From NCBI GenBank assembly GCA_965235115.1, contig OZ249436.1, forward strand, positions 5,396,001 through 5,460,000: 64,000 nucleotides of DNA, in the 5' to 3' direction. Below, piece after piece: positions 1 to 64,000 of the stretch. The DNA comes from Laetmonice hystrix. Lineage: Eukaryota. The notes under the pieces are model-generated. The model saw nothing but the letters and a program-made list of their open reading frames with translations, was not told where the DNA came from and made no database searches. The position numbers were made by a program, and so were the translations under genes. How positions within the stretch are numbered: the stretch's first letter is position 1; the number at the start of each line of letters is the position of its first letter.

Positions 1-1259
1 TAGTATAAGTAAAAGATTTCTGGCCATCTGCCATGGATCTTTCAAATGTTAAACATTGCTGGTCTCTGTCCCCCTTGATTCGCTCCAGCTCAGAGCTATG
101 TAAACTTTGATCACGGGATACTCTTCCAGGGAGACGTACCAATTAATATAAGGCAACGCTGGAAGCTAAGCATACATTTGTACAGCATATACTACCTTGG
201 CAATTAAGTCGGAATTTGGGCCCGTACCTAATAATGTCGGGGCATCCCCAACCAACAACAAAACACACATACTTGTCGTGAGTCACATCATCTGTTAGTA
301 TACCCCCACTCAGAGAGGTGTATATTTATACAGCCCCCGCCCCACTGGGGTCAATCTGCCATGACATGGATATTTATAATAGACAGTAACCCAACCGTGT
401 GTTCTAAACGCTGGAGTCTTTAATCGGAGCATACTGGGACGCTGGGTTCACGTTGTGTTTGCCAAGATAGCCGTACGGTGGCGCCCCGGCATGACCTGAC
501 TCACAATATTCCACTGCAGTAATAGGATGGTGTTATATTCTAAAGTATATTACACAGATAATAGTCCTTTGAATATGCGTATATTAGTTCGGTGCTTATC
601 ACCATCCCTTTCACGACGTCCCATTAATGCCTCTACGCGGGAAATGGTTAAAGCTATGAAGCCATAATACTTCCATAACAGCCCCCACCCCCACCAAAAA
701 TACATACAGCATATATCCTGATTCTAATGTCTGTAGTTAGCATAAAGCGAGAGTGAAATCACCCATTGCCGCCTGAGTTATCGTATACCGTCACCAGCCG
801 GAGGGTTAGTAGTTATAGGATGTTAGCCTATCTAGGATCTCCATGACGGTGGAAGGTGAACTGACCAATGTCCTGTAAGTAAATATAACGCCAAACCAGG
901 CTATGTCTTAGAATACTAGCGAGAATATTGCAAGCGGCCAGCACATAGGCCATAACGCCCTCTTAGAGAGCTCCCTGATGGCAGAGTTGTAATTCCGACA
1001 ATAATAAGAAAATAACGTTGCGGACACAAAGGTCAGATGATGTATACGAAAGTGAAAATATGCAGCATATATTCGAGTAAGGTCACGTTACATACACGTA
1101 CATGAAAGTGACAAAACCTTTCACATTCAGGAAACAATGCTGATAACGTTTTCAGCGCCAACCTTTATATCAAAGTGAACGAGGCCACTGTCCGCCCCTT
1201 GGGACAGTGCCGTCAGATATATAGCCTGACTCTAATCTTCATTTTGATATACTACTTAG

Positions 1260-1561
1260 TGACGTTGACGTTTAGCATCACATGAACCATTGCCCTGACA
1301 GACGTTGACGTTTAGCATCACATGAACCATTGCCCTGACAGCCACGGACGTTGACGTTTAGCATCACATGAACCATTGCCCTGACAGCCACGGACGTTGA
1401 CGTTTAGCATCACATGAACCATTGCCCTGACAGACGTTGACGTTTAGCATCACATGAACCATTGCCCTGACAAACGTTGACGTTTAGCATCACATGAACG
1501 CCCTGACAGCCACGGACGTTGACGTTTAGCATCACATGAACCATTGCCCTGACAGCCACGG
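1260..1561. repeat. Minisatellite, 40/46-bp unit, ~7 copies
   Basis: Unit gacgttgacgtttagcatcacatgaaccattgccctgaca(gccacg). Confidence 0.95.
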
Positions 1562-3293
1562 CTGCAGACTCTCCACTCAGTAATGTTATCGTCTCTATAC
1601 GATAGAAATGACCATACGCACTCTTATATCTATGTATACATACATAACGTACATACAGGCAGTGTACGCCTGACCCAGAGTACCATGTGTTCGGTGAGGG
1701 AATATAATGAACAAGTATGATCATCGTTACATTCACACTGTGTGCAGCTCTGTATACATGGATAAAATACTGATGATTTCACGTGATCTTCAAACATATA
1801 TACTGGCACAAAACGTCATCAAAACGTTCTGTTCGTAGATTATACCGTCTTTGAAACGTTTTCAAAACGGTCGTTGCTAGTTGGGACAGATCTGTGTACC
1901 GGCGATATACATGCAGCTAGATGAATACACAGAATTTGTTTAGGGTCACAGGATATAAAGAGTTAAAAAAATGTCCGGTGTCTGGATCTGTGGTCATGAT
2001 TAGCTGTAGAAACATAGGTCACCCGGTCTGCACCAAATTAAAGGGGGGGGGGGGAAGGGTAATTATACCATAAGGGGGTCGCAGTTTTCAACAGTTATTC
2101 TTCTAAAACCGAGTCAGCTGCATTCCCACTGCCATGGGGAAAAGGGGGATAGGACATTCTCAAATACCTGACCGGCTTATAAAAATGTAAAGAGTTTTTC
2201 TGATGTATAAATTGTTGATTTCAACACTATAAACCATATCTACTGGGCTATGGTGATAATATGTGATTTTCTCTGAGTTTGTGACTAAACAAAGGTGAAT
2301 CAGACATATTTGAACACGGCTTATAACTAAAGGGTTCGTTTTTCCATCCCAACTGTAACATGTGCGTGTGGTAATAACGGACCTTCAATGTAACTGTTGA
2401 ACAGAACAATTCCTGTAAAGTCCCGTATAACACAGATAACATGGGCTTAGTTAAAATTTCCGGACTAGTGTTCAGGACTTAGGTCACGGTGTTTCAATGG
2501 ACACCACCGTAGACGTACAACTTTTACATTCGTCAGTTAAATATTGTGTATCCTTCTAATGCAACCGTCTTTATTATGACATTGTAGAAGAGATAAAAAA
2601 AATCTATGTATCTTTTCTATGAATTGAATTTCATTTTCCAGCATCGTTATCCGCACGGTATAGGGCCTGTAGGTAGTCGCAAAAATGTCATGGTGCCTTT
2701 TAACTACACCTAAAAATAATCTTATACCAAACCTGATTGTCCACTAGAGTGGATATTTTTTTGTCCAATAAAAAATTAAAAGAGTACAATGTAATCCGAA
2801 GTGCAGCTAAAGGCAACTGTAATGAGAGGGAGGACATGGGAGTTGGGTTTGGGGGTGAGAGGTCCTCAGGCACGGAGCCCTTGCCTTGGGTGAGCAAGGA
2901 TGCCAGTGATGCCCACAGTGAGAGGTCCTCAGGCACGGAGCCCTTGCCTTGGGTGTGCTCAGTGAGCTAAGTGTCGGTTTCCGCCTGTCGGTCGTACATG
3001 ACACAGCATGACGTGTGTACCTTCACACCCACCGACCTGCACACATTGCCACCAAGTATCACATGGCTGCAATCAATTATTAAACACAATGTCTGCTATG
3101 GTTGCCAGCTCAAGTACCCTACTAGACCATTCGGAATCTCTACTCATTTCAACATGTCAGGATATTATTTATCTCAGAACCTAATATCACAAGGCTCTGA
3201 GATATTGCCCTTCCGTTCGACTATCCTGTCAAGTTCGTGGTCCCCAGTACATACTACACCACCACATAAAGTAGTCACATTCCCGCGAATAGA

Positions 3294-6200
3294 ATGACCT
3301 TGACTCAAACCACGGTCCGGCCATCTTCTGTCTACCATAGCGGGGATGACTTGGTACCAGGCCGATGGTAGGGTCGTTGTTAGTGGAGTAACCTTCACCC
3401 AAACCACGGTCCGGCCATCTTCTGTCTACCATAGCGGGGATGACTTGGTACCAGGCCGATGGTAGGGTCGTTGTTAGTGGAGTGACCTTGACCCAAACCA
3501 CGGTCCCGCCATCTTCTGTCTGCCATAGCGGGGATGACTTGGTACCAGGCCGATGGTAGGGTCGTTGTTAGTGGAGTAACCTTCACCCAAACCACGGTCC
3601 GGCCATCTTCTGTCTGCCATAGCGGGGATGACTTGGTACCAGGCCGATGGTAGGGTCGTTGTTAGTGGAGTAACCTTCACCCAAACCACGGTCCGGCCAT
3701 CTTCTGTCTGCCATAGCGGGGATGACTTGGTACCAGGTTGATGGTAGGGTCGTTGTTAGTGGAGTGACCTTGACTCAAACCACGGTCCGGCCATCTTCTG
3801 TCTACCATAGCGGGGATGACTTGGTACCAGGCCGATGGCAGGGTCGTTGTTAGTGGAGTGACCTTCCCTCAAACCACGGCCATCTTCTGTCTGCCATAGC
3901 GGGGATGACTTGGTACCAGGTTGATGGTAGGGTCGTTGTTAGTGGAGTGACCTTGACTCAAACCACGGTCCGGCCATCTTCTGTCTACCATAGCGGGGAT
4001 GACTTGGTACCAGGCCGATGGTAGGGTCGTTGTTAGTGGAGTAACCTTCACCCAAACCACGGTCCGGCCATCTTCTGTCTGCCATAGCGGGGATGACTTG
4101 GTACCAGGCCGATGGTAGGGTCGTTGTTAGTGGAGTGACCTTGACCCAAACCACGGTCCGGCCATCTTCTGTCTACCATAGCGGGGATGACTTGGTACCA
4201 GGCCGATGGTAGGGTCGTTGTTAGTGGAGTGACCTTGACCCAAACCACGGTCCGGCCATCTTCTGTCTGCCATAGCGGGGATGACTTGGTACCAGGCCGA
4301 TGGTAGGGTCGTTGTTAGTGGCGTGACCTTCACCCAAACCACGGTCCGGCCATCTTCTGTCTGCCATAGCGGGGATGACTTGGTACCAGGCCGATGGTAG
4401 GGTCGTTGTTAGTGGAGTGACCTTGACCCAAACCACGGTCCCGCCATCTTCTGTCTGCCATAGCGGGGATGACTTGGTACCAGGCCGATGGTAGGGTCGT
4501 TGTTAGTGGAGTAACCTTCACCCAAACCACGGTCCGGCCATCTTCTGTCTGCCATAGCGGGGATGACTTGGTACCAGGCCGATGGTAGGGTCGTTGTTAG
4601 TGGAGTAACCTTCACCCAAACCACGGTCCGGCCATCTTCTGTCTGCCATAGCGGGGATGACTTGGTACCAGGTTGATGGTAGGGTCGTTGTTAGTGGAGT
4701 GACCTTGACTCAAACCACGGTCCGGCCATCTTCTGTCTACCATAGCGGGGATGACTTGGTACCAGGCCGATGGCAGGGTCGTTGTTAGTGGAGTGACCTT
4801 CCCTCAAACCACGGCCATCTTCTGTCTGCCATAGCGGGGATGACTTGGTACCAGGTTGATGGTAGGGTCGTTGTTAGTGGAGTGACCTTGACTCAAACCA
4901 CGGTCCGGCCATCTTCTGTCTACCATAGCGGGGATGACTTGGTACCAGGCCGATGGTAGGGTCGTTGTTAGTGGAGTAACCTTCACCCAAACCACGGTCC
5001 GGCCATCTTCTGTCTGCCATAGCGGGGATGACTTGGTACCAGGCCGATGGTAGGGTCGTTGTTAGTGGAGTGACCTTGACCCAAACCACGGTCCGGCCAT
5101 CTTCTGTCTACCATAGCGGGGATGACTTGGTACCAGGCCGATGGTAGGGTCGTTGTTAGTGGAGTGACCTTGACCCAAACCACGGTCCGGCCATCTTCTG
5201 TCTGCCATAGCGGGGATGACTTGGTACCAGGCCGATGGTAGGGTCGTTGTTAGTGGCGTGACCTTCACCCAAACCACGGTCCGGCCATCTTCTGTCTGCC
5301 ATAGCGGGGATGACTTGGTACCAGGCCGATGGCAGGGTCGTTGTTAGTGGAGTGACCTTGACTCAAACCACGGTCATCTTCTGTCTGCCATAGCGGGGAT
5401 GACGTGGTACCAGGCCAATGGCAGGGTCGTTGTTAGTGGAGTGACCTTGACCCAAACCACGGTCATCTTCTGTCTGCCATAGCGGGGATGACTTGGTACC
5501 AGGCCGATGGCAGGGTCGTTGTTAGTGGAGTGACCTTGACCCAAACCACGGTCCGGCCATCTTCTGTCTGCCATAGCGGGGATGACTTGGTACCAGGCCA
5601 ATGGCAGGGTCGTTGTTAGTGGAGTGACCTTCTCAAACCACGGTCCGGCCATCTTCTGTCTGCCATAGCGGGGATGACTTGGTACCAGGCCAATGGCAGG
5701 GTCGTTGTTAGTGGAGTGACCTTCTCAAACCACGGTCCGGCCATCTTCTCTCTGCCATAGCGGGGATGACTTGGTACCAGGCCAATGACAGGGTCGTTGT
5801 TAGTGGAGTGACCTTGACTCAAACCACGGTCATCTTCTGTCTGCCATAGCGGGGATGACTTGGTACCAGGCCAATGACAGGGTCGTTGTTAGTTGAGTGA
5901 CCTTCACCCAAACCACGGCCATTTTCTGTCTACCATAGCGGGGATGACTTGGTACCAGGCCGATGGCAGGGTCGTTGTTAGTGGAGTGACCTTGACCCAA
6001 ACCACGGTCCGGCCATCTTCTGTCTACCATAGCGGGGATGACTTGGTACCAGGCCGATGGCAGGGTCGTTGTTAGTTGAGTGACCTTCACCCAAACCACG
6101 GCCATTTTCTGTCTACCATAGCGGGGATGACTTGGTACCAGGTTGATGGTAGGGTCGTTGTTAGTGGAGTGACCTTGACTCAAACCACGGTCCGGCCATC

Positions 6201-7280
6201 TTCTGTCTGCCATAGCGGGGATGACTTGGTACCAGGCCGATGGCAGGGTCGTTGTTAGTGGAGTGACCTTCACCCAAACCACGGTCCGGCCATCTTCTGT
6301 CTGCCATAGCGGGGATGACTTGGTACCAGGCCAATGGCAGGGTCGTTGTTAGTGGAGTGACCTTGACTCAAACCACGGTCATCTTCTGTCTGCCATAGCG
6401 GGGATGACTTGGTACCAGGCCAATGGCAGGGTCGTTGTTAGTGGAGTGACCTTGACTCAAACCACGGTCATCTTCTGTCTGCCATAGCGGGGATGACTTG
6501 GTACCAGGCCGATGGTAGGGTCGTTGTTAGTGGAGTGACCTTCACCCAAACCACGGTCCGGCCATCTTCTGTCTGCCATAGCGGGGATGACTTGGTACCA
6601 GGCCGATGGTAGGGTCGTTGTTAGTGGAGTGACCTTCACCCAAACCACGGTCCGGCCATCTTCTGTCTGCCATAGCGGGGATGACTTGGTACCAGGCCGA
6701 TGGCAGGGTCGTTGTTAGTGGAGTGACCTTGACTCAAACCACGGTCATCTTCTGTCTGCCATAGCGGGGATGACTTGGTACCAGGCCGATGGCAGGGTCG
6801 TTGTTAGTGGAGTGACCTTCACCCAAACCACGGTCCGGCCATCTTCTGTCTGCCATAGCGGGGATGACTTGGTACCAGGCCGATGGTAGGGTCGTTGTTA
6901 GTGGAGTGACCTTGACTCAAACCACGGTCCGGCCATCTTCTGTCTGCCATAGCGGGGATGACTTGGTACCAGGCCGATGGCAGGGTCGTTGTTAGTGGAG
7001 TGACCTTGACTCAAACCACGGTCATCTTCTGTCTGCCATAGCGGGGATGACTTGGTACCAGGCCGATGGCAGGGTCGTTGTTAGTGGAGTGACCTTGACC
7101 CAAACCACGGTCCGGCCATCTTCTGTCTGCCATAGCGGGGATGACTTGGTACCAGGCCGATGGCAGGGTCGTTGTTAGTGGAGTGACCTTCACCCAAACC
7201 ACGGTCCGGCCATCTTCTGTCTACCATAGCGGGGATGACTTGGTACCAGGCCGATGGTAGGGTCGTTGTTAGTGGAGTGA
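3294..7280. repeat. 94-bp satellite (89-bp variants), ~43 copies, with a 935-bp higher-order duplication
   Basis: Unit caaaccacggtccggccatcttctgtctgccatagcggggatgacttggtaccaggccgatggtagggtcgttgttagtggagtgaccttgacc. Variant patterns recur at +935. Confidence 0.97.
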
Positions 7281-7681
7281 GTATGTTTGGTTTAAATGAG
7301 ATTACACAACGATTTGTTCGACCCTGTTAATGTCAGAGTTAGCAGAATCTGGGACACATGTCGTAACCTACCCGGTTTTGACAGTCGATAATACAATAAC
7401 TGTTTTATACAATCTCCTGACCACCAAAACTACATACCGGCATCACAAATACATCGGTCTCTTTGAGAACGGCCACAACTTCGTAACTCAGCAGCTAACT
7501 ACGACCTGTTACATGTTAAAACAAGGGCTGGGGAAGCCCTCAGAGGTCCGTCCTCGAGTTAACAAACTCCATTCTCAGTACAAATCTCTCAATCTCTCTC
7601 ACGAACATAGCCGGCGTTTGTTGTGTTATGACCAACTTCTCACACTCACTACGCGGGTTTCCCACAAGGAGTCGGGTGGTG

Positions 7682-7822
7682 TTAGTTATTGGCCGAGTAT
7701 CTCTGTAGGAGGTAGACATGACAACTGTCACACACCCGGACGGGTTTGGCTGAGGAGGGCAGTGGCATCTTGTTATCGGAACATTCGTTACAGAATATAT
7801 CTCCACAGTTACGGCAGTGGTG
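7682..7822 (-). CDS. RUFY2: RUFY terminal coding exon 16 ([46 protein letters not shown])
   Basis: tgacag| acceptor, HHCR/CxxC/RVCxxC FYVE motifs, TAA stop. Confidence 0.96.
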
Positions 7823-10800
7823 CTGTCAACGAGAGAAGAGGATAAACTTAGCAGTTTTAAATAATAACAATATTACAAAGTAACATTATCAAAGTAACCC
7901 AGTTTGTTACCCAAAAAAAAGGAATTCTCCATTTAATTCATATCGCCCATAAATTACAAAAACCATGCATTATTGCAAATATTCTTCATCTCTAATAAAA
8001 TCAAGATTTGGAGAAAGAAGTTAAAGATTAGAAAGAAAAACAATTACTCTACAATTTCTCTCAAGATCCCGTCTAATATATAAAATGCCACACAAACCTT
8101 CCTACGAGATACTGAGAAGGCCTTGCTGCACTGTCGACAGTTGGCGATCTCCTTGTCATCGGCCCAGCTCGCCTCCTTCAGGACCATCTGGGCTTCCTTC
8201 ATATCCTCCACCTTCAACTTGGAGCTGAAATAAACATCAACACGGTCAATGACAATATCAGACAAATGGTGTTCTCTTCAAACAAAAGACAACACCGTGA
8301 CCCACGTGCACGACGACAGCTTTCAATAAACACAAGACAATACTTGGTACAATCAGCGATGCTCCGTTACACTGCCTTGACTTTACTCACACCTCAGTAG
8401 CGGATTGCCACCTGACTGACGACCATCTCAGGTGAGTGAGTCAGGTAAGAATCCGTCACATGTTGAGTTATTACCTGGTAACTTTACTTGTACAAGACAA
8501 TACTTGGTACAATCAACGATGTTCCGTTACACTGCCTAGACTTTACTCACACCTCAGTAGCGGATTGCCACCTGACTGACGACCATCTCAGGTGAGTGAG
8601 TCAGGTAAGAACCCGTCACATGTTGAGTTATTACCTGTTAACTTTACTTGTACAAGACAATACTTGGTACAATCAGCGCTGCTCCGTTACACTGCCTAGA
8701 CTTTACTCACACCTCAGTAGCGGATTGCCACCTGACTGACGACCATCTCAGGTGAGTGAGTCAGGTAAGAATCCGTCACATGTTGAGTTATTACCTGTTA
8801 ACTTTAATTGAGAGCCAAGTTTACATTATTACGACATGGAGCATGTTTAATTTCCTCTTCCCGTTGGTTTAGTGATTATACATGGTGATATGCGATGAAC
8901 ACGGTGAATAATTGAAAATCATCCATTAAAAGACAATCTATAACTCGGGTTCAACAGGTGCCCGGTGTAATCAATTGATCAGGTGCCATTCATCAGGGCC
9001 CTAACAGTGCTTCCACTCACTCACATCAACCGTACGGCACGAAATAAAGATGGAAAGAAAAATAGCAAGGAAGAGAAGAGAATACAAAAAAGAAGGAAGG
9101 AAGGACAAAAATGAAATAAAATGAAGAAAGAAAGGGAACGAAAGAAAGAGAAAGAAAGAGAGAAAAGCAAAAAGAGATAGGAGAATGAAAGAAAGAAGGA
9201 AGGAGAGACAGAGACAGCGAAATGAAGAATGAATGAATCTTGATCCCATAGGGCTGGATAGTCTCGTGTCCTGGATATGCAAATGACGTAACTGACGAGA
9301 CTATCCTCTGTTTGTCCCCATTCTCGCTCTTTCTCGCATGTTTGCCTATCTAGGACACGAGAACTGGCCAGCCCTATACAAGGTCGTTGTTCCGATGACT
9401 TACTCGCTGAGATGAGACCCAAGTTCTGACAGCGCTATCTCTTGTTCTTCACAAGTCTTATTGAGATGGTGATGTCGTGCTTGTAAATTGTTGTACTCCT
9501 GAAACAGGTTTGTGCAACAGGTAAAGGGCATATACAAACATAGTAATGAAATGTAAAAAAAACTACCCGAAAAATGACAACTCTTGATTTAATTTTCTCC
9601 CTGAGGGACACTTTACTGTTTTCCAATTTAATGTAATAGTGCTTCAAAGGGCTTATGATATATACATATGTAAAAGTCCTTCCTTCATAAGAAGATAAAT
9701 CATTAAATAATATGTTATGCTTTACGTAAAAACAGAAAAAAATCCCAACATGTCAGTATTTTAATAGATACCGGTACTTTCTATAACATTGAAACTTACC
9801 TTTCTGAGCTCAGAATAATTTTGCAGCTCATTGTGTAGCTGTGCTACCTTTTGCTTTTCCTGTTCAAGACTTCGTTGCAGGGTCCCTCGCCATTCCCTTT
9901 CGATCTTGAGGTCAGTCTCAAGAGCAGACCTGAAAAAAGAATGAAGAAGGTGGCAAAACTGATAAAAAGTTAAGTTATATTTCTTTAAAATGTTCAACGT
10001 AGTTTCTTTTCCATGTATGAAATTTACAAAACCTGACAAATGTAACTTAAAATAGTACACAATTCAACAGTTGGAAGTACCGGGGGTATTTATAATGCGA
10101 AAACACAAATACACCCACAATAACAGCCACCCATCGTTACGTTTCCCCTCGCAATCACTTCACCACCATCCTGAAGACTTCATACACTTGACTATAATCG
10201 TAAACTTTGTAAACCCAACAGATTTAGAAACAAAAAATTATTATTGTCAAAGAGCATACTAACTGAATTATTTAGGAGTACAAGTAGCCAGTTATCATCC
10301 GTACAAATAAACTTGGAGGACATCTGGTGCCATGCTCAAAGTATTTTATTGGCTGATAAGAAGTTATACCCTGTGACATAACCAAATTATGTGCTCTCTG
10401 TTATAGTCACAATTTTAATTCTTAGCAGTTGAGACTTTTCATGAACTCAAGATTCCACGCCATCATTGTCCATCCAGCAACCTTTTATAGTCTCCTTCAC
10501 ATAATCCGACCACGGTGAATCTCGTCGATACCAGTACAATGTACGAATAACATTTCCTACCATCTCCTGCAAAACCAGCAACGTCTACTTTCTTTTATAT
10601 GGAGGTCTTTAAGTGCTACATTGTAAGGTCGGGGCTCCTACAGTCCCCATCTGCGTAGATTACTTTAATATTCAGACAATCTCTTGGATTATGTAAGGCC
10701 TACAGCCTCTCAAAATAATATCCCTGTTTTGTAGCGCAAGCGACATCGGCATGCTGTGTGTGATTACACAGGAATCAACTGGAGTATACTGAATGTTTCA

Positions 10801-13800
10801 GTAGAATTACAAAGATACGATCTACCTTTGAACTCTGTGTTATATATTTATAATCCTGAATGTACCTTCTATGATAAATGATATCCGAACATTTGTCATT
10901 CTGGCCGTGAAGGATCCCTGCCTCCTAACATGTCCTCCAGAGTCTCCTGAGACTTGCCAACCTGCCTCCTAACATGTCCTCCAGAGTCTCCTGAGACTTG
11001 CCAACCTGCCTCCTAACATGTCCTCCAGAGTCTCCTGAGACTTGTCTCACCTATATTGACAATATTTCCTTGTTACGGTTAATTGCGTTTGTTGGTTACT
11101 TTCAATTAACGTCTCAAATTTGCCATTCCAGCATGCACCAATATTGTGACATTTTCATATAACGATACACAAGATAGTGACATCGGAAATACCTTGTACC
11201 ATATACTGGGATTATTTACCTTTTAATATAATATACAGAACCAATTCACAACTGCAGAAACACAGGTACGGTAAATGAGATGGATATCACACACTACATG
11301 CTTTACAGGCATGACAAATTACAATAAGCAGGTTATCACAACTAGACTTTCGATGACGTCAGCCAAACGGATCACACAGTAATATTTCATCAACGTGAAG
11401 TTGACATTTTTCTTCATTTTTCCACTGCAAAGCTTGTCAGTATAATTTACTTCATGTGACTATGTGTGTCATGTGTCTGTATGTGTATGTACCTGCATTT
11501 AATCTAATGTGAATACATATAGGCTTCCTCCAAACAACTTTTATGGTATCATACTTTGCATATTCTTACACAAAAATGGTATCCGTAGGTGTGTTACCAC
11601 CATACCACTGCCCGTATCCACATTATCAACGTAAAGTAACCACTGATTCATGCAGGACATGTCACAATGTAGTCCATACGATTTTAATTAGCCGCTCATC
11701 ATTAACAGATTTCGTAATTGACCTCCATTTCACGGTTTGACCTTGCCCAGTCCGGGTGATTGTGTTGCTTGTATAGCAACCCACCCACGCACAGAGTCGG
11801 ACACATCTGTCAAAGGTCCCGTCACGGGTAAGCTAGCCCTCTGCTACGTCACCTAAAAATAGTCTCCCAATCATCTCTCTAAATCTGCTCTCGTTGGGCG
11901 GGAGGGTGTGTATATGGTTTGAAGAAGGGGACATGTCAGGTAAGATTCATGTCGAGCTCTGGCGCTGGCGTTGTGAGGACGTCTGCATACATGTCCTTAT
12001 ATCAGGACGTCCTTCATGGCACTGAGGGTCCTCTATACAACCAATCACTCCTTCATCCTCTTCTACCTCTCTGACCAGCAGGGATTACTGTGGAAACATA
12101 TGCCAACCCCAACAAATTGGTTCTCATGATAATGGTTACCCATGAATTACAGACTGCACTGGTTCATCCCATTCAGTCGTGCTGGATGACCGGGGACACT
12201 CCAACATCATATGACGGAAAGCCAGCTCGTCTAGGGGGTGGAGGGGGTGAGGGGGGTAGAGGGCGTGGAGGGGGTGGTGGGGGTGGGGGTAGAGTGTGTG
12301 TGTGTGGGGGGGGGGCTTATCGGACCGACTTTTTGTGCCCTTCCTTCCTCCAAGCATCGCATACCACATAACATTAAATCATTGATAAATATTTTATTTC
12401 TTGTTACAAAGATGGCATCATTTGACATGTTTCATGTCTGACCTTCCCCCTGGCGGCTGAAGTCTGTAAAGGACTCAAGTGTTCACTCAGAATATCCCAC
12501 CGGCCTCTCAACTATTGGGCTGAGGACCCTGTCCTCCGTCTGCAGACAAGGAGGGGGTGTGGGTGTGGGTGGGGTGGAGTAGGGTCGGGGTTGGGGGTGG
12601 GTGGAGCAGGGTCGGGAGTCCGGCCCTGAACCATCAACCGGCCGGCTTGTCCTGTGAGAGGGTCCGCTATGTCAGCAACCTCTCCACCAGACATTTCGGA
12701 GCATTCCAGTTCACAAATCTAATTATGAACTCTATAAACATGTTTGCTTGTACTTCGTACGTGTTATTTGAGTTACCCTATTCGACCTTTTAAGTGTAAA
12801 ACCATATTGATAACAGGGCCGTAAATTTGACGGGAATTTGGCCACGGCGAATGCCAAAGGCGTGAATCGTTCATGTGCCGGGGGTCTGGGAGGCCTCCTC
12901 CACCAGAAAATCTTTGCAATACAATTTTTTTGGGGTGGAAATTTAACCGAAACAGCTGCATCGGCTGCCGCAATGCAATTTCCGGCCCTGGATAAACGTA
13001 CACCCCCAGTGGATGGAATCAGAAAAACTTGTGTTTCTTACAGTAAGACTTGTGTTTCTTATAGTAGGAACAACCAATAGTTTTTTTTTTCAGCCACCGG
13101 TTGTACGTTCTGGCCTACATTAACGTCTTCCTGTTTTAGACCTATGTTAGCAAGGTGCCCCGACTGTTCCTTTACCCTGAGAAATTAACTGGGGCGTACG
13201 CCTAATATGAGAACCTTCCGAATTTTCCTTGTAATTCCCAAAAAGATTCGAGTGTATTGTATGCTTAAACGGTCAAATAAACGGTCAAATACGGTACATA
13301 CAACGTCTGAGCGTGTGGCAAACTTGGAGTCACAATATCCGACCCCATAATTAGGTAACATTTGGAACACCTCCACACAATTGTTATATAATTTGCTGGG
13401 GCTTTATGATCAAAATACCTCTGAAGGTGGGTTTCCATAGGAGTTCACGCTTCACGTGTCACGGCTCACGTTTCACGCGTGAACAGAAGAATATACAAGT
13501 CATTTTCAAAGTGCAGGTTCCATAGGCGTTCACGGTTCACTCTTCACCCTCATGTCACGAGTCACGCGTGAATGAACGCGCTTGCTCGTTTTCTCTGACG
13601 TGAAACGTCAACGTCAACTTGGTGACCTTGGTGACCTTGGTGGAAACCGTCAAGAAAGTGACCGTGAAACGTGAAAACGTGACCTCTATGGAAACCCAGC
13701 CTAAAAGTCTTCCTCCGTCACAGGCCAGTCATTCAGTGTCCTGGCGGAATATACCGACACTGTATAGACAATCACACCTGTATACATTATGAGTTAATAT

Positions 13801-16800
13801 GACTTTGGTCAGTGATACCATTTGATCATGGCGATATATGAACATCAAAGCTATCACCCGAACCCTAGGGATATGTACGACACGCCTCAGTGCCCCTCAA
13901 AGAGCCATTCAGCGTCCCACTAAAGTGGCAGCGGACTTCGCTACACCTTTAGTCTGTCAGAGTCGACTACCAGCGACACTTATAGAAAGTTTATAATTAG
14001 GTTAACTCTGCTGGGTTTGACGGCTGGGTGGCTCAGGATTCGTGTGACCGCCTCGTGACAGGGTACAGCCCAACTTTGATTTGGTCAAGACTTTCTGACT
14101 TGACCAGAAGTAGCATACAGTATGTATACCCTGTTGCAGTCACGCAAAATGTCGTGGTTCTGTGTGGCCAACGCGAATGCGGCAGGCCCTGTTCGTCAAA
14201 GTTTCTTATCATCATGTGCCGATAAAATATTTTCTGTACACTGGTTTCTTAGATACTAGTAATTCCAAAAATACTACCCTACATCAAACGCACATCGCTG
14301 TGTGATTTAGCACCATCACAGGCGTCAGAGAAATCAGAACGGTTGACACAAAGCGTCATCATATTTCAGAACCACTCAAAGATATTTGAGTCCGTTAGGT
14401 TTGTTTCCAGCAACAGTCCCATCATGTCATGGCTTTCACCTCTACAATACGCATTTAATCAGTAATACATCAACATCGACAAAATCTTGACATGTGAGAC
14501 TTTATAACGGAGTTCCTTTGGAGCTATCTGTAGTGTAGAGCAGGCACAGTTGACTCAGGCTTAACTCATTAGTACTAACAAAGGCATAATGTCCAACATC
14601 ACATATGAAGCTCTTAGTCCGGAAAGCACACACCTCCAAGTATGGCGACCTTTAGCTTGAACTTCAATCCACACAGCAAATCTCAGTTTCAAACCAAAAA
14701 TAATGAGCAAGCTGCACGACGCATGACAAATTTTCGGTGTCGGATGATACGATTCCAATATTTTCTTTGGTTAATAACAATTCTGCATTCACTGTTTGGT
14801 ATAATCGCATCCACCTAGCATCCACTTTCCGTAGACAGATGATGTCCCACTTTGCGCTCCTTCACACGGTCCAATGTGGTGCCAGCCGGGAGATGGAGAT
14901 GTTGTCAGGGCCTCAAAACGTCACCAAGGTGGCACATCACCTGTCCCGTCTACTCAACACATCTCAGGTGTCTTGTTTTGATACTCTGAAAAACGGTCAG
15001 ATAGACAAGCCGACCATAGGGACGGAACAAGGCATGGAGGAACATTCGGGACAAGTTCTGTGTGGACTGCACAGGCCAAAACATGAAACAACTGAGGTTT
15101 TTGATACGCCAAAACGTTCTGAGCAACTGAGACTTTTTCCAACTAATTTTATTATACATGGCTGGTTACATGTCCACACAGAAGATGCCCTCCCTGAGTG
15201 CCACTCTCCAGAACAATTACACCCCCGTTCTGTGTAACACCAGCAACACAAACAAAGCTTCATACTGAGTCTGTGCTGGAGGGGGTGCGTACGGTGATAA
15301 GCACAGCAGGCTGATGGGACTGAACATCTGACTGGGCTTACCTCTTGGCGTCTTTATCGGCAAGCTGTTGGCCGAGTTTGCGCGCAGTTTCTTCTGCCGC
15401 GGCTTTTTCTATGTGGCCTTGCTTAGCCCTGATCATTACAGATTTGCACATTTTGGTTGGTGGGTGCCGTGCAGCGACACATGCAAATTGGAAAAAAGAA
15501 AAAACAATGGACACAAATTAATATAAATATAGTCTAAGTCGCGTAGAGGCTTAAATCATATGGCAAATAATGAGAGCAGAGTTGGTGAAAAAGCCGCGGC
15601 AATGATGCACACCGGCCACACACAAAGCCAGTGGCTGAAGCTTAGGACTGTTGGTCTTGACAGTCCTTCTGTAAAAAAATCTTTTCCCGGAGAAAATCAA
15701 TCTAACAAAACAATGCTTAATGAAGACGACTCCAGGGCCCGGTTCACAAACAAAGCCAAGTCAATTTTAATTAACTTGAAATCCATTTTAACCAATCAGA
15801 TTCAAGTAAAATTGACTTCAAGTCAATTAAAATTGACTTGACTTTGTTTGGGAACCGGGCCCAGGAAACACTAAAATATGGATTTACCAAAATATGGATT
15901 TACCTGACTTTCTAAAAACGATTTTGACAAGGTCATACTCATAGCTTCTTTCCTTAACCTTTCTATGACATGGTCAACCATTTAAAATCGAGTGAAAAAA
16001 AGAAGAACATTTGTTAGAATGTTCTTATCGACTTCCTTCAGTATACAACCGAGAACAAATTTGGGAATGAATTAGCTTTGGTGACCATAAAGTTCAGCCA
16101 TAACTCGGTTAATCTCAAGGACTGAATGATTCCCTAAAAATTATCCTTTGATTAAAAAAAAGAAGTGGAAAGAAGGAAAATGGAAATAATACATTGTTAG
16201 AACTGTAATGATTTTCCGATAGATATATTTACTAAATGGGTTCTGCCTTGGTTCATGTCTCACCTTGACGTTAGCCCTTTGAACCCGTAACTAATTTTGA
16301 GCTATTTGGCTTAAGGTCATCCCCTCAGGGCCATGTCTCACTGCGCTCAGAATAATTTGGAAATTTGTGTTACTCTTTTAGGAATGACTTGTAGGCCATA
16401 GAGAGGTAAGCTTATGCCCCCTTTCCAATTTACGGGTTCTGGAACAATGGATTGTGACATGAGGGCCATGGGTCTGATCATATGGGCGTAGCTCGTGGTG
16501 TGACATTGGTGTTATCAGATGGGTGTAGTACCCTGTGTTGTGACATACGTGGGCCATGGGTCTGATCAGATGGGGGTAGTACCCTGTGTTGTGACATATG
16601 TAACGTGGGCCATGGGTCTGATCAGATGGGGGTAGTACCCTGTGATGTGACATACGTAACGTGGGCCATAGGTCTGATCAGATGGGGTAGTACCCTGTGT
16701 TGTGACATATGGGCCATGGGTCTGATCAGATGGGGTAGTACCCTGTGATGTGACATACGTAACGTGGGCCATAGGTCTGATCAGATGGGCGTAGTACCCT

Positions 16801-19381
16801 GTGTTGTGACATACGTGGGCCACGGGTCTGATCAGATGGGGGTAGTACCCTGTGTTGTGACATACGTAACGTGGGCCATAGGTCTGATCAGATGGGGGTA
16901 GTACCCTGTGTTGTGACATACGTGGGCCACGGGTCTGATCAGATGGGGGTAGTACCCTGTGTTGTGACATACGTAACGTGGGCCATAGGTCTGATCAGAT
17001 GGGGGTAGTACCCTGTGTTGTGACATACGTGGGCCACGGGTCTGATCACATGGGGGTAGTACCCTGTGTTGTGACATACGTGGGCCATGGGTCTGATCGG
17101 ATGGGGGTAGTACCCTGTGTTGTGACATATGGGCCATGGGTCTGATCAGATGGGCGTAGTACCCTGTGTTGTGACATACGTAACGTGGGCCATAGGTCTG
17201 ATCAGATGGGGTAGTACCCTGTGTTGTGACATATGTAACGTGGGCCATAGGTCTGATCAGATGGGGTAGTACCCTGTGTTGTGACATACGTAACGTGGGC
17301 CATAGGTCTGATCAGATGGGGTAGTACCCTGTGTTGTGACATACGTAACGTGGGCCATGGGTCTGATCAGATGGGTAGTACCCTGTGTTGTGACATATGT
17401 AACGTGGGCCATGGGTCTGATCAGATGGGGTAGTACCCTGTGTTGTGACATACGTAACGTGGGCCATAGGTCTGATCAGATGGGGTAGTACCCTGTGTTG
17501 TGAGATACGTAACGTGGGCCATGGGTCTGAACAGATGGGGTAGTACCTTGTGTTGTGACATACGTAACGTGGGCCATGGGCCGCGATCTGAACACCAGTC
17601 ACCAGCACAAACACAGCAAAGCCAACCTCAGGTACGCTTCACAACCTATGTTAGACATCGTTACAAGCTCAGCTACATGCTCAACTACTAGTAGTAATAG
17701 TTTTTGTTTAAACGCTTTGCTCCCGGGAAAGGGCGACTCCAACATATTGTCAAAAACGGAGAAGCTCTTTAGTAGATTACTAACACGGTTATGCCTAACA
17801 AGGGTTGTGAAATGTACCGACATAAAGAACACATCAAATGAACAACTTGAAAGCTCCCGTAATTCAAAACCACACTTACATCAGTTATGATTCAAATAAA
17901 GGCATAAAAAAACTTCTTAAGTCTCTAAATTAATGATATGTTAATTGGCAATTATATACCTTATTACAGAATGTTCATTGGTGGGTAGTAGTAATTACAG
18001 TGTGACCCACAGATCCATAGGCTACCGTTGATTAAGTCATTGTTAATAAGATAATAATATTGTTAAAAGGTTGACCTACTTTGCTTCCAAATCCTTGATA
18101 GTAGCTGCCATCTGATTGGTCTTCTCTTCAAGTTTTACTACCAGGTCAGTTTTATGCTTTAACGAACTTTCACAGGTCTGCAAAAAAGGGAGAGTATTAT
18201 GTGTATCGTTTTCTGTGAAATCTACAGACACTATGAGGGAAATGATGCACACCTATCATGTATGCGTGTGCACCCACGCCTGTGGGTGTGTGCGTAGGTG
18301 AGTAAAAATAAATTGGTAACAGGCATTTACGTCAACCTTTGTTGAGTGTACTTTGGTCCTTAGGGAAGACTCTAAACGAGTCCAAGATTACATCAAGCAC
18401 CTGCTTGCGACGTGAGCGTTTTCAACTTCCCATAGGGGACTCAATGAGACGGTATGGGATTGGTTGGGGCTGGGGGTGGGAGTGGGGGTGGGGTGGGGTG
18501 GGGTGGAGGTGGGGGTGGGGGTGGGGGTGGGGGTGGAGGTCGGGGTGGGGTGGGGTGGGGGTGGCGGTGGGGCAGGCGTTCAAGGGGCTCTTGCCTGAGG
18601 GAAGTGATGGCTGCCGCTGAGCGTCAGCAGCACCCACCCCAATGTCAAGTGTGGATCAATGTAAGAAACCTCTACGGACCTCTACGGACCTCTACGGACC
18701 TCTACCGTATATCTATGCTATATTATGATACACATGTATCTCCATTTTAATTGTCACCAAATTGATCCGTTCACGGTTGACTGCGGGTCCGACTGTGCGC
18801 CCCCGGGAAGTGGCGGTGGCCGAGTGGGCATGGGTGTCGATACCTTATGCTATGTGAATGGGTGCAGTAATCTTGGGGCCCGGGTTTGATTCCAGTAGAG
18901 GACTATATACAACTTTTCTCTTTCCGGACATTCACAAAGTGACTGGGTTACGCCTGATGCCCGTGCACAGTGCGGGTAGAGTCCTTCTGTCTCCCATAAT
19001 AAAAATTCCGACCCCGATCGTCGGAAACAACGTCATGTTTAATCATGAATCAAAGATGGGATCATTCTGCCGTTCCGTTGTCGTCACCACCCCGGCATTA
19101 AGATCGTCGTTACGAGTTTTCATTGGTTCAATCTTCCCACCACGTATACCAACATCTCCACAGGAGGATATCCGTCCCATTGTAATGACCAGTAATGACC
19201 AACAATAGTCTGTGTCAGTACTGGCTACTTAAGAGTGAAGGGACCTAGCTGCCACTCTGTCCGCTGCTGTTGGCTCAGCCTTTACAAGCCGGACAAGCCC
19301 GCTCTGGTCGGCACTCACAAACTTCCTAACTCTGGCCGGTACCAGATACCGACATACACACACCACTACCTCCATCAGCGC

Positions 19382-19437
<56 letters not shown>

Positions 19438-22400
19438 CCTGCAGTGACATCAGCGGCAGCGATTCCGAGGGAGTATCTTAGAGACACGCTGTCACAATAC
19501 ACTTACGACACAAGGCCAGGAGGGTCATCGGGACCGTTTAGGTGGGTTCTGTGTTATCATTTCTGCATTTTATCACTTTATTCCACCAAACAAATTCTGT
19601 TCCGATGTTTGAAGAGCTCCTCAGTTTGCGTAATCATTTCAAAAGTTGTGGAGAACTGACACAGGTAACAATTAAAAAAATCCGACATAGAGTTTGTTTT
19701 ATACCACATAAGACAGCGCCACACAATTTCCTTTCTCAGAGATTTTCATAAAGTCGGGGTTTCTTCCCACCTGAAAATGACTACATACTTCCAAAATCAC
19801 TTTAACTTTCTCTTCAATGCAGAAGCATTTTTAGGTCTAACTACCAACTTTTCCAGGTTGACAACAGCTCCTACTTCAACAAGAAATCTCCGACCCTCCC
19901 TGATTGAGACTGACCACTGTCCAGTTACTGACCACCAAACCATCGCCCAGCCATGCACATCGCCCTCAGCTGTCTGGGTCTACTCCTGGTCATTCTATTA
20001 TGTAGCTCGCAAGTCCCTGTCAGCACGGGCCAGGCATACCACTTCAGCCGGGGCTGGTCGGCCGGTAAGCGGGGCCCGGCTTTGCCTGCTCCGGTTCGTG
20101 CCCGGACTGTCCCGGCCTGGCGGCGGAGGGCGCCGTCCACGCCGTCACAGGGGCATAACCCGGCCAGGAAACACGTCGGGGAGCTACTGAACAACTACCT
20201 TGGCATGGTGAGACTGGCAGACACCTGTCACATACTACCGCAGGTACAGAGGATCATTACAGATCTAATAGAGGTCAGTTTCACTCTCACTCTTTTCTTT
20301 GCCTTTTTTTCCGCAGTTGGGGAGTGGCGGTGGCCTAGTGGGCATGGATGTCGACACCTTATGCTATGCGAATGGGTGCAGTAATCTTAGGGCCTGGGTT
20401 CGATTCCTGTAGAGGACTATACAACTTTTCTCTTTAGGGACATTGTCAAAGTAATTGGGTTACCCCTGATGCCCGTGCATTTCAAAAGAAAAATACAGAT
20501 CTAATAGAGGTCAGTTTCACTCTCACTCTTTTTTTCCGCAGTCGAAACGCAAAAATTGCACTTTGCCTGGTCCGTCAATAATACTGAAAATCAAAGTGAC
20601 ACAGATTTCATCACAATATACTCGACAAACCTGGCATGTAGCGGTATACCAAGTCTTTCTCACTCTTTAACTCTGTCATGGCCAGTGGGCAATGAATGGA
20701 AAGGGCATTAAGAACGATCAGCTTGTAGACGTATGGGTTAGCTTGAGACCCCAGGCATATACATCACGTTCTGCTGTTCCCTGTGTTGTGACATATGGGC
20801 CAGGGGTCTGATCAGATGGAGATAGTACCCTGTGTTTGAACCGGGGGCCATGGGTCTAATCAGATGGAGATAGTACCCTGTGTTTGAACCGGGGGCCATG
20901 GGTCTGATCAGATGGAGATAGTACCCTGTGTTTGAACCGGGGGCCAGGGGTCTGATCAGATGGAGATAGTACCCTGTGTTTGAACCGGGGGCCATGGGTC
21001 TAATCAGATGGAGATAGTACCCTGTGTTTGAACCGGGGGCCATGGGTCTGATCAGATGGAGATAGTACCCTGTGTTTGAACCGGGGGCCAGGGGTCTGAT
21101 CAGATGGAGATAGTACCCTGTGTTTGAACCGGGGGCCAGGGGTCTGATCAGATGGAGATAGTACCCTGTGTTGTGAACCGGGGGTCATGGGTCTGATCAG
21201 ATGGAGATAGTACCCTGTGTTGTGAACCGGGGGCCATGGGTCTGATCAGATGGAGATAGTACCCTGTGTTTGAACCGGGGGCCATGGGTCTGATCCTGGG
21301 TCTGATCACGTTCACGTTCTGCTGTTCCCTGTGTTGTGACATATGGGCCAGGGATCTGATCAGATGGGGGTAGTACCCTGTGTTTGAACCGGGGGCCATG
21401 GGTCTGATCAGATGGAGATAGTACCCTGTGTTGTGAACCGGGGGCCATGGGTCTGATCAGATGGAGATAGTACCTGTGTTTGAACCGGGGGCCATGGGTC
21501 TGATCCTGGGTCTGATCACGTTCACGTTCTGCTGTTCCAAGACATAGGCCTACAGGGTATATCGGGACAATCGGACTTATTCAAGACCATTGGAACCGGG
21601 GGGCTGTGCCCCACCCCCCTTTCACCTTTTTGACAGGAAAATGATAATGTCTCATTCTTGCTTTCTATGCGAAAGGCACCCCTTTCTCTCAGCCCCCCCC
21701 CCCCCCCCCCCAACGCGAACAGTAACATTTTCCGACATCACTTTGATATATTTGACTGATGTTTTGATTAGTGTAGGAAATTGTAGATGTGCTGCAGGAA
21801 ATTGTATATGTGGTACAGGAAATTGCAGATGAGACAAAGCCTGAAACTTTACCTTGAGAAGAGTTAATTTTCCCGTATTACTAGCTGGCTACGCGACGAT
21901 TAACACGTCAAACTGACATTGAATTTGACAATCGAGTTGTTCGTTATACTGTATTAAATGTACGCAGGACAGACAATCGGAACAAAATGACAACTACAGC
22001 AATTCAATCTTCTCTCCCTGATCCAAAAAATTGGTATTTAGAAAAAGGCAAAAGAATAAAATTAAACAATTATATGGCGGGCTTGTTTACGCCTGGCTAT
22101 GTCCCTTAAGTAATATACCAGAAGGCAGGAGGAGAGGCACCCCCCACCCCCACTCCCCATTCCCCCCACTCCCCATTCCCCCCTCAAAGACAGGCCTCCG
22201 TCAGAAGAAGAGGATTCTAGAACTAGTTAGAAATGTCCTACCTCCGCACGTTCTATCTCACTAAGCACGGCTCACGCCATGTGAAGCATCCTTTAACACT
22301 GAGACTGCGGCCGTGAGAGAGTTTTGGGTTACAATACTGCCCCCACACCTACCATCATCTACACTGAATGCTGACAGCACATTGTCGATAAACCTCACAT

Positions 22401-25400
22401 TGTTGTTTTTAGTTTTTATTTTGGTCAGAGAGCTTTGAAACCTTAGCCTGGAGTCTTGATAGAGAGGAGCGAATATTTAGATAGGATCTACTGAACGTAT
22501 CGACCACCACTCGGTAAAATGATTGAAGATTTTGGTACGACGGCCGGAAACTGGACTGTACGACTGTAGACTCTGGTGGATTTATTATGTTTCCTCCGTA
22601 TCCCACGCCTGGGATAGGTAAATTCTGAGACAGAGAAGTTTATATATATCTAACAATAGCAGCAATTATTTTTATTTAAACTTTTAGTGTTGGTCTAGTA
22701 TAGTTCTAATTAATATAGCATTAATGCAAAATTAAGCGTTAACAAGGGCATTTAATAAGATATGAAGAACCCTGTGTGAAATTAAGATAAGATATTTTAC
22801 ATTCAAGTTGCTCATTACATGGATTTTAACCATGTTTTCGCACTCTCACTCACGCATTTCATGACGACTCATTAGATCTGACCTAGTTTCTGGCATTAAC
22901 AAAGAGACAGCCACCTCGTAACGTGGGGAAATCACAACTGACCAATTCTCTGATCGCTAAAACAATGTGGCCGCTACGTGGGGGGGCGCTTTTCTTTTTC
23001 TTTTTTAATTTTTTTTATATTACTACGTGGTCCGTAAGGAGGCAAGTAGCCAGGATTTCTACTTGTTTTGTTTCTGCTCATGATGGAAGTCCCAGCCCTT
23101 GGGAACAAGCGCAGCTGAGCTTGCCGCAAGTCTGGGAGCATGCTTCTCCAGTTACATTGTGAAAATTAGACTTGTCTATCATACATCCTCTATAAAGTAG
23201 ACCTAGTCTAACTAGAATATTGGAGATCTTTGAAGGTTGTTTTGTCCGACACGTAGCTGGTTACATCACTGGCATTCTATGGTCCCATTCTTCGTCATGT
23301 TGCAGTTGATAATAGATATTATATATCTGTGCGATACTGTCATTCTGAAAGGTCATGTACTGAAAATGCCATTTACATGTACCTCCCATATTAATTAATG
23401 CCTGTGCTGCGTCTCCGCCCCCTCACTATCCTCTGCCCTTCATGTCGCTATCATCATGGCAGTCCAGATAACTTTCACCCGATTTATTATCTCATTCATC
23501 GTGTAACAGATGACAGATGTTATGAAAGTCGATAAAAGTTCCAATCCTAGAACTCGGCCTTTAAATCTGTCGGGATTCCGAGTGAACTTGGCCTTTAAAT
23601 CTGTCCTGATTCCGAGTCAGAGGTTCAGAGACTGCGATATACTTTATGACCCTGAACGAGGAGCAGGCGGTTTGGCCAGGCCGCCGCAGCAGTATAATAA
23701 TTTTCTTCGTTTATCTAATCAACCCGATTGGTTGTCAATCCACGTGTTGTTTGCCTAACTACCAGGTGATGTAACTGAACACACACCAGGTGGTGCTTCC
23801 ATCGATATGACCAATGAGCTTAGCGTTAATACTGCCTGAACGTGTCATCTACTACCTGGAGGGGATCCCGTATTGAGAGTATAGCTCTACTACCCACTCC
23901 ACCCACCACACACGCCTCACCGTCAATGTCGGCAATTTGCGACAGTGTTGAACATTCAAACTCTACCAATCATATAGAGTCTCGACTTTCTGCCTCCCCA
24001 CCTGTAAATTCCTCAGTTAGGCTGGGGTTTCAAAAGTAATACTACCCGATCGTAGAGGTGGCTTCGTTCAACCAAGAATAATCCAGAAGTTATGAGATGT
24101 AAAATTTTGCACAGAGGCTATGCGGCCCTCAAATGCATGATGCTGCTTCCCTACTTTCGTCGCAGAATACTTGATGTTGAGTGTGACCCTAGGAGGCCCT
24201 CTGAACGGTTAAGATTTGGAACTTGATGTGGTAATTGCCGCCCTTAGGGGATACGGGCCTCCACTGCCTCCACCATGATAACGTCACTGATCCACTGCCT
24301 CCACCATAACGTCACTGATCCACTGCCTCCACCATGATAACGTCACTGATCCACTGTCTCCACCATAACGTTACTGATCCACTGCCTCCACCATGATAAC
24401 TTTACTGATCCACTGCCTCCACCATAACGTCACTGATCCACTGCCTCCACCATGATAACGTCACTGATCCACTGTCTCCACCATAACGTTACTGATCCAC
24501 TGCCTCCACCATGATAACATTATTGATCCACTGCCTCCACCATGATAACGTCACTGATCCATTGCCTCCACCATGATAACGTCACTGATCCACTGCCTCC
24601 ACCATGATAACGTTATTGATCCACTGCCTCCACCATGATAACGTTACTGATCCAATGCCTCCACCATGATAACGTCACTGATCCATTGCCTCCACCATGA
24701 TAACGTTATTGATCCACTGCCTCCACCATGATAACGTCACTGATCCACTGCCTCCACCATGATAACGTTACTGATCCAATGCCTCCACCATGATAACGTC
24801 ACTGATCCACTGCCTCCACCATGATAACGTTACTGACCCACTGCCTCCACCATAATAGCGTTATTGATCCACTGCCTCCACCATAATAGCGTTATTGATC
24901 CACTGCCTCCACCATGATAACGTCACTGATCCACTGTCTCCACCATGATAACGTCACTGATCCACTGCCTCCACCATGATAACGTTACTGATCCACTGCC
25001 TCCACCATGATAACGTTACTGATCCACTGCCTCCACCATGATAACGTCACTGATCCACTGCCTCCACCATAACGTTACTGATCCACTGTCTCCACCATGA
25101 TAACGTTACTGATCCACTGCCTCCACCATGATAACGTTACTAATCCACTGCCTCCACCATGATAACGTCACTGATCCACTGCCTCCACCATGATAACGTT
25201 ACTGATCCACTGCCTCCACCATGATAACGTCACTGATCCACTGCCTCCACCATAACGTTACTGATCCACTGCCTCCACCATGATAATGTCACTGATCCAC
25301 TGCCTCCACCATGATAACGTCACTAATCCACTGCCTCCACCATAATAACGTTACTGATCCACTGCCTCCACCATGATATCGTTATTGATCCACTGCCTCC

Positions 25401-28400
25401 ACCATGATAACGTTACTAATCCACTGCCTCCACCATAACGTTACTGATCCACTGCCTCCACCATGATAGCGTTATTGATCCACTGCCTCCACCATTACAC
25501 TCCACAGCTGGAGCTCCTGAGGCTTCGGTCATGCCTGAGTGAACGAGCCACGGTCGCTGACAAACCCATCCTCCAACAAATTCAGCCCCTGGTGAGTAAA
25601 CACTTTCACAACTATAAAAAAGTTCTTTTTATTTATTTTTCTGTTTTTTAAAGTTTATGCATCTTTTGCAGTCTTAGCACTCGAAGACAATTCAGACATT
25701 GTCATTGTTTCCTATCATAGGCAATCAGGTATTCTTTCAAGGAAACAGAGGTTGGAGATGTACTATTTGAACGCTATTGAAAACATGATAGTCGACGCCT
25801 GGTGTTTATAACCCATGTACCCACCGTATGCCAAATCTGACGCCCACTTTACAATGCGTCATCTTCACTTACGTCACAAACGAAAAAATCATCAATTTTC
25901 TAATGGAAATGGCGGCTTTGCTTTTTTGCAACCAACTCCCTATCATCATTATTATCATTATCATCATCATCTGGCAACCACTACTGTTCCCCTGTCCTTC
26001 TCAGAGGACATGGAACAAACCGATGCACTTGAAACACAAACGTTGGGTATTTATAGTCAGGGTTATCGACTGCCGATACACACTTGCCACGCCCCGCCAT
26101 TATGCAAATGAGCCTGGTTATGCATGCACTTAAAATCAATCTAAATGCTGGTGACCACCAATTTAGCTGGGACAAAATGGTCTCCAAAAAGGCATTCATC
26201 TTATTTCTTACGATATTTTTAGACTGCAAACAACAATTATTATCTCTCTCTTGTTGGAACTTGTAATCCCGGGCATGTATAATCCTCATCATTTTCTTCA
26301 ACCCGACTGGAAAGGCATTAATAATTGAGAAGGAAGTATCCAAGATGAAGGATTAATCTCTGAACAACTTTGTATTGAAACCATAGCCTTGACCTACAGA
26401 AAATTCCACTACATCGAAAACACATCAAACTAAGCTGGAATTTCGTAATTACAAGGAAATAACAGCTCCATCTCCCACGCTGTTATCAAGTTTCAAGTTC
26501 TGGGGAATGGGGAAACACCGCTAGAAACAACTCAACAACCCACTGCTATATGGTCTGTCACGTGACGTTTCTTACCAGAAAAACACCTCAAGAACACCTC
26601 CGTTCTGTCGTCGTCTATGCGATTCTTTCTCCTTCGATTTAATATATCTCCTGATATACCAGTTAGCACACACATCGTAGTTGAAATAAAGATCTTACCA
26701 CCAATGATAGCCAAATGGAGGGTGGAGTCCCTGTCTTCAAATATGTAAATTGTGTCCCTGGTCGTTCTGCAATTAAGCTCTTCAGCTCCAGCGACCAGGG
26801 GGGATGTCTACATTGTTTGTAACAACCACGCCAGGCGTCGATTGTGTGTGACGTCAGGGAAGCCATGTTGTTGCCATTTAGTCGAAGTGACGAGGGCTGA
26901 GGCAGACTAACTCGGACTATTCAAACACATGAGTAAAGTCGAACCTCTAACCACCCTGGGGGTCAGCTCTGACCGCCTCGAACTCTACGAATTCTGCCTG
27001 CTGTATGTGATGAAAACGTATACGTTACTTGTACAGATACACACGGTTGTTTTATTCTCTGGTGCTTGGCGGTATGGCCTGGGTTTGTTCTCATAATGTT
27101 ACACAGACAGTAAAATAACAATGAGGCGGGTAACTGGCGGCGAAATGCCGGGCGGCCTACGTGAATGTGCCGACGTTTCGCCGTTGGTGGTGTTTCGAGG
27201 TTTGATGTCGCTGAGTCGCTGTCAAGAAGTGAGTGATTACTGCAGAGATCTAGTAGGACCATGATCTTTTTTGCTCTTTTTTTTAAATTACAAATCCTCG
27301 TGAATCTATACAATAGGTATCTGCATTTACATTGAGCTATGACATCAAGAAGCCAACAGAGCGACTTATTGTAATGACAAATGTATTTTAAGAATATAAG
27401 TATGTTCAGAAGTTGTATCTAGGCAGGAAAAATCCAGACATACACTTTACCGAGGTAATATATAAACATGTGTAATAAGAGAATATAATAGTATCGAAAA
27501 TAGTGGTCTTGGCATGTCGTATTCTCTAAAATAACATAACAGAGAAAAGTGCCTTATCCACTAAGCCGATTTTCCTTGCGACGTCCATGCGATTTTGACA
27601 TTAGCCTTTTATTTTACTGTTATTTTGAGATTAAAGGATGGAACCCATATCCTTAAAGAGGAAAGGCCAGCCAGGAAAAATTTCAGCATGAAATTCCACC
27701 ATTAAATCAAAAACCGCATGGCCGTCGCAAGGGAAATCGGCTTAGTGGATTATTTTCTCTCACAGTTTCTTATATTAAGTAACAATATTTCTATTAAATA
27801 GCCAAGAGATTCTAGCATAAAATGTCGTCATGATCGGTCAGTATGATTGGTATTCGGTATTTATATGGATCATCCTTGCCATCTAATATCGACTTTTTCA
27901 ATTATTTCCACAGCACCGACACCCTCACAGAGATGAAGACGAGATCTGATACGTGATGGCAGGGGCAGACATCAGGATTCACAAAGTCACCCTCCTCAGG
28001 AAGGTCATCGCGACAAACAACCGGATACTATACAGACCCAACCCACACACATACACCCCGAGCAAGGGGAGTTGATGTGGATATCACTGGAAGTGATTGA
28101 CAGAAAATCGTTTTCTAGACAGTTCCTTCCACCAACACCGCCATCCAACACCAAGCTCATCCCACTTCACGCACTGCTACTATTCGCTCATTCTACAGAT
28201 CTGAACATGTCAAACTACATTTGATTCGTCTTCAGCGTCCCCCGAAAATAGTGGTTCGTGTGAGAAGACCTAGTTTTAACACTCAGCACCGACGACCAGT
28301 CAAACTGACTGCTAAACTATTTGAAGAACTTTTAGTTCTACCCTAGGAACCAGATTTAGCCTTATTGCTGGTCCATGCTTAATCAACTCGGACGTTGCTA

Positions 28401-31400
28401 TGTCGTTTCATAGTGTCCCAGTCGATAATAGGGAATCATGCCCCAGTCCTGGTACAGCGAATACGACATGCCAAGACCACTCACTTGATTTACCAATCCA
28501 CAGCGAAAACTTTACTGTGCTAGCTTGGCTTGATTCCGTATTTAGATGTTCCAACAAATATTTGATTTTCACGCCGGTTCTATTTCATGATCAGCCAGGC
28601 TCCTTAAGCGAATTCTATAAACGTTAAGAACGAGCTTCTGATTGGTCAATCCTTAGCGTACATGTGACCTATCAGAGGGTTTGTTACGGAGCCACGCGTG
28701 CATTATTCTGTAAGACGACAATGGCCTGTGATATAAAGTTCATTCATTTGTAAAATTACATGTTTGAGCCTTTATTCCCCACTGTGCTATTTCCAATTAA
28801 AGACAGCAACGTAGTCTTCTCAGCCTTACTGACTACAATCCATTCAACTTTAATTACTTACCCTCACTAAAAGATCAATATCATTAAACAATCTGCATAC
28901 TGTGATGAAGATGTCTTCACTTTTCTGTTTAAAATCATACTGAGCCTCAAAGGCATTTCGATTTTAAAAACCGCGAGCGAGTGGACTGCTGGATAAATAG
29001 GGGCATTCCTCCAAAACCATAACGTTTTCCCTCCAGGGGCCAGTTGCATGACCGTTCGTTAATTTCCCCATGTAGGCCTATTTTCAATGAGAATTTTAAC
29101 GAACGGGCAGTCATGCAACTGGCCCCAGGTAACCTTTCTATGTATTTTGGAAATCATTTTGAGAGATACCAAAAATTGCGAAAGAAAAGAGAGCAGATGG
29201 AAGACATCTCTGCCTGGACCGTGCAAGTTATTTTGATATTTGGATATCAAGTATAGCAGATGGAAGATATAGAACTGCAAAGTTCTTCAGTGTTGTCATT
29301 TAAAGACTTTCTCAGCAAATTTATTTCCCTTTTTTTACAGCTTGATATCATTTCAATAAAATAAATATTCTTTATAAATTTTCATTTATTACCATTACGA
29401 CAATGCTAAAAAGGTGGCGAAAAGTTGGCGTAAATGAATTATTTGGCTTGCACTAGAGGCGAGTCCCCTCCTGGCGGCAGTGAGTTCTCTTTGCTCAACC
29501 AGCCAGAAAACATGCTCCCGTTTGCCACGAGCCCTAAATGCCGTGAGGGGCCGGCACCCACCGCTTATAGTACCGAGCTGCTAAATCCGGCTACTATCTA
29601 TAAATCATGGTCAGATCAATGGCTGTGTCAATTTATAGCATCCTGCAACTGTTAGGGATTGACGCCATACCGGGAAGACGGACCCACGTCAGGCCGGCAC
29701 TGGTATCCGCCAGGGAAGTCCTTGGCCGGCTGGCAGAAGTCCTCTACATATTGTCTCCAACAACAATAGCACAAACTCCTGTGGATGGGCTGACGGCGTC
29801 TGACAGGTGATAACCGATAATAAGATACCAGGTAGCGCTCTGTTTATTTCACAGAGCGACATTTATATATTCTTTCACTTGTCTCAAATTGTGTATGGTT
29901 TTCTTCTAAAAGGATGAACTATAAAAGTAGATGTGAGGTTCTTGCCGTAGATATCCAACAACAATCGTTGACACTTTATGAAAACTGCTTCAGGTCAGCC
30001 AGTATATGAGGGGAGGAAAAGCTAAAATGGAGACAGGAAAAGGATGAACTTCACTGAGACCAGGAAGATATGGTCACTTGAGATGTATAAATTGTTGCGA
30101 AGGTATCCAGCAATGGTTGTCTGTGTATTCGGCAAGGACTTCCCGCCAAGGATTGCACCTGCCTGGAAGAAGGCGTAGGTGTGAAGACGTCATTGTCCTC
30201 ATCCATTATTAACTAGGACAGTTTGTCGTGTCAATCAGTGACGTCCTCAGATGTCCGTTATTGTAGTTCCTGCTGCTGGTCCTGCTGTGCCTCCGACGGT
30301 GGACCGTCAAACGTTAATTATTTCTACCCTCTCCACTACGTCAGTACTCAGAACACCACCGGATTGTAATGTCAGAGATAAAGATTGTAATGTCAGAGAT
30401 AAAGATGGTAATGTCAGAGATAAAGATTGTAATGTCAGAGATAAAGATTGTAATCTCACAGATAAAGATTGTAATCTCACAGATAAATATTGTAATCTCA
30501 CAGATAAAGATTGTAATCTCACAGATAAAGATTGTAATGTCAGAGATAAAGATTGTAATGTCAGAGATAAAGATTGTAATGTCAAGATTGTAATCTCACA
30601 GATAAAGATTGTAATCTAACAGATAAAGATTGTATTCTCACAGATAAAGATTGTAATGTCAGAGATAAAGATTGTAATGTCAGAGATAAAGATTGTAATG
30701 TCAGAGATAAAGATTGTAATGTCAGAGATAAAGATTGTAATGTCAGAGATAAAGATTGTAATGTCAGAGATAAATATTGTAATCTCACAGATAAAGATTG
30801 TAATCTCACAGATAAATATTGTAATCTCACAGATAAAGATTGTAATCTCACAAATAAAGATTGTAATCTCACAGATAACGATTGTACCCCCGGTAATCTC
30901 ACAGATAAAGATTGTAATCTCACAGATAAAGATTGAAATCTCACAGATAAATATTGTAATCTCACAGATAAAGATTGTAATCTCACAAATAAAGATTGTA
31001 ATCTCACAGATATAGGTTGTAATCTCACAGATAAAGATTGTAATCTCACAGATACAGATTGTAATCTCACAGATAAAGATTGTAATCTCACAGATAAAGA
31101 TTTTAATCTCACAAATAAAGATTGTAATCTCACAGATAAAGATTGTAATCTCACAGATAAAGATTGTAATCTCACAGATAAAGATTGTAATCTAACAGAT
31201 AAAGATTGTATTCTCACATATAAAGATTGTAATGTCAGAGATAAAGATTGTAATGTCACAGATAAAGATTGTAATGTCAGAGATAAAGATTGTAATCTCA
31301 CAGATAAAGATTGTAATCTCACAGATAAATATTGTAATCTCACAGATAAAGATTGTAACAGCGCGAATCCACCAAGACATTTAGTCTTGCGACGTCCATG

Positions 31401-34400
31401 TTTTGATTTTACTCTTTTTTTTCACTGTGACTATGTTTTTAAAGTATGATACCCATGTCGAGAATAATGGCAGCACACATTCTGTTTTGAAAATTTTAAT
31501 ATGCAACAATCGCTAATCAAATGGGAAATTGATTAGCAATTTCTAATATTGTGTATATTAACTTGATTATGGTACAATACTTTTATTTGAGATGCTGAGT
31601 GAATGAAGCTGTACAGTGGGTGTAGCCAGGTAGCTGATGGGGGGTGGAGGTGGGGGGGGGGGGGTGGAGGGAAGATTGTGAGCAGGTTTGTACAGTTTTA
31701 CCAAAGGTTGTGAGCAGGTTTGTACAGTTTTACCAAAGGTTGTGAGCAGGTTCGTACTGTTTTACCAAAGGTTGTGAGCAGGTTTGTACTGTTTTACCAA
31801 AGGTTGTGAGCAGGTTTGTACAGTTTTACCAAAGGTTATGACCAGGTTTGTACTGTTTTACCAAAGGTTGTCAGCAAGTTTGTACTGTTTTACCAAAGGT
31901 TGTGAGCAAGTTTGTACTGTTTTACCAAAGGTTGTGAGCAGGTTTGTACTGTTTTACCAAAGGTTGGAGAGCAGGTTTGTACTGTTTTACCAAAGGTTGT
32001 GAGCAGGTTTGTACTGTTTTACCAAAGGTTGTGAGCAGGTTGTTTTACCAAAGGTTGTGAGCAGGTTTGTACTGTTTTACCAAAGGTTATGAGCAGGTTT
32101 GTACTGTTTTACCAAAGGTTGTGAGCAGGTTTGTACTGTTTTACCAAAGGTTGTGAGCAGGTTCGTACAGTTTTACCAAAGGTTGTGAGCAGGTTGTTTT
32201 ACCAAAGGTTGTGAGCAGGTTTGTACTGTTTTACCAAAGGTTGTGAGCAGGTTTGTACAGTTTTACCAAAGGTTGTGAGCAGGTTTGTACTGTTTTACCA
32301 AAGGTTGTGAGCAGGTTGTTTTACCAAAGGTTGTGAGCAGGTTTGTACTGTTTTACCAAAGGTTGTGAGCAGGTTTGTACTGTTTTACCAAAGGTTGTGA
32401 GCAGGTTTGTACTGTTTTACCAAAGGTTGTGAGCAGGTTTGTACACTTTCCACTTCCAGAGTCACTCACTTACCTGAAGTTTGTTGTACATTTCAAGATT
32501 AATTCCCTTGATGTCATCCAGCTGTTTGCGCAGTGCGATGATGCTGTCTTGTTTTTCATGGATGTCCTTCTCAAGTAGCCTCTGTGCCATCTCGTTCTCT
32601 TGTTTCATGGATATCTGCAGCTGTAGTTCGTTCTCTACATCCTGAAACATTCAGAGATTCATTGCGATTTAATTCTGATTTCTGGCCTGAACATAGTGGT
32701 AACACAGCATGCATTGGGCCCACTCGACCACCTCATGTTTTCACTCTTGCCAACATTTCGGAAAGACAATGAAGAAAAGGTTCACAAAATTTTAACGAAT
32801 ACAATATCACAATACTGTTAACATCTGTTATAAAAGTACATTCTATTCTGACAAATTTATGATATACGTGTAGGGACAATCATTTATGACATTGTCAATT
32901 TCCCATCAGGCAGGATCACTTGGTGCTGCCACCTGGCGGAAGGACATAACGCCGTCCCGTCGGTATCACTTGCACCTGGCTTTAATTGACACCACCTCTG
33001 TCCTATTCTTGACGGTCTATTTTTACGGCATCACCCTTTACTGGTGAGGAATGGCTCTGAGTAGTTCCCTCTTAATAGTAATTTATCATTACCAGTCTCA
33101 TCTGCGTTTCTTCCTGTAACTTTTTCTGTACATCCACCAACATCGTGTCAAGACCTGTGCGCGATGATTGATATGTCTCACGTTCTGTGTCAATATCTTC
33201 ACGTGCACTCTGACAGGAGAAGCAAGAAAAACTGGCTACAAATTCTGACATGTCAAGGTGCTACCTCATAGCTGGCTTCACATCAAACTGCTGTCTGTCA
33301 TAATCTGTAGCAAATAGTCTTCGGGATGTATTATGATAAAGGCATACTAACTAAAATAAAAAAGTATCAGATCTCTATGAAGTCGATGCTTGGTTTGAAC
33401 TTTAAATTGTTGGCTGGCCAGAAAACATTGAGCACCTCTCCTCTTGAAACAGGAACAATAATTCAAGTCCGTAGGATGAAAACAGCTGATTGAAAAAAAC
33501 CTAATCAATCAGCATTTCTATTCTTGTCAGTCAACTTTACCATGTTTCCTAGTAACTTTCCCATTACCTCAATCTACAGTATCTCTACAACTAAAATATT
33601 TAAAAAAAAATCACAGAAAAACATTATCAAAATGAACAAGAATAAAACAAAAATTAGAAAATTCAAAAAAAGACCAACTAAAGCTACTAAAGCTTTCATT
33701 ACTAATTTTTAAAGGAATAACCATGAAATAAAAAATAAGAAATAATCATGGCAATTATATAAAAGCATGACAGAGCCGTATATAGCAGAAAAAAGTGATG
33801 ATGTATGTACAAATCCAGGAACAGAAGGCCAGTATTTCAGAAATCTCAAAAGGAAAACAGCAGTTAACTGGCCTCCGCTTAGTTAGTCGTGCCTGCATAC
33901 AGCCCTGCATGAATTCATATAAAATAAACAATCCTCTGGCTGATTTGTATAAATAAAAGATGGTTCTCTTTGCAAACACACAAAAATGGACATCTAGAAA
34001 CAAAATCTAGAACTGCATGCCTGCCTATCTATGAATACTTCCGAACCTTCTGTTTGGCACGGACTCCTCCCAGCGCCACCTTGTGAGCCTGGAAGGAAAC
34101 CTCTCCCATAATGACCACATCAAAATGTCACTGCTGCATTTGTTTTTCAATTTCTGATTTAATAAGAGCACCATATAATTCCAAAACAGTTCAAGGACCG
34201 ACCCAGTGGGTTGCCAAGCCTCTCAAAACGCCTCTCTTCTCACCCCAGACCGACAAGAAGTGCCGGTACCTTCACAAGCCCCTCTGGAGTATTCCCTTCG
34301 CTGGTGCTGCTACCTGGTGGTTGACAATGTAACTAACCTGGCAGTTTACGTGAGCCAGACGATACCCGTAATACCACTCCTTACTTTCTCATCATTCCTT

Positions 34401-37400
34401 CCTCTTACACTCCTTCTGTAAGTCCTTTCAGTTAACTACAGAAATATTACACCACATACATACGGTATCTGTACTCCTTATCATGAAAACATTTCAGACC
34501 TGATCAGGTAACAGTTACCTGAATCAAACCCCCATTCTTGACTTCTGTCAATGAAGCCGCACACTTGAAATCACACCAGTTTCTTTTCAAAATACGGTAG
34601 TTGTGTGGCGAGGGGGCGCTAGATGGAGAAGACCACTACGGTACAGGGATTACCTGCTTCCAAAGATAACCCTGAGAGATTTCTATAGTGATTCCCTTGT
34701 TTGTCACATTGTAAAGTCTTCAATACAGCACGTTTAGCTACCTGGAAGTTTTATAAATAAATCTATAAGTGCAATCTATCAAATCAAAGGAGGTTAAACT
34801 TCTGACTGATGAAGAACGGGAAGATTTGACCAAAGATTGTCATGAGGACGGAATTGGTGTCGTTCTGAGGAGAACTACAATGGCTGCCGGGGTAAAGATA
34901 ACAGGAAAGCTACCTCAATCTGTTTGCGGTGGGCATCAAGAAGGGTGTCCCTCTCCCGGAGAAATTCTGAGTTCTCCATCTGTAACTGAAGGATGTTGTT
35001 TTTACTGATGGCAAGGTCCTCCTTCATCAGAGCGTTGGTGGTCTGCAGCATCTCCAGCTTCTGCTGCAGGTTTGTCACCGTCGCACTGTGGGAATTACAA
35101 TAATGGCTTTACAATATACAAAATGACAGTGAGAACCCTTAAAATGGCTTTACAATATACAAATTGACAGTGAGAACCCTTAAAATGGCTTTACAATATA
35201 CAAAATGACAGTGAGAACCCTTATAATGGTTTTACAATATATACAAAATGACACTACAATGGTAACTTCTTGCTGACATTTTTATATTTCTTTATGTTAT
35301 AACTTATATAACCTAGATTTTTTTTCCAAATCGATCTGCAGTCTCAAGACAAATGAGTAACAACCAACTCACTTCAGGTGTCGATTCAACTCTTCCAGAT
35401 AATTTTTCTGGTCCAGTATCGCCGCCATTTTGGCGTTCCCTTGACTGAAAGCACACCATAAACACAATAAAAAAAGACGGGATATATTCGGCTTGAGTGA
35501 CAAAGGTTGAATTGGTTTACATACCCATAATTTAAAAAAGTTAAAATTGCCCATGTAACGGAAAATTTTATGGAGAAATTTTAGAATATTATTCACAATG
35601 AGAAGAAAACGCTACAGACATTTTGACTAATACAGACTGAAACTATGCTATGGGGAAGACTTTCCTGACATAAATTGAAGATATGACATAGGCTTAGCTT
35701 ACCTGTCCTCCTCAGGTGTGGAAACCTGGTAATTGCCCTCTCTCAGGTAAAGACTGAAGTCTATCACGCCCATCTGATCAATGAATCCACAGAGAACAAT
35801 GCTAATGTATGTTCGACGTCAGCTTAGTATCAGTTAACTATGAAAGCGGGCGAAGGTCCAGATAAATTATTTCACATGTTATATTAATCATGAATAGTCT
35901 GAGGTTAATATAATACATGTGCCCCTGAAACAGTTCTATTGGCCACTATCAGGAGTAGGTAATGTCAAGGGAGCAGCCATCATTGCGAAGAAATGCCCTG
36001 TGTTATTTCCCCAGTACACTCACCATGCTGACCATGCTGTTCTATTGTTCTATTGGACATTTGGCCCAGGTATGACATATTGGACTTAGGACACTTGGCC
36101 CAGGTATGACATATTGGACTTAGGACACTTGGCCCAGGTATGACATATTGGACTTAGGACACTTGGCCCAGGTATGACATATTGGACTTAGGACACTTGG
36201 CCCAGGTATGACATATTGGACTTAGGACACTTGGCCCAGGTATGACATATTGGACTTAGGACACTTGGCCCAGGTATGACATATTGGACTTAGGACACTT
36301 GGCCCAGGTATGACATATTGGACTTAGGACATTTGGCCCAGGTATGACATATTGGACTGAGGACAGTTGGCCCAAGTATGACATATTGGACTTAGGACAC
36401 TTGGCCCAGGTATGACATATTGGACTTAGGACATTTGGCCCAGGTATGACATATTGGACTTAGGACATTTGGCCCAGGTATGACATATTGGACTTAGGAC
36501 ACTTGGCCCAGGTATGACATATTGGACTTAGGACACTTGGCCCAGGTATGACATATTGGACTTAGGACATTTGGCCCAGGTATGACATATTGGACTTAGG
36601 ACACTTGGCCCAGGTATGACATATTGGACTTAGGACATTTGGCCCAGGTATGATGCGGAGGTTAGTGCAATTCCCTGGTTTATGAACACACTTATTTAGC
36701 AATCTTTGTCTACTTGACTTGTACAGGTCAGGGGAGGATCCATGATTTTGTAAAGGGGGCGGGGATAGAGCCTATACGGTGTGCCTTTTTGTGCACTACA
36801 CTCGGGGTCTGTGGTTATTTTCCCAGAATATTCTATTTAGGCCCCCACCTAAGCCCCCCCCTCTCCATGGTGAGTAAGCAGACGTTGGCGCTCACCGGTT
36901 GATCGAGGTCCTCATCCTTGATGGCCATGTTACAGTCGATGACGTTTAGTCCCACCAGGAGGCCAGCGATCACGGTGGCTTCTTCCTCCAACATGATGGC
37001 TCCGGGCTCGTAGAACTCACTGTGGGGATGTACAATACAAACAGTGGTCATCATCTTCATCGTCATTATCTTCATCACCTCTTTATTACAATACTACACA
37101 GAGAAACAGCATGGAACTCTAGTATCTAATCTAATCTAACCCGTTATCTTTGTGTTGAGAAAAATTCATGTTTTTTTTATATTTTTTATATGGAACAACC
37201 TAGATTATCCTAGATAGGATGGGAGGTGAATCTTTTGAAAGAACTTTCAAACATACATACATTCAGTATGTAACATTTTATCAAAAGATTATTATGAAAT
37301 AAATGATGTATATATTCTTAGCTATTTATATACGTGTATTTTATTTTTTGTTTTTTTTTATCTTGTACCAGTTTTTACTGTGTGAATAAAGACATCATCA

Positions 37401-40400
37401 TTATTATTATTATTACCGGTAGATATTCTGGTTGATATGAGAACTAGATTATCCTAGATTAGATATTCTGGTTGATATGAGTACTAGATTATCCTAGATT
37501 AGATATTCTGGTTGATAGGAGTATTGATTATCCTAGATTAGATATTCTGGTTGATATGAGTATTGATTATCCTAGATTAGATATTCTGGTTGACATGAGT
37601 ACTAGATTATCCTAGATTAGGTATGAGTACTAGATTATCCTAGATTAGATATTTTGGTTGATATGAGTACTAGATTTTCCTAGATTAGATATTCTGGTTG
37701 ATATGAGAACTAGATTATCCTAGATTAGATATTCTGGTTGATATGACTATTGATTATCCTAGATTAGATATTCTGGTTGATATGAGTATTGATTATCCTA
37801 GATTAGATATTCTGGTTGACATGAGTACTAGATTATCCTAGATTAGATATGAGTACTAGATTATCCTAGATTAGATATTTTGGTTGATATGAGTACTAGA
37901 TTATCCTAGATTAGATATTCTGGTTGATATGAGTATTGATTATCCTAGATTAGATATTCTGGTTGACATGAGTACTAGATTATCCTAGATTAGATATGAG
38001 TACTAGATTATCCTAGATTAGATATTCTGGTTGATATGAGTACTCACGCCATAGTGTCCCTCTTGTCCACCAATGTTCTGAAGTAGTCTGCAAGTCGTTT
38101 TTGCATCAAGGCCAGTCGTAGCCATGCCCGTGCCCGTCCCAGTGGGGTTCTGTGGTGAGACAAAAATAGGATGACATGATGTTGTTATCAGTTATACCTA
38201 CTTCTACATGATAAATAAACATGTAAACGATCAGAAATATTCTGGTATAAACTTAGGTTCTTTAAATAACAACCCACTGACCATCATTCATGGCAGGGTT
38301 TCCTGCACACCCTTTTTTTTGGAGGGGGAGACTCCCCTCCCCCCCATTATTCAGCTACTCCCCCCAAAAAAATTTCCAGGGGAGAATATTTTGCATTACT
38401 TTCTCCCCCCCCCCCCAAACTCGCAGCATTCCCCCCCAAAAGTCGAAAATCTCCAGGAAAGCCTGCATGTTAACTTAAACCCCACGAAATCTGGTCGGAA
38501 GTAAAGATCTATCACTATCCCTGGCCCTGACCTTACCCCTAACCCCAACACCGGTCCCTAGACCTCTCAAAAACATATCCCTATCCATATCCCTGACCTT
38601 ATCCCTAACCCCTACCGAAAAATTTTGTAGGGAAGTTACCATGAATTAATAACCAACCTGTTGGACATTATTCTACTAAACAGATACTTTCTAAACAATC
38701 CGATACTTTAAACCATAACAAATACATCGATTTATCATCGCTTCAATCCAGACACTTACTTGATGTTTGGCATCTCCCGTACACTTGTGGTGATATCGAC
38801 AGCGTCTGGCATCAACTTTTCCACCTGTTCTAACACTGCCCAAAACTCACGTTTATCTCGTAGGATTCCTTTCTTTGCTACAAGTAAACAGACAAGGGTG
38901 AAAAAAATAATAGGACTTCATAAATAATCTCTCCGATCAACTGCAGTATTCTACAACAGTCACTGAGAAACATCCCTTCTCATACTTCATAAAGACAATT
39001 TTTTTAAAAATTCTCAACTTGAGTAAAGCTTACTTAAGTAAACTAACAGGCTTCTGATTGGCAGGTCCGCTTAGGTCTTGTAAAAACTAGGCCATGATTT
39101 TTATGCACACTTGAATGAGTAGAAATCGGACTCTATGGAGGTACTGGCCAACTGTCGTTTAACATTTTACCGATCAGAAAGTTCTTGTAAACTCACGTTT
39201 AATGCCGTGCCGTAGAACATGCTCGAGAACCACAAAGAACTGTTGAAGTGGAACATGGTCATCGTCCAGCATTCGTCCATGTGACAGTGAGGAATCGATG
39301 AGTTCTTTCACCACCAGTTTACTCACATTGAGTAGGTTGGCTCGTTCTATCACAATCGGGTCTCGACCTGTGCAACACAAAACTGTACATGTCATCTCAC
39401 ACAATCGGGTCTCGACCTGTACAACACAAAACTGTACATGTCATCTCACACAATCGGGTCTCAACCTGCACAACACAAAACTGTACATGTCATCTCACAC
39501 AATCGGGTCTCAACCTGCACAACACAAAACTGTACATGTCATCTCACACAATCGGGTCTCGACCTGTACAACACAAAACTGTACATGTCATCTCACACAA
39601 TCGGGTCTCGACCTGTGCAACACAAAACTGTACATGTCATCTCACACAATCGGGTCTCAACCTGCACAACACAAAACTGTACATGTCATCTCACACAATC
39701 GGGTCTCGACCTGTGCAACACAAAACTATGTCATCTCACACAATCGGGTTTCGACTTGTACAACACAAAACTGTACATGTCATCTCACACAATCGAGTCT
39801 CGACCTGTGCAACACAAAACTATGTCATCTCACATAATCGGGTCTCGACCCGTACAACACAAAACTGTACATGTCATCTCACACAATCGAGTCTCGACCT
39901 GTGCAACACAAAACTATGTCATCTCACACAATCGGGTCTCGACCTGTGCAACACAAAACTATGTCATCTCACACAAGGCTGATTCTGCCTTATAGTTCAA
40001 CTTCCACGTGTTACATGGTAAAAAAAGAGGTCAGAGGGAGGTGCGTGCACAACTGAGGAACCACATTTCGACGGCTTCTTCCCCAGAAATACAAGAGTAT
40101 GTGCAGAAAAAGTCATGTTGTTCTTCTCTATCCGACATTATCGGCCCAACGGTACAGGTTCTTCCCCATGATAACTTTCCACGAAATGTTTGAGCAGGGG
40201 TTAGGGTTAAGGTCAAGGATAGGGATAGGGATAGGGATAGGATAGGGATATGTTTTTGGCTGGTGTAGGGACTGGGGTTAGGGGTTAGGGATAAGGTTAG
40301 GGCAATGGATCTTTACTTTCCACCAAATTTCGTGCCCTGTAGCGGGTACGGTTTGAACAATTTGGTTTGGAAGCATTCATTTCAAAGGTAGCTGTTATAT

Positions 40401-43400
40401 GTACGAATGTACAGGTGTAGTAAATCAATGATGTCACAACAATGGTACCCAGTGGCTGCCTTCTGAGGCTTCTCTAACTGTTCGACAGGTGGACGTGGAG
40501 CAGCATCTTGTACAGTCGATTTACTCCATTACAGTTCTTTTAATAACCTCAGAAGGGAAGAATAAAGGATGATGGACATATATCGCTCATCATTGCATGG
40601 TAACTGTTCCGTTATCTTCGTCATGGAGATAAATGCATTATATTTTGGGTATCTATAATTCATAATGTTATGTCATGTGTAAACACTACTAAGGCTGTGC
40701 AACCAATGGCGTTTACAAAAAGAAGCCTTATATGGGCTTTTTCCATAGACTACTACTATTTAGAGTTTGGGCAGTAGCCTACAAGAAGAAGCCTTATATG
40801 GTCCGTTTTCTCTGACACAACGGGCTTTTTCCATATACTACTTCAAACCTATTTACAGCTCCGGCAGTACAAGAAGAAGCCTTATATGGTCCGTTTTCCC
40901 TGACACAACGGGCTTTTCCCATATACTACTTCAAACCTATTTACAGCTCCGGCAGTACAAGAAGAAGCCTTATATGGTCCGTTTTCTCTGACACAACGGG
41001 CTTTTTCCATATACTACTTCTAATCGTTCTCTACCTTAGCACAGAGAGGGCAGCATCCGGTGCTGTCATTCGTTGAAAACTATACCCGGGTCACCAGAGA
41101 ACAGTCTAACACTAACAGCTACTGTGTACATATTTACTCAATCGACTTCTGTTATATCTTTTATAAGTAATATGTCATTATCTATTTCTCCACATGATCT
41201 ATTAGTTCTAGTTGTATTCAACAATGAAATATCCCGCAAGTATTTCAAACTGCTGCTTACTTATAATAATGTGATGCAATGCTCTCTCTTTACAATCATT
41301 TTCTGCCAGAAGATTTGTTCAGGTATTGTAGTGATCCTGTTATAGAGTCTGTTCGCTCTAAGAAGAGCTCGACCTCAGTTTCATTAAAGCTTTGACCTGC
41401 CCCCCTCCTCCCGTCTACAGCTGGCGTATCACAAGTCATCACCAAGGACCCCATCAATGACAAGAGAGAACTCTCACGCACCTACTGGTGCCGATGCTTC
41501 CCGGGAAAAATCTAAAACCTGACTTCTTCCTTGACTTGTGCATATTTTACTATCCTTCTGTCCATCCTTCTATTATAGGAGGCCACGGCAACTATAGCAG
41601 CCACTGTATGGTTACCATGGCAACATACCCAACTGGCACCATGCAGAGTGTATACTTTGCACTATTGTAGAGTGTGACATTGACATAGCGGCATAGCGCT
41701 GGCAGTTATGCTGCAGCCAATACCGGTAAATGGCAAGGACGTGGTTGACAAAAAACAAAAACAAAAAAACGGGCCAGGATAAACAAGTATGTCATTGCGC
41801 AGTCCGTACTCCCTCCGTGGGTCCTGCGAATCATATTTACAGATCAAATAGGAACCGTTTCTGTTTAGCGGTGAGGATAAAACGGATATATATCTTTAAG
41901 GTCATATTATATGGATATAAAGGTCGCGACCAAGGACCTGATGTTCGTAGTTCGGGAGGGGGCTGGAGCAAAACTCTTCAAGATAAAGCCGCGCAAAAAA
42001 GGTTTCTGATCATATAAAGTCCCTTCCAGTTACTTTTATATTATGCACATATATTTTTGCATTTCGATTAGACACACCAGCAAAAATTCAGTTTGAAAAG
42101 TTTCCCACCAGTTACTGCGAATAAAGAAATGGGGGTCTCCCTTCCAATTACATTTGTATGTATGAAACACATCTGCCGCATTACCACTATTCACTGCTGT
42201 ATAATAGATTACCGTAATTAGGGCCGAGGGACAGACATTGGTCATTTGGTATTGATTGATGTAACAAATCACAACAGCTCACTGAGATCAGACACTGGAG
42301 GCCACAATGTAACAGTTCTTCTAAATGGTGGATCTTTATTGAATATTTTTAAAATCAGTCAGGGGAACCTTCATACCCCTTACCTCCCCATCACTTGGAT
42401 CTCCCCCTTGGCAGACCCATTATCATAGGGAATAAACTTAGCTTTACAGTAACTGTAATCCCTTTAAAAATAATAATTAAAAACAAACAAAGACTGGACG
42501 TTTTCAAATACAGTAACAAGTTCTTGTTCTTAAAATACTGATGCAAAGACACTGATTCTGCATTCACACACTTGCCTTTTTTTCTAAGTAAAAGCAATCA
42601 GCAGACATGAATTTTATACAAGTGAATGTTTAACATGTCTGGGTAGTGACAGGTCATGTATAAAAGGCTGTGTTTATGTTTGCGATGCAGTGATCTCCAC
42701 TTTATGGTACCAAGTGAATGTTTAATAGGTCAGGGTAGTGACAGGTCGTGTATAAAAGGCTGTGGTTATGTTTGCGATGCAGTGATCTCCACTTTATGGT
42801 AGCAAGTGAATGTTTAACATGTCTGGGTAGTGACAGGTCATGTATAAAAGGCTTTGTTTATGTTTGCGATGCAGTGATCTCCACTTTATGGTAGAACGTG
42901 AACGTTTAATAGGTCAGGGTAGTGACAGCTCATGTAAAACGGCTGTGGTTATGTTTGCGATGCAGTGATCTCCACTTAATGGCAGCAAGTGAATGTTTAA
43001 TAGGTCAGGGTAGTGACAGGTCATGTATAAAAGGCTGTGTTTATGTTTGCGATGCAGTGATCTCCACTTTATGGTACCAAGTGAATGTTTAACATGTCTG
43101 GGTAGTGACAGGTCATGTATAAAAGGCTGTGTTTATGTTTGCCATGCAGTGATCTCCACTTTATGGTACCTCCTGACAGTAAGTAGTATATGAAGACTGA
43201 ATTTGGTCTGCCACACCCCCTATTATCACCCTGGTGGTAGGAGAGACCCGGATAGACTTACCATCCTCCGTCATCATAGACTGAGTCATGGATGTGACCA
43301 TGTCGAGTTGTACGTCAGTCAGTTCTCGCAGACACAACCAGTCTCCATCGACAGAAACACGGAAATTACACAAATATATCGTCTCCTCGGCCATGGCTGG

Positions 43401-43988
43401 TTGCCGTGGTCACAAGCCTCACTCTGGTGGGAAGGTTGAGCCAGATATATGATGGCTGCCAATACATCAAACGGTAATCCACAGGTGAAAATGAGATTAT
43501 CCTGGGCTGGTGGGGCTAGGGGGAAGATTCGAACGAGGCAGGATGATACTGCACCTCTTCCATTCCCATCTTGCCGATCACTTCATCAGGAGTCAGCTCC
43601 CAGCATATGTTTTGTTCTGACTGCCTGGATTCAGCCGGCTGAGTCAGACAGGGGTATGTGGCCTACCCGAAAATAGTGCCCTCACATGATCTGAGGCTGG
43701 GAGGGGGTGGGCGTGTCAGCTCACTTCTATCGTCCTCAAATATTGGCTTCTATACCTGATGGTGGATAGGGTGAATAAATGATATGGGTCAACTGGCCAC
43801 GTTAGAGTGCTGCACAGCCACAGGATCTGATGCACCGACAGAGGTACTAGGACTTGCTACTAGCAGGAAATGCACAAAACGAGGCCGCTGGCTAGCTGCC
43901 TGCTGCTGCCTGCTGCTGCTGCTGCGGCTGCTGCTGCTGCTGCTGCGGCTGCTGCTGCTGCTGCTGCGGCTGCTGCTGCTGCTGCTGC

Positions 43989-44039
<51 letters not shown>

Positions 44040-47000
44040 CCCACTCTCTATACTACAACCAGCGGCTCGACCATGCTCCCATCTTCACCCTCAGAGCCAC
44101 CATCCCTAGGATGCTATAGGAAAACACTCGGGTGCCCACCCCCAACCCGTGGACAGGGAGAGAGACGGGAGGGTAGGGCGGGGAATCATGCTGTAACTAA
44201 GGCGTGATGATCGGCTGGTTGTGGACTTTACCAGTTCCATTGATCGGCGCAGCAGCCAGAGCAGCCGCAGCAGCAATATCAGCAGCAGCAGCAGCTCATG
44301 TAATATCCAAACAGCCCAAACAATTAAACTGCTGCTCTTGGCCAGGCATCCCGCCAGCGACGACAGATAATGTCTCTAACTGTGGATTAATAGGGTGGAA
44401 CTAGTACACCACAAGGGTCGGAGTACTAAAGTACAGAATACCCCGGGTACCTTTCTTTTTTAATAATTAACCCTGTAAGGACTGTATAAAGAGGTCAACC
44501 ATTGAAAAAAGTTATAAAGTATCATTTCCTCCTCCGTATCTGGCATATCTTTAGCATCAGCGGATCCAGGATTTGGGAACGGGGGAGGTCATGCGCCGGT
44601 TCCACTCTCCACTTTTAACATTTTTTCTGATTTTTAACAACACCCGATTCAGTGACTTTTCAATGGCCTTGCTCTAATGTAACCATACCACACATGTACT
44701 GTTTCCAGTATGGGTTTCACGTGTTTACATGTACGACAGTGGGCAGGCATCAGCCACGTGTTGGCTGGCCGGCTGACATTAATTTTTTTAATGTCAAGTA
44801 CCAGTAATCCAGACCGTTATAAGCCATGATGTACCCTCATGTGTGGTCCCTATCTGAAGGTCGATACTAAATTATATCATAGTTTTTTCACCGGATATAT
44901 TCATGATGATGTTGCTATTGCAATATACATCCCTTTCCTGCTGTTAAATATCACGTTATCACAGTGGGGGGTCCAGGATTGTGATAAGGGGGCATGATTT
45001 TATTGTGATTATGGCCATTTTTTGCCCCTTTTGGTCTATTTCAATGCTGCATGGCCCAGAGTTATGTTGCTCCTGGATGACTAAGGAGGCCCTATTGGGT
45101 CCGATGTTACTATCACGTACAATATATAGGAGGTTTTTTTTTTGTTGGAATCCTGGTTTAAGTGTCCGAATAATACATCTTCTTAAAAAGAAGGGGGGAA
45201 GGAAAATTTAAGGGGGGCCGGGCCCCTTGGGCCGCCCCCTGGATCCCCCAGTGGTTATTATTATGAGTAATAATGATTTCATTACATGTACTTCAAGCTA
45301 CATACCGATGCGATGCTTGTTAACTGTAATCTTTGCTATCTGCCTGAGACAGAACTTATCACATCAGGAAATCATGGCTGCAAATTGCATGTCTTTTATC
45401 GACACTGTTAATGATAAATCCCACATAATGATGGCACCATATCTGTAACCGCCAATGTCCCATTTTAAAACTGGTGAGGATCTACATTTTGTAAAATTTC
45501 CTTTGGTAAAAATAGAAAAGTTTTTACTGGGTGGGTGCACCAAGCTGGGCACGTTTACCAAGCCGACACTATTGTGTCCACGTGATTCATCCTTCCATGC
45601 CTGAAGACGATGCCAGATCATGATATACGTCTGATGTTGGTTATCTGCCAGGATTGAGGCCTACTATTACCACACTGTTTGACCCATTACCTACACCTTA
45701 ACCTTAACCTTAACCACCCACACTACCGACACTATTGTGTCCACGTGATTTATCCTCCTAATGCCTGAAGACGATGCCAGATCATGATATACGTCTGATG
45801 TTGGTTATCTGCCAGGATTGGGGCCTACTATTACCACACTGTTTGACCCATTACCTACACCTTAACCTTAACCTTAACCACCCACACTACCGACACTATT
45901 GTGTCCACGTGATTCATCCTCCTAATGTCTGAAGACGATGCCAGATCATGATATACGTCTGATGTTGGTTATCTGCCAGGATTGGGGCCTACTATTACCA
46001 CACTGTTTGACCCATTAACTACACCTTAACCTTAACCTTAACCACCCACACTACCGACACTATTGTGTCCACGTGATTCATCCTCCTAATGTCTGAAGAC
46101 GATACCAGATCATGATATACGTCTGATGTTGGTTATCTGCCAGGATTGGGGCCTACTATTACCACACTGTTTGACCCATTAACTACACCTTAACCTTAAC
46201 CTTAACCACCCACACTACCGACACTATTGTGTCCACGTGATTCATCCTCCCATGTCTGGAGACGATGCCAGATCATGATATACGTCTCATGTTGGTTATC
46301 TGCCAGGATTGGGACCTACTATTACCACACTGTTTGACCCATTCACGTACACCTTAACCTTAACCTTAACCACCCACACTACCGACACTATTGTGTCCAC
46401 GTGATTTATCCTCCTAATGTCTGAAGACGATGCCAGATCATGATATACGTCTGATGTTGGTTATCTGCCAGGATTGGGGCCTACTATTACCACACTGTTT
46501 GACCCATTACCTACACCTTAACCTTAACCTGAACCACCCACACTACCGACACTATTGTGTCCATGTGATTCATCCTCCCATGCCTGAAGACGATGCCAGA
46601 TCATGATATACGTCTGATGTTGGTTATCTGCCAGGATTGGGGCCTACTATTACCACACTGTTTGACCCATTCACGTACACCTTAACCTTAACCTTAACCA
46701 CCCACACTACCGACACTATTGTGTCCACGTGATTCATCCTCCTAATGTCTGAAGACGATGCCACATAATGATATACGTCTGATGTTGGTTATCTGCCAGG
46801 ATTGGGGATACTATTACCACACTGTTTGACCCATTCACGTACACCTTAACCTTAACCTTAACCACCCACACTACCGACAATATTGTGTCCACGTGATTCA
46901 TCCTTCCATGTCTGAAGACGATGCCAGATCATGATATACGTCTGATGTTATCTGCCAGGATTGGGGCCTACTATTACCACAATGTTTGACCCATTACCTA

Positions 47001-49366
47001 CACCTTAATCTTAACCTTAACCACCCACACTACTTCATCCCGTGGATGCTGCCATCCCGGAAATAGATGGCCAAGTGTTTGAGGGTATTGTGCTTGTTCA
47101 ATTGTTTATTAACTACTAAATTAATATCAAACCAGGGCATAGATTTTCCCTTACTTCAGGTATACGGGGTTTAATAACAAAGAACAGGCATTTCTGCATA
47201 CCTCTGGACTGAGCGAATGCCGGAATATACATGTCAGCTTGCATGACCCATGACCCATGATGCTATCACCTTGAAGTTTGCATTCTTTCCAGTTCCTGAC
47301 CTTAGCCAAAACCTTCTGTCTGTTCTCTGGGTGACACCATCCACTCCTTCTCCAATGAATAAAATATCTCATGCAGCTTGCACTGATAAACTACAAAAAA
47401 AAACCTTCCGAGATGAAGAGCTGAAAATCAATCTTAAATCTTAAGTTTTTCTAGACCTGTCATTTCTATTGTAGCTCCAGGAATTGATCAAGATGATTTT
47501 TGGTACAGGCCTAAAGCTTTTCTGTCGGGCTTGGGGCTAAACAAAATAGCCATATGACTCCTTAGGGTCATGGTTAGTTGGCTGATCTGCAAGATCAGTT
47601 TCCTTTGTGTTCTTGACTGTGCACACCCTGAGTTAGCAGCTGTACAGACAGAGGTTTTTTTACTCTCCTCATCAAAGTTTGTGATTCAGTTAATCCGAGG
47701 TAAAGGCAATATACAAAAGACACAATAACATTTATTAAAATACACATGAAGAATCCCAACAAAGATGGTTACATTTTTCCAAAAACAGAAATCTTAATCC
47801 TTAAGGGGGTATCTAAACTCTCTAAGAAAATAATTAACGGTATAACTAATGTATTAATGGCATACTAGAGTACGGTAGTATGTAGTATCAGTATTGTGCT
47901 ATGTGTTCTATCAACCTCTGTACTCCATAACATTATGTATAATTTTCTGAGTGAATAAACAAACAAATGTAAGCAATGGTTTCCCAAATGTTATCTTACT
48001 GCCTCAGTAGGTTAAGATACCGTATTTGACCTAATAAGCATACAGTACGCTTAAAAAAAAAATTCTGTGAAAAATTGTTCTAATAAGCATACATCCCCCC
48101 CCCCCTCACTTACACTTTTACCGGCAGTAAAAAGGATACAAGAGCACTGCAGGGTCTTCTGTTATAGGTGAGTGTAGATCTATGGATCGTAAATATGTGT
48201 TGCTGCCTAGCATTAGCATTAATGGAAAGGACGTTACTATCGGGATTCCCAGAGACTGGTTGAAAAAATGAGGATGTACGCTTATTAGGGCATGTACGCT
48301 TATTAGGTCGAATACGGTACATGTACATTAGATTACTATATCCTCATTCCATGGATGGATCTAACAGGGTTTCATGATTTCATGATGTCTGGACCACCCC
48401 CTCCCATTTTCAAAAGCATTGGCACTATTTTTCCTTTTTGTAAATTCTTTTTTTTTTACTTTTAGTTTTAGCTCCCTGTTGAACTTGACACCCCTTGATT
48501 GACAGCTTTGACCTCATCGACCCCTCCCCTTTTCGTAAACTTCCCCCACTGACTAATTTCTCTAATCAGCTCCTGTATTATTTTATCCCCACCCCACCCC
48601 GCCCCCATCCATTTTCAAAATCCTAGTCCTAGACTGGTTGGAGCTACTGCTACCAGTCAAGTCAGCTGTTTCGTGGCTTAATTTGTGCAACCCCGCCCCT
48701 AAACGCCAAGTCAGGACTGCTGCAAAAATTATAATACATAAAGTGACTTTTGGAAACCACTGTCTATAGGCCTAGACTATGGCATTCTGATTGTCGGTGA
48801 TGCATTATTTTCATCCAAATGTTCGGTATATTTCGTGGCTTTGTGCAACTCCGTCCCTAAACGCCAAGTCAGGGCTGCTTTACGAATAAACTTATAAAGC
48901 GACTTTTGAAAACCACACTATCATATGGCATTCTGATCGATGCATTTTCATCCAAATGTTTGGTATATTTCATTTTGTGGAGGGTAACAGCTTATATAAA
49001 GTGCCCTTCTAATGCTTATCGACTACTGTACACCACAGGAGCCTGACACATTGGGCCAATGAAAGTGTCAATGAGCCAATGAATGTGTCAAACTCCTCTC
49101 CTGTGAGTGTGACTGTGAGTGTGAGTGTGAGGACTGAGGTAGGTACGATACTGTCTCAAAGAACGTAAACAACACTTACGCTCCCATTTTGGGGCCGCTG
49201 CTATCTTTACTTCAGGTTGCTCGTCCATTTTCCCGATAACCGGGGTTGGCCAATCTCCTTTGCCTTCTTTCTGTACCTCGGTGGCTGTTTTTAATTGATC
49301 AGATCCGTCCCCAGAGCCAGTCACTTGTTGGACATCTTTCACATCCACATCTGTAGCAGTCGCCAT
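7682..49366 (-). CDS. RUFY2: RUN and FYVE domain-containing protein (RUFY1/2/3 family, RUFY2-like). Spliced CDS, isoform a: 49366-49180, 39367-39197, 38877-38760, 38149-38048, 37019-36896, 35773-35703, 35444-35373, 35085-34914, 33209-33093, 32641-32474, 18177-18080, 15428-15342, 9929-9800, 9498-9404, 8224-8098, 7822-7682 (1980 nt, 659 aa)
   Basis: Manual exon chaining: every junction is GT..AG, phases match and the frame stays open to TAA at 7684-7682. The translation has RUN motifs ([51 protein letters not shown]), coiled coils ([25 protein letters not shown]) and a canonical FYVE finger (WADD, RRKHHCR, RVC). The paralog-level symbol is nominal. Confidence 0.95.
8098..8224 (-). CDS. RUFY2: RUFY exon 15 ([10 protein letters not shown]...[23 protein letters not shown]), FYVE N-half
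   Basis: tttcag| ... |gtttgt, phase 2-0, WxxD and CxxC motifs. Confidence 0.95.
8332..8805. repeat. 160-bp tandem repeat x3
   Basis: acaagacaatacttggtacaatc... recurs at 8332, 8492 and 8652. Confidence 0.95.
9404..9498 (-). CDS. RUFY2: RUFY exon 14 ([31 protein letters not shown])
   Basis: tttcag| ... |gtaagt, phase 0-2. Confidence 0.92.
9800..9929 (-). CDS. RUFY2: RUFY exon 13 ([18 protein letters not shown]...ELRK)
   Basis: tttcag| ... |gtaagt, phase 2-0, [12 protein letters not shown] motif. Confidence 0.94.
10918..11046. repeat. 44-bp tandem repeat x3
   Basis: cctgcctcctaacatgtcctccagagtctcctgagacttgccaa. Confidence 0.9.
12814..12990. mobile_element. Small TIR element (hAT-like MITE)
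   Basis: Ends cagggccgtaaat / atttccggccctg are inverted; the TSD is not clean. Confidence 0.55.
13426..13701. mobile_element. PIF/Harbinger-like MITE
   Basis: Imperfect TIRs ggtgggtttccatag / ctatggaaacccagcc, inverted internal cacg/cgtg repeats, flanks gaa/taa. Confidence 0.6.
15342..15428 (-). CDS. RUFY2: RUFY exon 12 ([29 protein letters not shown])
   Basis: gatcag| ... |gtaagc, phase 2-2, helical coiled-coil composition. Confidence 0.85.
15736..15861. mobile_element. PIF/Harbinger-type MITE (126 bp)
   Basis: About 45-bp near-perfect TIR (ggcccggttcacaaacaaagccaagtcaattttaatt...), 3-bp TSD CAG on both sides. Confidence 0.85.
16465..17580. repeat. Minisatellite, ~47-55-bp unit, ~21 copies
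   Basis: Core gggccatgggtctgatcagatgggggtagtaccctgtgttgtgacatacgt(aacgt). Confidence 0.95.
18080..18177 (-). CDS. RUFY2: RUFY exon 11 ([33 protein letters not shown])
   Basis: ttgcag| ... |gtaggt, phase 0-2. [13 protein letters not shown] is a conserved RUFY motif. Confidence 0.93.
18806..18967 (+). mobile_element. tRNA-derived SINE-like element, copy 1
   Basis: Pol III A box TGGCCGAGTGG and B box GGTTTGATTCC; homologous to 20319-20479. Confidence 0.7.
19385..19435 (+). repeat. (CAG)17 microsatellite
   Basis: Read directly from the sequence. Confidence 0.97.
19953..20273 (+). CDS. Crz: Neuropeptide precursor first coding exon (exon starts at 19857 with 96 nt of 5'UTR)
   Basis: Upstream branch point CTAAC (~19837) and acceptor ttccag|19857. 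gccATG at 19953; donor GAG|gtcagt at 20274, phase 0. Confidence 0.92.
19953..27949 (+). CDS. Crz: Nested corazonin/invertebrate-GnRH-type neuropeptide precursor. Coding exons 19953-20273, 25508-25591 and probably 27914-27949 (146 aa); the last exon is uncertain.
   Basis: 26-aa hydrophobic signal peptide followed directly by [11 protein letters not shown] (20031-20063) and the GKR amidation/cleavage site (20064-20072). The associated peptide has two Cys across the splice junction ([27 protein letters not shown]), as in mollusc/annelid GnRH/corazonin precursors. Confidence 0.9.
20319..20479 (+). mobile_element. tRNA-derived SINE-like element, copy 2
   Basis: A box TGGCCTAGTGG and B box GGTTCGATTCC; flanked by a ~50-bp direct duplication (20258-20317 / 20494-20542). 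Confidence 0.72.
20765..21537. repeat. Minisatellite, ~51-bp unit, related to the 16465-17580 array
   Basis: Unit gggccatgggtctgatcagatggagatagtaccctgtgtttgaaccgg shares its core with the 16.5-kb array. Confidence 0.95.
24259..25494. repeat. 31-bp (28-bp variant) minisatellite, ~40 copies
   Basis: ccactgcctccaccatgataacgtcactgat. Confidence 0.97.
25508..25591 (+). CDS. Crz: Neuropeptide precursor second coding exon ([28 protein letters not shown])
   Basis: ccacag| ... CTG|gtgagt, phase 0-0. Supplies the E-x-x-R-L-x-x-C motif expected in the associated peptide. Confidence 0.82.
27557..27749. mobile_element. PIF/Harbinger-type MITE
   Basis: TIR tccactaagccgattttccttgcgacg.ccatgcg / cgcatggccgtcgcaagggaaatcggcttagtgga, TTA TSD on both sides. 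A degenerate relative starts at ~31367. Confidence 0.85.
27914..27949 (+). CDS. Crz: Probable terminal coding exon of the neuropeptide precursor ([11 protein letters not shown])
   Basis: Pyrimidine-rich acceptor ttatttccacag|, phase 0, short ORF to TGA, and AATAAA downstream at 29355-29360. There is a competing acceptor at 26004. Confidence 0.5.
   Translation, partial: HRHPHRDEDEI
30362..31357. repeat. 21-bp minisatellite, ~47 copies, two main variants
   Basis: gattgtaatgtcagagataaa / gattgtaatctcacagataaa. Confidence 0.97.
31676..32444. repeat. 32-bp minisatellite, ~24 copies
   Basis: ccaaaggttgtgagcaggtttgtactgtttta. Confidence 0.97.
32474..32641 (-). CDS. RUFY2: RUFY exon 10 ([15 protein letters not shown]...MYNKLQ)
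   Basis: tttcag| ... |gtaagt, phase 0-0. Confidence 0.95.
33093..33209 (-). CDS. RUFY2: RUFY exon 9 ([24 protein letters not shown]...TQMRL)
   Basis: tgtcag| ... |gtaatg, phase 0-0. Confidence 0.92.
34914..35085 (-). CDS. RUFY2: RUFY exon 8 ([13 protein letters not shown]...AHRKQIE), coiled coil
   Basis: ccacag| ... GAG|gtagct (a weak donor, but phase 0 fits exon 9). Confidence 0.88.
35102..35252. repeat. ~41-bp tandem repeat, ~3.7 copies
   Basis: aatggctttacaatatacaaaatgacagtgagaacccttaa. Confidence 0.9.
35373..35444 (-). CDS. RUFY2: RUFY exon 7 ([23 protein letters not shown])
   Basis: tttcag| ... |gtgagt, phase 2-2. Confidence 0.93.
35703..35773 (-). CDS. RUFY2: RUFY exon 6 ([23 protein letters not shown])
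   Basis: gatcag| ... |gtaagc, phase 0-2, GVIDFSLYL motif. Confidence 0.92.
36054..36653. repeat. 34-bp minisatellite, ~17 copies
   Basis: ggacacttggcccaggtatgacatattggactta. Confidence 0.97.
36896..37019 (-). CDS. RUFY2: RUFY exon 5 ([41 protein letters not shown])
   Basis: ccacag| ... |gtgagc, phase 2-0. Confidence 0.95.
37420..38044. repeat. 40-bp minisatellite, ~16 copies
   Basis: agatattctggttgatatgagtactagattatcctagatt. Confidence 0.96.
38048..38149 (-). CDS. RUFY2: RUFY exon 4 ([34 protein letters not shown])
   Basis: ccacag| ... |gtgagt, phase 2-2, RUN core motif. Confidence 0.95.
38294..38465. mobile_element. Small TIR element (hAT-like MITE)
   Basis: Ends cagggtttcctg / caggaaagcctg, C-rich interior, TSD not evident. 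Confidence 0.5.
38483..38643 (+). mobile_element. Short interspersed repeat with (CCCTAA/CCCTAT)-like core, copy A
   Basis: Clearly homologous to the reverse complement of 40167-40334 (cacgaaat.tggt.g.aagtaaagatc ... aaaaacatatccctatcc ... aagtta.catg). Confidence 0.75.
38760..38877 (-). CDS. RUFY2: RUFY exon 3 ([20 protein letters not shown]...REMPNIK)
   Basis: ttgtag| ... |gtaagt, phase 1-2. Not in the ORF track; found by reading the sequence. Confidence 0.93.
39197..39367 (-). CDS. RUFY2: RUFY exon 2 ([12 protein letters not shown]...LRHGIK), start of RUN region
   Basis: Acceptor gcacag|, donor |gtgagt, phase 1-1, conserved RUN motifs. Confidence 0.95.
39351..39975. repeat. 49-bp (45-bp variant) minisatellite, ~13 copies, made of the RUFY exon 2 acceptor junction
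   Basis: cacaatcgggtctcgacctgtgcaacacaaaactgtacatgtcatctca. The first 17 nt of the first unit are coding exon 2. Confidence 0.96.
40167..40334 (-). mobile_element. Short interspersed repeat, copy B (inverted relative to copy A)
   Basis: See 38483-38643. Confidence 0.75.
40718..41019. repeat. ~91-bp tandem repeat, ~3 copies
   Basis: aagaagccttatatggtccgttttctctgacacaacgggctttttccatatactacttc... Confidence 0.9.
42619..43170. repeat. 92-bp tandem repeat x6
   Basis: caagtgaatgtttaacatgtctgggtagtgacaggtcatgtataaaaggctgtg...ctccactttatggtac. Confidence 0.95.
43262..43394 (-). CDS. RUFY2: RUFY alternative first coding exon 1b ([25 protein letters not shown]...)
   Basis: The ETIYLCxFRVSxDGxWLCLREL motif matches the known RUFY3-type N-terminus. 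Kozak context gccATGG, donor G|gtaagt, phase 1. Confidence 0.9.
43896..44038. repeat. Interrupted (CTG)n/(CAG)n trinucleotide tract, ~45 triplets
   Basis: ctg runs with periodic cgg interruptions. Confidence 0.97.
44962..45253. mobile_element. hAT-like MITE
   Basis: Ends cagtggggggtccagg / cctggatcccccagtg, near-identical flanks gttatca / gttatta. Confidence 0.6.
45563..47033. repeat. 163-164-bp satellite x9 with internal (CCTTAA)3
   Basis: Unit starts ccgacactattgtgtccacgtgattcatcc at 45563, 45726, 45890 and onward. Confidence 0.97.
48020..48317. mobile_element. Tc1/mariner-pogo-type MITE
   Basis: TIR ccgtatttgacctaataagc / gcttattaggtcgaatacgg, TA TSD on both sides. Confidence 0.85.
48669..48971. 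repeat. Imperfect two-copy duplication (~160 bp)
   Basis: tttcgtggctt...cctaaacgccaagtcagg...tatggcattctgat...ttttcatccaaatgtt occurs twice. Confidence 0.85.
49180..49366 (-). CDS. RUFY2: RUFY alternative first coding exon 1a ([10 protein letters not shown]...DWPTPVIGK...APKWE)
   Basis: ATG in good context (aagtATGG), strong donor C|gtaagt at 49179, and phase 1 matches the exon 2 acceptor. Confidence 0.8.
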
Positions 49367-50850
49367 ACTTGGAGGTGTGTAACGTGAACGTTATGTCAAG
49401 CGCGCGACTGCAATATGTTGCAGGACTGTACGTTCGAACGTCAGTTTTGGTCTATATTTCACAATAAACTAAGATTATTCTCTTATCTTTTGCAGTTTTT
49501 GATGATGCTATATTTAATCAAACTGAATGACAAATTGAGAGAAAATGATCGCTCTACCTAAACGTAGTAGCCTAAATAAATAGGCCTAGCCACTAACTTA
49601 GAGTCTCAGACTCAGACAGTCTTGATCAGACTCAGACTCAGTGTCAGACAGTCAGAGTCAGACTCAGTCTCTGACAGAAACAGTACTTTTCACAAAATCA
49701 AAAATAGAAGACAAAATGAGATGCGAAGTTTCTCAAAAAAGAGATGTTTTATGGGTGCTGGGTGGGACTGGGACAGTCCAGACTCCGTCTCCAGTGCCAG
49801 TGGGAGTGCACTGCCACTGCCACTGGGTTCACTTGTCTTCAGTTCAGAATTAATTTAAAATCAGGTCCAGGGTGGCAGGTCTAGATCATCAACCCCCCCC
49901 CCCCCCCCCCCTCTTAAATAAAAATAAACCACTTTCCACCTTCTTTCGAATTGAATTTTATTAGTCTACTCCCTCCCCCTGTACTGTAGCAAAATCGGAT
50001 CCTCCACGACCACGTAGTTCCGACGATTAAAACCAGGTGCGACACAAACAGAAGCGCCACCTAGCGTAAACAGTCTAAACTAAGTAGTCGCAAAAGCCAA
50101 TCACAACCTGTTTTCGGTAGTAGCTGTAACCAAGGAAACGTTTATACTTTGAGAGAACACGTTGCCAATCCGGGTAACGTATCGGGATGCGTACCCCCTC
50201 AAAGTTTGGGCTATGTTTAGCCTACCTAGATATATTTTCTTGGGGGGAACTGATAAAGGGTAGGGCGATGTGAAATGAGTCTGTGTTTCAGAACTTCTTA
50301 TAAGAACCCGAACCCACCGACGCCGACGGTCAGCTGTTCAGTCGATCTCGATGCCTTTGCTTTGCCAGCTGGTCACCCGCGCTCCGCCTCCGGTCTCACT
50401 GAGTGAAAGTAAAACTGATTCGGAATCTGAGGCAGATTGGAAACTGGGCCACTGTATACAAATGTTGGCCATTTAAAGGAATCAGGTCGGGGTAGATTTA
50501 GGCATTATAACACTTAACAGCTAAGCTGAATGACGCCCAACAACTAACACTAACAGTAGCCTAACGAGACCGAGGCGAGAGAGCTGCTCGGGCCCCGGCC
50601 GGCCTTCGCCCGTGGACACTCGGCGCTGGTCGATTTACAACTGGTCGTGGCCGTGGGGCAGGGTAGTGACCGAATCACAAGAAGTGAGGGTGGACCTTTG
50701 GTCTCTCTCAGCCAACCGCTCTCTCAATCTGGATATCCTCGGAACGGTCAAACCTCAACCTCGACCTCGCAAGGTACGAATCCGTGTCAATGTCCAGCCT
50801 GTGTCTGGTGGCCTGAGTAACCCGAACACGGTCCAGAATCGTGTGGCAGA
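49367..50850. promoter_or_regulatory. RUFY 5' region / possible bidirectional promoter
   Basis: Lies between the RUFY 1a ATG (-) and a plus-strand candidate exon. Contains CCAAT motifs (~50097, ~50165) and a CTCF-like GCGCCACCTAGCG (50054-50066). Confidence 0.45.
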
Positions 50851-50851
50851 C

Positions 50852-51136
50852 ATGACGGCCATGGCAGCGGTAGTACCCTTGGCCGGGAGCCGGGGCCCAG
50901 GCGCCTGGCCGTCGGTACCGTACCGAGGTACGGGACAGGGGAAGGCGGCTACAACCATACTAGGTGACCAAGGAGATATCGTCACCGTTATTTCGGATGT
51001 TCCGTACACGGTGAGGGGGAGGAGGGGTGTGACCGACTCGGTTACCCCACCTGTCCGTGGGAGTCGACCCATGCATAGGTCCACTCTGACAGTGTGCACC
51101 CAGCCATACACCGACTACACGACAACCACGGACAAG
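50852..51136 (+). CDS. Candidate first coding exon of an unidentified gene divergent from RUFY (MTAMAAVVPLAGSRG...DYTTTTDK)
   Basis: GC/CpG-rich stretch, open frame, strong donor AAG|gtgagc at 51137. No recognisable domain. Confidence 0.4.
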
Positions 51137-52040
51137 GTGAGCAAGTTCTTCGTCTTGAGTAGATTTACCACTCGTTTCAGGGCTGAGTTAAACTTAAACT
51201 TAAAAGGGTGGTCTAATTTGCCCCCTAAATTACATTGCCCCCGACTCCTAAATTGAAAAGACTGGTACTGGTAGCCAGTTGCCTAAAAAAAGGAAGGTTT
51301 GGTCAACACTGAGTTATGTGTCTGCGTTTCCTTTTTTTTTAGTTTTTATTTAACACGTTCTGATGTTTCTATCAAGTTAGCCGCATGTGTCAACTCATTG
51401 GCGGATCGAGTAAGTCTAACTTCATATGAGAACGATTTGACGATTTTTCTCAGTTATTTCCTTTTCATATATAATAGCCTAGGCCTATTATGAGTAGGAG
51501 TAGGTCTATCTATAGGAAGATCATGAATGCCTACAAAGTTGGTTTTATTGAATATTAATATGTCCGCTACAGAGAAATGCGTAGGCCCCTACCAAATAAC
51601 ATTAGTACAGGTGATGCCATCAGCTCTTTGCGTTTACCTTTTAAAACTTCTTGCATGTGAACAGTTTCTTTTGTTCTTAGTCGGAGCTCTTATAAGCCTG
51701 TTGAACCCGGGGCGTGATGAATTCCCTAGGCCCCTATATGGCAACGAGAAGCAAATCGTTATTGATCACAGTACTAATCTCCAGTCAATAGAACAATAAT
51801 TTCTTCACGCTCGAACTTGTGAACATGTACAAACCGGTAGGCCCTATATCTATTTCTGTAGGTGCAGTTCGTATTACTATGTATGGTTGGTAAGTGGATT
51901 ACTGTATAAGGTTGGTGGATATGGATTCATGAATGTCACATGTTATTGTATGGTACCGTATTCTGTGTAAGTACGTAGGCCTATCTAAATGTGTTTGTTT
52001 TATCTCAACATTGTCTTCTCCGATCCACTCGTGGTCACAG

Positions 52041-53733
52041 CCTTGGGAAGTATATCTTAGGTATATCGCATGAAGTGTGCCTTGGGAAGTATATCTTAGG
52101 TATATCGTATGAAGTGTGCCTTGGGAAGTATATCTTAGGTATATCGTATGAAGTCTGCCGTGGGAAGTATGTCTTAGGTATATCGCATGAAGTGTGCCTT
52201 GGGAAGTATGTCTTAGGTATATCGTATGAAGTGTGCCTTGGGAAGTATATCTTAGGTATATCGTATGAAGTGTGCCTTGGGAAGTATATCTTAGGTATAT
52301 CGTATGAAGTGTGTCTTGGGAAGTATATCTTAGGTATATCGTATGAAGTGTGTCGTGGGAAGTATATCTTAGGTATATCGTATAAAGTGTGCCTTGGGAA
52401 GTATATCTTAGGTATATCGTATGAAGTGTGCCTTGGGAAGTATATCTTAGGTATATCGTATGAAGTCTGCCGTGGGAAGTATGTCTTAGGTATATCGCAT
52501 GAAGTGTGCCTTGGGAAGTATATCTTAGGTATATCGTATGAAGTGTGCCTTGGGAAGTATATCTTAGGTATATCGTATGAAGTCTGCCGTGGGAAGTATG
52601 TCTTAGGTATATCGCATGAAGTGTGCCTTGGGAAGTATGTCTTAGGTATATCGTATGAAGTGTGCCTTGGGAAGTATATCTTAGGTATATCGTATGAAGT
52701 GTGCCTTGGGAAGTATATCTTAGGTATATCGTATGAAGTGTGTCTTGGGAAGTATATCTTAGGTATATCGTATGAAGTGTGTCGTGGGAAGTATATCTTA
52801 GGTATATCGTATAAAGTGTGCCTTGGGAAGTATATCTTAGGTATATCGTATGAAGTGTGCCTTGGGAAGTATATCTTAGGTATATCGTATGAAGTCTGCC
52901 GTGGGAAGTATGTCTTAGGTATATCGCATGAAGTGTGCCTTGGGAAGTATATCTTAGGTATATCGTATGAAGTGTGCCTTGGGAAGTATATCTTAGGTAT
53001 ATCGTATGAAGTGTGTCTTGGGAAGTATATCTTAGGTATATCGTATGAAGTGTGCCTTGGGAAGTATAGGTATATTATCGTATGAAGTGTGCCTTGGGAA
53101 GTATATTAGGTACCGGTATATCGCATGAAGTGTGCCTTGGGAAGTACATCTTAGGTATATCGTATGAAGTGTGCATTGGGAAGTATATCTTAGGTATATC
53201 GTATGAAGTGTGCCTTGGGAAGTATATCTTAGGTATATCGTATGAAGTGTGCCTTGGGAAGTATATCTTAGGTATATCGTATAAAGTGTGCCTTGGGAAG
53301 TATACTGTATATCTTAGGTATATCGTATGAAGTGTGCCGTGGGAACTACATCTTAGGTATATCGTATGAAGTGTGCCTTGGGAAGTATATCTTAGGTATA
53401 TCGTATGAAGTCTGCCTTGGGAAGTATATCTTCCTGTATATTGTATGAAGTGTGCATTGGGAAGTATATCTTCCTGTATATCGTATGAAGTGTGCCTTGG
53501 GAAGTATATCTTCCTGTATATTGTATGAAGTCTGCCTTGGGAAGTATATCTTTCTGTATATCGTATGAAGTCTGCCTTGGGAAGTATATCTTCCTGTATA
53601 TTGTATGAAGTGTGCATTGGGAAGTATTATATCTTAGGTATGAAGTGTGCCTTGGGAAGTATACCGGGGGTATCTTAGGCATATCGTATGAAGTGTGCCT
53701 TGGGAAGTATATCTTAGGTATATCGTATGAAGT
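52041..53733. repeat. 39-bp minisatellite, ~43 copies
   Basis: ccttgggaagtatatcttaggtatatcgtatgaagtgtg. Confidence 0.97.
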
Positions 53734-54689
53734 GTCAAAATCCATAGGAATGTCATCGTTACCGGTCAGGTCTGATAGTTCGTGCTTTAGCACCGTTTGT
53801 CCGGTTCTTAATCAATTGATTTATTAATTAATTGTGCCATGAAATGTAGCATCGCTCCCGATCATAGTGAAGATTACCAGTGGATACCTTTGTTTAATAC
53901 AAGTACGTTGTACATCGTATGTTGCCAATGTCCACTGAAGTTCTGCTTGTAAATGGTATCAAGTAGGTACAGAGTAAACTTTGTCTACTCGACTTATCGG
54001 ACACGTCGTCGGGGGTGACCTGTGTTAGAGTGTGACACCTGATAGATAGGCTGTCCAAAATCTACACTGTATTTACAAAGGTTTGGGGCTATCTTCGTGA
54101 ACTGAGCCAGACCTGGCGCTCGTAAACCATAGCCAAGGCCCAGTAAATTGAGTAGATGTATGTAATACCGTCTAGACCAGTGAACAAACAGCCTGGGGAG
54201 AATGTCTCCAGACTCCAAAACAGAAAGTCTGTGGAATGTCTGCGGACCTGCTTTGACATCAATAAAGGTATCGAAATTATAGGCATCGGCCATGTGTCAC
54301 GCAAATTAGACGTAGGCCTACCCACCTCCTGGCGGATCGGGGGGGGGGGGGGGCAAGGGGGTAAGGTTCCCTCCCGCGTCAATTTTTCTCATCTAGCGGC
54401 TTTCTGATCTAACCGTGTTGGACCCAACCGCCATCCTTTGCCAGAGGCCCCACCCCCACCTCACATGGAGCTTTTAAGCCTGAGGACTTGGCTAAAGCCG
54501 ATTAAAGTTTTAATAATCCCATTAGGCCTACTTTGATTGCACAAACTTGTGGTCCAATTTTACGGGTTCGCCTTTATTCTCTATAGTCTAGGCCTATCAG
54601 TGCCACGAATGCTGGTGATTGAAGATGTAAATTCTGTTCTCATTTAAATTGACTTTCTGGTACTTCTGCTAATTGTGTAACGCTCACGT

Positions 54690-55245
54690 GAGAATTATCA
54701 AACCAATGGCAAACCAGAAGTTGGAGTGTTCGGCGTTCATAATTCACCGTGTTGGCTATCCTATATACAATCCGCCAGTTGTCGCTTAGTTCCGAGATAT
54801 AACAGTAGGTGTCGCTGTCGCCCTGTAGAGTGACAAACCAGACGGTCTCACTCGGAACACCGACGCTGCTTCTGATTGGCTGTTTCTAGGTCATATCCGG
54901 AGGCGAAGCAGGCCTCGGATGTATGAAGCGGCCATTTTCCCGTTTTTCGTGCAAAGTAGTGTAAAGCGGTCGCACATGAACACAGAGAGTAAATAGTCGA
55001 CCCCTACGCACAGGCACATAGGCCTAGTTCAAATATAATTTCTCAGCATACCTGTACCTCGAATTTTCTATCGTGGAGACAAAACAGTCTCTTCTTCACC
55101 TGGGAGGAAACCCAGATATTCTGACTTTGTATAAAGTCCGACACCAGGGAGTTCTACATTTTCGGCACGGCGGCAGCGCGCGAGTTTGTTGTTTACATCC
55201 GGGCCAGCGGTCCCGACCTAGCCACCCACCCACCCCACCCCCAGC
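54690..55245. promoter_or_regulatory. Housekeeping-type promoter-like region
   Basis: CpG enrichment, CCAAT (~54703) and ATTGG (~54875) boxes, YY1-type GCGGCCATTTT (~54927). Confidence 0.4.
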
Positions 55246-55292
55246 ATGGCGACCTTCGTCGTACAGCCGAGATATGACGGAGTCAATCGTGG
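55246..55292 (+). CDS. Candidate short first coding exon (MATFVVQPRYDGVNRG...) of an unidentified gene
   Basis: agcATGGCG start and GG|gtgagc donor, downstream of a CpG-rich promoter-like stretch. Confidence 0.4.
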
Positions 55293-56494
55293 GTGAGCCG
55301 AGTGAAACCAGTCTGTCACATGTTGGCGACCTGAGAGAATCTTGAACCAAAAAAGCAAAGTTCGTTTGAATGGTTTTTGGGATGCCCCGACTCTGCCTTG
55401 ATCGTATCATACTGTGAAGGTGAATGGGGATGGAGGAAGCGTTACGGAAATGTTTAATTATAAATTGCGCCTAGGCCTAGATCTACTACTCGGGTCATAG
55501 ATTGTTGCGCGTTGTTGAGACGGGACTTGGAGCCAAACTCCCATCTTTGACAAGGTTGATTCTCTTTTATCCTTTAATGGACGATGACTTAGTGACATAA
55601 TCAGTCAATTTATCGACGTTTGATGGATGGAATCGTCAGTGTAGCAGGCTAAAGCCTGGGGGGGGGGGGGGGGGGGGGTTCAGATGTTGGTCAGAATAGC
55701 GGAACGTAAATGTATGGATGAAGTGAGTAGTAAAAAGTAGAACTTTTCTACGTTATTTTCATTTTTGACAGGGAAGGTAACGTGATTTGTGGACGGCACC
55801 TTCGATAATCTGATACACCCGTAATTGAATGAAATATTGTTAACATAGGCCTATATACCCAGTGAAGAATCTAACTTCACAGTGAGCTCACTGTGACCTC
55901 ACATTAAAGGTATGGAAAGATCACATGGTTAGGTCACAGCAGACTCATTTTGAAGCAAGTAGGTTAACTCACTATAAAGTCACATGGTGAGGTCACCATG
56001 GGAGCTAGCTGTGACCTTTCTATGAGTTTGCAAATCTCACACTGTGAGCTTTCTGTGAGCTTTTTGTGAGTTTGAACTCACCATGTGAACTAGCTGTGAC
56101 CCCTCTGTGAGTTTGCACAACTCACAGAATGAGCTTCCTGTGAGTTGTTTGTGAGTTTGTACTACAAACTCACCAGGTGAGCTAAGTGTGACCTTTCTAT
56201 GAGTTTGCAAATCTCACACTATGAGCTTTCTGTGAGCTTTTTGTGAGTTTGAACTCAATATGTGAGCCAGCTGTGACTTCTCTGTGAGTTTGCACAACTC
56301 ACAGAATGAGCTTCCTGTGAGCTGTTTGTGAGTTTGCAAGGCAAACTCACCAGGTGAGCTAACTATGATATATTTGCGAGTTATATTGTGTATTTTTAGA
56401 TCTTATCAAAAACACAGTTATTATGCTTTAAATGTTTATTACATCATAATTAGTACAAAAAGGTCCATGTCCACACTGGAAGGGAAGAAGATGG

Positions 56495-56755
56495 AGCTCA
56501 GTTCGTCAGACCATAGGCCTAGATCTAGTGCTCAGTTTGTCAGACCAGAGAGCTCAGTTTGTCAGCCCATAGAGCTCAGTTTGTCAGCCCATAGAGCTCA
56601 GTTTGTCAGACCGTCCATAGAGCTCAGTTTGTCAGACCATAGAGCTCAGTTTGTCAGACTGTCCATAGAGCTCAGTTTGTCAGACCGTCCATAGAGCTCA
56701 GTTTGGCAGACCATCCATAGAGCTCAGTTTCTTAGACCAGAGAGCTCAGTTTGTT
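56495..56755. repeat. ~20-24-bp minisatellite inside the large element
   Basis: agagctcagtttgtcagaccat variants. Confidence 0.9.
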
Positions 56756-56788
56756 CATTCCGATCTTGTTCGTCTGGGATGCGCTTTA

Positions 56789-57195
56789 AGCCGGCCTCAG
56801 GTCGCCCTGCGATTCCTTGCGCTGCGACGGAACCGTCAGCAATTGACGTGAATTTCATGCTCATGTCGCCTGTGAGGAGATCGGGTACACCTTCCTGCGA
56901 CTGTCAGCATCTTGTCGCCGATCAATTACAACCACGCTCAGGTCGACTGCGCTCGATCGCCGACTGGTAGGCCTATAATCTTGTTCCGTCGCGGCGTAGA
57001 AGTTGAACAATTTCTACTTCTACGACGGCTGATCTTCTCGGTCGACGACGGTCGCCGCGCCGGCGCAACCACACTCATGTTACCCTTGGTCGACGACTGA
57101 TTCGTCGTGGATCGTCGTGGCTCAGTCGTGGGTTGTCGCCAAATAGGCAGTCGCCGACTGATCCGGCGCGGCGCAAGGGCGACCTGAGGCCGGCT
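56789..57195. mobile_element. PIF/Harbinger-type MITE nested in the large element
   Basis: 20-bp perfect TIR agccggcctcaggtcgccct / agggcgacctgaggccggct, TTA TSD on both sides. Confidence 0.88.
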
Positions 57196-60100
57196 TTACT
57201 GCTTTGAGCTTTGCCACATCCCTCATGATGGCTGCGTGATTTTGCTCCAGACTTTCTGTAAGATCAGTATGCTGAAATCGGAAAATGTATAGAAATAAAC
57301 ATTGTAGTGCAGCCATTAGAGTTGATATTGAAAAACTTTGGATATTTGTTATTATTACAACACTGCACAGTGGCAATTTCCAGAGTTTTGTATATTAATG
57401 CCTTTATGTATGGCTCAGGTCGGCAACCTCTGGACAATTCTAATGATTGGCCATTTCCAATTCTACATAGTTTATTAGTACCACTGGATCTTCAACCTTT
57501 GCATGTTGAGATCTAATTAATTTTCCTATACTAATAGCAATGAGTGATATATAGAAAAATACCTGAAGTGTTTGTTCCGTCACGTTGCTTAGCCTGGGAG
57601 GTTGCAGAGCTGCATCATTAGTTGAGACTTCAAATGTTGGAGTAGATGTTAAAGGAAATAAAAATGATAATATTTAAACACTGCAAAAGCATTGCATTGT
57701 CAAACTGCATTATTCCTGGAAGTGGCAATATTAAGGCTTTTCGTAGACAAAGTGATTGGCCATTGCAATTCTACATAGTTTATTAGTACCACTGGATCTT
57801 CCACCTTTGCAGATCTAATTAATTTTCCTAAACCAAAGTACCTGGATATGTTCAAGGAAATACAATAATAATATTCAAACACTGCAAAAGCATTGCATTG
57901 TCAAACTGCACTATTCCTGAAAATGGCAATATTAGGGTTGTTCATATCCATCTCATTAGACTATAGTGGGGCCGTGGAAAATTTGTCATAACTTATGCGA
58001 ATCTGCGTATTACAACTGATTACAACTAGTTAAATGCACATCACTTTAAGTGTGGTTTGTAGGATAACCGGGTAAACTACCTGAGATATTGATAGAACTT
58101 TCAAATGCGGAATCGAGACGAGACCGAGAGCCCCTTTCTGACATGACTACAGTAAGTCATAATATTTTAGTATAGTATTTATAGTGGAAAGTATACTACA
58201 TCACTACACTCTTAAGACACGTACCAGCAGTGCTTTATATCTCATCCTTCCAGCTCATGGCCAAAGACAGTACAGCTCCACTGAAAGTCCCAAGAAAAGA
58301 GAAAAGTTTATTAGAAAGTTATCAAACACATCCAAACAAAAATCAGAATATTCATTAGCTATGGACTACCAGCATATAATCACACCAAGCAAAGATGCCA
58401 TGCATATTCTGTATTCTAATTGAAGACAATGCTTTGAACCCTACGAACACACACAAACTGATGCGTTGGCGTAGATTAAATATAAAATACTTCACACGTG
58501 GCATGATGTGCTGACATGTCAAACATCAGGGTTACAGTACCCTGACCTAGTCCCGGCCTGGTATCTTATTTCTCCACACTCTAAGTAGGTTAATTCCTAT
58601 TTTTATGGCCCGCCAACATCCCATAATGATATCTGCGGTCTCACCCTCTCATTCAGTGTAAGGAACTTTGGGCATATGAGCAAGAATGAGGTCAAACCAA
58701 CGAGTATAGACTATACTACCTACATGTACTTCCACACACAAATCTACATATATAATATGTAGACCTTGAAAGTGAAAGAGACTAGGCCTATTATAATAAT
58801 TACAAAATTGGAACAATATCCAATCAATCCTGTCAAAAGTATGAATCTTTTGTTCAGAAAGGCGATATGAGACTGTTGGTTTAAAGTTCTGCATGGGACT
58901 ACATTAAAAAGGGGTGTGGGGGAAGGTCCTCTACATACACATGTATAGGCCTAAATATGTAGCCTATGTCTGTAAGATGGCATCAGAGGCGGGGCTGTTA
59001 TTGGAAGAACTATTTTAGAACATATGGAGTACTCGATCTAAAGTGGCGGGAAATAGCAACATATTAGTTTCCTTAGTTGAGGCTTTCCTAAGTTCAATAA
59101 ATGAAGCAGATCATTACAGATTACATAGCTATACTTACGTGTTTGTAGCCTGTATTGGAGGGACGTAGAATCTAGAATGATGTCTTGATGGCTGCACCCG
59201 AGCATGCAGGAGGAATTCGGTCAACTGAATTGCGCGCCAACCAGTACACGTGTGCTGAACCTGGGGTACTGCTCATGACCCCGAGGTCATATTCCCACTC
59301 CAGCGGTCGCTTGTACCTCGTTGCGTGTATTATGCTGTGTGCAGAATGCTGCACTCCAGGAAGGTCTGGGTCAGCGGGCCGCGGTATAATTTAGGCACAG
59401 GCCACATGGAATTTAAAAACGGGTGAATAACTTGATCCCAACTTTGGACGTTGGTGAGAAGGTGTCCTAGAATATGTCAGGTTCGTCTAAAACGACACCA
59501 CCGCCTATTACCCCCCCTCCCCCCCAAACACTTTTACAGCTGCGCGTGTCCTATTTAAATTGCGCCCTCAAAACAAAGTCAGATACTTTGGTTCCAAACT
59601 TGCAGGGTTTTTATTCGGGAGATACTGAGGGGTGTAACCGCAAAGATTCATAATGATCCATATTCGGGCAGAAAGACACAGCAAGCGTGGGATTTCGCTA
59701 TCAATTCCCCGGCCGACAGGCGGCCGGCTGCCGTGACCGGCAGCGTCGGAGCCCGCGTGCAGGGTGGATTCAGGTCGGGGTAGCTGTATGGGAGAATTAC
59801 GGAGGGTCCGTATTTAAAAAAAGTACTGAATCCTTTTATCCCAAACTTAAGCCATTTTACGGCAAAAGATCTTGTGAATATAAGCAAAGTTGGAGCCTAT
59901 GAAAGGGAATGAAAGGTACCCCAAATAAGCGATTAAAACAGGCAGACAGATGTATTCAAAGTTTCCTATTCCTGACAGAAGGTTGCGCCACAAGTACACT
60001 TAGCCCTAATTATTTAGGTTATTAATTAACCAGTTTTCTGTTATAATGGATTAGAAATGGAAGACTCATTGGAGATTTGGTATTCCTAGCAACGTTGAGA

Positions 60101-63100
60101 ATTTCACTAAGGTTCCTCCAACAGTAAAGTGGATAACAACTTATTTCATTTAAAAGTATAATTAATTCTTAAAGTGTATTTCTATAATAAGGATTGCGGG
60201 GTATGCGTACATAGAGAGTGACCATGCATGCCTGCATACAGGAGCAGTATGATTACTCCCCTGGCATTATCAAAAGAGCTATAGTGTTCAGATTGTGGAG
60301 TCCACCTTTTTATTCAGAATTAATTAATTAAAAATACTTTACCTAAGAAATCTGAAAGAGAATCCACTTAGAAATGTGTAGAACACCTAGGCTATAAAAA
60401 CGCCACTTTTTATAGAATTTGAACCATTTTTGACCAATTACCGCAACTTTAGGAAAGATATCACCTTTCAGTGCAACTCTCCAACAACGTCTGGGCGGGC
60501 CAGAAATGTGATCTAGTCAATTTTCTTAATTATGCATAAATTCACCTAATTATGTTAATATATCCTCCTTGCCACCTAAAGAAACGATCTGTGATGTTTT
60601 TCTAATTGTTTAAAATTGTACGGGGCCAAAACCCCTCAATTAATCACCCTGTCCCCCAGGCACTTGTGCTGCCACCTATCGGTTATCGGACGTTGTGGCC
60701 ACTTTACTATTGCTACAACATGTATAAACTTTACATTTCCCCGGATTTATTTTCAGATATCTTTTTTCACACAGTGTTTAAATGCACATATAAATCTACG
60801 GTGAGGATACCACGTGTATCTTTCGCTATGGATTTGTACAAATACAACGAATAGAGTATATTATATATCAGACCCATAGAGGAGGGTATACCTGCTGTTA
60901 GGCCGTCTACTGAGGTCAATTTGTCGACGTCCTGTTAACGTAAGACAGACGTTGCAATATGGTTGTCAACGTGGCAACTAAGATTCACCCAAAATATATG
61001 ATGTCCTGCGCCCACTGGGTATCCCCATGTATATGGGATATAGCCTTGTCACCAACATGTCACAGAAAGCTCACAGAAAGCTCACAGTGTGACCTCACAC
61101 TGTGAGAAGTTGTGACACCACTGACTACATCACCATGCACGAACTCACCATGCATGAACTCACAGCAACCTCATATTGTGACCTCTCAGGATGACCTCAC
61201 TATGAACTCAAAGACCATGATGTCAGTTAGCTAACGGATAGATCACAGTATGACCTCACAATGTGAGTTCCCTGTGTCATCATAGTGAGGTAGTTTTTCG
61301 TGAAGTCACATCATGATAGAATTGTGACATCACTGTGATGCTTTGACAAATACATCACCAACAGGTCACAGAAAGCTCACGATATGACTTCAGAACTTGG
61401 TATGGTGAGACCTCACCATAAGCTCACAGAAAGCTCACATTGTGACCTGACACTGTGAGAAGTTGTGACACCACTGACTACATCACCATGAACTCACAGC
61501 AACCTCATATTGTGACCTCTCAGGATGATCTCACTATGAACTCAAAGACCATGATGTCAGTTAGCTAACGGATAGATCACAGTATGACCTCACAATGTGA
61601 GTTCCCTGTGTCATCATAGTGAGGTAGTTTTTCGTGAAGTCACATCATGGTAAAATTGTGACATCACTGTGATGTCAGTGTTAGGTCATCTTTATGATCT
61701 CATCCTGTGACTTTCAGGTGAGCTCATTATGAGTATGGCATTAGCTCACGTCTTCACTGGGTAGGGTCTGATTGGGGCCCCAGAACGATAGCCCGATCAG
61801 TAATTAGGAGGAACGCAAGGGAATTGTCAGGGCCGCCCAGAGCCGAGTTATACACTATAATTACCCTGCCGTCAGTTCTTCGCTTCGCTGTTGGCTAAAG
61901 ATTGACCGGTTTAAAGTTAAACAAGCGTGGGAACAGTCACGACATCTGGTGACTGAGCATGGTACTGCTTCTATTGAATTCAATGTTAAATTGATAAAAT
62001 TTTGCCCATCATTTTGTCCAAAATTAGAATGGAAACTTATCATTTTTAAAGTTTATTTTCAACTCTATACCATGTTATACACACAAAATAGAATTTTGGT
62101 ATTACTTTAATTTTTTTTTCGTCTATCACGCAAGTTTCACTTTAATGTTTAATGAGGGACTATTATAGCTTCGGGGTCACCGGTCTTTTCTGCAGCCAGC
62201 AGGGAGCTAGCGGTAATGACGCGTGATCTACAGCGGAGACATAGTTTCCTTTTTTCTCTTCCGTTTTAAAAATCCTTTAGCCTAATTGAGTTTAGCTTAT
62301 CGCTCGAACTTGAAATTTTAACATGGTATCACTGTGGTTCAAAGGTAAGTATTTGAGGATTTTTTGGTGCCACTTTAAGAACGTTAAACAGCCACCCTCT
62401 AGTTTGACGATGATAGGGGTGAAAAATAAGGGGGGGGGGGACAGACTCCGAATTTGATTAGTCTGACTACCCAGAGCCAGCGTGTACCCCTGATACGGCT
62501 GGGCCTGGGGGAATTACCCCCCCCCCCCACCCCCACCCCCACCCCCTCCCGGTGCTACTGAGGACAAAATAATTTGCTTGACACAAACGTTGTTTATTCA
62601 GGTTTTTGGCGGCAGTCGGACTCTAGAACCAGCAGAAGTACCTACCAAATATCCTTCCCAGCATCTTTCTCATGTGAAATTGGCACACCAAGGACAGCAG
62701 GCGCACCAGCCTTGGCATTCACACTACAAGAATATCTACTTTAATAAACCGACTGACACAGTAGGTTCTTGTTTGCAATAGCCACAGAGGTCATAGTAGT
62801 AATTTGTGCTATTCAGCAGTTTTTTTTGGTTACATTCCTGGCCTTTACTTTATTTTCTTAGATAATCCTCACAATTATCAATTTTAATATATAAGCCTGA
62901 TAGTTTGTTCTGTTTGATCATTTAAAATATTTTCATAATGTTAGGCAGTATCCTGTTGCCTGTTGGCCTATAAGGCCCTATCTTAAGTCAATCGCTTGCG
63001 TACCATGAAAGTTATTTATAGCTTGATTCTTATCTCGATTTGTGTTTTTTTATACCGCGTAATAATGAGAAGTGCCGTTTTATTTTCTCTATCAGCCCAG

Positions 63101-64000
63101 CAGACTACACTTCCCGACATTTGAGAACAAAATGAACAACACCGAAGGAAGCGATATCAAATCAGTGCTCAAGGTGTCCGATGGCAGTGGCGCTTACGTC
63201 ACGCAGTACGCGAGAGTTCACGAGAAGCTGGGCGTTCTGCTCGGGCCGGGTGTGGGGCGCGACCTGGCGGTCAGGAAGGAGTACAATCTACTGACAGGTG
63301 TGTACTGTTACAGGTGGTAAGGGAAACGTCCCCGTATGTGGGAGCACAGCTGGTGTCGGCAGGTCATGGCGGCCATGATTCCAGCTCCGACTGGATGCTG
63401 CAGCCATCAGCAATTTTATGTGACGGCCTGGGTTGATGGATCGGTAGGGTCGCCTCGTGTCCCTCGACACCGTGCATAGAGAATGACAACATAAAAACTT
63501 CTCCTCAAGCTTTCAACAGTCCCATCTGTCCAAGTATAAATGTATTCAAGGGGAAAAGTAAAATGGAAACCAAAACTAAAAGCTCTGTAGTGCGCGGGCA
63601 TGGAGATCGAAAACACTTTTCTTATTAGACATTTATTTATAGATCGAGTCCCATTCGATACAAGTGCACTGAAAAACACTTCTGATTGAGCTGTTGCTTG
63701 TTGTGGTCGTTCTTCTTCTTCTTCAAGTGCATAAATTAATCTCTTTGTCTGATCTTTCTCAGGGGAGCAGCTGGGTCCAGCTTGGAAGGCCGAAAACAAG
63801 AGGATATCAGGCAACAGGATACTGTATAACAACTACCGGAAGGACGCTAACCAACATTTTGTTCTTGGCTAGCTGAGCTGAACGTCAAAGACCATGCAAC
63901 CTATCCTTCCAGTTGCCACAAATAATTTGGTCATTGATGAACTTCGTCAAGCGACATTGTTCACCCGTTGTCATTTAGGCCAATGCATGCCCCTCGTTTT

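Follow-up and report, generated by a model that had tools for sequence, protein, structure and literature searches.

A corazonin-type neuropeptide gene nested antisense in an intron of a RUFY gene in Laetmonice hystrix

The window analyzed here, a 64,000-nucleotide stretch of the Laetmonice hystrix genome (GCA_965235115.1 OZ249436.1:5396001-5460000), carries a RUFY1/2-type gene on the minus strand (7691 to 43394) and, inside one of its introns, a corazonin-type preprohormone gene on the plus strand. Using 10 RUFY proteins, named or unnamed, as tblastn queries, we mapped 16 RUFY coding exons; the first eight lie at 43394-43257, 39368-39198, 38911-~38759, 38151-38050, 37018-36893, 35773-35705, 35443-35375, and 35096-34908, and the last eight at 33206-33093, 32641-32474, 18177-18079, 15430-15341, 9931-9806, 9498-9370, 8223-8098, and 7837-7691. 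All 16 are collinear on P0232, P0171, and P0163, and similarity to RUFY proteins runs over the full length, coiled coil included. Pfam RUN matches fall on three exons, with 22.3 bits at 38759-38917 and 30 bits at 36836-37093 (cut-off, 22), and the RUFY3 RUN domain in the PDB matches the host at an E value of 1.1e-12. The FYVE domain is split across two exons; Pfam recognizes its start on one of them, where this first half alone scores 20.5 bits (cut-off, 27.8), and the terminal exon (..HHCRNCG..) shows 76 to 88% identity to named RUFY2-like proteins over their FYVE ends. The RUFY2-like proteins of Lineus longissimus, Tubulanus polymorphus, and Crassostrea virginica likewise combine RUN, a long coiled coil, and a C-terminal FYVE domain, are 66 to 75% identical to the host over 362 to 713 aligned residues, and have a 17-residue first-exon motif in common with it; we noted no structural difference between the host and these named proteins. 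Judged by this similarity, the host is a RUN/coiled-coil/FYVE gene and an orthologue of the named RUFY2-like proteins.

Intron 10 of this gene (18178 to 32473, 14,296 nt) is the longest intron mapped in it and has GT..AG borders in phase 0 at both ends, with the donor ...AAACTTCAG|gtaagt at 32474|32473 and the acceptor ttttgcag|ACCTGT at 18178|18177. The flanking exons are well supported: exon 10 (32474 to 32641, 56 residues) is 71 to 81% identical to RUFY2-like proteins of Tubulanus, Lineus, and Crassostrea virginica by tblastn and gave an E value of 1.4e-35 as an HMM control, and exon 11 (18079 to 18177, 33 residues) is 60 to 71% identical to its counterparts (E = 4.6e-22), with a probable donor AA|gtaggt at 18080|18079. 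The corazonin coding sequence (19953 to 27949, plus strand) falls wholly within this intron and is thus nested antisense. The sequence-only reading had placed it in RUFY intron 10, and the borders it gave proved exact, this being the tenth intron among the 16 coding exons mapped by tblastn. The 35 other open reading frames (ORFs) of at least 70 amino acids in the intron gave no match at the Pfam gathering cut-off. Three of them had sub-threshold matches at chance level (E, ~0.008 to 0.0095).

Joined on the plus strand, positions 19953-20273, 25508-25591, and 27914-27949 form an open 441-nt coding sequence of 146 codons plus a stop, with GT..AG borders at both introns and in-frame stops 5′ of the ATG. 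The first coding exon would begin with a putative 5′ untranslated part (19857 to 19952), with 19857 following an acceptor-like ...cttttccag; this placement is drawn from the sequence only, and an upstream non-coding exon is plausible here since the first coding exon of Platynereis crz1 is its exon 2. A predicted 26-residue signal peptide (19953 to 20030), starting MH and ending SSQVPVSTG, is indicated by hydropathy (mean Kyte-Doolittle value of the h-region, 3.03), by the −3/−1 rule, with small residues at both positions, and by alignment. A predicted 11-residue mature peptide with N-terminal Q follows directly (20031 to 20063) and carries the residues invariant among relatives; with pyroglutamate and a C-terminal amide, its computed monoisotopic mass would be 1290.589 ([M+H]+ 1291.597). 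It is followed by GKR (20064 to 20072), an amidation-donor Gly and a dibasic cleavage site kept in relatives. The remainder of exon 1 (20073 to 20273) opens with a variable spacer, in which RRR and RK sites occur, and continues with a conserved 16-residue block (C-x15, ending ...DLIE) that closes at the phase-0 donor GAG|gtcagt. Exon 2 (25508 to 25591; acceptor ccacag|CTG, donor CTG|gtgagt) encodes 28 residues and the second Cys (LELLRLRSC...). Its acceptor is the sole one within 20300 to 32400 to pass a motif filter that was designed after the exon 2 sequences of published precursors and of relatives had been seen. The proposed coding part of exon 3 (27914 to 27949; acceptor ttccacag|CAC) comprises 11 residues and a stop; it is modeled from the sequence only, and relatives gave no support for it. 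Downstream of its stop, an ATTAAA first occurs at 28796. The precursor elements that had been proposed from the sequence are present in translated exons 1 and 2: an N terminus that resembles a signal peptide, an 11-mer with N-terminal Q, GKR, and an associated peptide with two Cys.

A HMMER search of 1.84 billion proteins returned 14 matches at E ≤ 0.001; single-copy ORFs with the same architecture and intron position account for 11 of these. In alignment A2 (14 sequences, the window's and 13 relatives), Q27, A28, Y29, F31, S32, G34, W35, G38, and C92 are the same in every sequence and P96 in nearly every one, and the residue directly before the Q is G, S, or A in all 14. G(R)KR or GKKR directly follows the peptide in every relative in A2 (13/13) and in all of 25 metagenome loci. 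These 25 loci carry a signal peptide with QAYHFS[KN]GWxxG(R)KR and share the exon 1 architecture and the intron position. In the 13 relatives in A2 the conserved block is directly followed by V, from the GT of a donor, which indicates that the phase-0 intron position is conserved. Five loci have a conserved second exon, ag|EGFxRLAEDC, that contains the second Cys, and transcript-derived precursors of Platynereis, Capitella, Aplysia, and Tubulanus in the supplement of PMC8557429 have C-x15 followed by x-E-x-x-R-x-x-x-x-C, the residue after R being specified as x-E-x-x-R-[LRM]-x-x-x-C. The spacing between the two Cys is 23 residues in the window versus 24 in published precursors. On these alignments, exons 1 and 2 are homologous to those of many relatives. 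The earlier identification of a corazonin/GnRH-superfamily preprohormone gene is borne out by the 441-nt open frame, the GT..AG introns, and the architecture shared with these relatives.

The gene has the layout of its class, with a predicted signal peptide followed at once by a Q-first peptide that fits the pattern Q-x-[FY]-x-[FY]-S-x-G-W-x-x (11 to 12 residues) plus Gly and a dibasic site, as compared with the tables of PMC5592718. The two-Cys associated peptide of the corazonin class is also present, one residue shorter before the second Cys. Profile scores are low: Pfam PF17308 (Pro-corazonin) gives 14.8 bits (E = 0.038), below its 25-bit gathering cut-off, and Adipokinetic hormone gives 12.3 bits against 22.9. 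The PF17308 model was perhaps built mainly on arthropod sequences. A whole-genome family search for corazonin gave no match, and its controls gave none either.

Corazonin-type genes are well described in annelids (PMC6969523, PMC8557429, PMC5592718), and the peptides formerly called GnRH-1/2 are now named corazonin-1/2 (PMC8557429). Sequence comparison places the window gene among the lophotrochozoan corazonins (once called “GnRH”), with Platynereis CRZ1 and Capitella Ca-GnRH as its closest counterparts. Platynereis CRZ1/GnRHL1 likewise has the signal peptide leading directly into QAYHFS-x-GW-xx-GKR (PMC6969523, PMC8557429), and the crz1 TALEN site encodes SQAYHFSNGW (PMC6969523). Shared with Platynereis, too, are the location of the peptide within the exon where coding begins (exon 2 there), the 16-residue C...LI block closing that exon, and a next exon with x-E-x-x-R-L-x-x-(x)-C. 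The differences are R rather than N at residue 7, SA rather than MP at residues 10 and 11, and a second Cys that lies 9 residues into exon 2, not 10. Capitella teleta Ca-GnRH, given as pQAYHFSHGWFPa in Table 1 of PMC5592718, shares 8 of 11 peptide residues (QAYHFS-GW) and the same precursor layout (PMC5592718, PMC8557429) but has H7, FP, and GRKR where the window has R7, SA, and GKR. By sequence, the window gene is orthologous in kind to both. Arthropod [Arg7]-corazonin (pQTFQYSRGWTNa; PMC5592718) is also an 11-residue peptide placed first after the signal peptide, with pyroglutamate and an amide (both predicted in the window), and shares Q1, S6, R7, G8, W9, and aromatics at positions 3 and 5. 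It differs from the window peptide in more than half of its residues, with 5 of 11 identical, and the window gene falls short of the Pfam Pro-corazonin model (14.8 versus 25 bits). The window's mature peptide string was not found in the literature searched, and this variant is apparently unpublished.

From what is known of prohormone biochemistry, signal peptidase would cleave after Gly26 and a prohormone convertase after KR, a carboxypeptidase would then strip K and R, and PAM would convert the Gly to a C-terminal amide while the N-terminal Gln cyclizes, giving a pGlu...amide product. The amidated peptide would presumably be released by a few neurosecretory cells and act on a corazonin-receptor G protein-coupled receptor. 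In Platynereis, CRZ1 activates CrzR, and its knockout delays maturation and growth (PMC6969523); by analogy, the Laetmonice peptide would tune maturation, growth, and energy balance.

We consider it highly probable that the locus holds a genuine single-copy corazonin-type preprohormone gene whose nesting is structural, of the common opposite-strand gene-within-intron kind, with no demonstrated functional link to RUFY. It is no chance resemblance: the 627-Mb assembly has a single instance of the back-translated motif QAYHFSxGW (reversed control, 0), and the exon-1 protein has a single match in the genome. Both facts speak against a silent or decaying copy in which an open frame has merely been kept, as do the intact frame and splice sites and the retention of every residue invariant in the family. 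In three DNA runs, all from one sample, positions 19600-20287 show no difference from the reference, so that exon 1 is free of variants, and the introns hold dozens. What would favor decay is the repeat context. In the reference allele, a tRNA-like SINE (20297 to 20493, plus strand; word depth, ~6e5) is inserted just 3′ of the exon-1 donor. A 39-nt duplication brackets it (20258-20296 = 20494-20532), through which the donor and the final 16 nt of exon 1 are present twice. At exon 2, a 31-bp minisatellite ends 12 nt short of the acceptor. The SINE and duplicated donor could disturb splicing of the reference allele and would spare the peptide-encoding part; an X3 contig that connects 20257 to 20494 represents an allele without the SINE in the same sample. 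With a sole, intact copy on hand, we regard a pseudogene as very improbable.

The 3′ end of the model is less secure, and the gene may be real with its transcript ending in or just past exon 2 (stop at 25649-25651), giving two coding exons, or in another last exon. Exon 3 codes for 11 residues only and lacks homology support, the exon 2 frame stays open for 19 codons beyond the donor, and the tails after the second Cys vary widely among published precursors (PMC8557429 supplement). Exon 2 also carries three nonsynonymous variants in X1 and X2 within its last six codons, which suggests weak constraint there. Against such an error, exon 2 has a donor close to consensus (CTG|gtgagt), exon 3 has a good in-frame acceptor (ttccacag|CAC), and the nearest AATAAA past exon 2 (26685) is ~1 kb away; we think a wrong 3′ model unlikely.

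Whether the nesting itself is conserved is a separate matter. The conserved microsynteny proposed from the sequence draws some support from one distant relative and from other annelid gene models, and the nesting as such was seen in the window only and in none of the relatives examined. In the distant relative, a corazonin-type ORF (P0132, with just 31% identity to exon 1 of the window gene) and an ORF from a RUFY RUN exon (P0091) both come from ENA contigs of 769,723 bp, the one pairing with a RUFY exon ORF among six corazonin relatives on contigs of >100 kb. The RUFY models of Capitella, Ridgeia, and Paralvinella all stop at ...KLQ/KLK, the exon 10 border, as expected with a long or gene-holding intron, and in the window's RUFY gene no mapped intron is longer than this one. 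As linkage to RUFY is indicated in a distant species, the nesting may be old. A stronger reading would make it an ancient, selectively kept pair, with RUFY intron 10 housing corazonin throughout annelids or more widely and with shared cis-regulation or antisense coupling in neurosecretory cells. The contig match, however, indicates linkage within 770 kb at best and neither nesting nor orientation; the other five relatives on large contigs lack a RUFY contig of the same size, which is uninformative rather than negative; and truncated RUFY models can have many other causes. RUFY exons were found at none of the 25 metagenome loci, a comparison of low power on contigs of 1 to 8.3 kb that includes 7 loci reaching 2.1 to 4.3 kb upstream of the peptide, beyond the 1.85 kb that separates it from RUFY exon 11 in the window. 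Nested antisense genes are also common in animal genomes. The earlier suggestion that the two genes are coupled, or interfere mutually, in transcription or splicing is speculation that no result supports. We hold a selectively kept pair to be a possible but doubtful explanation, and we think it improbable that the arrangement is ancient and annelid-wide, perhaps extending to other lophotrochozoans, and held in place by corazonin neurosecretory enhancers inside the RUFY gene body. A bolder extension starts from human map positions, which we take to be 5q35 for RUFY1 and 10q21 for RUFY2, on arms presumed to be paralogues of the regions that hold GNRH1 and GNRH2; if so, the bilaterian ancestor would already have had the GnRH superfamily linked to RUFY.

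The structurally nested corazonin gene that we favor is of an ordinary type, and the possibly conserved nesting alone is mildly new. Because its peptide family is a well-studied regulator of annelid maturation, growth, and energy balance, the locus adds only one more variant. If the arrangement were conserved across phyla, it would offer a positional marker separating corazonin-type from GnRH/AKH-type genes, whose naming has been confused, and a handle on the location of neurosecretory enhancers. For annotation, three exons with ~440 coding nt are easy to overlook when they lie antisense in 14 kb of repeat-rich intron, and such a gene may break models of its host, three annelid RUFY models stopping at this same intron. 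Minisatellite makes up ~4.3 kb of intron 10, and a second copy of the SINE, with 89% identity, lies at 18805-18967.

On the plus strand of the window, an ATG at 19953, preceded by in-frame stops, begins an open frame that extends to a donor (GAG/gtcagt) at 20273. This first coding exon (19953 to 20273) encodes, in order, a 26-residue leader (mean Kyte-Doolittle of the h-region, 3.03; small residues at -3 and -1), an 11-residue peptide, GKR, a spacer rich in Pro and Arg that contains RRR and RK sites, and a 16-residue Cys block (C-x15). Exon 2 (25508 to 25591; acceptor ccacag/CTG, donor CTG/gtgagt) supplies a second Cys (LELLRLRSC...), and a putative exon 3 (coding part 27914 to 27949, ttccacag/CAC to TGA) is proposed from splice signals alone. 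Joined, the three segments give 441 nt with an unbroken frame. The sequence-only reading, which had described a multi-exon preprohormone with a signal peptide, a Q-first peptide, and a two-Cys associated peptide, was correct in its coordinates and description.

The 627-Mb assembly contains a single match each to the exon-1 protein and to the back-translated peptide motif (reversed control pattern, 0). A word-based search returned one relative, P0001, with QAYHFSKGWSAGKR, 54% identity across exon 1, and the same 11-residue end. HMMER with a two-sequence profile over 1.84 billion proteins gave 14 matches at E <= 0.001, 11 of which are ORFs with the plan of the window gene: leader, QAY[HQ]FS-x-GW-xx-G(R)KR, variable spacer, C-x15 block, and a V that represents the GT donor read through. 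Of the remaining three, one is a multi-copy precursor (P0125), one a hypothetical gastropod protein carrying QNYHYSNGWHPGKR (P0133), and one a repeat protein matching the Cys block only (P0134). The alignment shows no variation at Q, A, Y, F, S, G, W, the amidation Gly, or the first Cys, and in 14/14 aligned sequences Q directly follows G, S, or A. An initial scan of metagenomes, using the two-sequence profile, yielded 337 pattern matches and no confirmed locus; when the scan was repeated with the 14-sequence alignment, 25 loci were confirmed, all with the motif. The inner gene is a further member of a well-known family, with a Pfam Pro-corazonin score of 14.8 bits against a cut-off of 25 for formal membership; searching the genome with the Pfam Corazonin family gave no match, and the controls of that search likewise matched nowhere. 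A retrocopy origin was rejected, since the gene retains the family's conserved intron.

P0125 (466 aa, from a 2,504-bp ENA contig) has about nine tandem xYH[YF]SNGWxxGKR units ahead of the usual C-x15 block, making it a multi-copy corazonin/GnRH-like precursor, whereas a single copy is normal in the family. Among loci L003 to L026, the intron after exon 1 begins GTTCGT in some members of the QAYHFSKGWMP group and GCTCGT in others; over the 20 loci scored, the intron after the C-x15 block starts with GT in 11 and GC in 9, an indication that this conserved position has GC-AG introns or weak donors.

The nearest described peptides by sequence are Capitella Ca-GnRH, pQAYHFSHGWFPa (PMC5592718, Table 1), and Platynereis CRZ1/GnRHL1, which has SQAYHFSNGW encoded at its TALEN target (PMC6969523). 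With arthropod corazonin, pQTFQYSRGWTNa (PMC5592718), the window peptide shares Q1, S6, R7, G8, W9, length, and amidation (predicted in the window), and the lophotrochozoan peptides compared here are named corazonins under the current nomenclature (PMC8557429, section on GnRH-related peptides). No paper in the literature searched contains the window's peptide string. By established prohormone biochemistry, signal peptidase would remove the leader, a convertase would cleave at KR with subsequent carboxypeptidase trimming, and PAM action and cyclization of the N-terminal Gln would give the predicted amidated product, with a calculated M of 1290.589, [M+H]+ of 1291.597, and [M+2H]2+ of 646.302. 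Platynereis CRZ1 activates CrzR and increases with feeding, maturity, and lunar phase, while CRZ1 knockout animals mature later and grow and regenerate less (PMC6969523); by analogy, the window peptide may function in a similar way.

Published precursors bear on the assignment of exon 2. After the 16-residue block, the transcript-derived sequences in the PMC8557429 supplement continue AEMDRLQLLC in Platynereis GnRH-1, IEARRMAVEC in Capitella, DELSRRHRMC in Tubulanus, and EEAARIQRTC in Aplysia; LELLRLRSC in the window fits x-E-x-x-R-L-x-x-C and is one residue shorter than these. Five metagenome loci (L011, L013, L016, L017, and L023) also have a conserved block, EGFxRLAEDCE.., after an AG 0.8 to 1.9 kb downstream of exon 1. 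When every AG between 20300 and 32400 was put through a filter for a phase-0 exon, a pyrimidine tract, and a [RK]L..C-like start, 25508 was the sole exon start to pass; this is a weak control, because the filter was written after these sequences had been seen. An alternative to exon 3 is that exon 2 reads through to the stop at 25649 to 25651. Two observations speak against a tidy model. Three variants (25575, 25587, and 25590), seen in two of three sequencing runs compared with the window (X1 and X2), fall within the final six codons of exon 2 and are all nonsynonymous by codon reading. In addition, a 31-bp minisatellite runs almost up to the exon 2 acceptor.

A search of sequencing runs for exon 1 turned up three, all from one sample, and none of RNA; compared over 19600 to 28400, the three are DNA, because their contigs cover introns at even depth. 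They show no differences from the reference over 19600 to 20287 and many in the introns. This absence of variants in exon 1 fits constraint, and it may also reflect haplotypes that are identical there. A contig of the third run, X3, shows an allele that lacks the 236 bp separating 20257 from 20494, and hence the reference contains an insertion, a tRNA-like SINE directly after the exon-1 donor (body, 20297 to 20493; with duplication, 20258 to 20532), which is polymorphic within the one sample sequenced. The flanking 39-nt duplication repeats the final 16 nt of exon 1 together with its donor, which places the duplicated donor at 20509/20510. A second copy lies at 18805 to 18967, and a word depth of ~6e5 over the SINE indicates a very abundant element. 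We take GGCCTAGTGG and GGTTCGATTCC to be its A- and B-box-like motifs; ARAGORN found no tRNA in 18000 to 33000, so the SINE head is not callable as a tRNA.

The surrounding gene is an ordinary RUFY1/2 orthologue. Minus-strand stop-to-stop ORFs include RUN-domain pieces (Pfam), coiled-coil exons, and a FYVE finger split across exons; the RUN exon matches the solved RUFY3 RUN domain (E, 1.1e-12), and its search among longer proteins returned those named "RUN and FYVE domain-containing protein 2-like" from molluscs, nemerteans, and annelids. By tblastn of ten RUFY proteins against the window, 16 collinear coding exons run from 43394 down to 7691, with 66 to 75% identity over 362 to 713 aligned residues. 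Exon 10 ends at 32474 (minus strand, ...AAACTTCAG/gtaagt, phase 0) and exon 11 starts at 18177 (minus strand, ttttgcag/ACCTGT, phase 0); the host intron is therefore 18178 to 32473, the tenth and longest of those mapped in the gene. No other coding sequence was recognized in it: none of 35 ORFs of at least 70 aa reached a Pfam gathering cut-off, and three matches at E 0.008 to 0.0095 are at chance level. The relatives and this exon mapping bear out the corazonin/GnRH type and the placement in a RUFY intron that had been read from the sequence. The sequence-only reading also suggested that the nesting may couple the gene to RUFY transcription and splicing or interfere with them, a speculation that draws no support from these results.

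Genes nested in introns on the opposite strand are common in animal genomes. Conservation of the nesting is the only potentially new point of this locus, and a corazonin-in-RUFY arrangement across phyla, if true, would raise the interest of the locus. Against conservation, with low power, the 25 metagenome loci contain no RUFY exon by tblastn or by exon-10 and exon-11 HMMs (0/25). Their contigs measure 1 to 8.3 kb: seven loci reach 2.1 to 4.3 kb upstream of the peptide (in the window, exon 11 is 1.85 kb away on that side), and none extends downstream as far as 12.4 kb, the distance of exon 10. Best E values were 0.044 for 12 window ORF pieces (antisense to the corazonin exon itself), 0.22 for 10 RUFY proteins (alignments spurious on inspection), and 2.1 and 2.4 for the exon 10 and 11 HMMs against 3,286 ORFs of the loci; Pfam gave nothing at E <= 0.001 on 37 long flank ORFs.

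Longer contigs and gene models speak for conservation. P0132, a relative that carries QAYHFSNGWQPGKKR and is 31% identical to window exon 1, comes from an ENA contig of 769,723 bp, and P0091, one of 134 short RUFY RUN-exon ORFs, from one of exactly that size. Equality of six-digit sizes is very unlikely by chance, so corazonin and RUFY are probably linked within 770 kb in one distant species. For P0001, P0129, P0136, P0257, and P0133, relatives on contigs of >100 kb, no RUFY-exon ORF with a same-size contig was found, a result uninformative either way. All three annelid RUFY models examined, from Capitella (P0159), Ridgeia (P0197), and Paralvinella (P0140), are without the FYVE half and end in ...KLQ/KLK, the exon 10 border; they appear broken at the intron in which corazonin lies in the window, and a long or gene-bearing intron could be the cause. 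We found no literature joining corazonin and RUFY and, by title among the matches listed, none relevant to GnRH and RUFY; neither PMC6969523 nor PMC8557429 mentions synteny.

Minisatellites in four arrays occupy ~4.3 kb, about 30%, of RUFY intron 10: 20797 to 21505 (48 bp x 10 to 14), 24260 to 25495 (31 bp x 40, ending 12 nt short of the acceptor of corazonin exon 2), 30362 to 31358 (21 bp x 47), and 31672 to 32444 (32 bp x 25, ending ~30 nt from the donor of RUFY exon 10). Upstream, RUFY has two candidate first coding exons on the minus strand, one at 43257 to 43394, as in Tubulanus, Aplysia, and Crassostrea, and one further upstream at 49091 to 49390, resembling the N termini of Lineus, Patella, and Paralvinella proteins; judged from these likenesses, the gene seems to have alternative first coding exons. 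The minus-strand ORF lists also contain long tandem-repeat tracts with repetitive ORFs in several frames at 3177 to 7326 (a ~94-nt unit over ~4 kb) and 51902 to 53811 (a ~2-kb array), both of which look like satellites rather than genes.

What the first reader, a model, noticed from the sequence alone, without database searches (positions are those of the whole stretch)
20031..20072. Mature peptide [17 protein letters not shown] is intermediate between spiralian 'GnRH' and arthropod corazonin
Seen: an 11-mer [11 protein letters not shown] followed by GKR. Established: annelid/mollusc peptides are of the type pQ(A/N)YHFS(N/H)GW..amide, and arthropod corazonin is the 11-mer pQTFQYSRGWTN-amide. 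This peptide has the spiralian QAYHF half with the corazonin SRGW core and the same length as corazonin. Inference: an informative variant supporting corazonin orthology, possibly an unreported isoform. Extra basic sites (RRR, RK) in the associated peptide could release further peptides.
Basis: partly seen in the sequence, partly recalled or inferred. Interest (0 to 1): 0.7.

Follow-up and report, generated by a model that had tools for sequence, protein, structure and literature searches.

The report
Worm corazonin gene nested inside RUFY
This is an ordinary worm corazonin hormone gene, and its arthropod-like arginine is a fast-changing position rather than an evolutionary missing link; the more useful point is that the gene lies backwards inside an intron of the RUFY gene, apparently the same intron as in other annelids, snails and bivalves.

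Summary
The peptide is real: [14 protein letters not shown] at 20031-20072 follows a 26-residue signal peptide in an annelid-type corazonin (formerly 'GnRH-like') precursor with two firm coding exons and a third inferred. It is not an intermediate. Eleven residues is the normal spiralian length (23 of 26 distinct peptides). It shares 8/11 residues with Platynereis CRZ1 and 5/11 with arthropod Arg7-corazonin. Position 7 varies among annelid-type peptides (N10, K5, R3, H2 of 20). Two other precursors carry QAYHFSRGW, and each Arg7 precursor's nearest relative has K, H or N there. Corazonin identity is already receptor-proven in Platynereis. The RRR/RK sites are absent from the closest homolog. 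The exact 11-mer was not found elsewhere. Unplanned result: the gene lies antisense in a 14.3-kb RUFY intron, and database records put the ortholog with RUFY in 11 of 11 informative annelid, gastropod and bivalve species; in Candidula it sits between RUFY halves split at the same junction. Four paper searches found no report. The scan had noted the nesting on this window only.

The parts
19542..19547 (+). possible splice donor of a non-coding first exon (start unknown)
   Evidence: sequence only; Platynereis crz1 has its first coding exon as exon 2; inferred, untested
19857..19952 (+). likely 5' untranslated part of the first coding exon, after a pyrimidine-rich AG
   Evidence: sequence only; inferred
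19953..20030 (+). signal peptide, 26 residues
   Evidence: aligned with 7 homologs
20031..20063 (+). mature peptide, predicted [17 protein letters not shown]
   Evidence: pyroglutamate and amide inferred from the family
20064..20072 (+). Gly amide donor and Lys-Arg cleavage site
20073..20273 (+). associated peptide, first part, with Cys92 and non-conserved RRR and RK; ends at a phase-0 GT donor 16 codons from the Cys
25508..25591 (+). second coding exon (28 codons) with the second conserved Cys
   Evidence: best of 414 open AG sites against 23 named precursors, score 9.2, next 4.2, mean -10.6, sd 5.1; GTGAGT donor
27914..27949 (+). probable last coding exon (11 codons and stop); precursor would be 146 residues
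   Evidence: acceptor and open frame only; no homology support; inferred
20258..20542 (+). high-copy SINE-like element (about 20319-20493) between two copies of the exon end and splice donor (copies start at 20258 and 20494)
32474..32641 (-). RUFY exon before the host intron
18178..32473 (-). RUFY host intron, 14.3 kb, GT..AG, phase 0; the largest of 14 mapped RUFY coding introns (others about 260-5,413 bp)
18080..18177 (-). RUFY exon after the host intron
   Evidence: contiguous with the previous exon in full-length homologs
7691..39365 (-). span of 15 mapped RUFY (RUN, coiled coil, FYVE) coding exons; 5' exons not mapped

Best explanation
The gene is the annelid ortholog of Platynereis crz1 and of the molluscan 'GnRH-like' (corazonin) genes. 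Inferred from the family: the precursor is secreted, cut after the signal peptide and at Lys-Arg, amidated and pyroglutamylated, giving one 11-residue peptide that activates the animal's corazonin-type GPCR and probably ties growth and maturation to energy state, as in Platynereis. Shown here: Arg7 is one state of a site that changes fast in annelids, so it says little about deep ancestry. Shown in the window, and supported by records for other species: the gene lies antisense in one RUFY intron, an arrangement shared by annelids, gastropods and bivalves. Inferred: it persists mainly because a rearrangement cannot separate the two genes without breaking RUFY.
For: All 66 hits to an annelid-type alignment carry QxYHFSxGW, and the named ones are annelid or mollusc GnRH/corazonin precursors or unnamed proteins of those animals. 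Two-Cys associated peptide and intron position match. Residue 7: N10 K5 R3 H2 in 20 QAY-type sequences, N in 54 of 54 others. With the peptide left out, nearest kin are P0001 (K) for the window, Capitella (H) for P0004, P0020 (N) for P0011; a single Arg7 clade is rejected, AU p 0.0018. Platynereis CRZ1 activates CrzR; the two GnRH/AKH-type receptors respond only to another ligand (PMC6969523).
Against: No transcript, peptide or receptor data for this animal. Pfam Corazonin scores 14.8 bits, under its cut-off of 25. The tree is mostly unresolved (14 of 21 inner branches open, long branches, bootstrap not settled), and non-monophyly of Arg7 does not exclude retention of an ancestral basic residue. 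Nesting elsewhere rests mostly on record metadata; strand and position were seen as DNA only in the window and, for the downstream exons, in L003. Four QAY-type Lys7 loci (L002, L006, L012, L024) showed no RUFY exon, in 5' flanks of 1.4-3.2 kb. The last exon is inferred.
Confidence: 0.85

Rival explanations
1. A basic residue 7 (Arg or Lys) is the ancestral protostome state, kept in this lineage, in arthropods, phoronids and Lingula, and replaced by Asn in molluscs and many annelids.
For: Arg or Lys in 8 of 20 annelid-type sequences; Lys in Lingula and 3 Phoronis species; Arg in leech and most arthropods, Lys in a centipede. The tree has no root and cannot tell gain from loss.
Against: Three close pairs differ at the site (R/K, R/H, R/N), so it changes quickly. 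Two other brachiopods have Asn and nemerteans Gln, His or Pro. Arthropod-type loci split 7 Arg to 8 His. Even if true, the peptide would be a retained state, not a link between phyla.
Confidence: 0.25
2. The precursor releases further bioactive peptides at RRR and RK.
For: The sites exist and could be cut by convertases (general knowledge).
Against: They align with non-basic residues in P0001, the closest homolog; basic pairs are scattered without a pattern across 67 homologs; no Gly precedes them.
Confidence: 0.1
3. The peptide is a GnRH/AKH/ACP-type ligand.
For: Superfamily resemblance; Pfam AKH 12.3 bits; ACPs have FSRxW; Andreatta et al. say ligand trees alone do not split the groups.
Against: Fails the AKH hallmarks of Li et al. 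2016 (length 8-10, FS at 4-5, W at 8); 8/11 identical to receptor-proven Platynereis CRZ1.
Confidence: 0.03
4. The nesting is kept by selection for shared regulation (common enhancers or antisense interference between corazonin and RUFY in neurons), not just by structural locking.
For: Same neighbour in annelids, gastropods and bivalves, and the same 5' orientation toward the downstream RUFY exon in the window and L003.
Against: No expression data. No RUFY exon near 15 arthropod-type loci, and L010 has other genes upstream. Amphioxus has vasotocin and NPS as nearest neighbours (PMC3969558). No conserved non-coding sequence was tested.
Confidence: 0.2

Closest known systems
Platynereis dumerilii CRZ1/GnRHL1 (Andreatta et al. 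2020, PMC6969523; P0017)
   Same: Signal peptide, single QAYHFSxGW 11-mer, GKR, two-Cys associated peptide; 8/11 identical
   Different: Arg7, Ser10, Ala11 in place of Asn, Met, Pro; receptor activity shown there, not here; its genomic neighbour was not checked
Capitella teleta 'GnRH' (ELU06546.1, P0010) and unnamed relative P0004
   Same: QAYHFS-x-GW; P0004 has the same Arg7; the Capitella gene is two accessions from RUFY on a 283-kb scaffold
   Different: C-terminal FP; Capitella has His7
Molluscan GnRH-like/corazonin precursors (Aplysia, Lymnaea, oysters, Mercenaria)
   Same: Same precursor layout; linked to RUFY in the 10 informative mollusc species
   Different: Residue 2 is N, S, H or M; residue 7 is Asn in 54 of 54 sampled
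Arthropod [Arg7]-corazonin (Pfam PF17308)
   Same: 11 residues; Q1, S6, R7, G8, W9 (5/11)
   Different: Six other residues; window precursor is under the Pfam cut-off; no RUFY exon seen near 15 arthropod-type loci
TIMP nested in synapsin introns (recalled, from no call)
   Same: A small secreted-protein gene kept antisense in a larger gene's intron across phyla
   Different: Unrelated genes; not checked here

Membership tests
Spiralian corazonin (formerly GnRH-like) precursor | Signal peptide directly followed by one peptide copy and Gly plus basic site | tested here: met
   (hydropathy only)
Spiralian corazonin (formerly GnRH-like) precursor | Q-x-Y-H-F-S-x-G-W-x-x, 11-12 residues | tested here: met
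Spiralian corazonin (formerly GnRH-like) precursor | Associated peptide with two Cys in the C..P..(Q/E)|xExxR...C pattern | tested here: met
Spiralian corazonin (formerly GnRH-like) precursor | Phase-0 intron 16 codons from the first Cys | tested here: met
   homolog predictions lose similarity at the same place. Li et al. say this organisation does not separate corazonin from AKH genes
Spiralian corazonin (formerly GnRH-like) precursor | Genomic position with RUFY as in annelid and mollusc orthologs (marker found here, not a published criterion) | tested here: met
Corazonin-type system | Two introns in the coding sequence, as in deuterostome CRZ genes (Tian et al. 2016) | tested here: inconclusive
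   second intron depends on an inferred last exon; positions not compared (figure not held)
Corazonin-type system | Activation of a corazonin-type receptor | not testable with these tools
   needs a receptor assay; shown for the Platynereis ortholog
Corazonin-type system | Expression and processing to the pyroglutamyl, amidated peptide | not testable with these tools
   needs RNA and peptidomics
Arthropod corazonin (PF17308) | Pfam gathering score 25; QTFxYSxGWTN pattern | tested here: not met
   14.8 bits; 5/11 identity; 6 arthropod-type loci scored 25.2-37.8
AKH/ACP/GnRH-type ligand | 8-10 residues, FS/FT/YS at 4-5, W at 8 (Li et al. 2016) | tested here: not met
   11 residues, FS at 5-6, W at 9; Pfam AKH 12.3 under 22.9

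The most novel reading that the evidence does not exclude
The corazonin gene has sat antisense in one and the same RUFY intron since the common ancestor of annelids and molluscs, perhaps all lophotrochozoans, and this has not been described. It would be a receptor-independent address that tells corazonin from GnRH/AKH genes and parent from daughter paralogs in any spiralian genome, and it explains why RUFY gene models break at this intron in several assemblies.
Probability: 0.6. Interest if true: 0.42.

Novelty: new member of a known kind. Interest (0 to 1): 0.27.

Why it matters
The peptide adds one more sequence to a well-catalogued family and does not change the corazonin versus GnRH question, which receptor assays have settled for annelids. 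The conserved position inside RUFY matters more. Naming of these short, fast-changing ligands has been confused for years, and a fixed genomic address would allow orthology calls without a receptor, help find divergent copies in leeches, earthworms or flatworms, and correct split RUFY annotations.

Tried and rejected
No whole genome is held, so paralogs and the receptor could not be sought. No RNA holder listed among 3 runs; no evidence either way on expression. The joint 20257-20494 in one contig of run X3 reads GT..AG, but intron depth is uniform, so the runs look like DNA; it is either an allele without the SINE or an assembly collapse over the 39-base repeat, and these cannot be told apart. 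ARAGORN found no tRNA. The metagenome contigs behind five loci could not be read further. 5 of 26 pattern hits (L004, L005, L014, L017, L025) lacked a signal-like leader and were dropped as chance before counting. Tree: 25 rows; 12 of 67 proteins failed the Cys-motif trim, among them QAY-type P0020 and P0050 and the named P0058; other non-QAY rows were left out by choice. Biomphalaria first looked like a mismatch (different contig lengths); cluster members showed consecutive accessions in three series, while the RefSeq RUFY record stays on a contig of another length. Lymnaea was uninformative (no contig for the precursor). Species with a precursor but no RUFY among the 120 of 603 listed hits were not counted. 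No structure-activity data on corazonin residue 7 were found in the passages read; mosquito ACP tolerates Arg-to-Ala with about 23-fold loss, which is only an analogy. One search scanned 148 of the 396 frames listed.

Full report
Observation. The stretch 20031-20072 on the + strand translates as [14 protein letters not shown]. It is in frame with ATG 19953 and a 26-residue hydrophobic leader. A degenerate corazonin-type pattern matches once in the window and in 0 of 100 shuffles. Contigs from 3 of 3 public runs of one sample show no difference across the exon; they may be the window's own source, so they check the assembly only.

Gene. The first coding exon ends at a phase-0 donor at 20273, 16 codons from Cys92. 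Genome-predicted homologs lose similarity at the same place. The next exon, 25508-25591, is the best of 414 open AG sites when scored against 23 named precursors (9.2; next 4.2) and carries the second conserved Cys. A last exon at 27914-27949 is inferred from its acceptor and frame only; the precursor would be 146 residues. The animal is probably an annelid: QAY-type peptide, and the best RUFY hit is Capitella (86%, next 82%). That margin is thin.

Is it intermediate? No. Of 26 distinct peptides from 67 homologs plus the window, 23 are 11-mers, so the length is ordinary; the query was annelid-type, so the sample leans spiralian. The peptide shares 10/11 residues with P0001 (Lys7), 9/11 with P0004 and P0011 (both Arg7), 8/11 with Platynereis, Capitella and Aplysia, and 5/11 with arthropod Arg7-corazonin. 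Platynereis and Capitella score 4/11 against the same arthropod peptide, so Arg7 is the whole difference. Capitella shares 6/11 with the arthropod-type QTFHYSHGWTN found in 8 loci. Residue 7 is N10, K5, R3, H2 among 20 QAY-type sequences and Asn in 54 of 54 others. With the peptide left out, each Arg7 precursor is closest to a non-Arg one: window to P0001 (143, next 62), P0004 to Capitella (174, next 59), P0011 to P0020 (175, next 88). A tree with the site masked rejects one Arg7 clade (AU p 0.0018), though it is mostly unresolved and cannot tell gain from loss. In print, leech has Arg7 (PMC5592718, table passage), and Lingula and three Phoronis species have Lys7 (PMC8557429, supplement part 10). 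ACPs of the GnRH/AKH branch also carry FSRxW or FSKGW.

Is the exact peptide catalogued? Not in what I could search: 0 papers for the 9-residue core; 0 for HFSRGW and HFSKGW among the 3 papers listed; 0 for YHFSRGW in the Thiel et al. supplement; none among 67 proteins or 26 loci; no look-alike in the scan. Subscription papers, figures and TSA were not searched.

Extra basic sites. RRR and RK align with non-basic residues in P0001, and basic pairs show no pattern across homologs. Further active peptides are unlikely.

Surroundings. A RUFY gene runs on the - strand, with 15 coding exons mapped from 39365 to 7691. The corazonin gene lies wholly within the intron 18178-32473, whose flanking exons are contiguous in full-length homologs. 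I noted this before seeing that the first-stage reader had too. Look-ups gave: Capitella ELU06546/06548; Bulinus KAH9494898/897; Candidula CAG5132021 (RUFY first part), 022 (precursor), 023 (RUFY second part); Bradybaena tags 05780/05781; Biomphalaria glabrata consecutive in three series; Saccostrea cucullata XP_062617136/138; S. echinata XP_061175010/012; Crassostrea virginica XP_078317648/651; Mercenaria XP_053392924/926. Aplysia and Ostrea share contig length, with accessions from different series. That is 11 of 11 informative species linked and 9 adjacent; that accessions follow genomic order is general knowledge, not checked per record. The Candidula halves end and begin exactly at the junction that holds the gene here. 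In 5 of 25 RUFY models examined the prediction stops at or just after this junction (Capitella, Ridgeia, Bulinus, Biomphalaria, Candidula). Locus L003, with a bivalve-type peptide, shows the precursor on the opposite strand with its 5' end about 5.2 kb from the same downstream RUFY exon; the contig ends before the upstream exon could appear.

Limits of the linkage. A RUFY profile from 75 proteins hit only L003 among 26 loci. For 15 arthropod-type loci the flanks held range from tens of bases to 10 kb; L010 has a fucosyltransferase and a forkhead gene upstream, which argues against the arrangement there. Four QAY-type Lys7 loci have flanks too short to decide. Roch et al. give vasotocin and NPS as nearest neighbours in amphioxus and do not mention RUFY in the main text (PMC3969558, passages; supplement not read). 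So the marker does not link spiralian to arthropod corazonin on present evidence. Four searches found no paper joining RUFY with corazonin or GnRH.

Mechanism. Shown: gene anatomy, family membership by sequence, nesting in this genome. Inferred: secretion, cleavage, amidation, action on a corazonin-type GPCR, and a role in growth and maturation like that of the Platynereis knockout. For the nesting, structural locking is the simplest cause; shared regulation is possible and untested.

Other papers seen: PMC4923880 one passage; PMC5024129 passages; PMC6838013 and PMC4971055 passages; the rest as search listings only.

Verdict. The peptide is a new member of a known family and alone would merit about 0.12. 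The apparently unreported, conserved nesting in RUFY raises overall interest to 0.27.

Noticed in passing
window 20258-20542: A SINE-like element with Pol III A- and B-box-like motifs (by eye) sits just inside the intron, read at a summed depth near 10^6 against about 50 for unique DNA. It is flanked by an unusually long duplication (about 50 bases, 39 exact) that copies the exon end and splice donor, creating a second possible donor at 20510.
   Followed up: partly
window 18805-18967: A second copy of the same element, 89% identical, also inside the RUFY host intron.
   Followed up: partly
window 19385-19436: A CAG repeat of about 17 units in the region of the possible non-coding first exon.
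   Followed up: no
window 16514-17580 and 20797-21505: Two tandem arrays (periods 55 and 48) that share a core sequence by eye, in neighbouring RUFY introns; tandem repeats mask 17,215 of 64,000 bases.
   Followed up: no
L001, L007, L008, L010, L011, L015, L021, L022: Eight arthropod-type loci encode QTFHYSHGWTN (His4, His7), which is closer to Capitella's peptide than the window's peptide is to either arthropod form.
   Followed up: partly
L002, L006, L012, L024: Four annelid-type precursors with Lys7 and long, acidic associated peptides; possibly one lineage or a second paralog.
   Followed up: partly
P0068, P0072, P0088, P0091, P0137: Public RUFY models of five annelid and snail species stop at the intron that holds the corazonin gene here; they are probably split annotations, not RUN-only isoforms.
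   Followed up: partly
window 50534-51253: A 240-codon open frame outside tandem repeats with no Pfam match.
   Followed up: no
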